A stretch of 50,212 nt of DNA, taken from positions 1 to 50,212 of the IMG/VR virus record IMGVR_UViG_3300048901_000333; one strand, 5' to 3'. Within the stretch, counting starts at the first letter, position 1; every line of letters starts with the position of its first letter. The translations under genes and the position numbers were made by a program. Positions 1-50,212 of this stretch are shown piece by piece. The stretch is from a virus. Lineage: Duplodnaviria > Caudoviricetes. The notes beneath the pieces were generated by a model, which did not search any database, was not told the origin of the DNA, and was given only the letters and a program-made list of their open reading frames with translations.

Positions 1-120
1 CGCCGGCGACGGAGGAAAGCGGCGCCGGCGAGGAGGCCGAGCGCGCCCCAGGTCTGCATGTCCTCGCGCGTGACGCCGCGCGCGACGGTGAAGGGCGTGT
101 TGTAGCGGTTGTGCGCGTAG
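1..120. repeat. Terminal direct repeat (circularisation overlap), identical to 49912-50031 and 50081-50200
   Basis: Exact match cgccggcgacgg...gtgcgcgtag; the minus-strand ORF continues in frame across the junction. Confidence 0.95.
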
Positions 121-3100
121 ACCCAGGCCTTCGCCTCCTGGGCCGCCGAGGGCTGCACATTGAGCGCGTCGACCTCGGCGAACTCCGCCCCGCAAAACGA
201 GCTCCCGAGGTCGTACCCGATGGCGAACGACCCCGTCTTCTGGATGCCGCTGCCGGTCATCGAGCCCGTCGCCGTGAGCTCGGTGCCGTTCGAGACGTTG
301 AGCGTGCTCGAGGAACTCGTGGTGCCGGCGCCGTTCGTCGAGGAGAACGCCGCGAAGCCGCCCGACTGCGCGGTGCCCCAGGTGATCGTGTAGGTCGTGT
401 CGCTCACCGGCTTGAGCGTCCCGGAGCTCACGACCCCCATCGCGTGCGCGCCGCCGGCGCCGGAGAAGCGCACGCACCGGCCGTTGTTCGACTGCGTGGC
501 GCCGTACTTCATGACGACGAAGTACGCGACGGCCGTGGGCTGCGTCGTGTTGATGGCGAAGGTGCTCGCGAGGGAACACCGCTGCGTCGAGCCGTTCGTC
601 ACCAGCGTGGTCACGCCGGTGAAGGTCGAGCCGCTCCCGAAGACGGTGGAGGTGCCGCACGTCGGGCTGTTCGTGCACGTGAGGGTGTTCGTGCCGTTCG
701 TCGTCGAGAGGTTCGTGAGCGTCGAGGCGACGCCGCCGCTGCAGGCGATGCTCGTCGGGTCGTAGCGGGCGCCGATTTGCGCGCTCGTCCAGATGGTCGT
801 GGGGTCGAGCGTCGCGACGTAAATGGCGCCGCCGGTGAGCGCCGTCGGGCTCGAGGGGGCCGCGAGCGTGACGTCCCCGGTCGCGACCGACGCCGTCGTC
901 ACCGGATGCGTGCACGTCGCCGTCGCGCCCGTGGCGTCGCTCGAGCAGCTCGTGAGCGTCGTCGCCCCGAAGGTCGCTCCCGTGACGCCCCATGCGCCCC
1001 CGTTGCTCACGCTGATCTTCACGGCGAAGGTGTTCGTCACGTTCGCCGGGAGCGTCATCGTCGACGCCGGCGTGAGCCCCGTATGCGAGCCGTCGCTCGC
1101 GAGGGCGACCCCGGTGATCGCCGTCGCGGCGATCGTGAGCGCGCTCGCCTTCGTGACCGAGATGCCGTCGTAGCGCAGGTAGCGGACGCTGTACGGCCCG
1201 CCGAGGCCGATGCCCGTGGGCGTGACGAAGTCGATCCACTCGTCGCCGTAGCGATTCACGGCGGTGCAGTCCCACGCGGTCCCCGACCCGTCGATGACCT
1301 GCACGGGGTGCGTGGGGTCGAGGTCCCCGAAGTAGAAGCCGTACATCGTGACGCGCGTGCCGCGCCCCGCCGTCGCCGGCGTGACCGTCGTGATCGTGGG
1401 GTTCGGATAGGGCAGCCCCGAGTCGCCGGACTGCCGGAAAACGGCGTAGGCCGGCGCGGCGATCGACCCCGCGAAGGGGTCGCCGGTGGGGATGCCCGCG
1501 TCCTGGCCCGTCTCCATGGCCTGCGTCGGGTGGATCTGGTCGATGTAGACGGCGGTGTCGGCGAGCTTGCCGTATTGGCCGACCACGTTCGATGTGGTGC
1601 CGACGTCGAGCGTGATGAAGTTGTTCGCGCTCTGGATAGTCGCGTCGTTGAGCGTGTCGTTGATGGGGCGGCCGTAGTTCGTCCAGGTCCCCGTGCCATC
1701 GGTCGTCGTCGCGCCGTCGGTGCAATTCGGCGAGAGCGAGGCTCCCGAGGTGAACGTGCCGCCCGCGGTCGCCCGAAAGATCTTGAAGGTGCCCGAGCAC
1801 GAGTGCCGGAACCACGAGGGGGTCGCCGACGAGTACGACGTCGACGCGGCCCAGTCGGCGATCAGGTTGCCCGAGGTGTCGCGCCCGTTTCTCTTCGCTT
1901 CGAAGCTCGCCGAGGTGCCGGCGCTGACGACGCCGCGCGGGAGCATCGTCATCACGTACAGATTGCGGATGCTCGGCGAGGTGAGCCCGCGCACGTACGT
2001 AATCAGCGGCTGGAGGCTTCCGCTCCAGAAGGTCGCCGGCGTGAGCGTGTCGCCGACGGCGAAGTCATTCGTCCCCGAGAAGATGAGCGCGTCGTTGACG
2101 AGCTCCGCGCGGCGGATGGGCGCCCAGAGCGTGCGGTTCGCATAGGCGTCCGAGACCGTCCAGCCGCCCACCGCGAGCATGTAAAAGACGCGGTTGTCGA
2201 AGAACGGGAGGCTGTACGCGTACGTCGTCCAGGTGAGGACGCCGTTCGCCGTCGGCACCGACGAAATCGAGTCGGCGATGACGAGGACCGTGCCGGTGTA
2301 GTTGACCGACGTCGTGAGCCCGTAGCGCGCCGCGAGCGCCGCGGTGACGTTCGAGATCTGCAGGTACGAGAGCGCGCCCTTGTACGCGAAGAGGCGGAGG
2401 AGCTTCGTCTTCGAGGCGCCGGCGACCGAGCCCGAGCCGTTGTCGTGCGCGAAGATCGAGAAGGGCGAGACGGTGAAGTTCGACGCGCTCGTCTGCAGCG
2501 TGAGCGCCGCGAGGCCCGTCTTGTTGCCGTCGAAGAAGAGCTGGTTCTGGAGCGGGACGCCGGCCGAGATCGTGACCGGGTACGTCGCGGTGCGATCGTG
2601 GATCGCGCACCCGATGTGGTAGTCGGTGTTGACCGCGCTCCCGAGGACGCCGACGACGTCTTGCCGCGTCCCGCCGCCGGTGGTCGCCGTCGACCCCATC
2701 GAGACGCGGAGCTGGGGCCCGGCCGTCTCGTACAGGAGCGAGAAGCCGAGGGTCGACGTCGACGTGTACGCGTTCGTCCCCTGCTCGTAGATGAAGGAGT
2801 CGTTCGAGCTCGTCGCGTCGACCTGGGCGACCCAGCACACCGTCGCCGTCTTGCCGCCGAAGTCGACGTTCGACGTCGACTTGAGCCAGTCGTCGACGCC
2901 GTCCGAGACGAGGCACGGCCAGGTGCCCGTGCAGTTGGTCGTGTACGTCGGCTTGTTCGCCGTCGCCGGCGCCGTCCAGGTCCCGGAGCCGGCCTGCGCG
3001 ATCCACTGGTCCGCGCCGCCGCCGTTCGAGCACGCCGAGCCCCCGCACGTGAGCGTGACCGTGGGGTCGAGATCGAAGCCGAGCGCCGGGCTGGTGATGA

Positions 3101-3794
3101 CGCTCGGCTGAAAGACGGTGAAGCCGCTCGTCAGCGTGACGCTCTGGATGCCCCCGAACTGCGTGAGCGTGATGTTCCAGGCGCCCGCGGTGTACGGCCC
3201 GGGCTGCGTGAGGGTCGCGCCGAGGTACGTCCCCGTCGACGCGACGGTCACGCCGGTGAGGGACGTCGGCGTGCCGCTGATCGTCGCGGAGACCGTCGCC
3301 GTGGGGTCGAAGTTCGTGCCGATGCCGAACGTCGTCCCGCCCGAGACGTCGACGTAGCGGAAGAAGCTGAGCGTCGGATCGCCGACGTACGTGTGCGTCT
3401 GGATGGCGCTCGTGCCGGCCGTCGTGTGGAGCGTCCAGCCGAAGTTGCCCGCGGCGTGCGCGTTCGTCGTGATCGTGCAGGTCGTCGACGTGATGGACGA
3501 GACGCTGCCGAGCGTCGACGTCATGCCGCCGGTGAAGCCCGAGCCTGTGACGTGGACGGCGTAGCCGCCCTCGATGGGGCCCGTCGTGTGGTCGACGCTC
3601 GTGACCTTGGGGCCGCCGCCGGTGTCGATCGGGACGCCGCCCCAGGGGAACGCGCCGTACTTGCCGGGCTTCGAGTCGCACGCGGCGCCGACGGCGAGCG
3701 CCAGGAGGACGACGGCGGGGAACGCGCGCGGCCGCGCGCGCAGGAGGAGCGCGGCGAGCGCGACGAAGAGGGCGAAGCCGAGGAGGGGGATCAC
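1..3794 (-). CDS. Large (about 1279 aa) Ser/Thr/Gly-rich secreted or surface protein with IPT/TIG-like, LamG-like and SGNH esterase domains; continues across the junction to the stop at 49866
   Basis: Absent from the ORF track because its stop is across the junction. GTG at 3794 overlaps the upstream TGA. Hand translation gives [18 protein letters not shown]...LAVGAAC, SGNH blocks ADSIS/GTND/DQIHP, and C-terminal [18 protein letters not shown]. Confidence 0.8.
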
Positions 3795-5275
3795 GGGTTC
3801 CCCGCGACGCGCCGCTGGATCTGCGCGATGGCGTTGATGCGGAACTTCTTCGGCGAAGCCTGGCCCTTCAGCTCGAAGATGACCTGGCCCGAGACGATGC
3901 GGATGCGCGCGCCGCTGTGCGGGTCCGTCGCGCCGTTCGCGCTCGAGATGCGCGAGACCGTCGCCTTCGCCGTGAGCGTGAGGTTGCCGCCCGTCGTGTC
4001 GCCGGTCTCGTGCGACGCGATGAGCGTCCCCGAATTGTCGCGGCTGACGAGGATCGGGCCGTACTGCGTGAAGCCGCTGTCGGGGTTCGCGGAGACCGTG
4101 TCGCTCGCGCCGGAGAAGTCGCCCGAGAGGACCTCGAAGATGAGGACGGCGAAGGAGTTGTTCGGGACGGTGCCCCCGTTCGGGTACGTCGCGACGGGCA
4201 CCCAGCTCGTCGCGTCGGTGAGGTACGCCGGCGCGCTCGCGCTCTCCTGCTCGTACCCGGAGCCCGACGCCGTCGTCATGTCGGTCGCCGGCATGAGCGC
4301 CTTCGCGCCCGGCGCGCCGAGGACGTTCGTGCTGCCGGTGCCATCGATCTGCGTGACGGTGGGGTTCGGGTAGGTCCCCCCGAGCGAGCCGCCGGCGGCG
4401 CCGAGGGGCCCTGTCGGCCCCGTGGCCCCCGTCGCTCCCGTCGCGCCCGCGGGCCCCGTCGGTCCTGTCGCGCCGGCGGCGCCATCGGCCCCCGCGGGTC
4501 CCGTCGGCCCCGTGGCGCCCACGCCAGCCGGCCCCGTGGGCCCCGTGATGCCCTGCAGCCCATCGGCCCCCGTCGGCCCGGTCGGCCCCGTGACGCCCGC
4601 TCCCGTGGCGCCGGTGGGCCCCGTCGGCCCCGTCGGGCCCGGAGCTCCGGCCCCGGTGGCCCCTGTCGGCCCCGTGGGCCCCGTCGGCCCGACCGAGCCT
4701 GCGCCGCCCGGCCCCTGCACGCCCTGCGGCCCCTGCGGCCCCGTGGGGCCCGTCGGGCCCGTGGCGCCCGTGGCGCCGACGCCATCGGCCCCCTGCGGCC
4801 CCTGCGGCCCCGTGGGGCCCGTCGGCCCGGGCGTCCCCGCGCCGCCCGCCGTCCCTGCGGGACCCGTCGCGCCCGTCGGCCCGAAGGGGCCCGTGGCTCC
4901 GGTCGGCCCCGTCGCGCCCGTCGCGCCCGGAGCTCCCTGGAGACCGCCCGGCCCGACGAGCGAGCCCGCCGGCGCGACCGTCGCCGCAGCGGCGTTGCCG
5001 GAGTAGCCGAGGTTCTTGAGCGTGACGTGCGTACCGTCGCCCGCGCTGATCACCTGCAGGCTCCCGAGCTGGTCGACGACGACGACCTGGCCCGGCACCA
5101 TCGCGGCCGACGTCGACACGTGCGCGATCGCCGTGCCGCCGACGGCGGGCATCGCGTAGTCGTCGAGGAGGAGCGCGTTGCCGACGCCGGCGGGACCCGT
5201 GGGGCCCGCGACGGTGGACGCCGGGCCCGGCGGCCCCTGCAGGCCAAGGGTGACGATCTCGAGGACCTCGTCCAT
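3791..5275 (-). CDS. Collagen-like (Gly-X-Y) fibre protein
   Basis: Long GPT/GAT/GPQ triplet run; start [17 protein letters not shown] in a TGATG overlap. Confidence 0.85.
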
Positions 5276-5640
5276 CAGAACGTGCTCCGGTTTCGGACGA
5301 AGACGTCGAGCGCGACGAACGCGCGCTCGAGCCCGTCGGTGAAGGTGACGAGCAGCTCGCCGCGGTACACGGGCGACACGAGGCCGACGGTGCCGGCGGC
5401 GAAGAGGTCGACCTGCACGAGGCCGACGCCGAGCGCGTTGAGCGGCGTGCCGAGAGTGATGACGCCCGCGCTTGTCGAGGTGGTCGAGACGCTGAGCGCC
5501 GGCGTCGTGTCGTCGGGCTTCACGCGGAGCGCGAGGCGCGCGGTGCAGCCGGTGAAATCCACGGCGACGCCGCCCGAGATCCAGTTGAAGAAGAGCGTTT
5601 CGTTGACGCCCTGGAGGACGTTCCATCGCACGCGCTTCAT
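5275..5640 (-). CDS. Fibre-associated small beta protein (BppU-N/adaptor-like)
   Basis: [13 protein letters not shown] motif; lies directly upstream of the fibre gene. Confidence 0.6.
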
Positions 5641-5659
5641 GCGGCGGAACCTAGGCCCG

Positions 5660-6190
5660 CTACTTGAGATCGATCGGGATGCCCTCGACGCCGTTGATGG
5701 TGTCGATCGTCTGGCCGTCGTCGTCGGTCGGGACGAGCTTCGCCTGCATCCCGAAGACGGCGTCCATCGTCGCGTCGAGGATCTGCCGCTCGCCCCCGCG
5801 GACGAGGAGCACGGGCCCGGCCCTCACGAAGGCGATGTTCACCTGGTGGTAGACGGTGGAGGCCGTGACCGTGGAGAAGCCCGCGCGCACCCGCTCGAGC
5901 AGCTCGTAGGGGATCATGAAGGTCGACTGGCTCTTCGCGCGGAGCGAGATGGTCACGCGCCGCCAGCCGGTGATCGTGCTGAGAAGCGCGTTCGGGTTGT
6001 CCTTGCGCGGCCGCTGCCGGTACTCGTCCTCTCCCTTGGTGCCGATGGAGAGCGGCGAGAGCTCGATCCACGCCGGCGAGCTCCGGGATTGCTGGCCCGG
6101 CTGTGTGCTCGGCTCGTCGACCCAGAAGGCCTGGGCGCGGGCGAGCTGGCGCACGAGACGGGCGAGCTCGTCGCGGGGGATGAGGTTCAT
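5660..6190 (-). CDS. Putative neck/tail terminator protein
   Basis: Start MNLIPRDEL in an ATGA overlap; size and position after head-completion genes. Confidence 0.6.
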   Translation of the reverse strand: MNLIPRDELARLVRQLARAQAFWVDEPSTQPGQQSRSSPAWIELSPLSIGTKGEDEYRQRPRKDNPNALLSTITGWRRVTISLRAKSQSTFMIPYELLERVRAGFSTVTASTVYHQVNIAFVRAGPVLLVRGGERQILDATMDAVFGMQAKLVPTDDDGQTIDTINGVEGIPIDLK

Positions 6191-6669
6191 CGGCCACGCT
6201 CCCGCACGGCGAAGCTGATCGAGCTTCGGAGCTGGCCGGTGTCGATGAGGGGCTTGGAGCTCCCCTTGCGCTCGATGGTCGAGGGGGCGTTGGGGGGATC
6301 GATGCCGGCGGCGATGCGCGCCTGGATCGCGCCCTGGCCGCGGAGGCCCACGAGCTCGAGGACCTGCTCCTTCGTCTTCGTCCCCTTGAGGACCTCCTGG
6401 AGGAGCTTGGCGAACTCCTCGCGGAGCTGCGGCTCCGCCTGGTCGAACCACGCCCGGATGAACGAACGCTCCGGCTCCGACTCGGTGCCGAACTCCGCCC
6501 ACGTGCCGACGTCGAGCACCGTGAGGGGCTGATTCCCCTCCGCGCCGGCCGCAGGCTGGGCGCCGTCGGCCTCGAGGATGCCCATGGCCACCTGGGGCGC
6601 CCCGAAGCGGTAGACGCGCTGGACGAGCGCCCGGAAGCCGCGGTCGCGATCGACGAACCGCCCGGCCAT
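6187..6669 (-). CDS. Neck / virion morphogenesis protein
   Basis: EFGT..PERSFIR and PPNAPSTIERKGSSKPLIDTGQLRSSI motifs. Confidence 0.8.
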   Translation of the reverse strand: MAGRFVDRDRGFRALVQRVYRFGAPQVAMGILEADGAQPAAGAEGNQPLTVLDVGTWAEFGTESEPERSFIRAWFDQAEPQLREEFAKLLQEVLKGTKTKEQVLELVGLRGQGAIQARIAAGIDPPNAPSTIERKGSSKPLIDTGQLRSSISFAVRERGR

Positions 6670-6671
6670 GG

Positions 6672-6953
6672 TCAGCACCCCGTGAACGAGAAGCCCGCGA
6701 CGACGGAGGTGCGGAGCTCGACGAACTCGTCCCAGTAGGTCGTCGTCTGGCCCGGCTTCACCTTCTCGTTCGAGCCGCGGTTCGCCATCGCGAGGTAGTG
6801 CGCCGTGAGGAGGCCGACCGCGTCGTCGGTCTGGTCGCCCCACACGGTGGCGTCGACCATGCGCTGCGCGCGCGCGAGGGCCCGCTCGATGAGCGCCGGG
6901 TCGGTCTCGGCGAACTCGAAGAAGTCGAACTGAAACGTCGGCACGTCGAGCAC
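6672..6953 (-). CDS. Head-tail adaptor (DUF4054-like)
   Basis: F..DF.EF, LLTAHYL and TTYW.EF motifs; follows the capsid gene. Confidence 0.75.
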   Translation of the reverse strand: MLDVPTFQFDFFEFAETDPALIERALARAQRMVDATVWGDQTDDAVGLLTAHYLAMANRGSNEKVKPGQTTTYWDEFVELRTSVVAGFSFTGC

Positions 6954-6969
6954 GGCCCGACCTCCGATG

Positions 6970-8106
6970 TCAGGTGTCGAGGTCGTCCATGTACGTGATG
7001 CCGCCCGGGATGTGGACGGACGCGCCGCCCTCCTCCGCGATGCACGGCACGATGTTGTTCAGCATGCGCTGCTGGGGCGCGAACTGCGTGAACATGCGGG
7101 CGCGCACGATCTCGGCGACCTCGGGGTCCTTGCAGTAGACCATCGTGCGGCCGTGGCCCGTGGCGCTCGCCGTCGCGAGCGGGCGCCAGTAGTCCGGCTC
7201 GAGGCCCGTCATCTTGCGGATGTAATCGAGCATCGAGTCGTCGGTGAACGCCGGCGAGCGCGGCGCCGTCTTGAGCGCGCGGTACAGCTTCGGCGACATG
7301 AGGAGGTTCGTCGCGGGGAAGCGGTCGTCGGTGTTCGCGGCGACGGCGTTCGCCATCGCGTTGACGTCGGAGATGATGCCGCTCATCGCGGCGACGGCGG
7401 CCGCCGGCGTGCTCGGCGTCGCCGCGGCGATGCTCGCGATCTGCGTGAGCCAGCTCCCCGTCGAGACCTGCGCCGTCGCCGTGACGCCGGGGGCGTTGGT
7501 CATGCCGGGGACGCCGGCGTCGGCGACGCCCACAGCGGCGATGACCTCGCCGAGGAACTCGATCGCGTAGCGCGCCGTGCGGGCGAGCGCGCTCTCGTAC
7601 GGCACGTTCGTCAGCGCCGCGCGGGCGATGTCCATGAAGTTGAAGTGCCAGGCGCAGCCCGTCGTCACGATCGGCGAGGGGAACTCCTTCGCGTCGAGCC
7701 CGACGAGCGGGAAGTCCACGGCCATCGGGTTGATGACCTGGGCCTGCCCCGTGCCGACGATCTGCCGGTAGTTGTACGTGAGGCTCCCCGGCGGGACCTC
7801 CGTGTTCAGCGGGAAGAACTCGGTCGCGCGAAGCCGCGGGAAGGGGATCTCGTAGACCTTCGCGAACGTGTACTCGAGCGATCGGGCGAAGGCGAGCGTG
7901 CCCCCGGCGTCGCCGCGGAACTCGGGCGAGCCGGCGCAGAGCTGCTCAGCGACCCACTCGGAGATGCTCGCGTCGAAGCGCTGCATCCCCTGGAACGGGT
8001 TGCCGAGCGAGAGCAGGACCGGCACCGAGGTGCCGCGCGCGTCGACGCGGATGGAGCGCGTTCCGAGGAGCTTCGCGCCGGGGTTGAGCTGCAGGCCTTC
8101 GAACAT
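6970..8106 (-). CDS. Major capsid protein (DUF2184-like, HK97 fold)
   Basis: 378 aa; LEY...VYE..FP.L.A.EFFP and PC....GG..VH.P..ITYMD motifs; synteny. Confidence 0.85.
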   Translation of the reverse strand: MFEGLQLNPGAKLLGTRSIRVDARGTSVPVLLSLGNPFQGMQRFDASISEWVAEQLCAGSPEFRGDAGGTLAFARSLEYTFAKVYEIPFPRLRATEFFPLNTEVPPGSLTYNYRQIVGTGQAQVINPMAVDFPLVGLDAKEFPSPIVTTGCAWHFNFMDIARAALTNVPYESALARTARYAIEFLGEVIAAVGVADAGVPGMTNAPGVTATAQVSTGSWLTQIASIAAATPSTPAAAVAAMSGIISDVNAMANAVAANTDDRFPATNLLMSPKLYRALKTAPRSPAFTDDSMLDYIRKMTGLEPDYWRPLATASATGHGRTMVYCKDPEVAEIVRARMFTQFAPQQRMLNNIVPCIAEEGGASVHIPGGITYMDDLDT

Positions 8107-8131
8107 GATGACGTCGTTCCCTTCGCGCTCT

Positions 8132-8716
8132 TCAGGGGAGGTTGACCGACACGCCCAGGATGCCGATCGACTGGTTCCACGGGTCCGTGTAGAGCTTCGC
8201 GAGGAGGCCCGGGTTGTAGACGGTGAGCCCCGTCGGAGCCGCGCCGATCTCGGCGCCCGCGGTCGTCGCCGTCGCTGTGAGCGTCGCGACGCCGCGCGGG
8301 TTCGCGCCCGTCGACGAGTGCCAGATGTTGAAGACGCCGAACTTCGGCGGCGTGCCGCCGCCGTCGTACGCCATCCAGATGCGGCCCCGCTTGAGGACCG
8401 GGATGCGGAAACCCTTGGGGTACCCCGCGAACGTCGAGCCCGCCGTCGACGCGGGGACCGCGTACGCGGCGAGCGCCTGCTCGACGAAGGGGTTGCGGAT
8501 CGAGATGCCGGCGATCGCCGTCGGGACGGCCGGCGGCCAGCCCGTCTGCTGGACGGCCTGCACGGTGCCGTCGGCCTTGTACTCGAGGGCGATCCCGAAC
8601 GGGATCACCTCGGCCGCGGTGCACGTGACGATGTCCCCGCCCTCGAAGGCGGAGGGGTCCATGAGCGCGCCCGGGAGGCCCGGGATCATCGCGCCGAGGA
8701 AGTTCAACAGGGCCAT
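8132..8716 (-). CDS. Head decoration/cement protein
   Basis: IPFG and VLKRGRIW motifs; lies between protease and capsid genes. Confidence 0.7.
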   Translation of the reverse strand: MALLNFLGAMIPGLPGALMDPSAFEGGDIVTCTAAEVIPFGIALEYKADGTVQAVQQTGWPPAVPTAIAGISIRNPFVEQALAAYAVPASTAGSTFAGYPKGFRIPVLKRGRIWMAYDGGGTPPKFGVFNIWHSSTGANPRGVATLTATATTAGAEIGAAPTGLTVYNPGLLAKLYTDPWNQSIGILGVSVNLP

Positions 8717-8718
8717 GG

Positions 8719-9948
8719 CTACTTGCTCCCCCCGGCCGCGGCGGTGGGCTTCCGCCAGCGTTCCTTCTCGCGCGTCTGGTAGGCGGCGTCGGCCTTCGCC
8801 ACCGGGTCCTCGTCGCCCTCGTCCTCGCGCTCCTGCGCGCCGCCGCCAGCGTCGCTGCGCGAGCCCGCGCCCGTGCGGGGAGGAGGCGCCGCGCGGCCGC
8901 CGCCCGGCGACGCCGAGCGCGTCTTGCCGAGCGCCTTCGTCGCCGCGTCGTGCCGGCTCGTCACCGCGCGGAAGGCTCCGGCGATGAACGCCTCGGCCCC
9001 CTCGGCGTCCGCCTTCGCCTCGGGTGCCTGGAGCACCTCGGGCTCGAGCTTCGCGAGGACCTCGCGCCGGATGGCGTCGTCGCTCTTGCCCGTGTGGGTC
9101 CACTTCGCGTCGAGGTGCGTCTTCGCCGTCGCGATGAGCGACGAGCGCGCCTCGACTCGCGCGTCGACCCGCGCCTGCTCGGCCTCGGCGCTCGCGGCGT
9201 CGTCACGCTCACTCGCCTCTTTCTTGAGGCGCGCGTTCTCCGCCTTGAGCGTCGCGAGCTCGCCGCGGAGCTCCGCGGCGTCGTCCTTCGGCGTCGGCGT
9301 GCCGCCCGCCGGCGTGTCCTTGCCCTTGCCGCCTTCGTCCTTGGTGCTCACGGGCGGAACGTAGACGCCGGGCTCGATCCCGCTCACCGCCTCCCCCGCG
9401 TCGAGGTGGAGCTTCACCTGCGGGCCCATGCGGCCCCAGCCCTTGGGTCCGAGCGCGACGTGGTTGCCACGGATGTCCCGTTGCACGGCGTCGTACGGCT
9501 GCCCGTTCCACACGCCCGGCGTGCGATCGAGGCGGCACTGGTAGCCGCACGAGATCTCCGCGAGCTCCTTCTTCTCGGCGCGGTCCATCGTGTCGGCGTC
9601 GCCGAGGAAGATGTCCGCGTCGGCGAAGGTGTTGTCGCGCGCCTCGGGCTGACCCGTGTGCCCGACGGTCACCTTCTTCCACGTCTTCGGATCGACGAGC
9701 CCGCCGGGGTGGTCGACCGTCACCGTCGCGTGCGCGAACGAGTCGAGCGTGTCCTTCGAGAGGACCTCTTCGGGCGGCCGGAGCTCGCGCAGGATGCTCC
9801 CGTCGGGCTGCTTGTATTCGAAGACGCCGGTGCGCGTGATCGTCGCGCGCGCGACCATCCCCCCGTGCGGCGTCTGGCGGCGGGGATTCTGGAGCTCGCC
9901 CTGCGCCAGGTCGAAGCGGAGCTCGCGGTGCACGATCTCGTCTGCCAC
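8719..9948 (-). CDS. DUF2213-family prohead protease/scaffold
   Basis: ITRTGVFEY, ELRPPEEV, VTVDHP, EISCGY and NHVAL...GR motifs plus a coiled-coil tail. Confidence 0.9.
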   Translation of the reverse strand: MADEIVHRELRFDLAQGELQNPRRQTPHGGMVARATITRTGVFEYKQPDGSILRELRPPEEVLSKDTLDSFAHATVTVDHPGGLVDPKTWKKVTVGHTGQPEARDNTFADADIFLGDADTMDRAEKKELAEISCGYQCRLDRTPGVWNGQPYDAVQRDIRGNHVALGPKGWGRMGPQVKLHLDAGEAVSGIEPGVYVPPVSTKDEGGKGKDTPAGGTPTPKDDAAELRGELATLKAENARLKKEASERDDAASAEAEQARVDARVEARSSLIATAKTHLDAKWTHTGKSDDAIRREVLAKLEPEVLQAPEAKADAEGAEAFIAGAFRAVTSRHDAATKALGKTRSASPGGGRAAPPPRTGAGSRSDAGGGAQEREDEGDEDPVAKADAAYQTREKERWRKPTAAAGGSK

Positions 9949-9971
9949 GCCGCGAAACCTAGCTTCGGCGC
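9949..9971. promoter_or_regulatory. Bidirectional leaderless promoter (AACCTAGCTT)
   Basis: TAGGTT on the minus strand 7 nt before GTG 9948; TAGCTT on the plus strand 6 nt before GTG 9972. Confidence 0.65.
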
Positions 9972-11576
9972 GTGATCTACGACGCGCACGGTCGCCCCTA
10001 CGAAGCGCCGGTGAAGCGCGCCGACGGCTGGGAGAATTTCTCCACCGGGATCGGCACGCTGGGGGACAAGACGACGCGCGGCCGCTTCACCACGGTCCAG
10101 CGTCTCAACGACACCGAGCTCACGAACCTCTTCAACGGCTCGAGCATCGCGGCCAAGGTCGTCGAGAAGCGCCCGACCGAGATGTTCCGGGCGGGGTACA
10201 AGCTCAAGGCCAACGACGTCGGCGAGGACGACGCGAAGGACCTGCAGGACTACGCCAACGAGGAGCTGCACGTCGACGAGTGGTTCCTCACCGCGAAGGT
10301 CTTCGAGGGGCTCTACGGCGGCTATCTCCTGGTGCTCGGCGCCGACGACGGCGGCATGCCGTGGGAGCCGCTCGTCGAGGAGCGGATCAAGACGTTCGCG
10401 TGGATCAACGGCATGGACCGCCGCTTCGCGTACGTGAACGAGTACTACCCCGACGACCACCCGAAGGCGGGGCAGCCGATGACGTACCTCACGTCCAACG
10501 CGGTCGCGACGCCCTACTCGGGGACGAAGCTCCGCGGCGGACTGAAACAGACGAGCGCCTCGAGGCTGCGCGCCGCCGGCTTCTCGACCGCCATCATCCA
10601 CGAGACCCGGTGCATCCGCTTCGGCGGCGTGCGCACCGACGTCCTGTCGATGCAGTCGCTCGCGGGCTGGGGCTGGTCGCTGCTCCAACGCATCTACGAC
10701 GGCCTGCGGAAGTTCGAGCACGCGTTCGACGCGACCTCGTACCTCCTGAGCGACGCCTCGCAGGCCGTCTTCAAGCGGAAGGGGCTCTTCTCCGCCATCT
10801 CGAACGGGCAACTCGACGCCATCCGCCAGCGCCTTCGGCTCCTCGAGGAGTGGCGCTCGGTCGCGCACGCCGTGCTCCTGGACTCGGAGGGGGAGGAATT
10901 CGAGCGCGCGCCGACGAGCTTCGCCGGCATCTCCGACCTCCTCGACAAGATGATGCTCAAGTTCGCCGCCGAGGCGGACACGCCGGTCACCGAGATCTTC
11001 GGGCGCGCCGCGAGTGGCCTGAACGCGGCCGCCGGCGCCGATAGCGAGACGCGCAAGTGGTACGACAAGATCCGCGGCGAGCGCGAGACGCAGCTCGCGC
11101 CCATGCAGCGCCGGGTCTACCGGCTCATCGCGCGATCGCAGGACTGCCCCGTCACGCTGCCGAAGGGTGACGCCGCCAGCGGCATCAAGTGGACGATCGA
11201 CTACGGCGCGCTGTGGGAGCCGACCGACCAGGAGCAGGCCGAGACCGACCTCAAGGTCGCGCAGCGCGACGCCATCTACGCCGGGCCCAGCGGCATCGGC
11301 GCGTACACCGCCGAGGAGATCGCGATCGAGCGGCAGCGTCTCTATCCGTCGGCCGACATGGAGTCGCGCGAGGCGGCGATCGAGGGGGCGACCGCGTTCG
11401 ACCCGTACGAAAACGACGAGCCCGACGAGCCGCCGCCCGGCACCGTGCCGCCGGGCACGCCGGCCCCTCCAGGTGCGCCGCCGGCGCCCGTGCCCCCTCC
11501 CCCGCCGGCGCCGGCGGGGAAGCTCCCCGCGAAGAAGACGGCGAAGAAGACGCCCCCGCCGACGAGGGGCGCGTGA
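9972..11576 (+). CDS. Portal protein (DUF1073-like), inverted relative to other head genes
   Basis: RADGWENF.TG.G, WGWSLLQ, TPVTEIFG and LWEPTD.E.AE motifs; Pro/Lys-rich tail. Confidence 0.85.
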   Translation: MIYDAHGRPYEAPVKRADGWENFSTGIGTLGDKTTRGRFTTVQRLNDTELTNLFNGSSIAAKVVEKRPTEMFRAGYKLKANDVGEDDAKDLQDYANEELHVDEWFLTAKVFEGLYGGYLLVLGADDGGMPWEPLVEERIKTFAWINGMDRRFAYVNEYYPDDHPKAGQPMTYLTSNAVATPYSGTKLRGGLKQTSASRLRAAGFSTAIIHETRCIRFGGVRTDVLSMQSLAGWGWSLLQRIYDGLRKFEHAFDATSYLLSDASQAVFKRKGLFSAISNGQLDAIRQRLRLLEEWRSVAHAVLLDSEGEEFERAPTSFAGISDLLDKMMLKFAAEADTPVTEIFGRAASGLNAAAGADSETRKWYDKIRGERETQLAPMQRRVYRLIARSQDCPVTLPKGDAASGIKWTIDYGALWEPTDQEQAETDLKVAQRDAIYAGPSGIGAYTAEEIAIERQRLYPSADMESREAAIEGATAFDPYENDEPDEPPPGTVPPGTPAPPGAPPAPVPPPPPAPAGKLPAKKTAKKTPPPTRGA

Positions 11577-11818
11577 GCACCTGGGGCGTATACGTCGCGG
11601 GCCCGGGCATCCGCGGCTGGATACTCCTCCGCCGCCCGCCGGGCGCGTTCGAGACCTTTCCGCTTGAGCGCATGGCCGTCGAGCGGGCGAAGGAGCTGCA
11701 GGCGGAGCGCCCGCACCACCACGTGCGCGCGAAGCCCTACGTCGCCGGCGACGAGCTCCTCGGCGAGCTCCTCCCCCGCGCGCCCGCGCTCGTGCTCCTG
11801 GACGGCCTCGAGGAGTAG
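11573..11818 (+). CDS. Hypothetical protein
   Basis: GTGA overlap with the portal stop; ends 3 nt before gp7. Confidence 0.6.
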   Translation: MSTWGVYVAGPGIRGWILLRRPPGAFETFPLERMAVERAKELQAERPHHHVRAKPYVAGDELLGELLPRAPALVLLDGLEE

Positions 11819-11821
11819 CCC

Positions 11822-12670
11822 ATGGTCACCGTCTCCGACCGCGAGGTCCTCGCGCGCATCCTGGATTACCAGCGCGCCGCGGCCTCTCCCACGCGCGCCG
11901 TGCGCGCCCGCGCCGCACGTCTGCTCCGCGCCTCGCCGGCGGCGGAGTCGCGCTACGTGCGGGACCTCCGCGGCGTCATGAAGGGCGTCCACGCCGGCGT
12001 CGTCGCCGCGATGGAGCTGCCGAAACCGGAAGTCCACACGCGCACGAACCGCCTCGACGCCGTGAAGGTCCTCCCGCCCCAGACGGAGCGGCGGCTCTTC
12101 GCGTACATCGCGAAGCACGTCGGCCCCGCGTTCGACCGCATGGGGGCGGCCGTCGACCGGAGCAACGAGGAGGGGAACGCGCTCCTCGGCATCCGCCCGG
12201 GCATGGTCCCCGGCGCGAACGGCGTCCTCGCCCAGGCGCGCGAGGACAACATCCGGCTCCTCCAGCGCGCGGCGCAGAAGTACGTGAAGGACGTCGAGGG
12301 CGTCCTGCGCGACCCGGACAACCTGGGCCTCCGCGTCGAGGAGCTCGCCGACCTCCTCCAGGAGCGGGCCGACGTGAGCGAGTCGCGGGCGATGCTGATC
12401 GCGCGCGATCAGACGCTCAAGACGAACGCCGCGCTCACGCAGTACCGCCACCGCGCCGTCGGCGTCTCCCGCTACCGGTGGTCGACGTCGCGGGACGAGC
12501 GCGTGCGGCCGCTGCACGAGGCCCTCGAGGGGCAGACGTTCGCCTACGACGATCCGCCGGTCACGACCGAGAGCGGCGAGACGAACAACCCGGGGGAGGA
12601 CATCCAGTGCCGCTGCGTCCCCTTGCCGGTCTTCGGGGACTTCGAGGAGCCGGACCCGGAGGAGGGGTGA
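11822..12670 (+). CDS. Minor head protein (SPP1 gp7/Mu F family)
   Basis: RAMLIARDQT, YRWSTSRDERVRPLH and PGEDIQCRC motifs. Confidence 0.92.
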   Translation: MVTVSDREVLARILDYQRAAASPTRAVRARAARLLRASPAAESRYVRDLRGVMKGVHAGVVAAMELPKPEVHTRTNRLDAVKVLPPQTERRLFAYIAKHVGPAFDRMGAAVDRSNEEGNALLGIRPGMVPGANGVLAQAREDNIRLLQRAAQKYVKDVEGVLRDPDNLGLRVEELADLLQERADVSESRAMLIARDQTLKTNAALTQYRHRAVGVSRYRWSTSRDERVRPLHEALEGQTFAYDDPPVTTESGETNNPGEDIQCRCVPLPVFGDFEEPDPEEG

Positions 12671-12872
12671 CCGCGAGCTCCTCGAGGAGCCGCTCGAGCG
12701 CGGGGAGCGCGGCATCGGGGGCGAGGTCGGTCCGGGCGTGCGTGTGCACCGCACGCGCGAGGCGCTCGAGGAGCTTCCGTTGCTTGGCGAGCTCGGCGAT
12801 CGCGATGCGCAGGAGCGCCCAGCCGACCTGGTCGGCCTCGTCGAGGAGGCGCCCTTTCGCCCGGCGCTTCAC
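12561..12872 (-). CDS. Hypothetical protein
   Basis: GTGA-coupled to the upstream gene; 3' end overlaps gp7. Confidence 0.45.
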   Translation of the reverse strand: MKRRAKGRLLDEADQVGWALLRIAIAELAKQRKLLERLARAVHTHARTDLAPDAALPALERLLEELAVTPPPGPAPRSPRRPARGRSGTGCPPPGCSSRRSRS

Positions 12873-13300
12873 GGCAGCACGATGAGCTTTGGCTTGTCGT
12901 AGATCGGCTTCCAGGTGAGAACCTTCTCGGCGTCGTCCTCGCTGAGGACGTTCTGGGAGAGCAGCGCGTCGAAGAGCGCGTTGTCGAGGGTCGCCTCCTC
13001 GTGGATCTCCCCGCCGCGCCGTTCGAACTCCTTTCGCCCGAGCACCTTCTCGAGCGCGCCGGCGTCGCGATCCGGGTCGAAGCGCTTCAACTGGAACGGA
13101 CCGCACGTGACCTTGCGCTCGCGCACGACCTTCTCGGCGGCGTTCAGGCACGGGTTGTACTTCACCATGATCGCCGCGAGCTCGAGGATCGCCTTCCCGT
13201 GCTTCTTCTTCCAGGCGTCGAGGGCCTCGCGCTGGCGCAAGAACGCCTGCACTTCGAGGATTTGCTTCGCCGGCACCTCTTGAATCTCGGGGCGTCCCAT
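12869..13300 (-). CDS. Hypothetical protein (MGRPEIQ...)
   Basis: Protein-like composition; promoter motif 7 nt upstream. Confidence 0.7.
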   Translation of the reverse strand: MGRPEIQEVPAKQILEVQAFLRQREALDAWKKKHGKAILELAAIMVKYNPCLNAAEKVVRERKVTCGPFQLKRFDPDRDAGALEKVLGRKEFERRGGEIHEEATLDNALFDALLSQNVLSEDDAEKVLTWKPIYDKPKLIVLP

Positions 13301-13326
13301 CGCCGCGAAGCTAGGATTCGCGCTCG

Positions 13327-13533
13327 ATGGCCGACGGCACCCCGAAGCACTGCAGCGCCGCTGGATGCGTGCGCACGATCCGGCTCCAATCGACGACGAC
13401 CGACGGCCAGAAGCGCGAGCTCGCGGACTGGGGCTGGTTCCCGATGGCGCGGAAGGGCGGCAAGCTCGCCGCGTTCTGCCCCGAGCACAAGCCGAAGGGG
13501 ACCCCGAGCTCGATGGGCCGGTCGACGCCCTAG
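13327..13533 (+). CDS. Small Cys/His zinc-binding hypothetical protein
   Basis: CSAAGC...FCPEH. Confidence 0.6.
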   Translation: MADGTPKHCSAAGCVRTIRLQSTTTDGQKRELADWGWFPMARKGGKLAAFCPEHKPKGTPSSMGRSTP

Positions 13534-13543
13534 GCTTCGCCCG

Positions 13544-13786
13544 ATGCTCCACCTTCGCTGCCCCCGCTGCCGCAAGCGACTTCGCATCGACCTCGGCGAG
13601 CTGCAGCCCTTCGACGAGGAGCACGCGAAGCGCCTCGACCAGATATACGCCGATCCCTCGCGGTTCCTCGACGCGATGCTTCGGTCGGTCGGGTGGCTCC
13701 CGCAGCCGCCAACGGCGGATGGCGGGCTCGTCGCCGTCTGCCCGAAGTGCATCCCGAAGGAGCAGGCCGCGGCGCGCCCGAACTAG
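13544..13786 (+). CDS. Zinc-ribbon hypothetical protein
   Basis: CPRC...CPKC; TAGGCT 7 nt upstream of the ATG. Confidence 0.65.
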   Translation: MLHLRCPRCRKRLRIDLGELQPFDEEHAKRLDQIYADPSRFLDAMLRSVGWLPQPPTADGGLVAVCPKCIPKEQAAARPN

Positions 13787-14211
13787 CGCGCCTTCTTCGG
13801 CGTCTCGTCCTCGCGGTACACGAAGCCCTCGCCCGCGGCCTCGTCGGCCGCGAGCACGGGCGAGGCCTCGGCCTCGGCGAGCTTCGCCTTCGCCTCCTCG
13901 ACCGCCTTCTGGTGCTCGGCCTCGGCCTTCGCCTTCGCGGCCTCGGCGTCGGTGTCGATGGGCTTGGCGGGCTCGAACTGGACGACGTTGACGTCATGGC
14001 GCGGGAGCTCGCCGGGCTTGCCGTGCTCCTGCGTGTACCGAAGGTCGCCGCCGGCGGCGACGGTCACCATCGTCCCGAGGAACTTCCCCTTCGCGTCGCG
14101 GAGCTGCGTCACGGAGACGGGGAACTCGTACGAGCCGTTCGGGAGCTTCGGCCCGCGGTCGACGATGCGCACCGTGCCGGGGAACGTCTTCGAGTGCGGG
14201 TGCTCGCTCAT
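13783..14211 (-). CDS. Hypothetical protein
   Basis: 142 aa with an Ala/Glu/Lys-rich helix; promoter motif 6 nt upstream. Confidence 0.7.
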   Translation of the reverse strand: MSEHPHSKTFPGTVRIVDRGPKLPNGSYEFPVSVTQLRDAKGKFLGTMVTVAAGGDLRYTQEHGKPGELPRHDVNVVQFEPAKPIDTDAEAAKAKAEAEHQKAVEEAKAKLAEAEASPVLAADEAAGEGFVYREDETPKKAR

Positions 14212-14342
14212 GCCGCGAAGCTAGTCGGAGAAGGCGTTGTTCATCGCGTCGGCCATGGGGCCACCTCCGCGCGTCCAGGCTCGCGCCGAACGAGACGAAT
14301 GGAAAGCGCGCCGTTACACTGCAGCACACCACGGAGGTCACG

Positions 14343-14465
14343 ATGGCCGCGAAGAAGACTGCGAAGAAGCCCTCGAAGAAGACGACGGTGAAGTCCCCGA
14401 AGGCGGGCGCACCGCGCACCGCGAAGAAGCGCGCGCCGAAGAAGCCGGCCGCAAAGAAGGACTGA
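14343..14465 (+). CDS. 40-aa Lys/Ala/Pro-rich histone H1-like peptide
   Basis: MAAKKTAKKPSKKTTVKSPKAGAPRTAKKRAPKKPAAKKD; GGAGG SD and TACACT upstream. Confidence 0.7.
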   Translation: MAAKKTAKKPSKKTTVKSPKAGAPRTAKKRAPKKPAAKKD

Positions 14466-14467
14466 AG

Positions 14468-14825
14468 GTGGACGCCGCACCCGTGTCGCGGCGCTGCGGC
14501 GCCGTCGGGTGCGGCGCTTCCCAGCCCGAGGGGCATGCCGGCCCGCGCTGCTACTGGTGCGGCGCTGAGGTCGTGACGGTCGCCGAGCTCGGGTCGTTCG
14601 CGGGGGACGCCTGTCGACGTCAGCATCACCACTCCGCCGCGCCCGCCGGCGCCACCGGGGATCGACTGTATGGGGTGCGGGCGCAACATCGCGCGCGATG
14701 AAAAGAAGTGCCTCGTCTGGGACTTGCACGACCCGAGGCGAGAAATCGTGCTGTGCAGCGAATGCGCGCGTCACCAGGCGGCGAAGCGCGGGGCGCTCAC
14801 CTATATCGAGGGCCTCGAGGAGTAG
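14468..14825 (+). pseudogene. Double zinc-ribbon protein interrupted by a frameshift at the G5 run 14602-14606
   Basis: Removing one G joins CGAVGC/CYWC with CMGC/CSEC in one ORF that fills the gap to the TerL stop. Confidence 0.45.
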
Positions 14826-14826
14826 G

Positions 14827-16386
14827 TCAGCTCCCGAGGAGCGAGCCCCCTTCGCGCCCCAGGCGCCCCATGGCGTGCATCCACAGGCCGCCGCCGCCGT
14901 TCGTGGCGACGTGGTTCAGGAGCGCGACCGCGGGGGCGTAGTCGCAGTGGCGGCCGTCGGCCGTGATCGGGAGCGCGATGCGCTGCGACTGGTTCGTCAC
15001 GACCTTCCGCACGGCGAGGAGGTCCCCTTTGACGTACGGGTCCGGGTGCAGCTCGAAGGTCGCGCCGAGGACGCGCATGCGGAGCGCGTCGAACATCTTC
15101 ACGATCTCCGCCTGGGTCATCTTCACCTGCGTGATCGTGAGCCCCATCGTACCCGCGAGGTCCACGATGAAGTCGCTCGCGTAGCCGTCGCTGTGCACCT
15201 CGTTGACGCCGTACGCGGCGAGGTCCTTCCGGATCTCCTCGAGGACCTCGCGGGGCTTTAGCGGGTTCGAGGGCGTGGGCACCCACTGGCGCGCGTACGC
15301 CATCTCGATCGACGTGTTGCCGTTGTCGTCGAAGCGCAGCGCGCCGATGACGAGCGTCCAGGCGTTCCGCCGCGTCGCCGGGTCCATCGCGGCGAAGTAC
15401 GGCAGGCGCGGGTCGCGCGGGAGGTTCCACGCCTTGTGCTTCAGCGTCGCGTGCCGCGTCACCCGCTCGAGCTCCGCCATCGTGAAGAACGCGCTCTCCG
15501 GGTCGGCGAACTCGCCGAGGAAGTCGGTCGTGTAGACCCATTCGCCGCGCGGGCTCGATCGCAGCTTCGCGATCTGCGCGTCGGTCCAATAGACGGGGTT
15601 CATCGCGCGCGACGGCGGGCGGAGCACGACGAGTTGGGGCGAAGGCTTGCCCCACTTCTCCTGGACCATGTCGTACGCGGGCCCGCGCGGCGCCCACGGG
15701 GAGCCGAGGCCCGCGAGCTGCGCGCCCGGGAGGAGCCGCCCGAGGACGGCCTTGCGGGAGTCGTCGAAGTTGATCGCGCTGCCGTCGTCCTCGCCGTTCA
15801 TGCGCGGGAACTCGTCGAAGATGCACCCCGCCGACCAGTCACCGACGAGCGAGCCGCCGGCGCTCGCCCCCGCGGCGATCTCGATGCGGACGACACGCCC
15901 GTCGTCGGGCCTCCGAATCCACACGCACGACTCCGTCGGCTCACGCGCGAGGAGCGGCCGGAGCGCGGGCTGCGTGCGCAGCGGCCCGCGAAGGTGCCGC
16001 ATGATGATTTTCGCCTTCTTCAGCGTGAGGCTCAGCACGCTGACGCACGGCTCCTCCCACGGGCGGAGGTTCGAGAGGTCGACGGTGAGCGCGCAGCGCA
16101 CGGCGAGCGCCGCGCCCGTGAGGCTCTTCGCCGTGCGGATGCCCGAAAGCAGGTAGACCTCGAGCGGCTTCGTGAGGATCGACGGGAGCTCGGCGCCGGC
16201 GGCGACCCCGAAGGCGCGCTCGAGCGAGGCCCGGAGCTCGGGCTCGCCCTCGAGCGCGGGGGCTTGCTCGACCAGGTCGTCGAAGGGGAGGCCGTCGAAG
16301 ATGCGGCACATCGCGCGCTGGCAAAGCGTCGCGCCGGTGAGCCCGAACCCGTTTGGCGAGGTGAGGAGCTGCTCGAGCGTGATCAC
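14827..16386 (-). CDS. terL: Terminase large subunit
   Basis: Walker A-like SGIRTAKS, Walker B CIFDEF, GSPW, FLGEF, nuclease AAMDPA and HCD; GTGA-coupled start. Confidence 0.85.
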   Translation of the reverse strand: MITLEQLLTSPNGFGLTGATLCQRAMCRIFDGLPFDDLVEQAPALEGEPELRASLERAFGVAAGAELPSILTKPLEVYLLSGIRTAKSLTGAALAVRCALTVDLSNLRPWEEPCVSVLSLTLKKAKIIMRHLRGPLRTQPALRPLLAREPTESCVWIRRPDDGRVVRIEIAAGASAGGSLVGDWSAGCIFDEFPRMNGEDDGSAINFDDSRKAVLGRLLPGAQLAGLGSPWAPRGPAYDMVQEKWGKPSPQLVVLRPPSRAMNPVYWTDAQIAKLRSSPRGEWVYTTDFLGEFADPESAFFTMAELERVTRHATLKHKAWNLPRDPRLPYFAAMDPATRRNAWTLVIGALRFDDNGNTSIEMAYARQWVPTPSNPLKPREVLEEIRKDLAAYGVNEVHSDGYASDFIVDLAGTMGLTITQVKMTQAEIVKMFDALRMRVLGATFELHPDPYVKGDLLAVRKVVTNQSQRIALPITADGRHCDYAPAVALLNHVATNGGGGLWMHAMGRLGREGGSLLGS

Positions 16387-16772
16387 CGGAGCCCTGCCCG
16401 GGAGAGCAGCTCGACGAACGGACACGTGGGCTTGTGCCTCGACGGCTCGGGATATTTACGCGCAGCGCACCATGGGCAGATGGTGAGGCCGCCAACGTCA
16501 CCTCCGCTCCACTCCGCGTCGAGGAGCAAGCGGGCCATGTCCGGTGCGCAGCCCTCGCCTGAGGCGCGGCCGTGCGCGAGGCCTCGTTCGTACCAGAGCT
16601 TCGCGATCGTGTCGGCCTCGCCGCCGCAGCGTTGGCACCGCCACCGCTTGCCGAAGGAGGGCGGCTGACCGGGCGTCGTGTCCTCGAACGCGTGTGGCCC
16701 AGGGCAGGCATCGAGGGCGGCGCTGTTCGCCTTCACCTTCTCCCAAAGGGCCTTCGCTTCGTCGGCGGTCAT
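16383..16772 (-). CDS. Cys-rich hypothetical protein
   Basis: ATGA-coupled; CQRC and CPWC. Confidence 0.65.
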   Translation of the reverse strand: MTADEAKALWEKVKANSAALDACPGPHAFEDTTPGQPPSFGKRWRCQRCGGEADTIAKLWYERGLAHGRASGEGCAPDMARLLLDAEWSGGDVGGLTICPWCAARKYPEPSRHKPTCPFVELLSRAGLR

Positions 16773-17320
16773 CCCAGCGCTCCTTCCAGTCCTCCCGCGC
16801 CCCACCCGCCGCCGGCGTCGCCGCCGCTCCCCTTCCCCTTCTTCGCCCCCGTGCGGAGCTGGACGAGCTGCGCGAGGAAGCGCAGCGCCGCGAGCATCGA
16901 GTTGGCGCGCGCCGGGTCGAGCGGCGCGGTGGCCGCGAGCTGCCGCGCGATGCGCATATGCCTCTTCGTGCCCTGCTCGCCCTCGAGCAGCTCCTTCACG
17001 AGCGCGCCGAGCTCGCCCTCCTCGAGGACGACCTCCACGGCGACGCCGGCGCGGAGCTCGGTGTGGATGCGCGCCACCTCGCGCGCGATCTTGTCGAGGC
17101 TGCCGAGGGGGCCGTCGAGGTCGCCGGGCTGCCGCCGCTTGGCGCCGTTCGCGCGACGCTCGTCAGCGAGCGCGGGGTCGTGCGACCGGCAAAACGCCTG
17201 CCCGGCCTTGAGCCAAGCGATGCATTTTACGGTCTTTCCGGGGGGGCCGGGGCAGCGGCGCCGAGCGGGGGTCGCCGGCGCGTTGCCGGGCGGGTCACCG
17301 GGGCGGGTCGGAGGGGTCAC
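16769..17320 (-). CDS. Possible terminase small subunit
   Basis: N-terminal C-C-CxxH knuckle and helical body, upstream of terL; start uncertain. Confidence 0.4.
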   Translation of the reverse strand: MTPPTRPGDPPGNAPATPARRRCPGPPGKTVKCIAWLKAGQAFCRSHDPALADERRANGAKRRQPGDLDGPLGSLDKIAREVARIHTELRAGVAVEVVLEEGELGALVKELLEGEQGTKRHMRIARQLAATAPLDPARANSMLAALRFLAQLVQLRTGAKKGKGSGGDAGGGWGAGGLEGALG

Positions 17321-17606
17321 GCCGGGAAGGAGTAGACGCGAGCTCCTCCCAGCACTGCTGGACGAAGGGCCCGAGGCGCGCCCCGTTGTACCCGGCCGCG
17401 CGCAGCATCTTGAGGGCGTGACGGAGGAGTACCCCGGCCATCCCGCACGCGATCTGCTCATCGCGGGAGGCGATGCCGGGCTTCCAGGTCCAGCCCTGGG
17501 CCTCGCGCGCGCGCCGGAGGAGCACGGCCTCGAGCTCCTCGGTCAGCACGCGGTTCAGGCGATCGAAGCACGCGCGGTTCGTCTCTGCGTCGAGGGGCGG
17601 GATCAT
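17295..17606 (-). CDS. Hypothetical protein
   Basis: ATGA-coupled start MIPPLDAE. Confidence 0.6.
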   Translation of the reverse strand: MIPPLDAETNRACFDRLNRVLTEELEAVLLRRAREAQGWTWKPGIASRDEQIACGMAGVLLRHALKMLRAAGYNGARLGPFVQQCWEELASTPSRRDPSDPPR

Positions 17607-17692
17607 CGGGCACGCGTGATGAGCCAGAGCGGGACGATGATCAGGACGACAAAGATGAGCAGACGCGCAACATGCTCGATCGAGTCGATCAC
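17603..17692 (-). CDS. 29-aa single-TM peptide
   Basis: VIDSIEHVARLLIFVVLIIVPLWLITRAR, translationally coupled at both ends. Confidence 0.55.
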   Translation of the reverse strand: MIDSIEHVARLLIFVVLIIVPLWLITRAR

Positions 17693-17976
17693 GCGGCCTT
17701 GCCTGCGTCGACGACGCGCCGGCGCGCGCCCTTCGCCGGGAGCTCGCGGAGCTGGATGCCGCGCTTCTCGAGCGATCGCAGGATGCGGCGGATCGTCTTC
17801 GGATGGACGGGCTTCCCCTTCTTCCACCGCTGGAGCGTCCACCACGACAGGTCCGTATCCGCGACGACTTTGGCGAGCTCCTGGTCGTCGATGGCGATCG
17901 CGGGCCTGACGCGGATGTTCCGCTGGCTAGGCCGCGGCGGCGGCCGTTTGCGAGTCGTGGGCTTGTCCGTGGCCAT
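17689..17976 (-). CDS. Cro/XRE-like HTH protein
   Basis: ELAKVVADTDLSWWTLQRWKKG; GAGGAGG SD. Confidence 0.6.
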   Translation of the reverse strand: MATDKPTTRKRPPPRPSQRNIRVRPAIAIDDQELAKVVADTDLSWWTLQRWKKGKPVHPKTIRRILRSLEKRGIQLRELPAKGARRRVVDAGKAA

Positions 17977-17997
17977 GTCCACCTCCTCGTCCCGAAG

Positions 17998-18807
17998 CTA
18001 GTGACGCCCCGGAGATTCAAGGCGCACTTCGTAGTCAGGGGGATCGACGCCACATCGAAGCCCGACCCCCGCGAATGCGCGCACGGGGCTCGGTGACCAG
18101 GGAACGCGGACGCGCGTCTCACGTACGCCGCGCGCGTCGAGCTGCTCGAGGAGCTCGGCGATGGCGACATGCTCTTGGTGAGCGCGCATGATCGAATCGA
18201 GGCGCCCGCGCAGGGTCAGCGCCGGCACGCGCGCCGCGGCCGCGAACCGGCAGTGCACCTCGAGCAGCTCCTCGAGGGCGGTGCGGGGCGCGGGGACGAC
18301 GACCGGCGCCGGCGTCGGCGGCTCGTCGACGACGGGCTCGAGCTCCTCGAGGTCCTCGTCGTCGTCGGAGCCCCCGAGGAGCCGGCCCATGTGGTCGTCG
18401 TCCTCGAAGTAGGCCATGTCCGGCTTCCGCGCGTCGCGGTGAACTTTCACGATTGAAGCCTTCGTGACCAGGCATTGAAGCTCGTGAAAAATCTTCTTTC
18501 GCAGGTAGCCACTCAGGCGCGACTTGCTCGGGTCGTAGCGGTCCATCGCCTTCATGAGCGCGACGCGCCCGAGGTTGAGGGCCTCGTCGATCTCGATGGC
18601 GTTCGCGCCGCGCACCGACGGCCCGCGCGCGAATCGCGCATGCTCCGGTTTCGGCGCCGCGCCGCGGAGCTGGTGCACCAGGGTGACGACGAGCCCCTCG
18701 TTCTGCGCGAGCAGCTCGCCGAGGAGGCGCCGTCGCGTCGCCGACCCGTCCGGTGCGGCGCGGTATCGGTACATGAGGTCGAGATCCAAACGGCCAACTT
18801 CGCCCAT
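17998..18807 (-). CDS. Sigma-70 region-2 protein with an acidic linker and a C-terminal D5/P4-primase-like winged helix; no region 4
   Basis: NEGLV...EALNLGRVALMKAMDRYDPSKSRLSGYL (sigma2); C-terminus LLEVHCRF...RVPA..L...LDARGV...RAFAGVGLR. Confidence 0.75.
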   Translation of the reverse strand: MGEVGRLDLDLMYRYRAAPDGSATRRRLLGELLAQNEGLVVTLVHQLRGAAPKPEHARFARGPSVRGANAIEIDEALNLGRVALMKAMDRYDPSKSRLSGYLRKKIFHELQCLVTKASIVKVHRDARKPDMAYFEDDDHMGRLLGGSDDDEDLEELEPVVDEPPTPAPVVVPAPRTALEELLEVHCRFAAAARVPALTLRGRLDSIMRAHQEHVAIAELLEQLDARGVRETRVRVPWSPSPVRAFAGVGLRCGVDPPDYEVRLESPGRH

Positions 18808-18815
18808 CTCAGACC

Positions 18816-18840
18816 ATCCTAACCGCGTAAATGTACGCGG
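18816..18840 (-). promoter_or_regulatory. Putative leaderless promoter (TAGGAT) with a palindromic operator for the sigma gene
   Basis: TAGGAT 8 nt before the ATG; CCGCGTA-aatg-TACGCGG at 18823-18840. Confidence 0.5.
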
Positions 18841-18850
18841 AAAACGTGGG

Positions 18851-19495
18851 TCAACGTGCGCGTGCGAGGACCTTCCGCACCGTTTCGGGCTGCCACATGC
18901 CGCCCTTCGTTGTCGGGTGCCCCTCGAAGATCAACTGCGTGCAGATTGCACGCAACGAGAATCCCTCCGCCTTGAGAGCATGGATGCGCGCGGCCGTCGC
19001 CGCACCAACCTGCGGTGTCCCGCCGCCGGTCGCACGAAGGCGCGCGAGGCCCTCGGTCGTGCGTTCTGCCGTCCGCTCCCGCTCGCGCGCGCCGAGCGAG
19101 ATGAAGAGCCGAAAGACCCAGATCCCGTCCGCGCTCTTCGTGTCCACGGGGTCGCCGAGGCTCTTCAGCCGCTCGTGGCCGCGGAAGTAGCCGTCGAGCA
19201 GCTCCTCGCCATCACGGACGCACCGCGTCAGGCGGTCGAGCTTGGTGACCACGATCGCGTCGGCCTCGCCGGCGATCAGCATTCCCAGCGCACGGCGGAG
19301 TCCCGGTCGCTCGAGCGTCTTCGCGCTGAGCGCGTCGGTGCAGAACGCGACGAGCTCGCGCCCGGCCCCGGCGGCGAAGGCTTCGATCTGCGCCTTCTGC
19401 AGGTCGAGGCTCACCCCGAACTCCTCCTGATCCTCGGTCGAAACCCGGCTGTAGCCGACCAGACGCTGCGTTTTCCCGGGGATTTGGGGCGTCAA
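18851..19495 (-). CDS. Serine recombinase (resolvase domain plus short recombinase-type DNA-binding domain)
   Basis: GYSRVST, ERPGL and KLDRLTR motifs; start uncertain (TTG 19495 or GTG 19516). Confidence 0.92.
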   Translation of the reverse strand: MTPQIPGKTQRLVGYSRVSTEDQEEFGVSLDLQKAQIEAFAAGAGRELVAFCTDALSAKTLERPGLRRALGMLIAGEADAIVVTKLDRLTRCVRDGEELLDGYFRGHERLKSLGDPVDTKSADGIWVFRLFISLGARERERTAERTTEGLARLRATGGGTPQVGAATAARIHALKAEGFSLRAICTQLIFEGHPTTKGGMWQPETVRKVLARAR

Positions 19496-19557
19496 CGAAC
19501 GGTCGTCTGTGGACACCCCGGGCGGCGGACGGCCGTCAACGGGGGGCGTTGACACCC
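19491..19557. other. res-like subsites
   Basis: Two GTCAACG...GACACCC inverted-repeat elements with different spacers at the recombinase start. Confidence 0.5.
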
Positions 19558-19851
19558 GTCGCCGGCGCCGGGGCGAGGGATCGCCGGCGCCGCTCGACAT
19601 AGAAGGGGGGTCGGGGGGCCGGGGCACGCCTCGAAGGAGTAGGCGGGCCAACAGGGGGCACGTCGGGGAGGCTCGATTCCCCCGTGATGCGTCTTACCCC
19701 GCCGTGCCTCGGGGCCGCACTCCCTCCGCGGTTCAACGCTCGGCGGCTTCATGTTCGCTCACCGCCGAGCTCCCCGTCGAGCAGATGGAATGCGTCGAGC
19801 CTATCGCAGGACGAGGTTGTCCGGCTTCACGTCGCGGTGCACGACGGCGGG

Positions 19852-20313
19852 CTACGCCTCCATCGCGCGAATGATGTCCCGAGCTCGACGCCAGGCCTGC
19901 TGGACGACCCACGAATAGCTGCGTTGGAGGCGCGCGGCCTCCGCGCTCACCTCGGCGTAGATCTGAGCGTCCCAAATGATCGAGAGCCAGCACTCGGCCC
20001 TCGCCGGCGCCTCATCGCCCAAGCAGCGCTGTCGGAAGTACGTCAGGAGCCCTTTCAGGGACTCGCCCGGCCCCGGCGCGCCGCCGACGCGACGGAGAAA
20101 GACCATCAGTTCGAGCGAGGAGTGCACCCCGAGCTTGTCGTTGATCTTCGCGCGGTGCGTTTGGACCGTCTTGATGGAGATCCCGAGCTCGTCGGCGATG
20201 GCCTTGTTCGTCGAGCCCTGCTCGATCAGGCGAACGATGATGGCCTGCGTCGGAGTGAGCGCGTCGAGCGCCTCGCGCCCGAGCTCCGGCCGCTGGTGCC
20301 TCATCGCCATCAT
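19852..20313 (-). CDS. LuxR-type HTH fused to a CdbA-like ribbon-helix-helix domain
   Basis: LTPTQ...GSTNKAIADELGISIKTVQTHRAKINDKLG plus EAARLQRSYSWVVQQAWRRAR; GGAGG SD. Confidence 0.8.
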   Translation of the reverse strand: MMAMRHQRPELGREALDALTPTQAIIVRLIEQGSTNKAIADELGISIKTVQTHRAKINDKLGVHSSLELMVFLRRVGGAPGPGESLKGLLTYFRQRCLGDEAPARAECWLSIIWDAQIYAEVSAEAARLQRSYSWVVQQAWRRARDIIRAMEA

Positions 20314-20413
20314 GGTGGACCTCCGCGAGATGCGCTCGGGCGACGGCGACGGGGTCGCCGACGGCGAGGGGGAGATGCTTCGCGCGGACCTCGCCCATCG
20401 CACCTCGAGAAAA

Positions 20414-20707
20414 TCACGTCGCGGGCGCGATGGAAACCGCGACGTACCCGTGCCGCCGGCGCACGGCGCGGACGCGGCGCCAGGCAGCCGCCGCCGCCTC
20501 GAGGTCGGGCAGACGGAGGCGCGCCGTCGTCCAGCGCCCCTCGAGGCGTCCCCAGGAGAGCACGAGGAGTACTCCTCGCGATTCCCCGGGGAACAGGGGA
20601 AGCTGGGGATCGGGCGCGACCTCGAGGCGGTAGCCCCGGCGCGCGTTGCGCGCAGGGTCGACGAGCTCGAGCTCGAGGCGGCTACCGAGGCGCGGAGGGA
20701 GAATAAT
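20414..20707 (-). CDS. WGR-domain protein with no canonical start codon
   Basis: LELVDPARNARRGYRLEV...LVLSWGRLEG...RRRHGY; not in the ORF track. Confidence 0.7.
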   Translation of the reverse strand: MILPPRLGSRLELELVDPARNARRGYRLEVAPDPQLPLFPGESRGVLLVLSWGRLEGRWTTARLRLPDLEAAAAAWRRVRAVRRRHGYVAVSIAPAT

Positions 20708-20885
20708 TTCCTCGCGGCCGACGAATCGTCGGCGTCGGGATGGCCCGAATGTGGGGCAGCGCGAGCTCCCAGGCGCGCTGAATGAGCCACGAGCGCGACC
20801 GATCGAGCCGCCGGGCCTCTGCGTCGATCTCGACCTCGAGTCCCCCCATCCAGAGAGCGACCACGTTTTTGCGCCGGCCGCTCAC
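20682..20885 (-). CDS. CdbA/CdbB-like RHH protein (67 aa)
   Basis: EIDAEARRLDRSRSWLIQRAWELA; GTGA-coupled. Confidence 0.75.
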   Translation of the reverse strand: MSGRRKNVVALWMGGLEVEIDAEARRLDRSRSWLIQRAWELALPHIRAIPTPTIRRPRGNYSPSAPR

Positions 20886-21091
20886 CCCACGCCTCCCCGC
20901 TTCGCGAGGTCGGCCTCGAGCAGCTCGATGAGGTACGCCTTCATCGTGATCCCGCGCGTGGCGACGTGGATCTTCATCTGCCGAAAGAGCGGCGCCGGCA
21001 GGTCGACGACGAGGCGGCCGAGGCCCTCCTCGAGCTGCGTCTTCGCTGCTGACGTCTTCGGCCGCGTGACCCCGAGCTTCGGGCCGCTCAT
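20882..21091 (-). CDS. RHH partition protein (ParG/Omega-like)
   Basis: Basic N-terminal tail plus RLVVDLPAPLFRQMK...GITMKAYLIELL; coupled to parA. Confidence 0.75.
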   Translation of the reverse strand: MSGPKLGVTRPKTSAAKTQLEEGLGRLVVDLPAPLFRQMKIHVATRGITMKAYLIELLEADLAKRGGVG

Positions 21092-21735
21092 GCTTGCCCC
21101 CGCACGGCGCGCCAGAGACGACGCACTTCGAAGGCGGCGTCGCTGTTCGCATCCGTTGTGAGGACGCTCTCGCCGCTCGCCGTCGCCTCAGGGAACGCCT
21201 GGCGCTGGTGGAGTGCGCCGACGACGTCGTACGTCTCGAGGGCCGCCGCGCACGATCGCGCCATGCGGCTTCGCGCGACGGCGCGATTCAAGACGAGGAG
21301 GCGCTTCGCCGGCTCGCGGCCCAAATCATTGCGGAAGCGGTCCGCCTCGTCGAGGACCTTCGCTGTCTCCTCGTAGGCCCAGAGATCGAGTTGGCTGGGC
21401 TGCAACGGCACGAGCACGACGTCGGCCGCCATGGCGGCCGCGCGAGTCATGTCGCCGAGCCGTGGGGGCCCATCGAGGATCGCGACGCCATAGCCCGCTG
21501 AGAGCTCGCGGATCTTCCGAACGGACACCGACGGGCGCGACGAGTCGACGACGTGGATCTCCCGCAGGCGCGAGCCGAGCGGGCGCGCGTACGACCAGTC
21601 AACGGCGGATTGTTGGCGATCGAGATCGATGAGGATCGTGGGCTCGTCCTCGAGGAGCGCGGCGGCAGCGAGGTTGGTGGCGACAGTGGTCTTCCCGCTG
21701 CCCCCCTTCTGGCTCAAGACGGCGATGGTCAGCAT
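21088..21735 (-). CDS. parA: ParA/ParF partition ATPase (type Ib)
   Basis: Deviant Walker A QKGGSGKTT, IDLDRQ, LDGPP; 215 aa with no N-terminal HTH. Confidence 0.92.
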   Translation of the reverse strand: MLTIAVLSQKGGSGKTTVATNLAAAALLEDEPTILIDLDRQQSAVDWSYARPLGSRLREIHVVDSSRPSVSVRKIRELSAGYGVAILDGPPRLGDMTRAAAMAADVVLVPLQPSQLDLWAYEETAKVLDEADRFRNDLGREPAKRLLVLNRAVARSRMARSCAAALETYDVVGALHQRQAFPEATASGESVLTTDANSDAAFEVRRLWRAVRGQA

Positions 21736-21756
21736 GGGCCCGGACGCTACCAGGAA

Positions 21757-21812
21757 ATGAAGGTATAAAGGAATATGCGAATGAAGCAATGAAGGGATGA
21801 AGGGATGAAGGT
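21757..21812. repeat. Seven tandem 8-bp units (consensus ATGAAGGN), putative centromere/operator
   Basis: ATGAAGGT ATAAAGGA ATATGCGA ATGAAGCA ATGAAGGG ATGAAGGG ATGAAGGT directly upstream of parA. Confidence 0.8.
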
Positions 21813-21983
21813 GCGCGCGTAAAGACAGCGAGAAACACTTACGTAACGCGCATTTGTCCCCTGTTCGCGCTCAGGCCGGGACCCGATAGATCGACTCGGG
21901 GGGACCGACTACTTCCCGCGCCCCTGCTTGAGCTTGAGCCCCTCGCCCCGTCTTCACCCGAGCGCCCGCCGGCGCGGGCGAGG

Positions 21984-23033
21984 CTGCTCCATCTCACGAC
22001 CGCCGATGCGATCGCGCGCTGGCTCCTGCACCTCGAGGCCCGGAACGCGTCGCTCTCCACGCGGGAGAACTACGGGCGCGATGTGGCGAGCCTCCTCGAG
22101 CACCTGCGTGCGACGGCGCCGGCCGCCGTCGCCGACGTGCGCGCGATCACCGTATGGCACCTGCGCGCGTGGCTCGGCGAGGGCGCGCAGACGAAGAAGC
22201 CCGCCACCGTCGCGCGCGCGATCTCCGCCACGAGGACCTGGATGCGCTGGCTCCGGCAGATCGGCGCCCTCGGCGAGTCGCCGGCCGACGCGATCGCGAG
22301 CCCGAAGATCACGCGCCCCGCGCCGCGCGTCCTCTCCGTCGACGCGGCGAAGGCCGTGGTCGAAGCCCCGACAGCGCCGCCGGCGACGAGCGGCGGGGGC
22401 CAGATGCCGACGCGCTTCTACCTCACGCGCGACCGCGCGATCCTCGAGCTCGCGTACTCCTCGGGCCTCCGCGTCGCGGAGCTCGAGCAGCTCGACGTAG
22501 GGGACATCGAGTGGACGCGGCGCGAGGTCCTCGTCACCGGCAAGGGCGGCAACGAGCGGCTCGTGCCCTTCGGGCGCCCGTGCAAGGAGGCGCTCCAGCA
22601 GTGGCTTGCGTTCCGGGACCTCGCCGGCGAGCTCCCGGGGCACGGCGACGCGCTTTTCCTCGGCGAGCGCGGGACCCGGCTCGGCGCGCGCTCGATCGAG
22701 CGCCTCGTCGCGAAATGGGGCGCCGCCGTCGGCCAGCCCGCGCTCCATCCGCACGCTTTCCGGCACACCTGCGCGACGCACCTCCTCGAGGGCGGGGCCG
22801 ACCTCCGCGCGATCCAGGAGCTCCTCGGCCATTCCCGGCTCTCGACGACCCAACTCTACACGCACGTCTCCGTCGGCCATCTCCAGCGCGTCTACGCGCG
22901 ATCGCACCCGCTCGAGCGCGCGCGCTGGGCCCGCGCGGCGCCGCTCCTCGCGCGCTTCGCGCGGCGTCGCCGGCGAGCTCGCCGACGGCACGCCTGGAGG
23001 GTGGGATCGGCGGGGATCGACGTTCGTCCTTGA
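21984..23033 (+). CDS. XerC-like tyrosine recombinase (start uncertain, probably non-canonical)
   Basis: GLRVAEL, GKG, HPHAFRHTCATHLL, LLGH, TTQLYTHV and Y..SHP; N-domain helices extend upstream of GTG 22083. Confidence 0.9.
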   Translation: MLHLTTADAIARWLLHLEARNASLSTRENYGRDVASLLEHLRATAPAAVADVRAITVWHLRAWLGEGAQTKKPATVARAISATRTWMRWLRQIGALGESPADAIASPKITRPAPRVLSVDAAKAVVEAPTAPPATSGGGQMPTRFYLTRDRAILELAYSSGLRVAELEQLDVGDIEWTRREVLVTGKGGNERLVPFGRPCKEALQQWLAFRDLAGELPGHGDALFLGERGTRLGARSIERLVAKWGAAVGQPALHPHAFRHTCATHLLEGGADLRAIQELLGHSRLSTTQLYTHVSVGHLQRVYARSHPLERARWARAAPLLARFARRRRRARRRHAWRVGSAGIDVRP

Positions 23034-23049
23034 TCCCTGACCCCCGGCC

Positions 23050-23424
23050 GTGGCTGAATCGGCGCCAGTGCGGGTCCCTCTCCATCAAATCTCCGCGACG
23101 CTCCCCGACGCCGTGCGCGACGGGCTCGTCGAGCTCGCGGCCGCGGAGCGCCGGCGCGTCGGTCCGATGGCGGCGATCCTTATCGAGGAGGGGCTCAAGG
23201 CGCGTGCGCGTCCTGCGAGCGACGCCATCGTCGTTCGGCCGCCGCTTCTCGCGCCGCCGACCCGTGGAATCCGGCGTCGCCGCACGAACATGAAGATGCC
23301 CAAGCCCATCTTCGCGCTGCTCAGCGACTTCGCATGGACGCAGCGCCGCTCCATCTCGGAAGCGATCGTGATGCTGATCCATGAGCGGCTCGAGGCGCGC
23401 GCCGCGGCGAGGAAGTCAGCGTGA
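23050..23424 (+). CDS. Tandem RHH (Arc-like) regulator
   Basis: Two strand-helix-helix units: ISATLPDAVRDGL...; TNMKMPKPIFALL...RRSISEAI. Confidence 0.65.
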   Translation: MAESAPVRVPLHQISATLPDAVRDGLVELAAAERRRVGPMAAILIEEGLKARARPASDAIVVRPPLLAPPTRGIRRRRTNMKMPKPIFALLSDFAWTQRRSISEAIVMLIHERLEARAAARKSA

Positions 23425-23819
23425 GCGACGCGGGGGGCACGCTGAACCTCGACGAGGTGCGCACGATGCTCGTCGTCGTCCAGGTCGCCCTCGAGCAGTG
23501 GCAGCGCCAGGAGCTCGACGAGCCGACCGTCGATCGGCGCCCTTGCGATGTCGCGTGGGGAAGCTTCGTCCGGGTTTGGCAGCGCGACTTCGGCGAGCAC
23601 AGCGGACGTCCACTCGGCATTGCGCTCGTCGAGCTCTTCGAAGCGCTCGAGGCTTGGAGCTGCCTCGAGGACGTCGACGAGCACAGCTCGGCGTGGAGCG
23701 ACGCCATGGCCGCCGTGCGCGCGGCGTGGGTCGCGATCGGCGACGACCCGATCGCGTTCCGCGAGCGCTCACGGGTCGCGCTGCGTGAGTACCTCGAGCC
23801 GCCGTTGGTGCTCCATTGA
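23421..23819 (+). CDS. Hypothetical protein
   Basis: GTGA-coupled, 132 aa. Confidence 0.6.
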   Translation: MSDAGGTLNLDEVRTMLVVVQVALEQWQRQELDEPTVDRRPCDVAWGSFVRVWQRDFGEHSGRPLGIALVELFEALEAWSCLEDVDEHSSAWSDAMAAVRAAWVAIGDDPIAFRERSRVALREYLEPPLVLH

Positions 23820-24040
23820 GCGGCCGCGCCTACACCCGCTGTGCGCCCGCGATCAAGGGCTCACGCGTGTGGGCGATCGGCGCCATCAGAGAAAGTTCGG
23901 AGTGCGTTTCGACGCATGTACTGTGCACGGTCGCACTCCCCCTTTCGGCATTGGAGGTGACCCACGCGATAGCCCATTAGTGCGTTGAGTCAAATCCGCA
24001 CTTCGAGCTGACATCGCGTGGGTGGGGTCCCGTTAGTCGG

Positions 24041-24068
24041 GATTCGGCCACGATGCATTATGTCAACT
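24041..24068 (+). other. dif-like 28-bp site
   Basis: GATTCGGCCAC-GATGCA-TTATGTCAACT; right arm resembles the XerD arm TTATGTTAAAT. Confidence 0.6.
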
Positions 24069-24480
24069 CGGGGGCGAGGCTCGTCCCGCGGTTCCGAGCT
24101 TGGGAGCGATGGGACCGCGTGACGAGCAGGGCCTAGAAAGCCCCGGAAAAACCCCGAGCGCGCCAACGCTCAAGGGGTCGCTTCCGTGGGCCGAAGGTAA
24201 GCATGGAGGGTCCACCTGCGTCCAGGACGCGGGGCGGGATTTCTGCGTTCTTCGGCATTCGAACGCGCAATGACTTTGCGGTGGCGACTGGGTGTTGCCG
24301 CTGCACGGGAAACGTGCGCGCGCCGACTGGGAACGTGGCAATCGCCGAATGCCGAGTAGCGGGCCTCGCCCGCCGGCGTTGACGGACCCGTGCGCCTAAC
24401 GGCGGCCGCCTGGAGCCGCCCCCCACGGGGGCTCCGTGCGCGCGAGGGTCGCGCTCGCGGACGTCCCCGGAGCAGTCCCC

Positions 24481-26028
24481 ATGGGTCAGCCCGCCGAGGC
24501 CGAGGTCCGTCTTGCATCACCGTCGCCGTCATCACCGCCCGAAGGTAGGCCGCCGCCGAACGAGTACGGCGGCCGCGTCTCGCTCCAGCCCGAGCTCCCG
24601 GTCCCCGGCGGCTTCGACGTCGGCGACCAGCGCAAGTACCTCGCGAAGCAGCGCCGCCGGCGGCGCTCGAAGATCCAGCGCGTGGAGAACCGCGTGATGG
24701 ACGCGATCCTCGCGAACACCCACTTCGAGACGGGCGTCTGCGGCGCGTCGACGATGGGCCTCGTCGAGCGCGCCCAGTGCTCGCGGAGCCAGCTCTTCGA
24801 GGTGCTCAACACGCTCGAGGGGCGCGGCGTCATCGAGGAGCGCGCCTCGATCGACCCGCACTTCGCCGAGTGCACGCACACGATCGTCGAGGGCTGGGAG
24901 GGCTTCCGCGTCTGCAACCGGATGCGCGCGGCGGCCAGGCGCGCCGGCGTCCCCTTCACCTGCGTCGCGCACCACGGCTGGACGCTCATCCGCTGGCGAC
25001 CGCAACGCGTGTCGGCGCTCGAGGCCGCGTTCGAGGATCGGGCTCCAAATACGCCGCGGCGGCCCAAGGGAGCAGCCGCGAAGGCGCGCGCCAATCGGAC
25101 GCCGACAGGCTCGCTCTACCGGACCGATGTCGAGGACATCAATCGGACCCCGAACCCTGGATCCCAGGATCCATCTACCGTAAGCGGAACTTCTTCTTCC
25201 TCTCCGGCGGAACGTTCAGGCGCGCGCGCGCGAAGCGCGCACGAGGACGACGCTACGCGCTCGGCTGCGCCGAGGTCTAGTGCGCCGCCGAGTTCCCCCC
25301 CGCCCTCGCCGCCGGCAGCGCCGCGCCCGACGACGCCGGAGCGCGCCGTCCCGGCGCGCGTGTCGCCGACGCAGGCGTTCGACGGCTTCGCGCCTCGCGT
25401 CGTCGCGAACGACCCCGCGGAGGAGAGCCGAGAGGCGGGGAGAGCAAGAGTCGGACCGGCGTCGAAGCCGCCCGCCGACGACGTGAACGCCGTGCTCGCG
25501 GCCCATCGAGAGCACGCCGCCGGCGAGAGCCTCGCGGCGTACCCCGCGACGTCGTGGGAGCGTCACCTCGTCGAGCTCGCGCTCGCGGTGTGGACCGTCG
25601 CCGAGCTCGTGCTCGCGATGCGGGGGGTCGCGCGGCGGCCCCGCAACCCCGAGAGGCCCTACGAGCGCCGGCTCGTCTGGCTCCTCGGCCCGAACGCCGG
25701 GCGCGAGGATCGGATCACGCACGCCATCGACGCCGAGCGCGACGCGCAGCGCGCCGCGCGCCTCGAGGCCGAGCAGCGCGTCCGCGAGGCGCCGCACGTC
25801 CACGGGCCCGCGGCGCGCCGACGGCGCGACGAGCCGATGCCGGTGCTCGACATGGCGAGCTACGGCCGCGCGGAGGCGCTGAAGCTGGCCCGCGAGGAGC
25901 TCGCCGAGAAGCGCAAGGACCTCGCCGACGCGTTCGGAGACCCCGCAAAGACCGAGGCGGCGTATCGCGCGGTCCTCGTCGCGGAGGAAGCGCTCGCGCG
26001 CCTCGAGGCGCCTCGAGGTCGGTCGTGA
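24481..26028 (+). CDS. Putative replication initiator with an N-terminal winged HTH
   Basis: GASTMGLVERAQCSRSQLFEVLNTLEGRGVI; internal 24-bp-spaced repeats and a Pro-rich linker (lambda O-like layout); may start at 24436. Confidence 0.6.
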   Translation: MGQPAEAEVRLASPSPSSPPEGRPPPNEYGGRVSLQPELPVPGGFDVGDQRKYLAKQRRRRRSKIQRVENRVMDAILANTHFETGVCGASTMGLVERAQCSRSQLFEVLNTLEGRGVIEERASIDPHFAECTHTIVEGWEGFRVCNRMRAAARRAGVPFTCVAHHGWTLIRWRPQRVSALEAAFEDRAPNTPRRPKGAAAKARANRTPTGSLYRTDVEDINRTPNPGSQDPSTVSGTSSSSPAERSGARARSAHEDDATRSAAPRSSAPPSSPPPSPPAAPRPTTPERAVPARVSPTQAFDGFAPRVVANDPAEESREAGRARVGPASKPPADDVNAVLAAHREHAAGESLAAYPATSWERHLVELALAVWTVAELVLAMRGVARRPRNPERPYERRLVWLLGPNAGREDRITHAIDAERDAQRAARLEAEQRVREAPHVHGPAARRRRDEPMPVLDMASYGRAEALKLAREELAEKRKDLADAFGDPAKTEAAYRAVLVAEEALARLEAPRGRS

Positions 26029-26345
26029 AGCGCGCCCTCGAGCAGCTCGACGCGCTCGGCCGCCGCGTGAAGTGGGTCGAGCCGCCGGCGTGCCATGACC
26101 CGGCGTGCGGCGACTGCGGCGGGTGCACGAAGCGCGCGCCGCTTTCGGGCGCGCTCTTTCGCGATGTGCGGGAGGCCGCGCGCCGTTCGGGGCGCGGCGC
26201 GCTGGATCGCGAGGTCGCCGAGCTCCGCGATCGGAGCGTCTACGACCGGCGCGAGGACCAGCTCCGGCGGCTGCAGGTCCTTGCCCTCGAGGTGGAGCGC
26301 GACGAGGTCCTCGCCGAGCTCGCGGCGATCGAAGGAGGTGCGTGA
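26025..26345 (+). CDS. Hypothetical protein (Cys cluster plus coiled coil)
   Basis: Translationally coupled early operon. Confidence 0.6.
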   Translation: MKRALEQLDALGRRVKWVEPPACHDPACGDCGGCTKRAPLSGALFRDVREAARRSGRGALDREVAELRDRSVYDRREDQLRRLQVLALEVERDEVLAELAAIEGGA

Positions 26346-26551
26346 TGGGAACGTGTGCGTTTTGCGCGGCGCCGTGCACGGCGGCGCATTGGTGCTCGGG
26401 GTGCGGGCGGTACGTGTGCCTGAAGGGCGGGCACGAGCCGCTCATCGAGGGCGCGCCGCCGGCGGCGGGCGAGCACGCGTGCGTGAGCGCGTGGGTGGAC
26501 GAGGACGCGGCGCCGCCGGCGGCGCTCGCGATGGGAGGACCGGGACGATGA
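26345..26551 (+). CDS. Small zinc-finger protein
   Basis: CAFC..CSGC; coupled. Confidence 0.6.
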   Translation: MGTCAFCAAPCTAAHWCSGCGRYVCLKGGHEPLIEGAPPAAGEHACVSAWVDEDAAPPAALAMGGPGR

Positions 26552-26850
26552 GGCCGAGGGAGCTTGTGGAAACGAAGGTGAACAACGCGATGCTGAAGGG
26601 CGGCTTCGCGACGGTGGAGGCCGCGATGGCGGCCGAGGACCTCATCGCGAAGGCCTTCGGCTGCATCGCCGACGACGGCCACACGTGGCGCGCGAACTTC
26701 TGGGAGCGTGCGGAGTCGCCGGAGCTGCTCGAGAGCGACGACCTCGCGCTTCGAAACGCCGCGCGCGTGCTCGTGAGCGAGGAGCGACACCCGTGGGAGC
26801 GCATCGCGATCGCGGCGAAGATCCTCCGCCGCTACGGAGCCGCGTCGTGA
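26548..26850 (+). CDS. Hypothetical protein
   Basis: ATGA-coupled, GGAGG SD. Confidence 0.6.
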   Translation: MRPRELVETKVNNAMLKGGFATVEAAMAAEDLIAKAFGCIADDGHTWRANFWERAESPELLESDDLALRNAARVLVSEERHPWERIAIAAKILRRYGAAS

Positions 26851-27110
26851 CCGACGCGGCGACGAGCAAGCGCACGATCGAATCGGCGTGGATCGCCTAC
26901 GAACGGGAAGTGCTGCCGGCGAACGCCGGCCGAGTGCAGCGAGTGGAAACGCGGCGCGCGTTCTATGCCGGCGCTCTCGCACTCTTCAGCTCGGTCATGC
27001 GTGGGCTCGGACCAGGGACCGAGGCGACCGAGGATGACCTGCGGATGCTCGATGGCATCCAGTCGGAGCTAGCGCAGTTCGCTCGAGACATCGCAGCGGG
27101 GCGCGCATGA
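26847..27110 (+). CDS. Phage hypothetical protein
   Basis: QRVETRRAFYAGA motif; coupled. Confidence 0.65.
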   Translation: MTDAATSKRTIESAWIAYEREVLPANAGRVQRVETRRAFYAGALALFSSVMRGLGPGTEATEDDLRMLDGIQSELAQFARDIAAGRA

Positions 27111-27274
27111 CCCAGCCGCGCCCATGCGCGAGCCACGACGTCGTCGACTGCGCGATCTGCGCCGTCGAGAGGAAGAACCTCGTGCGCGTGCTGAACGAGA
27201 TGCGCGCGAAGCTCGCGCCCGACCATCCCCGACGCGCGCGCATCGAGACCGCGATCGAGAGGCTCTCGCGATGA
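27107..27274 (+). CDS. Hypothetical protein
   Basis: ATGA overlaps at both ends. Confidence 0.55.
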   Translation: MTQPRPCASHDVVDCAICAVERKNLVRVLNEMRAKLAPDHPRRARIETAIERLSR

Positions 27275-27527
27275 GCCGGCGCATCGTCGAGGTGCAGCCC
27301 GGCTTCGCGCAGCGCCGCGCGCTGGTGCCGGCGCCCATCGTCGCCGTCCTCCACAAGGTCGCCTTCACGACAAGCGTGCGCCGGATGGCGAAGGCCGCCG
27401 GCGTCGGTCCGGGATCGATCGAGGAGGCGCTGAGCGGCGGCCGGCTCACGCCGACGGTGATCGCCCGCCTCGAGGCGTACGTCGCGACCCTCACGGCGCC
27501 GCCGGCGCCGGCCGACGAGGCCTCGCC

Positions 27528-27531
<4 letters not shown>
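27271..27531 (+). CDS. HTH protein
   Basis: SVRRMAKAAGVGPGSIEEALSG. Confidence 0.6.
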
Positions 27532-28280
<749 letters not shown>

Positions 28281-28281
<1 letters not shown>

Positions 28282-28505
28282 TGACCCCGCTCGAAATCGA
28301 GAAGATGCGCGCGGAGATCGTCGAGGAGGCGCGCGAGGTCTTCTCCGCGGCGGCCGCGCAGCGCTTCGCGGGCGACTTCGATGCGGCGCGGCGGCTCCAG
28401 GCGGCGGGCCGGCGGCTCCTCTCGCTCGTGGGCGCCTCGGAGGGTGCCCTGCTCTACCTCCTCGAGGACGTCCTCGAGGACGCGCAGGCGCGAGGTGCGG
28501 GATGA
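28281..28505 (+). CDS. Hypothetical protein
   Basis: TGATG and ATGA coupling. Confidence 0.55.
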
Positions 28506-28795
28506 CCGAGCGCCGGATGCCGCTCGAGGCGCAGCGTCGGCGCGCCGCCGTGCTCGAAGCGATCCTCGTCGCGGGCGAGAGCTACGGTCTCGCTATCTCG
28601 CTCTACGTGAAAGACCATCGAGGCTTCACGTTTCGCGGGGGGCCGTACCCGTTGCTCCGGCAGATGGAGCGCGAGGGTCTCCTCACGAGTCGCGAGGCGG
28701 ATGCCACGCCAGAGCGAGGCAACCGTCCGCGCACGTACTACAAGCTCACGCCTGCCGGAGAAGCCGAGCTGCGCAAGCTTCGAGGCTTGTCGTGA
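28502..28795 (+). CDS. PadR-family transcriptional regulator
   Basis: SYGLAI, YPLLRQMEREGLL and RPRTYYKLTPAG. Confidence 0.88.
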   Translation: MTERRMPLEAQRRRAAVLEAILVAGESYGLAISLYVKDHRGFTFRGGPYPLLRQMEREGLLTSREADATPERGNRPRTYYKLTPAGEAELRKLRGLS

Positions 28796-28974
28796 GCCCA
28801 AAGAAGCCGCGCGAGGAGACCCGGTGCGGCTTCTGCGGGCACTTCGAGGACGCGCACTCGGGCGAGATCGTCCCGGGCGGCCTCGCGTTCACCGCGGCGC
28901 GCCCGTGCAATTGCGGGCGCTGCCCGAACTTCATCCCGGCGGTCCTTCCCGGCGCCGCCGGAGCGAAGCGATGA
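28792..28974 (+). CDS. Small Cys/His-rich protein
   Basis: CGFCGH..H...CNCGRC.NF. Confidence 0.55.
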   Translation: MSPKKPREETRCGFCGHFEDAHSGEIVPGGLAFTAARPCNCGRCPNFIPAVLPGAAGAKR

Positions 28975-29270
28975 AGCAGCGCGCATCGTCGCTCGCGCGC
29001 TCGATCGCGGAGGCGCGCGAGCTGCGCGGCATCCCCACGCAGGAGCGCCCGCTCTTCGAGCCGTGGGAGCGGCTGCAGATCCTCACGACGATCGCAGACG
29101 ACCTTCCCGAGGAGCCTCCGTTCGACGCCGTGCGCGAGCTCCTCCTCGCCGCGTGCACCGTCGTCCGCAATTACCAGGGGACGGCGACGCGCGCCGCGGC
29201 CTTCGCGCACGTCGCGCGCGCGCAGGAGCGGCTCCGCGAGCTCGCGAAAAAAAAAGTGAGCGACGGATAA
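28971..29270 (+). CDS. Hypothetical protein
   Basis: ATGA-coupled. Confidence 0.55.
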   Translation: MKQRASSLARSIAEARELRGIPTQERPLFEPWERLQILTTIADDLPEEPPFDAVRELLLAACTVVRNYQGTATRAAAFAHVARAQERLRELAKKKVSDG

Positions 29271-29288
29271 CGACGCGTTCACCACGAC

Positions 29289-29340
29289 TTGACGCGCGTC
29301 GCCCGTGTTTTTGACGACGCGCGTCGTGGATCCGTAACGA
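29289..29340 (+). promoter_or_regulatory. Putative promoter with two GACGCGCGTC palindromes
   Basis: TTGACG at 29289 and 29311, each overlapping a palindrome (29291-29300, 29316-29325). Confidence 0.5.
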
Positions 29341-29364
29341 CAAGAGCGCTACACGAGAGGGGCA

Positions 29365-29529
29365 ATGAAGAAACGCACCGACCGCGTCTTCTACATGAAC
29401 CTCCGCGTCTCCGACGCGGAGCGGACGAAGCTGAAGAAGCTCGCCGCGGCCGAGGGGGAGCCCGCCTCCGCCCTCATCCGCCGGTGGATTCGTCAGCGCT
29501 ACGAAGCGGCGTTCGGCACCGAGCGCTGA
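29365..29529 (+). CDS. 54-aa RHH (CopG/Arc-like) regulator
   Basis: MNLRVSDAERTKLKKLAAAEGEPASALIRRWI; GAGAGG SD. Confidence 0.75.
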   Translation: MKKRTDRVFYMNLRVSDAERTKLKKLAAAEGEPASALIRRWIRQRYEAAFGTER

Positions 29530-29610
29530 GTCGAATCAAGTCGCCCCCGCGCACTGCGCTAACAGCGCGCGAGGGCTTGGCACGCACCTTCACAGGAAAG
29601 GCACGCACCC

Positions 29611-30684
29611 ATGTCCACCGTACTGCAGTTCTCCCGCGCGACGAAGAAGCAGCTCCACCTCCGCATGGCCCTCGCCGGGCCGCCCGGCTCCGGCAAGACG
29701 TACTCCGCGCTCAACGTCGCGAAGTTTCTCCCGGGCCCGATCGCCGTCATCGACACGGAAAGCCGCTCGGCGTCGAAGTACGCCGACCTCTTCGAGTTCG
29801 ATGTCCTCGAGCTCGATCACCACGCGCCCCAGGCCTACGTCGCGGCCATCCACGCCGCGGCGGCCGCCGGCTACCAGACGCTGATCATCGACTCGCTGAG
29901 CCACGCCTGGATGGGCAACGACGGCGCGCTCGAGCAGGTCGATCGCATCGCGGCGAACGCGAAGAACAGCTTCCAGGCGTGGGGCCAGGTGACGCCCGCG
30001 CACAACGAGATGCTCCGCGCGATCCTCGCCGCGCCGATGCACGTCATCGCGACGATGCGATCGAAGATGGCGTACGTCGTCGAGCCGAACGAGCGCGGTC
30101 AGCAGGTCCCCCGCAAGGTGGGGCTGCAGCCGGTGCAGCGCGACGGGGTCGAGTTCGAGTTCGACGTCGTTGGCGACCTGAACCAAGACAACATCCTCAC
30201 CGTCACGAAGAGCCGCTGCCCGGCGATGAGCGGGCGCAGCTTCCGCCGTCCCGGCCGCGAGGTCGCCGAGGAGCTCACCAAGTGGCTCACGCGCGGCGAG
30301 ATCGTCCACGTCAATGAGCCCGCCCCTGCCCCGCCCGCGCCGGCGCGCTTCGTCACCGCCGGGCCGTCCGCCGCCGAGCTGCGCGAGAGCGTCGCGGCGT
30401 TCATGACTCCGAAGGAGCAGGACCTCGTCGCGAAGTACACGAAGCGTTTCGTCGAGTCGAAGACGCTGAGCGAGCTCCGCTCGATCCGCCAGATGTGCGT
30501 GAGGGAGGCGGGCGGCCCGGCCGCGAGCCCCGCCTTTCAGCGCTGGTACATCGAGGCGGCCCGGCAGGCCGAGGGCGGGATCGGCGCCGTCGAGGGCCCG
30601 GGCACCGCGAAGGCGCCGCCCCCTCCCCCTCCGCCGCCGGCGGCGGGCGCGCAGATGCCGACCCAGCGGGCGGTGTCGCGATGA
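29611..30684 (+). CDS. AAA_24 ATPase (Sak4-like recombination protein)
   Basis: GPPGSGKT, IDTE, LIIDSLSHAW and EFEFD. Confidence 0.88.
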   Translation: MSTVLQFSRATKKQLHLRMALAGPPGSGKTYSALNVAKFLPGPIAVIDTESRSASKYADLFEFDVLELDHHAPQAYVAAIHAAAAAGYQTLIIDSLSHAWMGNDGALEQVDRIAANAKNSFQAWGQVTPAHNEMLRAILAAPMHVIATMRSKMAYVVEPNERGQQVPRKVGLQPVQRDGVEFEFDVVGDLNQDNILTVTKSRCPAMSGRSFRRPGREVAEELTKWLTRGEIVHVNEPAPAPPAPARFVTAGPSAAELRESVAAFMTPKEQDLVAKYTKRFVESKTLSELRSIRQMCVREAGGPAASPAFQRWYIEAARQAEGGIGAVEGPGTAKAPPPPPPPPAAGAQMPTQRAVSR

Positions 30685-31958
30685 AGCTCACGCGGCTGAC
30701 CGGGTCGCTCGCGGCCCTCGTGCACCACTGCACGCACCTCCTCGGCGACGACGTCGCCTGGAACGAGACCCCCGACGGCGCGAAGGAGCGCGCGAAGGGC
30801 ATCGCGACCCACCGCATGCTCGCCGCCGTTGCGAACGACGGCGTCCTCGAGACGTCCGATGACGACGACGTCCGGGCGCTGTACGCCGCCGGCCGCGCGT
30901 GGATGGACGAGCGCGTGAAGGCGATGGGCGCGCGGCGCCCCGTCTGGCGCGGCGAGGTCGCCCTCGCCTACGACCCGTCGGCCGACACCGCGCGCGAGCT
31001 CGTCGACCCGCCCGGCGCGGCCCCGCGCTGGTACGCCGTCCCCGAGCTCCGCGCCGCGTACGCCGGGCCCGGGGGGCCGGTGCGCGACACGGAGATCTGC
31101 ATGCGCCTCGACCTCGCGGCGATGGGGATGGACGAGGACGGGGCGTTCGCGTGGATCGCCGACTACAAGTGCCACTTCGGGCCCGATGCGATCTCGGCGA
31201 AGGACCAGCTCGAGCTCGCGGCCGTCGCCGCGGCGCGCGCCTGGAACGTCGATCGCGTGAAGGTCGTGGGTGTGCACCTCTGGACCGACCGCCCGACCGT
31301 CGAGGAGCCATACGAGCTCACGGCGTTCGGGCTCGACGACGTCGCCCGCTTCTACGCCGAGCTCGCCGCGGCACCGGCGCCGGGCGAGGCGAACGACGGG
31401 CCCTGGTGCACCTCGAGGCACTGCAAGGCGCGGGCGACGTGCCCGCGCACGCAGGAGGCGGCGAAGGAGCTCGAGGCGCTCATCCCCGCCGAGCAGCTCA
31501 CGCGCGGGCGCAGCGTGACCGCCCCCCTCGTCACGAACGAGGACGGGGCGCAGCGGCTCGTGACGCTGCAGCTCCTCGAGGAGATGGTCGCCGTCGCCTG
31601 GAAGGACCTGAAGGCCTTCGCCGACGCGCAGGGGGGCATCCTCACGCGGACCGGCGAGGTGTACAGCGGCAAGGACGAGCCGGCCGAATCCCCGAACCTC
31701 GCCGCCGCCGGCGCCGTCGAGGTCCTCGAGAAGCTCGGGCTCGACTTCGCGATCAAGCAGGCGACGAGCTTCGAGGCCATCAAGGCGATCGGCGGCCAGC
31801 CGCGGGTCGACGAAGCGCGGGCGAAGCTCCGCGCGATCGGCGCCCTGAAGGTGAGCGCGCGACGCGTGTACAAGGCGCGGGCGCAGGCGGCGCTCCGCGC
31901 GCTCGTGCCGGCCCTCGTCGCCGGCGAGCCGGCGAACGGCGAAAGGCGGGCATCGTGA
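30681..31958 (+). CDS. PD-(D/E)xK exonuclease (Cas4/RecB-like)
   Basis: G...H, E, RLD, DYK, QL and C-terminal CxxxCxxxxxCP; partner of Sak4. Confidence 0.75.
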   Translation: MKLTRLTGSLAALVHHCTHLLGDDVAWNETPDGAKERAKGIATHRMLAAVANDGVLETSDDDDVRALYAAGRAWMDERVKAMGARRPVWRGEVALAYDPSADTARELVDPPGAAPRWYAVPELRAAYAGPGGPVRDTEICMRLDLAAMGMDEDGAFAWIADYKCHFGPDAISAKDQLELAAVAAARAWNVDRVKVVGVHLWTDRPTVEEPYELTAFGLDDVARFYAELAAAPAPGEANDGPWCTSRHCKARATCPRTQEAAKELEALIPAEQLTRGRSVTAPLVTNEDGAQRLVTLQLLEEMVAVAWKDLKAFADAQGGILTRTGEVYSGKDEPAESPNLAAAGAVEVLEKLGLDFAIKQATSFEAIKAIGGQPRVDEARAKLRAIGALKVSARRVYKARAQAALRALVPALVAGEPANGERRAS

Positions 31959-32182
31959 GCTGGCGTCGGCAGGCCCTCACCTTCGCGCGAATCCACGCCG
32001 CGTGCGCGCGCCTTCACGCGCTCACGGCGATCCGTCTCGTCCAGGAGCTCCGCGACGCGGCGCGCGCCGGCGACGTGGCCTCGGCGTGGCAGTGCGCGCT
32101 CCGTCTCGAGGAATACCGCGCCCTCGCCCGCGAGGACCGCCGGCAGGCCGCGGCGTACGCGGCGATCGGGAGGTCCTCGTGA
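31955..32182 (+). CDS. Hypothetical protein
   Basis: GTGA-coupled. Confidence 0.5.
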   Translation: MSWRRQALTFARIHAACARLHALTAIRLVQELRDAARAGDVASAWQCALRLEEYRALAREDRRQAAAYAAIGRSS

Positions 32183-32370
32183 GCGCCGCCCTTCGTTCGC
32201 TCGCGATCGCGCGGCTCCGCGCGCGCACGGAGAAGGCGCACGCGAGCTCGTCGCTCCTCGCCCGGCGGTTCGGCCCGGCGTCGCCGCTCGAGGCCGAGCT
32301 CTGCAACCACGTCGAGGAGCTCGCGGACATCGTCTGGAAGCTCCTCGACGTCCTCGAGGGCCGGCCATGA
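32179..32370 (+). CDS. Hypothetical protein
   Basis: GTGA-coupled, GGAGG SD. Confidence 0.55.
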   Translation: MSAALRSLAIARLRARTEKAHASSSLLARRFGPASPLEAELCNHVEELADIVWKLLDVLEGRP

Positions 32371-32618
32371 CCGACCTCGAGAAGAAGAAGCACCTCGCGC
32401 GGCTGCGCGGGAAGGTCGAGGTCACGCTCGGCGCCGTCGGCTTCCTCGAGCAGCGCCTCGAGGAAGCGGCGCGCGCCGCCGACGACGGCGAGCTCGCCGA
32501 GGAGCTCGCGCAGGCGGAGGGCTGGGCGCTCGAGGCGCTCGAGGGGACGCGCGAGGTCCTCGGCGAGGCCTCGGCGCTCCGCACCGCGGTGGTGCAGGAG
32601 ACGGAGGGACGACGATGA
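32367..32618 (+). CDS. Hypothetical helical protein
   Basis: ATGA-coupled. Confidence 0.6.
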   Translation: MTDLEKKKHLARLRGKVEVTLGAVGFLEQRLEEAARAADDGELAEELAQAEGWALEALEGTREVLGEASALRTAVVQETEGRR

Positions 32619-32971
32619 AGAGGTCGAAGGTGATCACCGGTATCGCAGCGCAGATCGAGGACGGGACGAAGCGCCTGAACGAGCTCGGGAAGAAGCTCGG
32701 CGAAGCGGGGATCGGGGAGCAGTACGACGCGCTCGACCGCGAGATCACGGGACTCCTCTGGCGCTACTTCGGGGCGAACGAGGAGGCGCAGAAGATCGCG
32801 CGCGAGGATCGCAAGATCCGCCGAGCCGTCGCGAAGGTGGAGAAGCCTGCGAAGCGGCGCTCGAAGGCCCTCACGCGCGGGCCCTGCGCGGCCTGCGGCA
32901 AGCCCGTCGGTCTCGACGACGCGTGCCGAAACCCGCGCTGCACCATTGGTGCGCTCCTCGGGGCACGATGA
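32615..32971 (+). CDS. Hypothetical protein with a C-terminal zinc ribbon
   Basis: CAACG...CRNPRC. Confidence 0.6.
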   Translation: MKRSKVITGIAAQIEDGTKRLNELGKKLGEAGIGEQYDALDREITGLLWRYFGANEEAQKIAREDRKIRRAVAKVEKPAKRRSKALTRGPCAACGKPVGLDDACRNPRCTIGALLGAR

Positions 32972-33267
32972 CCTCCCCGAACGTCACCCTCAGCGTCCGC
33001 ATCCCGAATCGGTGGATGCGGACGCTGCAGCTCCTGGCGCAGCGCCACGGCGCGACGCCGGAGCAGGTCGCCGAGGAGATCCTCGCCAACGAGCTCGAGC
33101 TCCAACGCTGCCGCAAGTGCGGGTGCACCCAGCTCGAGGCGTGCCCCGAGGGGTGCTCCTGGGTCGCCGAGGACCTGTGCTCGGCGTGCGTGCCCGCGCC
33201 CAAGGTGCGCGCTGCCCCTCTCAGGTCCAAGCCCGATTCCCCGAAACGCCCCCGGTCGCGACGATGA
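32968..33267 (+). CDS. RHH plus Cys-rich domain protein
   Basis: VTLSVRIP...LQLLAQRHG plus CRKCGCT...CSWV..DLCSAC. Confidence 0.6.
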   Translation: MTSPNVTLSVRIPNRWMRTLQLLAQRHGATPEQVAEEILANELELQRCRKCGCTQLEACPEGCSWVAEDLCSACVPAPKVRAAPLRSKPDSPKRPRSRR

Positions 33268-33275
33268 GGTGCCCC

Positions 33276-33866
33276 ATGACGTCCCCTGCCCCCTGGTTCG
33301 CCGTTGCCCTCCTCACCCTCGCCGCCTGCTCGAGCAGCTCGTCGACGTCGGCGGAGGACGACGGGGGCGCGCCGGCCGTCGGCTCCCCCGGGCCCGACGC
33401 CGCGGCGACGGCCGACGGCGACGTCGCCGGCGACGACCAGGGCGACGCCGGCGCGGGGGACGCGAGCTCGCCTCGAGGCGACGGCGGCGGGCCGGTGGTC
33501 GTCGACGCCGCGGGGCACGACGCGACGCCGCCTGACGCGGCCCATACGCCGCTTGTCGCGTACTGCTACTTCGCGACGACCAACACCGAGACGGAGCTGT
33601 GCGGGGACAACCATTCTGTCTTCGTCCAGTGCGGCCCGGGTCTAGCGACACGGTGGTCATGCTTCCTCGACGCAGGCGCAAACCCATGCCCGACCCCCAC
33701 GACCTGCGCCGAGGCAGACCCTTCGAACACAAAGACGGGGCTCGCCTACGGCGAGACGACCCACTCGTGCGATCGGGACGTCGACTGCAGCGACATGAAC
33801 GCTTACGAGGAGGACGCCGGCTCGCCCGTGCGCTTCACGTGCAAGGCGAACGTCTGCAGGTCCTAG
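33276..33866 (+). CDS. Cys-rich lipoprotein with a DAG/DGG linker
   Basis: Lipobox LAAC, low-complexity Asp/Ala/Gly stalk, Cys-rich head. Confidence 0.75.
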   Translation: MTSPAPWFAVALLTLAACSSSSSTSAEDDGGAPAVGSPGPDAAATADGDVAGDDQGDAGAGDASSPRGDGGGPVVVDAAGHDATPPDAAHTPLVAYCYFATTNTETELCGDNHSVFVQCGPGLATRWSCFLDAGANPCPTPTTCAEADPSNTKTGLAYGETTHSCDRDVDCSDMNAYEEDAGSPVRFTCKANVCRS

Positions 33867-34579
33867 GCGTTCGCCGTCCGTAGCCGCGCGGGCACCGTCT
33901 GCCCCGTCGCCGCGTATGCGGCGAGGAGCACGCTCCGCACGTCGAGCTCGTCGACGCCGCCGCCGGCGAGGGCCACGACGGCGCGCTTCGCGAGCTCGAG
34001 GTTCGCGGCGTTGCGCCGCCGGAACGAGTCGTTTTCGCCGTGCTCGTTCATCTGACACGACGCCGGCGCGCCGTGGGGCACGGCGACCGCGGCCCAGCGG
34101 CCCGCGTTCACCGCGGTGCAGAAGTTCGGCCAGTGCACCCACGCCCCCGCGCCGATGGCCCAGGTGATCGAGCTGATAAGCATCTGCCCGGGCGCGGGGA
34201 AGGCGTCCCAGCCGGGGAAGAAGCGCCGGATGCCCGCCTCGTTCTGGAGCAGCTTGCGTTGCGCGGCGCGCTCGACACTCTCGGGCGTCGCGCGCAGGCG
34301 CGGCGGGACGCGCTCGAGGAACTTCGCCCCTCCGAGTTTCCCGAGCGCGCGCTTCGACTTCACGAGGCTCCACTGCACCGAGACCTCTTCGGACGTCGCG
34401 AGCTCGCCGTCGGAGATCCGCCGGAACTCGATGTCCATGGCGGCGAGGAGCTGCACCGGGTCGGCGAGGAGGCCCGGGCCGATCGTCACCCACCCCGCAA
34501 CGTCGGGGTAGAGCGAGAGGAGGTCCGACTCGAAGTCCGTCGTGAACGTCCACCATCCGCCGAGCACGACTTGGCGCAT
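33863..34579 (-). CDS. Endolysin, T4-lysozyme/GH24-like
   Basis: E-x8-D-x5-T triad in FESDLLSLYPDVAGWVTIGPG; C-terminal RRRN. Confidence 0.75.
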   Translation of the reverse strand: MRQVVLGGWWTFTTDFESDLLSLYPDVAGWVTIGPGLLADPVQLLAAMDIEFRRISDGELATSEEVSVQWSLVKSKRALGKLGGAKFLERVPPRLRATPESVERAAQRKLLQNEAGIRRFFPGWDAFPAPGQMLISSITWAIGAGAWVHWPNFCTAVNAGRWAAVAVPHGAPASCQMNEHGENDSFRRRNAANLELAKRAVVALAGGGVDELDVRSVLLAAYAATGQTVPARLRTANA

Positions 34580-34589
34580 GCGGGGTCTT

Positions 34590-34814
34590 TCAGTGCGCGG
34601 CCGCGCGCAGGGCGCGGCGTCGTGAGGGCGTGAGGCGCGGCGGCCCATGGAGCCGCCGGCGACGCGGGGCTCGGCGAGGGGCGAAGCTTCGCGCCCGGGC
34701 GTCCTCGAAGAGGAACGCCGTCGCGAGGGCGTCGTCGGGCGACGGCGCGTCGACGTGGTACTCGCGCACGTCGACGCCGGCGGCCGCCACGGTGACGACG
34801 ATCGCGGGCTTCAT
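34590..34814 (-). CDS. Hypothetical protein
   Basis: ATGA-coupled. Confidence 0.45.
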   Translation of the reverse strand: MKPAIVVTVAAAGVDVREYHVDAPSPDDALATAFLFEDARARSFAPRRAPRRRRLHGPPRLTPSRRRALRAAAH

Positions 34815-35092
34815 GGGCACGCGAAGAACGGCGACTTGCAGGCCGCGATCGCGTCCTTCGTCGGCGCCGCGTTGGCGACGCATGCGACCTTCTCGTGCGT
34901 CGTGTGGTTTTCGCTGATCCCCCGCTCGACGCGGTCGGCGCACAGCGGGTTTTTGCCGAGGGGGCAGCCGGCCTTCTCGAGGGTCGCGCACGCCGCACTC
35001 GACACCGAGGCGTCGGGCGATGGCGTGACGGTGCTCGGCGTGCACGCAGCGATTGCGATCGCGCTGAGGAGGAGAGCGACGCGGGCCTTCAT
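34811..35092 (-). CDS. Small Cys-rich lipoprotein (o-spanin candidate)
   Basis: MKARVALLLSAIAIAAC lipobox; in the lysis cluster. Confidence 0.65.
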   Translation of the reverse strand: MKARVALLLSAIAIAACTPSTVTPSPDASVSSAACATLEKAGCPLGKNPLCADRVERGISENHTTHEKVACVANAAPTKDAIAACKSPFFACP

Positions 35093-35976
35093 GTGGACCC
35101 GTCCCCCAGCCCGTGGCCGTGGAAGCCCGCGGCCATCTTCACCGGCGCCACCTTCGCCCGGAAGCGCCAGGCCTCGAGGCACGCCTGACGGAGCCACCGC
35201 CCGGTGACCCAGGCGCCGCCCTCGTCCCCGAACTCCTCCGACCAAGACGAGTCGAGGAGAAAGACGAGCGAACCGTCCGGCATCGTCGCGTACGCGAGGC
35301 ACGCCACGTCGTGCCCGTCGTCGCTCGTGAAGCCCGAGGCGTCGTCGACGGGGGCGTCGCCCTGCTTCCAGTACATGAAGGCGTGGTTCGCGTGGATGCC
35401 GAGGTCGACGCCGACCTCGTAGACGCCGATCGAGGCGGCGACCTGGTCGAGGAAGTCCTCGGCGAGGGGGTCGAGGTGCTCGGGCCCGAGCACCATGTGG
35501 AGCGCGCCCTCGAGGTCCTCGGCGAGCGTGGGGCGGAGGCCGACGTTGTCCAAAGTCACGTCGGAAAATCGGCCGTCGATCGCCTTCTCCGTCATGGGGC
35601 GAACGCCCTCGCGCGCGATCGCCGTGATGACGTCGCCGATGCTCGCCCCGTCGTCGGCGAGCTCGCCGTCGCCCGGCTGCTCCTCGCTGCGCGCGTCTGC
35701 GTAGATGCTGCGCGGGCTGGGGATGAAGCCGGGGGCCTCGCCGCTCTTTGCGAGCTCGAGGGCCATCGCGACGTAGACGAGAAGAGCGGTCGCATGGCCC
35801 GTACAGCTCGCCGTCTCCCCCTGGTCGAACACCGGCGGGCGGAAGTGGCGGAGCGAGGCGCTTGGAGGGTATGCCGGCGCCGGCGTCGTCGGGTGGAGCG
35901 CGCCGAAGCGGAGCTTCGTGTGGAGGGGCGTCGGCTTGAGGCCGCGCGCACGAACGGGAGGGGGGTGGCGGCTCAC
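35089..35976 (-). CDS. Papain-like (C1) cysteine peptidase
   Basis: DQGETASC, GHDV and DSSWSEEFGDEG. Confidence 0.8.
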   Translation of the reverse strand: MSRHPPPVRARGLKPTPLHTKLRFGALHPTTPAPAYPPSASLRHFRPPVFDQGETASCTGHATALLVYVAMALELAKSGEAPGFIPSPRSIYADARSEEQPGDGELADDGASIGDVITAIAREGVRPMTEKAIDGRFSDVTLDNVGLRPTLAEDLEGALHMVLGPEHLDPLAEDFLDQVAASIGVYEVGVDLGIHANHAFMYWKQGDAPVDDASGFTSDDGHDVACLAYATMPDGSLVFLLDSSWSEEFGDEGGAWVTGRWLRQACLEAWRFRAKVAPVKMAAGFHGHGLGDGST

Positions 35977-36842
35977 GGGTGCCCCACTTGCGCGCGGAGC
36001 GCCCCCATCTTCGCCGGGCTCGCCTGCGCCTCGCGCGCGATGGGCTTGTAGCGCGCGGCGTGCGGATCGTCGGTCCCGACGACCCAGGCGACGACGTCGG
36101 CGACGGTGCGGATGCCCTGCGCGAGGCAGCCCGCGAGCGATGCGCACACGAAGGTGGCGAAGTCGGCTTCGGGGTTCTCCTCGGCGATGGCGGCCTCGCA
36201 CTGCGCGAGCCGCTTGGCATCGTCGGGCGAGTCAGCGCCCTTGAACACGCCGCACGCGCCGAGCGAGAGCGCGACGATCGACACGCACGCCATGCTCGAG
36301 AGCGTGGCGAAGGCGCGCGGCCGCTTGCCCATCGCGACGTTGCCGGAGATCGCCGCCGGCGGCGCAGGGTTCCGGGCGAAGAAGTCGCGAATCGCGGTGA
36401 GCAGCGCGAGCGGCTCGATGCCCGCGCGCCGGAACAGGTTGGCCACCTTCGCGAGGAAAGGGTTCCGCTCGGCCCAGGCGTCGACGTCCTTGGGGGTGAA
36501 GAGATGGAAGAGCAAGTTCACGAGGAACGTGAGCGCGGCCCATGTGCCGAGGGCCCACGCGGGCCAGGTGAGCTTCGGCTGCGGCGCGATCGCCTCGGGG
36601 TCGGGGTTCGGGGTCGGCTGGGAGCGGTAGCTCGCCCAGGTCGCGCGGTTCTCATACGCGTCGTTTGCCGCCCATCCGCCGAAGGCCGCGATCGGGGTAT
36701 CATCGAAGTGCATCGATACGACCGTTGGGGGCGAGTCCGGTGCAGGGGGCGGCCCGGGTTCGGAGCCGGGCGAGGAGCCCGCCAGAGCGCCGAGGCCGAT
36801 GGCGGCGACGGCGGCGAAGAGGAAGGTCGAGAGGCGCGTCAT
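35973..36842 (-). CDS. Membrane protein with a signal-like N-terminus, an internal TM and an internal lipobox (holin/spanin-like)
   Basis: Three hydrophobic segments; VALSLGAC. Confidence 0.55.
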   Translation of the reverse strand: MTRLSTFLFAAVAAIGLGALAGSSPGSEPGPPPAPDSPPTVVSMHFDDTPIAAFGGWAANDAYENRATWASYRSQPTPNPDPEAIAPQPKLTWPAWALGTWAALTFLVNLLFHLFTPKDVDAWAERNPFLAKVANLFRRAGIEPLALLTAIRDFFARNPAPPAAISGNVAMGKRPRAFATLSSMACVSIVALSLGACGVFKGADSPDDAKRLAQCEAAIAEENPEADFATFVCASLAGCLAQGIRTVADVVAWVVGTDDPHAARYKPIAREAQASPAKMGALRAQVGHP

Positions 36843-36853
36843 GGGCTTCCCTT

Positions 36854-37255
36854 TCAATGCAGGAGCAAATGGCTCACGAGGTTCGCGACGAAGATCCCGA
36901 GCAGCGCGGCCCAGACCTTCCATTCCTTGAACTTCTTCAGGCGCTCGGCGGTGACCTGGTCGACCGGCACCATCGACGTGCCCGCGGGGAGCTCGGAGCC
37001 CGGCGGCCGCGAGGAGACGAGCACCATGGGCGGCTCGCTCACGTGCGGGACAGCGGAGTGCGTCAAGAGCTCGGCGATGCGCTTCTCGTCGCGCTCGACC
37101 GAGGCGAGGCGCAGCGCCTCCTCCAGGTCGCGCTTGAGACGATGGTTCTCCTCGAGGAGCGTATTGATGTACGTCGAGGTCGAACGCGGGGCGTCGACTT
37201 CCTCGGCCCGCGGCGAGACCGGCGTTTGCTCGAGCGTCTTCGGGTCCTCGGCCAT
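36854..37255 (-). CDS. Coiled-coil protein with a C-terminal TM (holin-like)
   Basis: VWAALLGIFVANLVSHLLL; first gene of the lysis cluster. Confidence 0.55.
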   Translation of the reverse strand: MAEDPKTLEQTPVSPRAEEVDAPRSTSTYINTLLEENHRLKRDLEEALRLASVERDEKRIAELLTHSAVPHVSEPPMVLVSSRPPGSELPAGTSMVPVDQVTAERLKKFKEWKVWAALLGIFVANLVSHLLLH

Positions 37256-37279
37256 CGCGCCGGGGAAGGTAGACGGGCG

Positions 37280-38539
37280 CTATGCCGCGACGGGCGGAAG
37301 GCCGAGAATCTTCGAGGCGGCGTAGGTCATCTGGGCCGCGTCACTCACGATGAACTGATTGCGGTTGCCGCGCAGGCGCGCCGAGCCGGAGAGCAGCACG
37401 ATGGCGCCGCTGAGGGGCGCCGAATGGCATCCAAGCCCGGCATACCGCCACGTCGCGCCGCCGTCGGCCGATGCAACGAGGTGCGTGCCCCAGGTGTCCG
37501 ACACGATACTCAGGAGCGTGCCGTCGTTCGCGGCGAGCTGGTACATCGACTTCGCCGGCGAGCTCACGAGCGTCCAGGTGATCCCGTCGGCGGAGGCGAA
37601 GATGCGCGCCGCCGAGCTCGTCGACACGAGGAGGTAGAACGTCCCCGTCGACCCGTCGCACGCGACCCCCTTCACCTGCTCGCCAGTGAGGAGCGTCGGC
37701 ACCGTCCCCTGCGTCCACGCCTTGCCGTCGGAGCTATACGTGTAGTGCGTCCCGTCCGACTGGCTCATGATGACGAGACGGCCGGCGCTCTGCGCATAGA
37801 GCGGGAAGCCACCGCCGTTCGCGCCGACGGTGAAAAGCGTGCCGGTGGCGTTCGTGAATGGGTCGAACGGTCCGCCGGTCGCCGACCAGGCGCAGAGGAT
37901 GGTCGTCGAGGGGAGCGCATTCGTAAAAATGACGTGAACGCCCGCGAAGAACGTCGTGCCGGTGGTATTGGCCGCGCCGCTCATACCCCCGGACGACCAG
38001 CTCCCCGCGGGTGCCCAGGTCGTCGTCCCCGCGGCGAGCGCGTAGAGGTCGCCGTTGCCGATGGAGACCCCCGCGCCCGTGGTTGGGTTGAAGCTCATGT
38101 CCTCGGGCAGGTGGGTCGCCGTGCTGGTCCCGAAGAGGAACCACGTCTTCCCGTCCGGGCTCGAGGCCCATTTGAAGGTCGAGCCCGTGTTGTAGCCCAC
38201 GATCCACAGGCCGAGCTGCGCGTGCCAAGCCGGCGCCATCGCCCCCACGGCCGTCGCGCTGTTGAGCGCGGGCCCCCAGTTCGTGAGGTCGCCCCAGTTG
38301 AGCGCGTCGATCTGGCCCGCGGCATTAAGAAGCGAAAGCAGCGCGTCGTCGCGCCTGCCGACCACGTCGTTGAACTCCTGCGCCGTCGGCGCGTTGGAGG
38401 GGCCCGGCGTCCAGAAGCGATGCACGGCCGGGATACGCGTCGGTCCGCCGGCCCAGTCGTCGGAGCCCGAGGGGTAGTTCGACGTCGTCGGGTCGCTCGG
38501 GTCGGCCCACGGAAACCCGATGAACTTGGAGCGATCCAT
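37280..38539 (-). CDS. Tail fibre / receptor-binding protein with Asp-box (BNR) repeats
   Basis: SPDGKTW, SSDGKAW, SADGITW and SADGGATW; follows the baseplate wedge gene. Confidence 0.75.
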   Translation of the reverse strand: MDRSKFIGFPWADPSDPTTSNYPSGSDDWAGGPTRIPAVHRFWTPGPSNAPTAQEFNDVVGRRDDALLSLLNAAGQIDALNWGDLTNWGPALNSATAVGAMAPAWHAQLGLWIVGYNTGSTFKWASSPDGKTWFLFGTSTATHLPEDMSFNPTTGAGVSIGNGDLYALAAGTTTWAPAGSWSSGGMSGAANTTGTTFFAGVHVIFTNALPSTTILCAWSATGGPFDPFTNATGTLFTVGANGGGFPLYAQSAGRLVIMSQSDGTHYTYSSDGKAWTQGTVPTLLTGEQVKGVACDGSTGTFYLLVSTSSAARIFASADGITWTLVSSPAKSMYQLAANDGTLLSIVSDTWGTHLVASADGGATWRYAGLGCHSAPLSGAIVLLSGSARLRGNRNQFIVSDAAQMTYAASKILGLPPVAA

Positions 38540-38542
38540 CGA

Positions 38543-39160
38543 TCAGACCTCGATTCCGCTGAGGAAGCCGGTCCCGTACGTGCCGCGCACCGTGGACTCC
38601 TCGAAATCGGAGCCGGGGGCGCCCCCGGGGCTTCCGTCGCCAAAATAGAAGGTCGACGTCGCGTCCCAGTTGCCCCAGCCGACGATCCCGGCGACCTCGG
38701 GCGGGCGCGCGAGCGTGAGCGCCTTGCCGACGCCGGCGAGCACGTTCACGTCGGGGATGCTGTACGCCGTTACTGCGAAGGCCTCGGGCCAGAACTCGCT
38801 GTAGGTGAAGCCGTTGGGGAAGGCGGCCGCGCAGATCGCGAGGAGGTCCTCGCTCAGGCCGTGCGAGCGTCGCGCGAGGAGCCACACCTGGAGGAGGAAC
38901 GCGAGCTCGGGGCCGGTGAGGCCCTCGGTCGGGCAGCCGACGAGGTCGGCGAGCTGGAGGAGCGCCTGGTCGGGCGGTCCGGCGGGAATGGTGCGCGTGA
39001 GGAGCTGCGAGCGGATGACACCCCAGATCGCGTCCTCGAGCTCCTGGGCCTCGGCGAGGAAGGCCGAGACCACCGCCGAGAGGTTCGGCTTGCCCTGGTA
39101 CTGCGTGAGGAGCCGCGCGAGGCCCTGGGGGACGTAGTCGGGGTTTTGCGTGGGGAGCAT
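38543..39160 (-). CDS. Baseplate wedge protein (DUF2612/gpI-like)
   Basis: RLLTQYQGKPNL; follows baseplate J. Confidence 0.75.
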   Translation of the reverse strand: MLPTQNPDYVPQGLARLLTQYQGKPNLSAVVSAFLAEAQELEDAIWGVIRSQLLTRTIPAGPPDQALLQLADLVGCPTEGLTGPELAFLLQVWLLARRSHGLSEDLLAICAAAFPNGFTYSEFWPEAFAVTAYSIPDVNVLAGVGKALTLARPPEVAGIVGWGNWDATSTFYFGDGSPGGAPGSDFEESTVRGTYGTGFLSGIEV

Positions 39161-39172
39161 TGGGCGAGCTCC

Positions 39173-40537
39173 TCAGGGCACGAAGACGTGAGGGTTGACC
39201 GTGATGTTGACGTTCTTGAGCGTCGCGAATTGGCCGATCTCGACGCTGACGTTTCCGTTCGGCTCGAGGGGCGGCGTCGTCGAAGGGGACGTGACGGCGA
39301 AGTTTTGGACGTCGAAGACGCCCGCTTGGGCCTGCGCGATCGCCTTGAACGCGCTCGCGACAAAGTCGCGGCCCGGTCCGAGCGTCGTGATCGAGCTGCC
39401 CGTCGGCGTGACGGTCGACCCGTACATCTTGAACGCGGAGCCCTGGGCCGCCGCGACGAGGGCGTCCTTGACCGCGCTCTGGATGGCGCCCCACTGAAGG
39501 GGGTCGATCGCGGGATCGATGTAGACGTCCATCGTGACGGAGACGTCGACCGGCGTGGCGCGCGTGAAGCCCACCGTGCGCGTGGTGCCCTGCGAGTCGA
39601 CGACGCTCACGTTCGTCGAGCCGTAGGGTCTCGAGGCGCCAGCCTTGTTCGACCAGATGGCCTTCGCGATCAGCGGATCGTGCTGCGCCTGCACGGAGGG
39701 GTCGCTCGTTCCGTCGTAGACGACGGCCATGTACGTCTTGCCGGGGAGGCCGGTGATCGGGTCGAAGACGAGCGTCGTGTTCTCGTACATCTGCACGGTG
39801 GCCGTCGTCACGGGCGGCGAGGCGCCGGCGAGCGCGAGGAGGATCGCGGCGCGCGTGGCCTCGAGCGTGTCGTTGCCCGACGCACCCAGCTCGTCCTTCT
39901 GCCGCTGACGGTAGGGGGGGTCGACTTCGACGAGCGCGCCCAGCGAGACGGCGCCGACGTCGGCGATGCTGACCCAGCCCGAGACGGGGACCTTCTGATT
40001 GAGCTGGCCGGCGCCGGCGCCGATGAGCGCGTTGCCCGAGTCGGGCCCCATATCGAGGCTCTTGAAGAGGAACGTCGTGCCGCCGGTCCACTGGTGCGCC
40101 GTGCCGATGGGAGAATGATCGTCGCCCGTCGTCGGCACGATGATCGTGTCGACGTTGGTGAAGCGCGCGGTGGGGTAGCCGTTCACGTACGCCACGAGGG
40201 CGCCGGCGGCGTACGTGCCCGCGGCCGAGAAGTGCAGCGTGCACGATACGAACGACGGCCGCTCCTTCGCGCGCTTCGTCCCCGTGAGTGTGCCGATATT
40301 GTCGAGCAGCGCCCCCTCGGCGTCGCCGCGGTTCGTCGCGTTGAAGGCGACGGCCGCGAGCTCCCAGAGCTCGCCGAGGGCCTCGCTCCCGATGCCGATC
40401 ACCTGGCCCGGCGGCTGGTCGTCGGCGAGCTCGAGGTCGCTCGCGACGGTGGAGAGCACGCGCGCCTTCCAGTCGGCGGCGATCTGCGCGACCGGCTTCT
40501 TCACGAAGCCGGCGGAGGTGACGCCGTAGGTCGTCAC
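39173..40537 (-). CDS. Baseplate J/gp47 protein
   Basis: YGVTSAGF, AEGALLDNIG, E.D..YRQR and MYENTT. Confidence 0.88.
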   Translation of the reverse strand: MTTYGVTSAGFVKKPVAQIAADWKARVLSTVASDLELADDQPPGQVIGIGSEALGELWELAAVAFNATNRGDAEGALLDNIGTLTGTKRAKERPSFVSCTLHFSAAGTYAAGALVAYVNGYPTARFTNVDTIIVPTTGDDHSPIGTAHQWTGGTTFLFKSLDMGPDSGNALIGAGAGQLNQKVPVSGWVSIADVGAVSLGALVEVDPPYRQRQKDELGASGNDTLEATRAAILLALAGASPPVTTATVQMYENTTLVFDPITGLPGKTYMAVVYDGTSDPSVQAQHDPLIAKAIWSNKAGASRPYGSTNVSVVDSQGTTRTVGFTRATPVDVSVTMDVYIDPAIDPLQWGAIQSAVKDALVAAAQGSAFKMYGSTVTPTGSSITTLGPGRDFVASAFKAIAQAQAGVFDVQNFAVTSPSTTPPLEPNGNVSVEIGQFATLKNVNITVNPHVFVP

Positions 40538-40890
40538 GGGAGGCTCACCGTGGTGCCGTCGTCCATGCGCACCGTGGCCTGGTACTGCACGTCGCGGAGC
40601 TGCCGGTTGTAGCGAAGCGCGAGGTCGTCGACGGCGAGGACGCCGGGGATCGCGAGCAAGAACTTGTGGAGTCGGTGGCGGATGGCGACGAGGTCGGGGT
40701 TCTTCTTCGTGACGTCCCGCCAGGGGAAGCCGAGCGTCGTGTCGAGGAACCACTCCCCCTCGATCGTCTGCAGCGCGGCGCGGATGCGGACCTGAGCGCA
40801 GACGCGCGGGTCGTGCTCGAGCGCGCTCGGGCCGTTGCCGATCGTCGGGAGCACCATGTCCCCCTGGCTCGTCTGCGCCCAGGTGCTCAT
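40534..40890 (-). CDS. Baseplate gp25/gpW-like sheath initiator
   Basis: GEWFLDTTLGFPW and IPGV. Confidence 0.8.
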   Translation of the reverse strand: MSTWAQTSQGDMVLPTIGNGPSALEHDPRVCAQVRIRAALQTIEGEWFLDTTLGFPWRDVTKKNPDLVAIRHRLHKFLLAIPGVLAVDDLALRYNRQLRDVQYQATVRMDDGTTVSLP

Positions 40891-41198
40891 CGATCCCACC
40901 ATCGGCCCGAGGGCGGCCGCGGCGAGGGGTCGGGCGCGAACGCGCGCGCGCGGAAGTACTCGAGCAGCGCCTCGAGGGAGATGCCGGCGGGTTCGGGCGG
41001 CGTGAGGGCCGAGGCCAGGAGCTTGGCGACGAGCTGCGCCGGCGTGTGGACGTCGAGCTTCCGGTTGATGTGCGCCCGGTGCGCGTGGATGGTCTTCACG
41101 CTGCGGCCGAGATGGAGCGCGATCTGCGCGTTGCTCCAGCCATTGACCACGTGCATCGCGATCACGGCTTCGGTCGGGGAGAGGGCCTCACGGCTCAC
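40887..41198 (-). CDS. Stand-alone LuxR-type HTH regulator
   Basis: LSPTE...GWSNAQIALHLGRSVKTIHAHRAHINRKLDV. Confidence 0.85.
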   Translation of the reverse strand: MSREALSPTEAVIAMHVVNGWSNAQIALHLGRSVKTIHAHRAHINRKLDVHTPAQLVAKLLASALTPPEPAGISLEALLEYFRARAFAPDPSPRPPSGRWWDR

Positions 41199-41893
41199 GG
41201 AAGGTCCTCGAAGCCGACGAACGAGTCGACGTCGAACGCCGCCGGCGGCGGCGCCGGGGCGGCCGCGAGCTCGTCGAGCTCGTCGTCCTCGAGCGGCTCC
41301 TCGAGGCGCTCGTCCTCCTCCTCGTCACGCGCCTGCAGGATCGGGAGACGGCGCTTCCCCACCGGGCCGGGGGCGACGTAGTCGAGGATGGCGTCACCGG
41401 GCTCGGTGCCGGCGAGGACCTTCGCGAGCGCCTTCGTCTCGACCTGGCGCGTGCGCTCGCGCGTGAAGTTCATGAGCTCGCCGACGCGCTCGAGCGTCGC
41501 GCCCCCCTGGTCGGCGACGTCGAGCGCGCACGTGCGGTCCATCTCCCAGACCTCGAGGTCGGGGAAGTTCACCTTGATGGCCCCCGTCTTCGCCGAGACG
41601 TCGAGGTACAGGTGGTGCTTGCACGAGACGAAGGGGCATGGACGCGGCGCGTCGACGCACTCGGCGCGCGTGCGGGGGCGCTCGATTCCTTCGACGGGCG
41701 GGTTCAGGAGGCGCCCGAGCTCGAGCTCCCGCTTCGTCATGCGTTTCGTGGAGATCGTGGACGCGCGCACCTCGCGATGACGGCGCGATCGCCGCTGCTC
41801 CCGCGAGAGCGGCGGCGTGCCTTCGAGCGCCGCGACGGCGACGGCGACGGGGTCCGGGACGTCGAGCGGCAGCGCCTTCGCGTGATCGTCCAT
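41195..41893 (-). CDS. Cys/His zinc module plus sigma-70 region-4 HTH, with an acidic tail
   Basis: RPRTRAEC...[11 protein letters not shown] and [26 protein letters not shown]. Confidence 0.85.
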
Positions 41894-41902
41894 GGCCGAA
41901 AC

Positions 41903-42088
41903 CTAGGCGCGGCGCATGAACGTCCCGCGGCGCGGCTTCCAATGGACGCGCCTCATCCTCGAGGAGTGCCAGCGCGTCGCCTGCGCCGCGGCGTGCTCCT
42001 CGCGGTAGACGAAGTCGGAGACCAGCTCGGCGGCGGGGTCCTGCTCGAGGACGAACCCGTCCGCGACCAGCGCGTCGGGGGGTGCCAT
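41903..42088 (-). CDS. Hypothetical protein (61 aa)
   Basis: Promoter motif upstream; its TAG is part of the next motif. Confidence 0.5.
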   Translation of the reverse strand: MAPPDALVADGFVLEQDPAAELVSDFVYREEHAAAQATRWHSSRMRRVHWKPRRGTFMRRA

Positions 42089-42115
42089 GCGGCGAAACTA
42101 GCGTCCAGGTAGACG

Positions 42116-42844
42116 CTACTTGGCCTTCACCACGTCCGCGGCGACGGAGCTGAGGGGCCCGATGGCCGACGTCACGTTCACCACGGGCGCGACCGTCACG
42201 ACGGGTGACCCGGCGGGGCCCGCCGGCGGAGCGATGAGCGCGAGGATCGCGTCGAGGGGGACCTGGAGCTTGAGGAGCGCCGCGTCGACCTTGTCGGCGA
42301 GCGCCACGAAGCTGCTCGGGCTCGCCCCCAGCGCGATCGTCGTGGCGTTCGCGCGGATCTCGTTCCCGCTCGGGAGCGTGATCACGAGGTCGTCGCCCGG
42401 GTCCTCGAGCGCGCCGCCGTCGGTGAGGTCGTACGGGAGCGCGAGCCAGTAGCCGCCGCCGTGCCGGCGCACGTCGGGCGGGTCCTCCGCTTCGCCGGTC
42501 CCGAAGTGCGCCGTGGGGTCGAGGTCGAAGCTCACGAGCGTGACCTTGTCCCCCGCCTGCAGCTTCCAGCGCACGGAGATGCCGCCCCCCTTGGGGAACG
42601 CGACCGGCACCTCGGGGATCTCCTCCCACGGCTCGCTCACGCGGTCGCCGGTGGTCGTGTCCTGGCGCACGTCGTGGACGGCGGGCTGCACGTCGACGCG
42701 TGCCGGGGCGCCCGGGCTGCCGCCGCTCGGCGCGGAGCTCGGGTAGTACGCCGTCACGATGCCGGGCATCACCTTGTGGACGTCGCCGAGGACGCCGTTG
42801 ACGGCCGCGTCGACGACCTCGCTGATCCGGACCTGCGCGCGCAT
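42116..42844 (-). CDS. Baseplate spike (Gp138/gpV-like)
   Basis: VDVQP, IPEVPVAFPKGGG and RRH; TAATG-coupled. Confidence 0.8.
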   Translation of the reverse strand: MRAQVRISEVVDAAVNGVLGDVHKVMPGIVTAYYPSSAPSGGSPGAPARVDVQPAVHDVRQDTTTGDRVSEPWEEIPEVPVAFPKGGGISVRWKLQAGDKVTLVSFDLDPTAHFGTGEAEDPPDVRRHGGGYWLALPYDLTDGGALEDPGDDLVITLPSGNEIRANATTIALGASPSSFVALADKVDAALLKLQVPLDAILALIAPPAGPAGSPVVTVAPVVNVTSAIGPLSSVAADVVKAK

Positions 42845-43059
42845 TAGCCCCTCCTCGCGTGGCAGACGTAGCAGCCGCACCCGGCGGTATGCTTCGAAGC
42901 GTCCGTCGGTGCCTCGGCGGCGAGCCCGCGGCTCGTGCGGACAGCGCGCCGGTAGTTCCGGAGCGCGAGCAGCTCGTCGGCGATCGCGGTGACGTCGCCC
43001 TCGGTGGCGCGCTCCGGATGCAGCGAGAGATACGCGAGCTCGGCGTCGGTGAGGGCCAT
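42844..43059 (-). CDS. Hypothetical insert in the baseplate operon
   Basis: Coupled at both ends; HTAGCGCYVCH. Confidence 0.55.
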   Translation of the reverse strand: MALTDAELAYLSLHPERATEGDVTAIADELLALRNYRRAVRTSRGLAAEAPTDASKHTAGCGCYVCHARRG

Positions 43060-43955
43060 CAGTACCTCGCCGCCTCGATCGCGTGGCCCCAGTCGGTGCC
43101 CGCGGTGTCGCCCTTCGTCTCGACGCTGAGGACCTTGAAGCCGCCCGAGACCGTCGCCGCGCGCACGTCGATCGCGACGCCGGGCGCGACGTCCGGGAGC
43201 ATGAGCGTCTTCACGCTGAGGATGCCCTTCGTGTCGACCGTCGGCGAGCCGAGCATCCCGTGGTCGGCGTCGACGAGCACCGCCTGCCCGTTCAAAGGCT
43301 GCCCCAGCGCGGTGAGCTGCAGCGCGCCGTTCTGGATCGACCACTCGAGGCCGACGGAGCGGCAGAAGTGCGTCATGAGCTCGGCGGCGCCCCCCTTGAG
43401 GACGACGCCTCGCGAGAAGAGCTGCGCGGCGAGCGCCTGCTCCTTCAAGCGCGTGATGCCGGCCGAGAGGTTCCCCTCCCCCACGCCCAGCGCCTCGAGG
43501 ATCTTCTTGATGCCCTGCTCGTGCGTGGACCCGCGCGAGAGCGCGATCGAGAGGCGCGTCTGCGTGAGCGCGTCGTCGCCGTCGCCCGTAGTGAGCTCCG
43601 TCACCCACGTGCCGCCGGTGCGGATGGAATGCCCGGCGCGGAGCTCGCCCGAGAAGAGGACCGACTGCCGCCCGCGGTAGCCGGCGGAGAGAACGACGGG
43701 CACCTTCGTCTTCGCCGCGCCGGGGACGGTCGATTGCTCGATCGCCTTCCGGTGATCCTCGGAGAGGTTCTTGATGGAGAGATCGCAGGTGTTCGGCTGG
43801 GGCTTCGTCGCGCTGTGCGTGACCTTCACGCCGCGGCGGACCGTGAACTCGACGTCCATCCCGGTGCCGCCGCCGGCGTCGAGGAGGAGCGTCCCCACCT
43901 GCACCGTCGCCCGGCGGCCGAAGAGGAGCGCGGGATCGTCGATGGGCTGCGTCAC
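43059..43955 (-). CDS. Baseplate hub protein
   Basis: PNTCDLSIKNLS, LSAGY, WSIQNGALQ and GMLGSP. Confidence 0.8.
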   Translation of the reverse strand: MTQPIDDPALLFGRRATVQVGTLLLDAGGGTGMDVEFTVRRGVKVTHSATKPQPNTCDLSIKNLSEDHRKAIEQSTVPGAAKTKVPVVLSAGYRGRQSVLFSGELRAGHSIRTGGTWVTELTTGDGDDALTQTRLSIALSRGSTHEQGIKKILEALGVGEGNLSAGITRLKEQALAAQLFSRGVVLKGGAAELMTHFCRSVGLEWSIQNGALQLTALGQPLNGQAVLVDADHGMLGSPTVDTKGILSVKTLMLPDVAPGVAIDVRAATVSGGFKVLSVETKGDTAGTDWGHAIEAARY

Positions 43956-44296
43956 GTGGCCTCCGCGAGCTCGGCGGCCGTGACGTACACGAGGTAGCAG
44001 CGGCCCCCGTCCTCGAGGTCGGCGAGGCCCGGCGGCGAGAGGTCGGTCGTGTTGGAGCGGACGACGAGCATGCCCGCGGGGCACGCCGGATCGGCGCACC
44101 CGTCGAGGAGCGGCCAGTTGCAAAGGAGCTTCCGCCCCGCGGCGATCGGCACCCCCTCGAGCGTCGCGAGGTCGAGGTACCAGCAATCGCACCGCTGGTT
44201 GTAGGCGAAGCGCATGCGGTAGACGACGCCGTCGAGCGTCGTCGACTGCGTGACGTCGACCTCGTCGCGCGTGGGGCCGGGGATCTGGAGGCTCAC
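43952..44296 (-). CDS. Baseplate plug-like protein
   Basis: TLDGVVY.....YNQR...WYLDL. Confidence 0.7.
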   Translation of the reverse strand: MSLQIPGPTRDEVDVTQSTTLDGVVYRMRFAYNQRCDCWYLDLATLEGVPIAAGRKLLCNWPLLDGCADPACPAGMLVVRSNTTDLSPPGLADLEDGGRCYLVYVTAAELAEAT

Positions 44297-45252
44297 GGGC
44301 CCCCCGAGAGGAGCGCCTTCGTGTCCGTCTCGCCCGCCTTGAAGCCCTGGGCGAAGGCCTTCGCCGCGGCCGCGATCTCGTCGGCGAGCTCGCTCCCCTG
44401 CTGGTTCCCCTTCGACTTGGGCTTCTTCGCCCGCGGGACGCTGGGCTTCGGCGCGACGACGGTCTGCGTGGAGACGATGCGGATCTCGATGAACGAGAGC
44501 GTCACCGAAGCGCCGGCGCCGCCGTCGCTCGAGCGCGCGTGACTGAAGTTGGCGAAGGCCATCCCGCCGATCCCCGTGGGGCCGATGCAGGCGTCCTTCG
44601 AGCCGATGACGTCCACGGTCTGCCCCGCGTCACGCAGGGAGCGGAGGAGCGCGATCGTCTGCTGGACGAAGTCGCCGGGCGAGGACGGCGTCGTCGTCAT
44701 CGGCGTGAAGCCGGCCGGCGCCGTCGGCTTCTTCGCCGCGGCGTTCGTCTGGTAGTCCTCGAAGACGACCTTCGGCTGGAAGAGCGCGCCGCCGATGAGG
44801 CTCCCCACGGCGCCCCCGATCGCGCCGCCGACGGGGCCGCCGATGGCACTGCCGACGGCGCCGCCCGCGGTGGCGGCGAGCGCCTTCGCCAGGATGTTGT
44901 TCTCCCAGCGGGGCGCGCTGATCTTCCCGTTCCACGTCGTCGTGAGCTGGCGCGCGGGGAGCGTGACCGTGTCGCCCGGGCCGAAGTCGAGATCGGTCCA
45001 TTGGTTCGACTCGTGCGGGCTGTTCGTGAGGAAGATCTGCAGCTCGCACGTGCGAAGCCCCGGCCGGATGTGGTCGGTGACGTTCGCGCCCTGCTCGACG
45101 GGGCTCTGCGTGACGTCGCTCGGTGCGCTCCACTCCTCCTTCTCGACCAGGTCGAAGATGAGGGTCTGCGTCGCGCCGGCGGCGTCGGTCCACGAGAGGT
45201 ACGCGCCCGAGAGGAGCCCCTGGGGCGAGGTGCGGGGGACGACGGAGCTCAC
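44293..45252 (-). CDS. Dit-like / tail-tube initiator baseplate protein
   Basis: VTQSPVEQGANVTDH and LSFIEIRIV; follows the tape measure gene. Confidence 0.75.
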   Translation of the reverse strand: MSSVVPRTSPQGLLSGAYLSWTDAAGATQTLIFDLVEKEEWSAPSDVTQSPVEQGANVTDHIRPGLRTCELQIFLTNSPHESNQWTDLDFGPGDTVTLPARQLTTTWNGKISAPRWENNILAKALAATAGGAVGSAIGGPVGGAIGGAVGSLIGGALFQPKVVFEDYQTNAAAKKPTAPAGFTPMTTTPSSPGDFVQQTIALLRSLRDAGQTVDVIGSKDACIGPTGIGGMAFANFSHARSSDGGAGASVTLSFIEIRIVSTQTVVAPKPSVPRAKKPKSKGNQQGSELADEIAAAAKAFAQGFKAGETDTKALLSGGP

Positions 45253-46874
45253 GGTTTCACCACGGCCGCGAGCGCGGCGTCGAGGTCCTTCGCCGTGTAC
45301 GAGGCGACGCCCTTGCCGACGGCGGCGCCGACGGCCTGCGGCTGATCGCTCGAGGTGTAGACGTTGACGTCGTACTTGTTCTCCTGGTGCACGGCGTTCG
45401 ACGTCGAGCCCGCGCCGGCGCCGGCGGGCCCGGGGAGGCGCACCGAGAGATCGGGGAGCCCCTGCAGGCCCGCGAGGTCGCTCTGGGGCGCGCGGTGCAC
45501 CGTCGCGACGCCGTAGTCGCTCGTCCGCGTCGAGACCTGCCCGACGCCGAGGTCGCCGAGGATGCCGCCCTTCCCGAAGACGGCGTCGCCCGCCTTGTCG
45601 ATGGCCTTGCCGATGGGCTCGAACGAGCCCGACTGGATGGCTTGCGGGATCGCGGCGAGCGCCTGGACGAGCCCGACGAGGAGGCGCGAGAGGCTCATCA
45701 CGAGCTTGATGATGTCCAGGAAGAACGTCTTCACCGCGCCGCTTCCGGCGATGGTCTCGCCGACGCCGGCGAAGATGCCGGTGAAGTAGCCGAGGGCGAA
45801 GGCGCTCGCGCGGATGGCGGCCTTCGTCTCGCTCCAGAGCTCTTTGAGCTGCTCGACGATCTGTTGCTTCCCCTGCACCCCGACCATCTGCTCGATGAAG
45901 TCCCCGAGGACCGAGGTGTCCCCCTTCACCATCGCGGCGAGGTCCTGGAACACCCACACGAGGCCGCCCACGATGGCGATGATGGGCCCGAACTCCACGA
46001 GGAGCGGCGCGATCAGGGCCCACGCCGCGGCCGTCGCGGAGGCCAGCGCGTCGACGAGGAGCACGCCCACGATCGCGGCGACGGTCACGAAGGTCGCCTG
46101 GACGAGGTGCGTGTTCTTGTCGAGCTCGAGGAGCTCCGTGACGACGAGCTGCAGGACCTTCCCGAAGGCGTCGATCGCGGGGAGCACGGCCGCGATCGCG
46201 CGGTCCTTGAGGCTCGCGAGGCCGAAGGCGAAGTGCTCGTAGCCGTCCTGGGCCTCCTTCACGTCCTTGTAGAAGTCGTCGCCGAGGGCGTTGCCGAGCT
46301 TCGCCGCGTCCGTCATCGCGGCGCGGAAGGCGTCGCTCCCCTGCGAGAGGATGGGGACGAGCGAGCGCCCGGCGCGCCCGAAGAGCTGCATCGACACGGC
46401 GGCGCGGGCGTTCTGGTCGGGGAGCGCCGCCATGCCGTCGGCGACGTCGGCGATCACGTCCTGGAGGTCGCGCGCCGAGCCGTCGGGTTCCTTGAGGGCG
46501 ACGCCGAGCTTCGCGAACGCCGCCGCCGTCTCGCCGCCCTTCGTCTCGGCCTCGCCGAGGTTCTTTTGGAGGAGGCCGAGGCTGTTGGCGGCCGCCTCGA
46601 GGTCGACGCCGGCGTCCTGGGCGACGAGGCCGAAGTTCCGGATGACGTGCGCGGAGACGTCGAGCCGGCTCGCGAGCTCCTGGAGGTGCGAGTCGGCCTC
46701 GATGGTCCCCTTCACGAACTCGAACATCCGATCGGCGAGGAACACCTCGCCGACGATGCCCATGACGTGCTTGACCTTCGCCTCGAGGCCGTCGAGCGAC
46801 TTGTCCGCCTTCTTCAGCTCGCCGTCGTTGACCTCGATGTCAAAGAGGGCGAGCAGCTCCCGGAGCGCCTGCAT
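45249..46874 (-). CDS. Tape measure protein (541 aa)
   Basis: Ala-rich helical, AAFAKLGV and LFGRAG, TM stretch; follows the chaperone genes. Confidence 0.85.
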   Translation of the reverse strand: MQALRELLALFDIEVNDGELKKADKSLDGLEAKVKHVMGIVGEVFLADRMFEFVKGTIEADSHLQELASRLDVSAHVIRNFGLVAQDAGVDLEAAANSLGLLQKNLGEAETKGGETAAAFAKLGVALKEPDGSARDLQDVIADVADGMAALPDQNARAAVSMQLFGRAGRSLVPILSQGSDAFRAAMTDAAKLGNALGDDFYKDVKEAQDGYEHFAFGLASLKDRAIAAVLPAIDAFGKVLQLVVTELLELDKNTHLVQATFVTVAAIVGVLLVDALASATAAAWALIAPLLVEFGPIIAIVGGLVWVFQDLAAMVKGDTSVLGDFIEQMVGVQGKQQIVEQLKELWSETKAAIRASAFALGYFTGIFAGVGETIAGSGAVKTFFLDIIKLVMSLSRLLVGLVQALAAIPQAIQSGSFEPIGKAIDKAGDAVFGKGGILGDLGVGQVSTRTSDYGVATVHRAPQSDLAGLQGLPDLSVRLPGPAGAGAGSTSNAVHQENKYDVNVYTSSDQPQAVGAAVGKGVASYTAKDLDAALAAVVKP

Positions 46875-46877
46875 GGT

Positions 46878-47141
46878 CTACCTCCCCGGCCCGCGCAGCC
46901 GCCGCTCCGCCTCGGCCTTCTCTCGCGCCTCGTCCTCGGCCGCCTCGATCGCGTCGAGGAGCAGGTGCGCGTCGTCCGCTTCCGCGAACGTCCACTCCTC
47001 CTCGAGCTCGCGCATGGAGCGGACCTTCAGGCGATCGCCGGCGAGGAGGAGTCGCCACCCCCACCAGTTGATGCCGTCGGGGATTCGGATGCGGACGCCC
47101 CCGCCGCTTCGCTCGCGCGGCTGGGGGCGCGCACGAAAAGG
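46878..47141 (-). CDS. Tail chaperone -1 frameshift extension (gpGT-like)
   Basis: Overlapping -1 frame after CCTTTTC at 47135-47141. Confidence 0.6.
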   Translation of the reverse strand, partial: PFRARPQPRERSGGGVRIRIPDGINWWGWRLLLAGDRLKVRSMRELEEEWTFAEADDAHLLLDAIEAAEDEAREKAEAERRLRGPGR

Positions 47142-47512
47142 CGGTTCAACTTGATCCCCCAGAGGAGCCACTCGAGCATCTCCTGGTAGCGGCCCGCGAA
47201 GTGCGAGTCGTACTGGCTCGCGAGGGGCCACTCGCGTACCACCTTGCCGTCGGGGACGAAGAGCGTCGTCTTCTCGGCGAGCTTCTCGGTGATGAACGTG
47301 AGGTCCGCGTCGGAGATCGCGCCCAAGGCCTTGGAGAGGCCGCCCGAGCTCACGAGCTGCTCGAGCGAGGCATTGTCGATTCCCTTCGCCGCCGCGGCCT
47401 CGAGGATGAGCGCCCAGGGGCGCGCCAGCCGCAGGAGGACGAGCTGCCCGGTGAGGCCGCCGAGCGGCTCCATGCCGTACCTGACGCCGCCGATGACCTT
47501 CTTCTCTTGCAT
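47027..47512 (-). CDS. Tail assembly chaperone
   Basis: Between tube and tape measure genes; HFAGRY...WL. Confidence 0.75.
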   Translation of the reverse strand: MQEKKVIGGVRYGMEPLGGLTGQLVLLRLARPWALILEAAAAKGIDNASLEQLVSSGGLSKALGAISDADLTFITEKLAEKTTLFVPDGKVVREWPLASQYDSHFAGRYQEMLEWLLWGIKLNRLFVRAPSRASEAAGASASESPTASTGGGGDSSSPAIA

Positions 47513-47537
47513 GCGCGGAACCTAGCCGCGCCGCACC

Positions 47538-47996
47538 TCAGCGGCCGCCGTCGACGCGCGTGGTGCCGAGGCAGATGATCGGCCAGACGTTCTCGCCGGG
47601 CTCGCCGTTGATCGCGAGCTTCGGGGGGCCGGCGACGATGCAGGCCATCGCCTCGAAGACGCTCGCCCCCTGCGTGTCCTTCGCGAGGAGCGTCCCGATG
47701 CCGTCGGTGCCGCCGCTCGAGACGGCCGTCTGGCGCATCGTCGATAGGACGCCGTTCGCCTCGCTCGTCGACATGACGTGCACGTGCACCATGGTGAGCG
47801 GCTCGTTCTTCGCGAAGATGACGGCGCTCCCGTCGATGCCCTTCTTCACGGCGAAGTCGTCGCCGTCCTGCTCGATCTCGAGGAACGCCCCTTCGGCCAT
47901 GCCCGTCTTGCCCGGCCCCTTCGTGATGGGGATGCCGAAGGCGACGAGGGCGATGTCGTTGACGTTCCAGACCTTGACGCTCGCGTCCGCGCCCAT
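47538..47996 (-). CDS. Tail tube protein (DUF3277-like)
   Basis: 152 aa after the sheath; GIDG, TSEAN..LS and W.I motifs. Confidence 0.8.
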   Translation of the reverse strand: MGADASVKVWNVNDIALVAFGIPITKGPGKTGMAEGAFLEIEQDGDDFAVKKGIDGSAVIFAKNEPLTMVHVHVMSTSEANGVLSTMRQTAVSSGGTDGIGTLLAKDTQGASVFEAMACIVAGPPKLAINGEPGENVWPIICLGTTRVDGGR

Positions 47997-48006
47997 CGAT
48001 TCCTCC

Positions 48007-49389
48007 TCACGCGCTCAGCGTGACTTCCACGTCGCTCACCGTGTTGATGCCCCCGGTGAGCGTGCCGGACGCGCTGAACCCGCTCAGGTTGCGGGCGTTC
48101 TTGTCCGTCTGCGAGACGTCCTCGATCTTCGGGACGTTGACGACGATCGAGTCGAGGACGATGCCCTCGTACGGCGCGGACGCCCCGATCACCATGCGCA
48201 CCTTGACGAGGTGGCCGACGGCCTCGAGGCTCGGCGTCGTGTAGGGCGCCTTCTTCAGGCCCGCGCGCCACGCGAAGATATCGATCTGCAGGTTCGCCTG
48301 GAGCCAGTCCTGGAAGATGATGAAGTCGAACCACTGCCCCGTCGGCGTGACGCCGGGCATCGTGAGGTTCGTGCCGCCGACGCGCTTGTACCAGTTGGCG
48401 TTCTTGCCGCCGGTCCCCGGGGTCGCCGTGGAGGCCGTGTTCAGAATGAGCTGCTGGGTCTCGGGCAGCGTGACGTCGTCGTCGGCGGGGACGCCGGCGA
48501 GCGAGCGCCAGGAGAGCTGGTAGGCGCCGGGGTTGTCCGCGAGGATGAGCCCGGCCATCGCGGCGCCGGCGTACGAGAGCAGCTTCCGCCCGTTGTGCTG
48601 GCAGTAGCACTTTTTGTAGCCGAGGATCTCGAGCCGGCTGAACACGTCGGTCGTGCTCGAGCCGTCGACGTTCGCGTGGTCGCTGTTGTCGTAGAAGGCG
48701 ATCTTGCCTCCGACGCCCGTGGCCTCGACCACCTGCTGAAGGGCGAGGATCTCCGCCTTGCTGTTCGAGTCGAGGCAGACGCCGTACCAGGCGTCGCCGT
48801 TCGCGGCCTTCACGGCGGCGAAGTCGGCGGCAATCCCGGGGTCGGTCGTCGCGTTCGTGACCTGCATCGTCGCCGGCGTCCACTCCTGCAGGTCGGTGAG
48901 CAGGCCCGCCGTCTGCGTGATCGTGAGCGTCGCGCTCGAGTGCGAGACGATGCCGATGTTCGACTCGGTGAGGAGCGCGGCGAAGGCGGCGCAGTCGGTC
49001 GCCGGCACGCCTGTCGAGGCCATCGTATGCGTGTGCGAGACGCCGTCGGAGCCCACGAGCGTGAGCGCGTACGGCGGATCGTTCGAGCTCGTCGACGCGA
49101 AGAGGACCTGGAGGACCTGCATGAAGGCGTTCGCGCGCCGGCCGATCGCGATCTGCGTCGGCACCTTGTCCTGCGAGACCATCGCCGCGACGAGGCGATA
49201 CGCCGGCTCCGTCGTGAGGAACCCGTCGGCGACCATGCCGTCGAGCGCCGCAGAGCCCGAGTAGACCCGCACGCGGTCGGTGAAGTGCGAGTGATAGACG
49301 AGGGCCATCGGCACGCCGAACCCCGGCCGGGTCACCGAGGGGGCAGCGCTGAGGCTGACGACGACTTTGACCAGGTCGGTGACGCTCAT
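48007..49389 (-). CDS. Tail sheath protein (DUF3383-like)
   Basis: GFGVPM, P..IAIGRR, WY, GQWFD...DWL and R.LSG. Confidence 0.85.
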   Translation of the reverse strand: MSVTDLVKVVVSLSAAPSVTRPGFGVPMALVYHSHFTDRVRVYSGSAALDGMVADGFLTTEPAYRLVAAMVSQDKVPTQIAIGRRANAFMQVLQVLFASTSSNDPPYALTLVGSDGVSHTHTMASTGVPATDCAAFAALLTESNIGIVSHSSATLTITQTAGLLTDLQEWTPATMQVTNATTDPGIAADFAAVKAANGDAWYGVCLDSNSKAEILALQQVVEATGVGGKIAFYDNSDHANVDGSSTTDVFSRLEILGYKKCYCQHNGRKLLSYAGAAMAGLILADNPGAYQLSWRSLAGVPADDDVTLPETQQLILNTASTATPGTGGKNANWYKRVGGTNLTMPGVTPTGQWFDFIIFQDWLQANLQIDIFAWRAGLKKAPYTTPSLEAVGHLVKVRMVIGASAPYEGIVLDSIVVNVPKIEDVSQTDKNARNLSGFSASGTLTGGINTVSDVEVTLSA

Positions 49390-49413
49390 GGCCCCCGGAA
49401 CGTAGACGTCGGG

Positions 49414-49869
49414 CTAGAGGGCGCTGGCGGCCGAGACGGCCGCCTGGAGCTCGCCGGTCGCGACGACGGGCAGGTTGCAGAAGTCGCACGCGCGCCGGAA
49501 GCCGAGGTAGTTCGACTGCGTGATCGGCGCCCACGCCGTCGGCAGCGACTTGAGCTTCTTCGCCTCGTCGACGACGTCCTCGAGGGGCGCGTTCCGCGCC
49601 ATGAAGTAGCCGAGGAGGAAGGCGGCGACGTTGGGCTCGACCCCGAGCTCCGTCTCGAGGCGGTCGCGCACGGCGCGGAGCGCGCGCTTCCGCTCCGTCG
49701 CCGGCGGCACGGGCGTGTCGGGCGACGGCTCCGGTGCCTTCGGCGCGGCGCCGCCCTGCGTCTCGTCCTTCGTGGACGGCGGCGGCGAGCTCGCGGGCGG
49801 CGCCTCCCCTGCGTTCGCACCCTCGGTCGCCGGCGCCGGCGGGGGCGCGCCCGTCTTGTTCTTGCTCAT
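49414..49869 (-). CDS. Hypothetical protein with a Pro-rich N-terminus
   Basis: ATGA overlap with the stop of the junction-spanning gene. Confidence 0.65.
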   Translation of the reverse strand: MSKNKTGAPPPAPATEGANAGEAPPASSPPPSTKDETQGGAAPKAPEPSPDTPVPPATERKRALRAVRDRLETELGVEPNVAAFLLGYFMARNAPLEDVVDEAKKLKSLPTAWAPITQSNYLGFRRACDFCNLPVVATGELQAAVSAASAL

Positions 49870-50212
49870 GCCGCCGAACGTAGCGGCGCCGCGACGTCGT
49901 TCGCGGGGCGCCGCCGGCGACGGAGGAAAGCGGCGCCGGCGAGGAGGCCGAGCGCGCCCCAGGTCTGCATGTCCTCGCGCGTGACGCCGCGCGCGACGGT
50001 GAAGGGCGTGTTGTAGCGGTTGTGCGCGTAGTGCTCATGCCGCCGAACGTAGCGGCGCCGCGACGTCGTTCGCGGGGCGCCGCCGGCGACGGAGGAAAGC
50101 GGCGCCGGCGAGGAGGCCGAGCGCGCCCCAGGTCTGCATGTCCTCGCGCGTGACGCCGCGCGCGACGGTGAAGGGCGTGTTGTAGCGGTTGTGCGCGTAG
50201 TGCTCATGCCGC
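49863..50212. repeat. 169-bp tandem duplication (two copies plus 12 bp) at the contig end
   Basis: 49863-50031 = 50032-50200; 50201-50212 begins a third copy. Confidence 0.9.

Follow-up and report, generated by a model that had tools for sequence, protein, structure and literature searches.

A phage sigma factor family joining region 2 to a primase-type winged helix, with candidate -10-only late promoters

Introduction

Sigma factors without region 4 (sigma4), such as T4 gp55 and SigI, are rare, and we found none described that carries a DNA-binding domain of a replication protein instead. A gene of this build lies in a phage record of 50,212 nucleotides, which is called the window here. Its presence raises the question of what promoter such a protein would read, and what the foreign domain would do in the place of sigma4. 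A first-pass annotation of the sequence had proposed a late sigma with a swapped DNA-binding domain, and had suspected that the architecture was undescribed. Indeed, no description of a sigma region 2 (sigma2)-winged-helix architecture was found in the full-text literature; supplementary survey tables and subscription journals could mention it, and the family is apparently undescribed.

Results

The gene joins a sigma domain to a winged helix

The sigma gene and its parts are laid out as follows.
17998..18807, minus strand: sigma2-winged-helix gene P0001, an open reading frame of 269 aa with GC3 0.86 and four homologues at 46-73% identity
18445..18807, minus strand: sigma region 1.2 and region 2 domain, aa 1-121, identified by Pfam, profile and fold, with a predicted beta' clamp contact
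18286..18444, minus strand: acidic/proline linker, aa 122-174, modelled at low confidence (pLDDT 55-72)
18052..18285, minus strand: winged helix of RFX/P4-alpha/D5 type with a basic wing, aa 175-252 (pLDDT 93-98)

Both the reading frame and the peptides quoted for it in the first-pass annotation were recovered at 17998-18807, and the gene does stand at the head of the minus-strand late block. A 7.5-kb contig covers the locus with zero differences and may itself be the source of the window DNA. For P0001 alone, Pfam Sigma70_r2 gave an E value of 0.0048, under the cut-off; across the family, the same model matched 56 of 85 members. The family profile matched SigA with an E value of 1.5e-12 and SigB with 2.1e-12. 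An AlphaFold model of P0001 based on a deep alignment reached a mean pLDDT of 85.5, with two confident domains and a loose linker, where an earlier fold built on five sequences had been poor (pLDDT 58). Residues 1-121 aligned with SigB (Z 9.8, rmsd 2.7, 90 aligned), and the other structural matches were pro-SigK (Z 9.7), SigI6 (9.3) and WhiG (9.2). The region 2 assignment was thus borne out by Pfam, profile and fold together, and the domain also holds a region-1.2-like part that the annotation had not included. An aromatic residue occupies position 101 in 76 of the 85 members, which we take to be the equivalent of sigma70 Y430, and the DNA-facing side of region 2 is conserved in the family. 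By the fold and sequence of region 2, P0001 belongs to the sigma-70 family. A PHROG scan of the protein matched only the general sigma families 351 and 17569, not gp55, and NCBIfam gave generic sigma matches only; gp55 was not among the best 60 of 72 PDB sequence matches, and Foldseek against the PDB returned nothing at E<=0.001.

The C-terminal domain has a different origin. Residues 172-255 aligned with RFX5 (Z 9.4, rmsd 3.8, 79 aligned), RFX1 (1dp7; Z 9.0, rmsd 2.6, 73 aligned) and the origin-binding domain of phage P4 (1ka8; Z 6.7, rmsd 3.0, 74 aligned). Viral and Atlas structure matches were largely C-termini of primases or helicases, with Atlas models of D5/DUF5906 primases at TM 0.62-0.73. 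At the sequence level, hhalign matched the family C-domain profile over 80 columns (96%, E 4.8e-9) to the C-terminal part of a primase-helicase of P4 type encoded by a Polyangiaceae-family genome. D5_N and DUF5906 were both confirmed in that protein. Pfam Pox_D5 matched only 2 of the 85 family members (best E 0.0063). Fold and sequence homology therefore place the domain among the D5/P4-alpha/RFX winged helices, as had been judged by eye. EutC, which came top of an Atlas feature search, is probably a wrong match. The reported lack of sigma4 also held, since neither Sigma70_r3 nor Sigma70_r4 matched any of the 85 members at E<=0.05 (Pfam) and the C-terminus does not model as sigma4. Because fold and sequence both support it, the chimera is real. 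With a winged helix as its C-domain, P0001 is not a group 3 sigma (sigma2, sigma3 and sigma4), and without sigma4 or -35 conservation it is not a group 4/ECF sigma (sigma2 and sigma4, with -35/-10 promoters). Nor is it a P4/D5 primase-helicase, as no SF3 helicase domain is present in the 269-aa chain.

Within the winged helix, R193 is kept in 78, R234 in 67 and G247 in 80 of the 85 members. The median net charge is +6, and the first strand and the wing hold the conserved arginines; these are the elements through which RFX touches DNA, according to passages of PMC2777425. The linker is as acidic and proline-rich as had been noted, with a family median net charge of -9 and a length of 32-134. 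Profile alignment to full-length sister sigmas extends into their sigma3, and in many relatives the linker is a sigma3 remnant.

A family of chimeras and its sister sigmas

A profile search from five sequences gave 152 representatives at E<=0.001, of which 103 passed 1e-10 and 44 passed 1e-30. Both sigma2 and winged helix were found in 94 of 155 collected proteins, a count that is partly circular, the domain profiles having been cut from the 85-member alignment, and that includes a few near-copies. The chimera is a family, not a single oddity.

A sister clade (P0086, P0111, P0135 and L135) keeps sigma3 and sigma4, and the N-terminal domain matched its profile by hhalign at 99.9% (E 4.7e-34). 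In a tree built on sigma2 only, with 88 rows and 129 columns (40 of 90 winged-helix rows and the short proteins were left out), a branch with SH-aLRT 91 parts 17 of 17 sigma4-bearing rows from 50 of 50 winged-helix rows, under a midpoint root only. This topology is compatible with a single swap of sigma4 for the winged helix. Four proteins nested among the winged-helix rows (P0020, P0094, P0115 and P0120) bear a Cro-like helix-turn-helix (HTH) in the winged helix's place, and that HTH is a homologue of the gene lying 3' of the sigma gene in the window, G001, G002 and G003.
17689..17976, minus strand: Cro-like HTH gene (Pfam HTH_26 E 0.047; own profile E 1.4e-11), adjoining the sigma gene in four carrier phages

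In the sigma4 domains of the sisters (n=15), the -35-reading helix is unconserved and the structural positions are kept. The ancestor was likely a group-3-like phage sigma that already needed the -10 box alone, and its idle sigma4 slot was probably refilled later by unrelated DNA-binding domains.

Several other arrangements were seen. Besides the Cro-like HTH, sigma2 is also joined to a MarR-like winged helix and to HTH_38 (P0127, P0056); the sigma2 of P0056 is nearly identical to that of P0022, and P0056 may be an assembly chimera. In a second family (P0107, P0112, P0125, P0131, P0134, P0144; L230:80-1276), sigma2 is missing and the same winged helix is combined with a helical domain and a sigma4-type HTH; one copy, in a Polyangiaceae-family genome, adjoins by eye an IstB/DnaC-like ATPase. 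L136:9920-10828 (in G005), P0150 and P0152 are sister sigmas with an unrecognised, possibly decayed sigma4 C-terminus. The sigma4-like middle of P0099/P0105 was apparent only and was not confirmed.

Scans for further loci gave 18 candidate stretches in viral sequence, 186 candidates in metagenomes and 57 in genomes, none of them confirmed, and a degenerate DNA pattern gave 120 loci with no family member. The 50,697 INPHARED records held no match for the sigma gene or for the sigma4-only gene of the window. No sigma2-winged-helix prophage was found in 383 Polyangiaceae-family genomes or in 401 genomes of the order, where six candidates per genome were scored, so this result means 'not found' and not 'absent'; the three matches in the 383-genome scan were one sigma4-winged-helix protein and two ordinary sigmas. 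A weak test for longer fusions, of 584-2000 aa, found none. A terminase query returned only G001, leaving no close gene-less phage as a control.

A start-linked motif precedes the late genes of the window

CTAGNTT had been put forward as the promoter of this sigma. The heptamer occurs in 9 copies against 1.85 expected, and none of 100 shuffles reached that number. The motif is real and linked to start codons; the proposed form was too narrow, the fuller consensus being C-TA-n-n-TT, which includes CTACGTT and CTACCTT. Since these two copies hold no stop codon, the idea that the motif is a mere TAG stop was rejected. The circle formed by the record carries 15 sites, 14 on the minus strand, and the lone plus-strand site precedes the portal gene. 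ATG or GTG follows 5-10 nt on at 13 of the 15, and 6-7 nt on at 11 of the 15 (P 2e-12). As for the remaining two, one overlaps the sigma stop and is followed by a Shine-Dalgarno (SD) word and ATG, and one has no start. Nearly all start-linked sites stand before late genes, and the motif was found before none of nine plus-strand early genes inspected. The sites are listed below.
17995..18001, minus strand: predicted late promoter CTAGCTT over the sigma stop codon, with an 18-nt leader containing a Shine-Dalgarno before the Cro-like gene
14218..14224, minus strand: predicted late promoter, 6 nt before ATG 14211
13308..13314, minus strand: predicted late promoter, 7 nt before ATG 13300
9956..9965, both strands: predicted overlapping divergent promoter pair sharing CTAG, for portal (plus, GTG 9972) and DUF2213 protease/scaffold (minus, GTG 9948)
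9358..9364, minus strand: predicted promoter inside the DUF2213 gene, 6 nt before the in-frame GTG 9351, which is probably a start of its own for the scaffold
5648..5654, minus strand: predicted late promoter, 7 nt before ATG 5640
49877..49883, minus strand: predicted late promoter, 7 nt before ATG 49869, with a second copy at ~50052 that comes from the assembly overrun
49399..49405, minus strand: predicted late promoter, 9 nt before the DUF3383 (sheath-like) gene
47519..47525, minus strand: predicted late promoter, 6 nt before the tail assembly chaperone gene
42095..42101, minus strand: predicted late promoter, 6 nt before ATG 42088
41900..41906, minus strand: predicted late promoter, 6 nt before the captured sigma4-only gene (41195-41893)
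37266..37272, minus strand: predicted late promoter, 10 nt before ATG 37255
24542..24548, minus strand: motif copy antisense in the early block, with an unverified ORF starting 6 nt on

The copy at 24542..24548 is the sole start-linked site outside the late block. A site equivalent to the one over the sigma stop lies near the end of the sigma gene in G001 and G003. The in-frame site within the DUF2213 gene recurs in G001 (22162), G003 (36837) and G004 (24895, with that phage's own motif), and such an internal motif suggests that the scaffold has a leaderless transcript to itself.

A hexamer at -12 to -7 from the start codon, with a 6-nt gap, is the textbook leaderless geometry, and transcripts from C-TA-n-n-TT sites are probably leaderless. 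An SD word was seen at 0 of 13 short-leader sites in the window and at 2 of 66 over five phages; at the other sites, SD and start follow in 7 of 33, and the long-leader site of the window does carry an SD. Few SDs at short leaders and an SD at the long one fit a DNA-level signal better than a ribosome-binding one. Downstream genes of the operons (capsid, tube, tape measure) have SD-like words instead of the motif.

The sigma gene itself is preceded by a different box.
18816..18821, minus strand: TAGGAT box, 8 nt 5' of the sigma ATG, of the host type TAnnnT and without the late C and TT

This box is likely the sigma gene's own promoter. In G001, TAGCAT lies 7 nt from the sigma start, and a TAnnnT-type box was not seen before the sigma gene in G002, G003 and G007. 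A palindrome at 18823-18840 was dropped as an operator candidate; it is missing in G001 and altered in a low-depth related contig.

The motif in related phages and in host-type DNA

The co-occurrence of gene and motif, which the first-pass annotation proposed to check, is clear in three related carrier phages (G001, G002 and G003) and weak in a fourth (G007), the motif standing before homologous late genes. The shared targets are the divergent portal/protease pair, the internal scaffold start, the tail chaperone and the baseplate wedge, and the divergent promoter pair itself is also present in G001, G002 and G003. Starts follow 6-7 nt after the motif at 10 of 19 sites in G001, 13 of 22 in G003 and 12 of 30 in G002. 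For G007 the figure is 3 of 13, which is not significant (P 0.065), with 7 of 13 at 5-10 nt. The start-linked motif is specific to the phages: in Myxococcota DNA (80 loci, 705 kb, taken around one gene and not from the true host), only 2 of 103 copies were start-linked against 5.4 expected. Such host-type DNA holds the 7-base promoter 7.3 times per 50 kb, and TAnnnT is the host-type -10 consensus too.

Two contrast phages carry other sigma types. G004, with a full sigma2-3-4 protein, has C-TA-n-n-CT-GAT at the homologous genes, with 12 of 20 copies 5-6 nt before a start (P 4e-11), while CTAnnTT is start-linked there in only 1 of 4; no clear -35 element was seen at 13 of its sites. After this motif (L135/G004), GTG follows at 5 nt almost always. 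In G005, whose sigma has a third kind of C-terminus, CTAG lies 12-13 nt before starts at 7 of 12 strand-sites, the same distance as in the carriers, and the palindromic CTAG often serves both directions. The link between gene and motif is a co-occurrence over five carrier and two contrast phages, and the contrast phages may differ in host.

An upstream element was sought in several ways. The 65 pooled sites gave no upstream consensus (top column 0.14 bits versus a null 95th percentile of 0.20), and per-genome searches of low power (7-18 sites each) gave no element; one word in G000 and one in G007 were borderline, 4 of 60 and 3 of 60 nulls respectively scoring as high. The only shared over-represented 7-8-mers were codon-like words, and no convincing iteron array was found in 17.5-30 kb. 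Depletion of stray CTAnnTT reached significance in G002 and G003 only; it was borderline in G007 and not significant in the window and G001, so it is not used as support.

A probable late sigma with a proposed DNA tether, and the rival readings

Modelling against the beta' clamp had been proposed together with the late-sigma idea. When the P0001 sigma domain was paired with the beta' clamp taken from the RpoC of a Polyangiaceae member, the score was 0.68 versus 0.02 for the best control, though a textbook pair such as this may pass on the predictor's prior knowledge of it. Runs agreed in at least 78% of contacts, with a partner pLDDT of at least 76; the mark set for the complex score is reached by 116 of 157 solved pairs and 2 of 215 mismatched pairs. 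The predicted contacts place P0001 residues 26-33 and 70-85 on clamp residues 283-299, which is the usual interface. Sigma2 thus docks in prediction, and core binding by P0001 is predicted; the modelled complex shows likeness, not binding.

We give a probability of roughly 60% to the reading that P0001 is a late sigma whose sigma2 sits on the beta' clamp and reads C-TA-n-n-TT, with the winged helix as a DNA tether. Sigma2 would dock on the clamp of the host RNA polymerase and open the -10-only promoter, yielding mostly leaderless mRNAs for the packaging, head and tail genes, and the winged helix would grip upstream double-stranded DNA with little sequence preference, standing in for the lost sigma4. 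The modelled folds of both domains, the motif data and the tree support the earlier proposal of a -10-recognising late sigma with a swapped DNA-binding domain. It is quite likely that P0001 itself reads the motif; the tether function of the winged helix we rate at slightly better than even. A sequence-tolerant tether is favoured because a DUF5906 helicase and an upstream motif were not found and because a Cro-like HTH can replace the domain. The helicase was found in none of the five carrier records (60-99% complete), while the control was detected in 5 of 14 genomes, and the replication genes of the carriers differ by eye from phage to phage; together with the Cro-like replacement, this leaves the suggested coupling to replication through a D5-type replisome unsupported. 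The winged helix of P4 alpha is a sequence-specific binder. RFX winged helices also bind specific sequences according to parts of PMC2777425, so a distant specific site is possible for P0001; the same passages report that no preferred sequence was detected for the domain of this class in pRN1 ORF904, which was studied as a DNA-binding domain.

A bolder form of the idea, which we hold to be rather unlikely, is that a single protein chain combines the jobs of T4 gp55, gp33 and the gp45 clamp, with the origin-binding domain loading the sigma onto phage or replicating DNA to scan for the promoter. If it were true, late genes would fire while identical 7-mers on the host chromosome stay silent, and the clade would be evidence that the sigma4 position is exchangeable, with a winged helix or a Cro-like domain occupying it.

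The winged helix could also sense phage or replicating DNA specifically, by way of an origin-like site, forks or ends, and restrict late transcription to such DNA; this is the coupling to replication that the first-pass annotation had suggested. The donor domain in P4 alpha binds the origin (1ka8), T4 ties its -10-only late promoters to replication (in parts of PMC2988020 and PMC7892883), and a 7-base promoter as frequent in host-type DNA as 7.3 per 50 kb would make further discrimination useful. We nevertheless consider a sensor unlikely, given the missing DUF5906 helicase in the carriers (0 of 5 records, against 5 of 14 genomes for the control), the lack of any shared 7-8-mer beyond codon-like words and of a convincing iteron array in 17.5-30 kb, and the Cro-like HTH that can take the domain's place.

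Alternatively, the domain may contact proteins, either mimicking sigma4 or gp33 on the beta flap or offering a dimerisation surface for pairing with another factor. The P4 origin-binding domain dimerises, and the same winged helix is joined to sigma4-type HTH proteins (P0112, P0134, P0144). A precedent for a non-homologous flap binder is gp33, as described in part of PMC2988020. However, no sigma4-winged-helix gene was found in the four whole carrier records scanned or in the 21 kb around the sigma gene in G007, and the conserved surface residues are mainly the wing arginines, which makes a contact module distinctly unlikely.

It is improbable that P0001 is a decoy on the core polymerase while a host sigma reads the motif or the motif is a translation signal. 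Core binding is predicted under either reading, and the motif fits TAnnnT and sits where a ribosome-binding site would. Yet copies in host-type DNA show no link to starts, the motif differs between phages with different sigma types, a separate SD follows it when the leader is long, the capsid, tube and tape measure genes carry SD-like words instead, and the DNA-facing side of region 2 is conserved. A split sigma, made of P0001 and the sigma4-only protein of 41195-41893, is very improbable: that gene has a Pfam Sigma70_r4 match above the cut-off and sits behind a late motif, but it was captured from a host (its identity to Polyangiaceae copies is ~80%), a sigma4-only gene was found in 0 of 8 related phage records (the syntenic G001 is 99% complete, the others 38-89%), and there is no -35 element for it to read.

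Relation to known systems

As a probable late sigma with a presumed tether, P0001 comes closest in kind to T4 gp55, a late sigma cut down to sigma2 that uses a -10-like element without -35 conservation and a separate polymerase-DNA tether (as given in parts of PMC7892883 and PMC2988020). The two share sigma2 without sigma4, a late promoter that for P0001 is -10-only by motif analysis with predicted start sites, and a presumed tether; the gp45-complex chain 7d7d_F aligned with P0001 at Z 7.8. Unlike gp55, to which no sequence homology was found, P0001 probably derives from a group-3-like sigma. Its presumed tether is the fused winged helix, whereas that of T4 is the sliding clamp with gp33, neither of which was found among the window ORFs scanned (general Pfam/PHROG profiles, part of the ORFs). 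The carriers also differ from T4 in being phages of ~50-100 kb, with an integrase in that of the window, and in a CTAnnTT promoter with leaderless geometry. The family would thus be a second, independent answer to late transcription from -10-only promoters, given by one small protein.

SigI of Bacilli and Clostridia likewise joins sigma2 to a C-terminal domain without sigma4 homology (parts of PMC10575876), and SigI6 matched P0001 at Z 9.3 over residues 6-120 only. In contrast to SigI, which reads a -35 A-tract and has an anti-sigma, P0001 ends in an RFX/P4-type domain and not in SigIC, and its phages show no upstream element or A-tract. The group 3 sigmas (SigB/SigF/SigG, FliA/WhiG) and the phage sisters are homologous to P0001 in regions 1.2-2, and the sister in G004 belongs to a similar phage, whose motif is a related one of -10 type; unlike all of these, the P0001 family has no intact sigma3 or sigma4. 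The C-termini of the P4 alpha, D5 and pRN1 ORF904 primase-helicases and the RFX domain share the fold of the winged helix with detectable sequence homology, but in P0001 the domain is free of a helicase and fused to a transcription initiation factor. The dCas12f-sigmaE system reportedly retains sigma4. There, too, an unrelated DNA-binding module supplants -35 recognition (parts of PMC12259091); unlike P0001, it is RNA-guided, a separate protein and paired with an ECF sigma, with no homology.

Three sigma types with three promoter motifs at homologous genes form a natural series, which opens two questions to direct tests: the requirements of a minimal sigma beyond region 2, and the identity of the region-2 residues that set the -13, -8 and discriminator bases. 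With the motif, the late operons of uncultured myxobacterial phages and their internal starts can be annotated, and P0001 is a candidate compact orthogonal sigma with a 7-base promoter.

The phage and its setting

Because the first 120 bases of the window recur at 49912, the record is a circle of ~49.9 kb with an assembly overrun. At 49863-50212 a 169-bp overrun repeats the circular junction; CheckV completeness is nevertheless 60%. The window is a whole phage record with portal, DUF2213 protease/scaffold, major capsid, sheath-like, tail chaperone, tape measure and baseplate genes, and also a XerC-type integrase, ParA and a resolvase. The terminase genes were placed at 14827-16425 and 16769-17461 by position and eye only; neither had a Pfam or PHROG match. 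The host is likely Polyangiaceae, judging from the captured sigma4-only gene, which is ~80% identical to proteins with named Polyangiaceae copies. Matching runs came from soil and root metagenomes.

The captured gene itself (41195-41893, minus strand) combines a Cys-rich motif with sigma70 region 4, resembles at ~80% identity a very widespread Polyangiaceae protein (5463 matches) and lies among baseplate genes. Portal (9972-11576, plus strand) and Mu-F head morphogenesis (11822-12670, plus strand) are inverted relative to the rest of the late block, a layout shared with G001, and the divergent portal/protease pair is found in G002, G003 and G004. The XerC-type tyrosine recombinase (22083-23033, plus strand), the serine resolvase (18851-19651, minus strand) and ParA (20882-21789, minus strand) with a small partner are syntenic in G001, and this set suggests a plasmid-like prophage state. 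Upstream of parA, 21756-21814 holds five imperfect purine-rich repeats spaced at 8 nt, a parS- or operator-like array. Two LuxR/GerE-type HTH genes were seen at 40887-41198 and ~20012-20398 (both minus strand), one of them within the tail module. Imperfect internal repeats of 72-75% identity occupy 4390-4936 in the tail fibre region.
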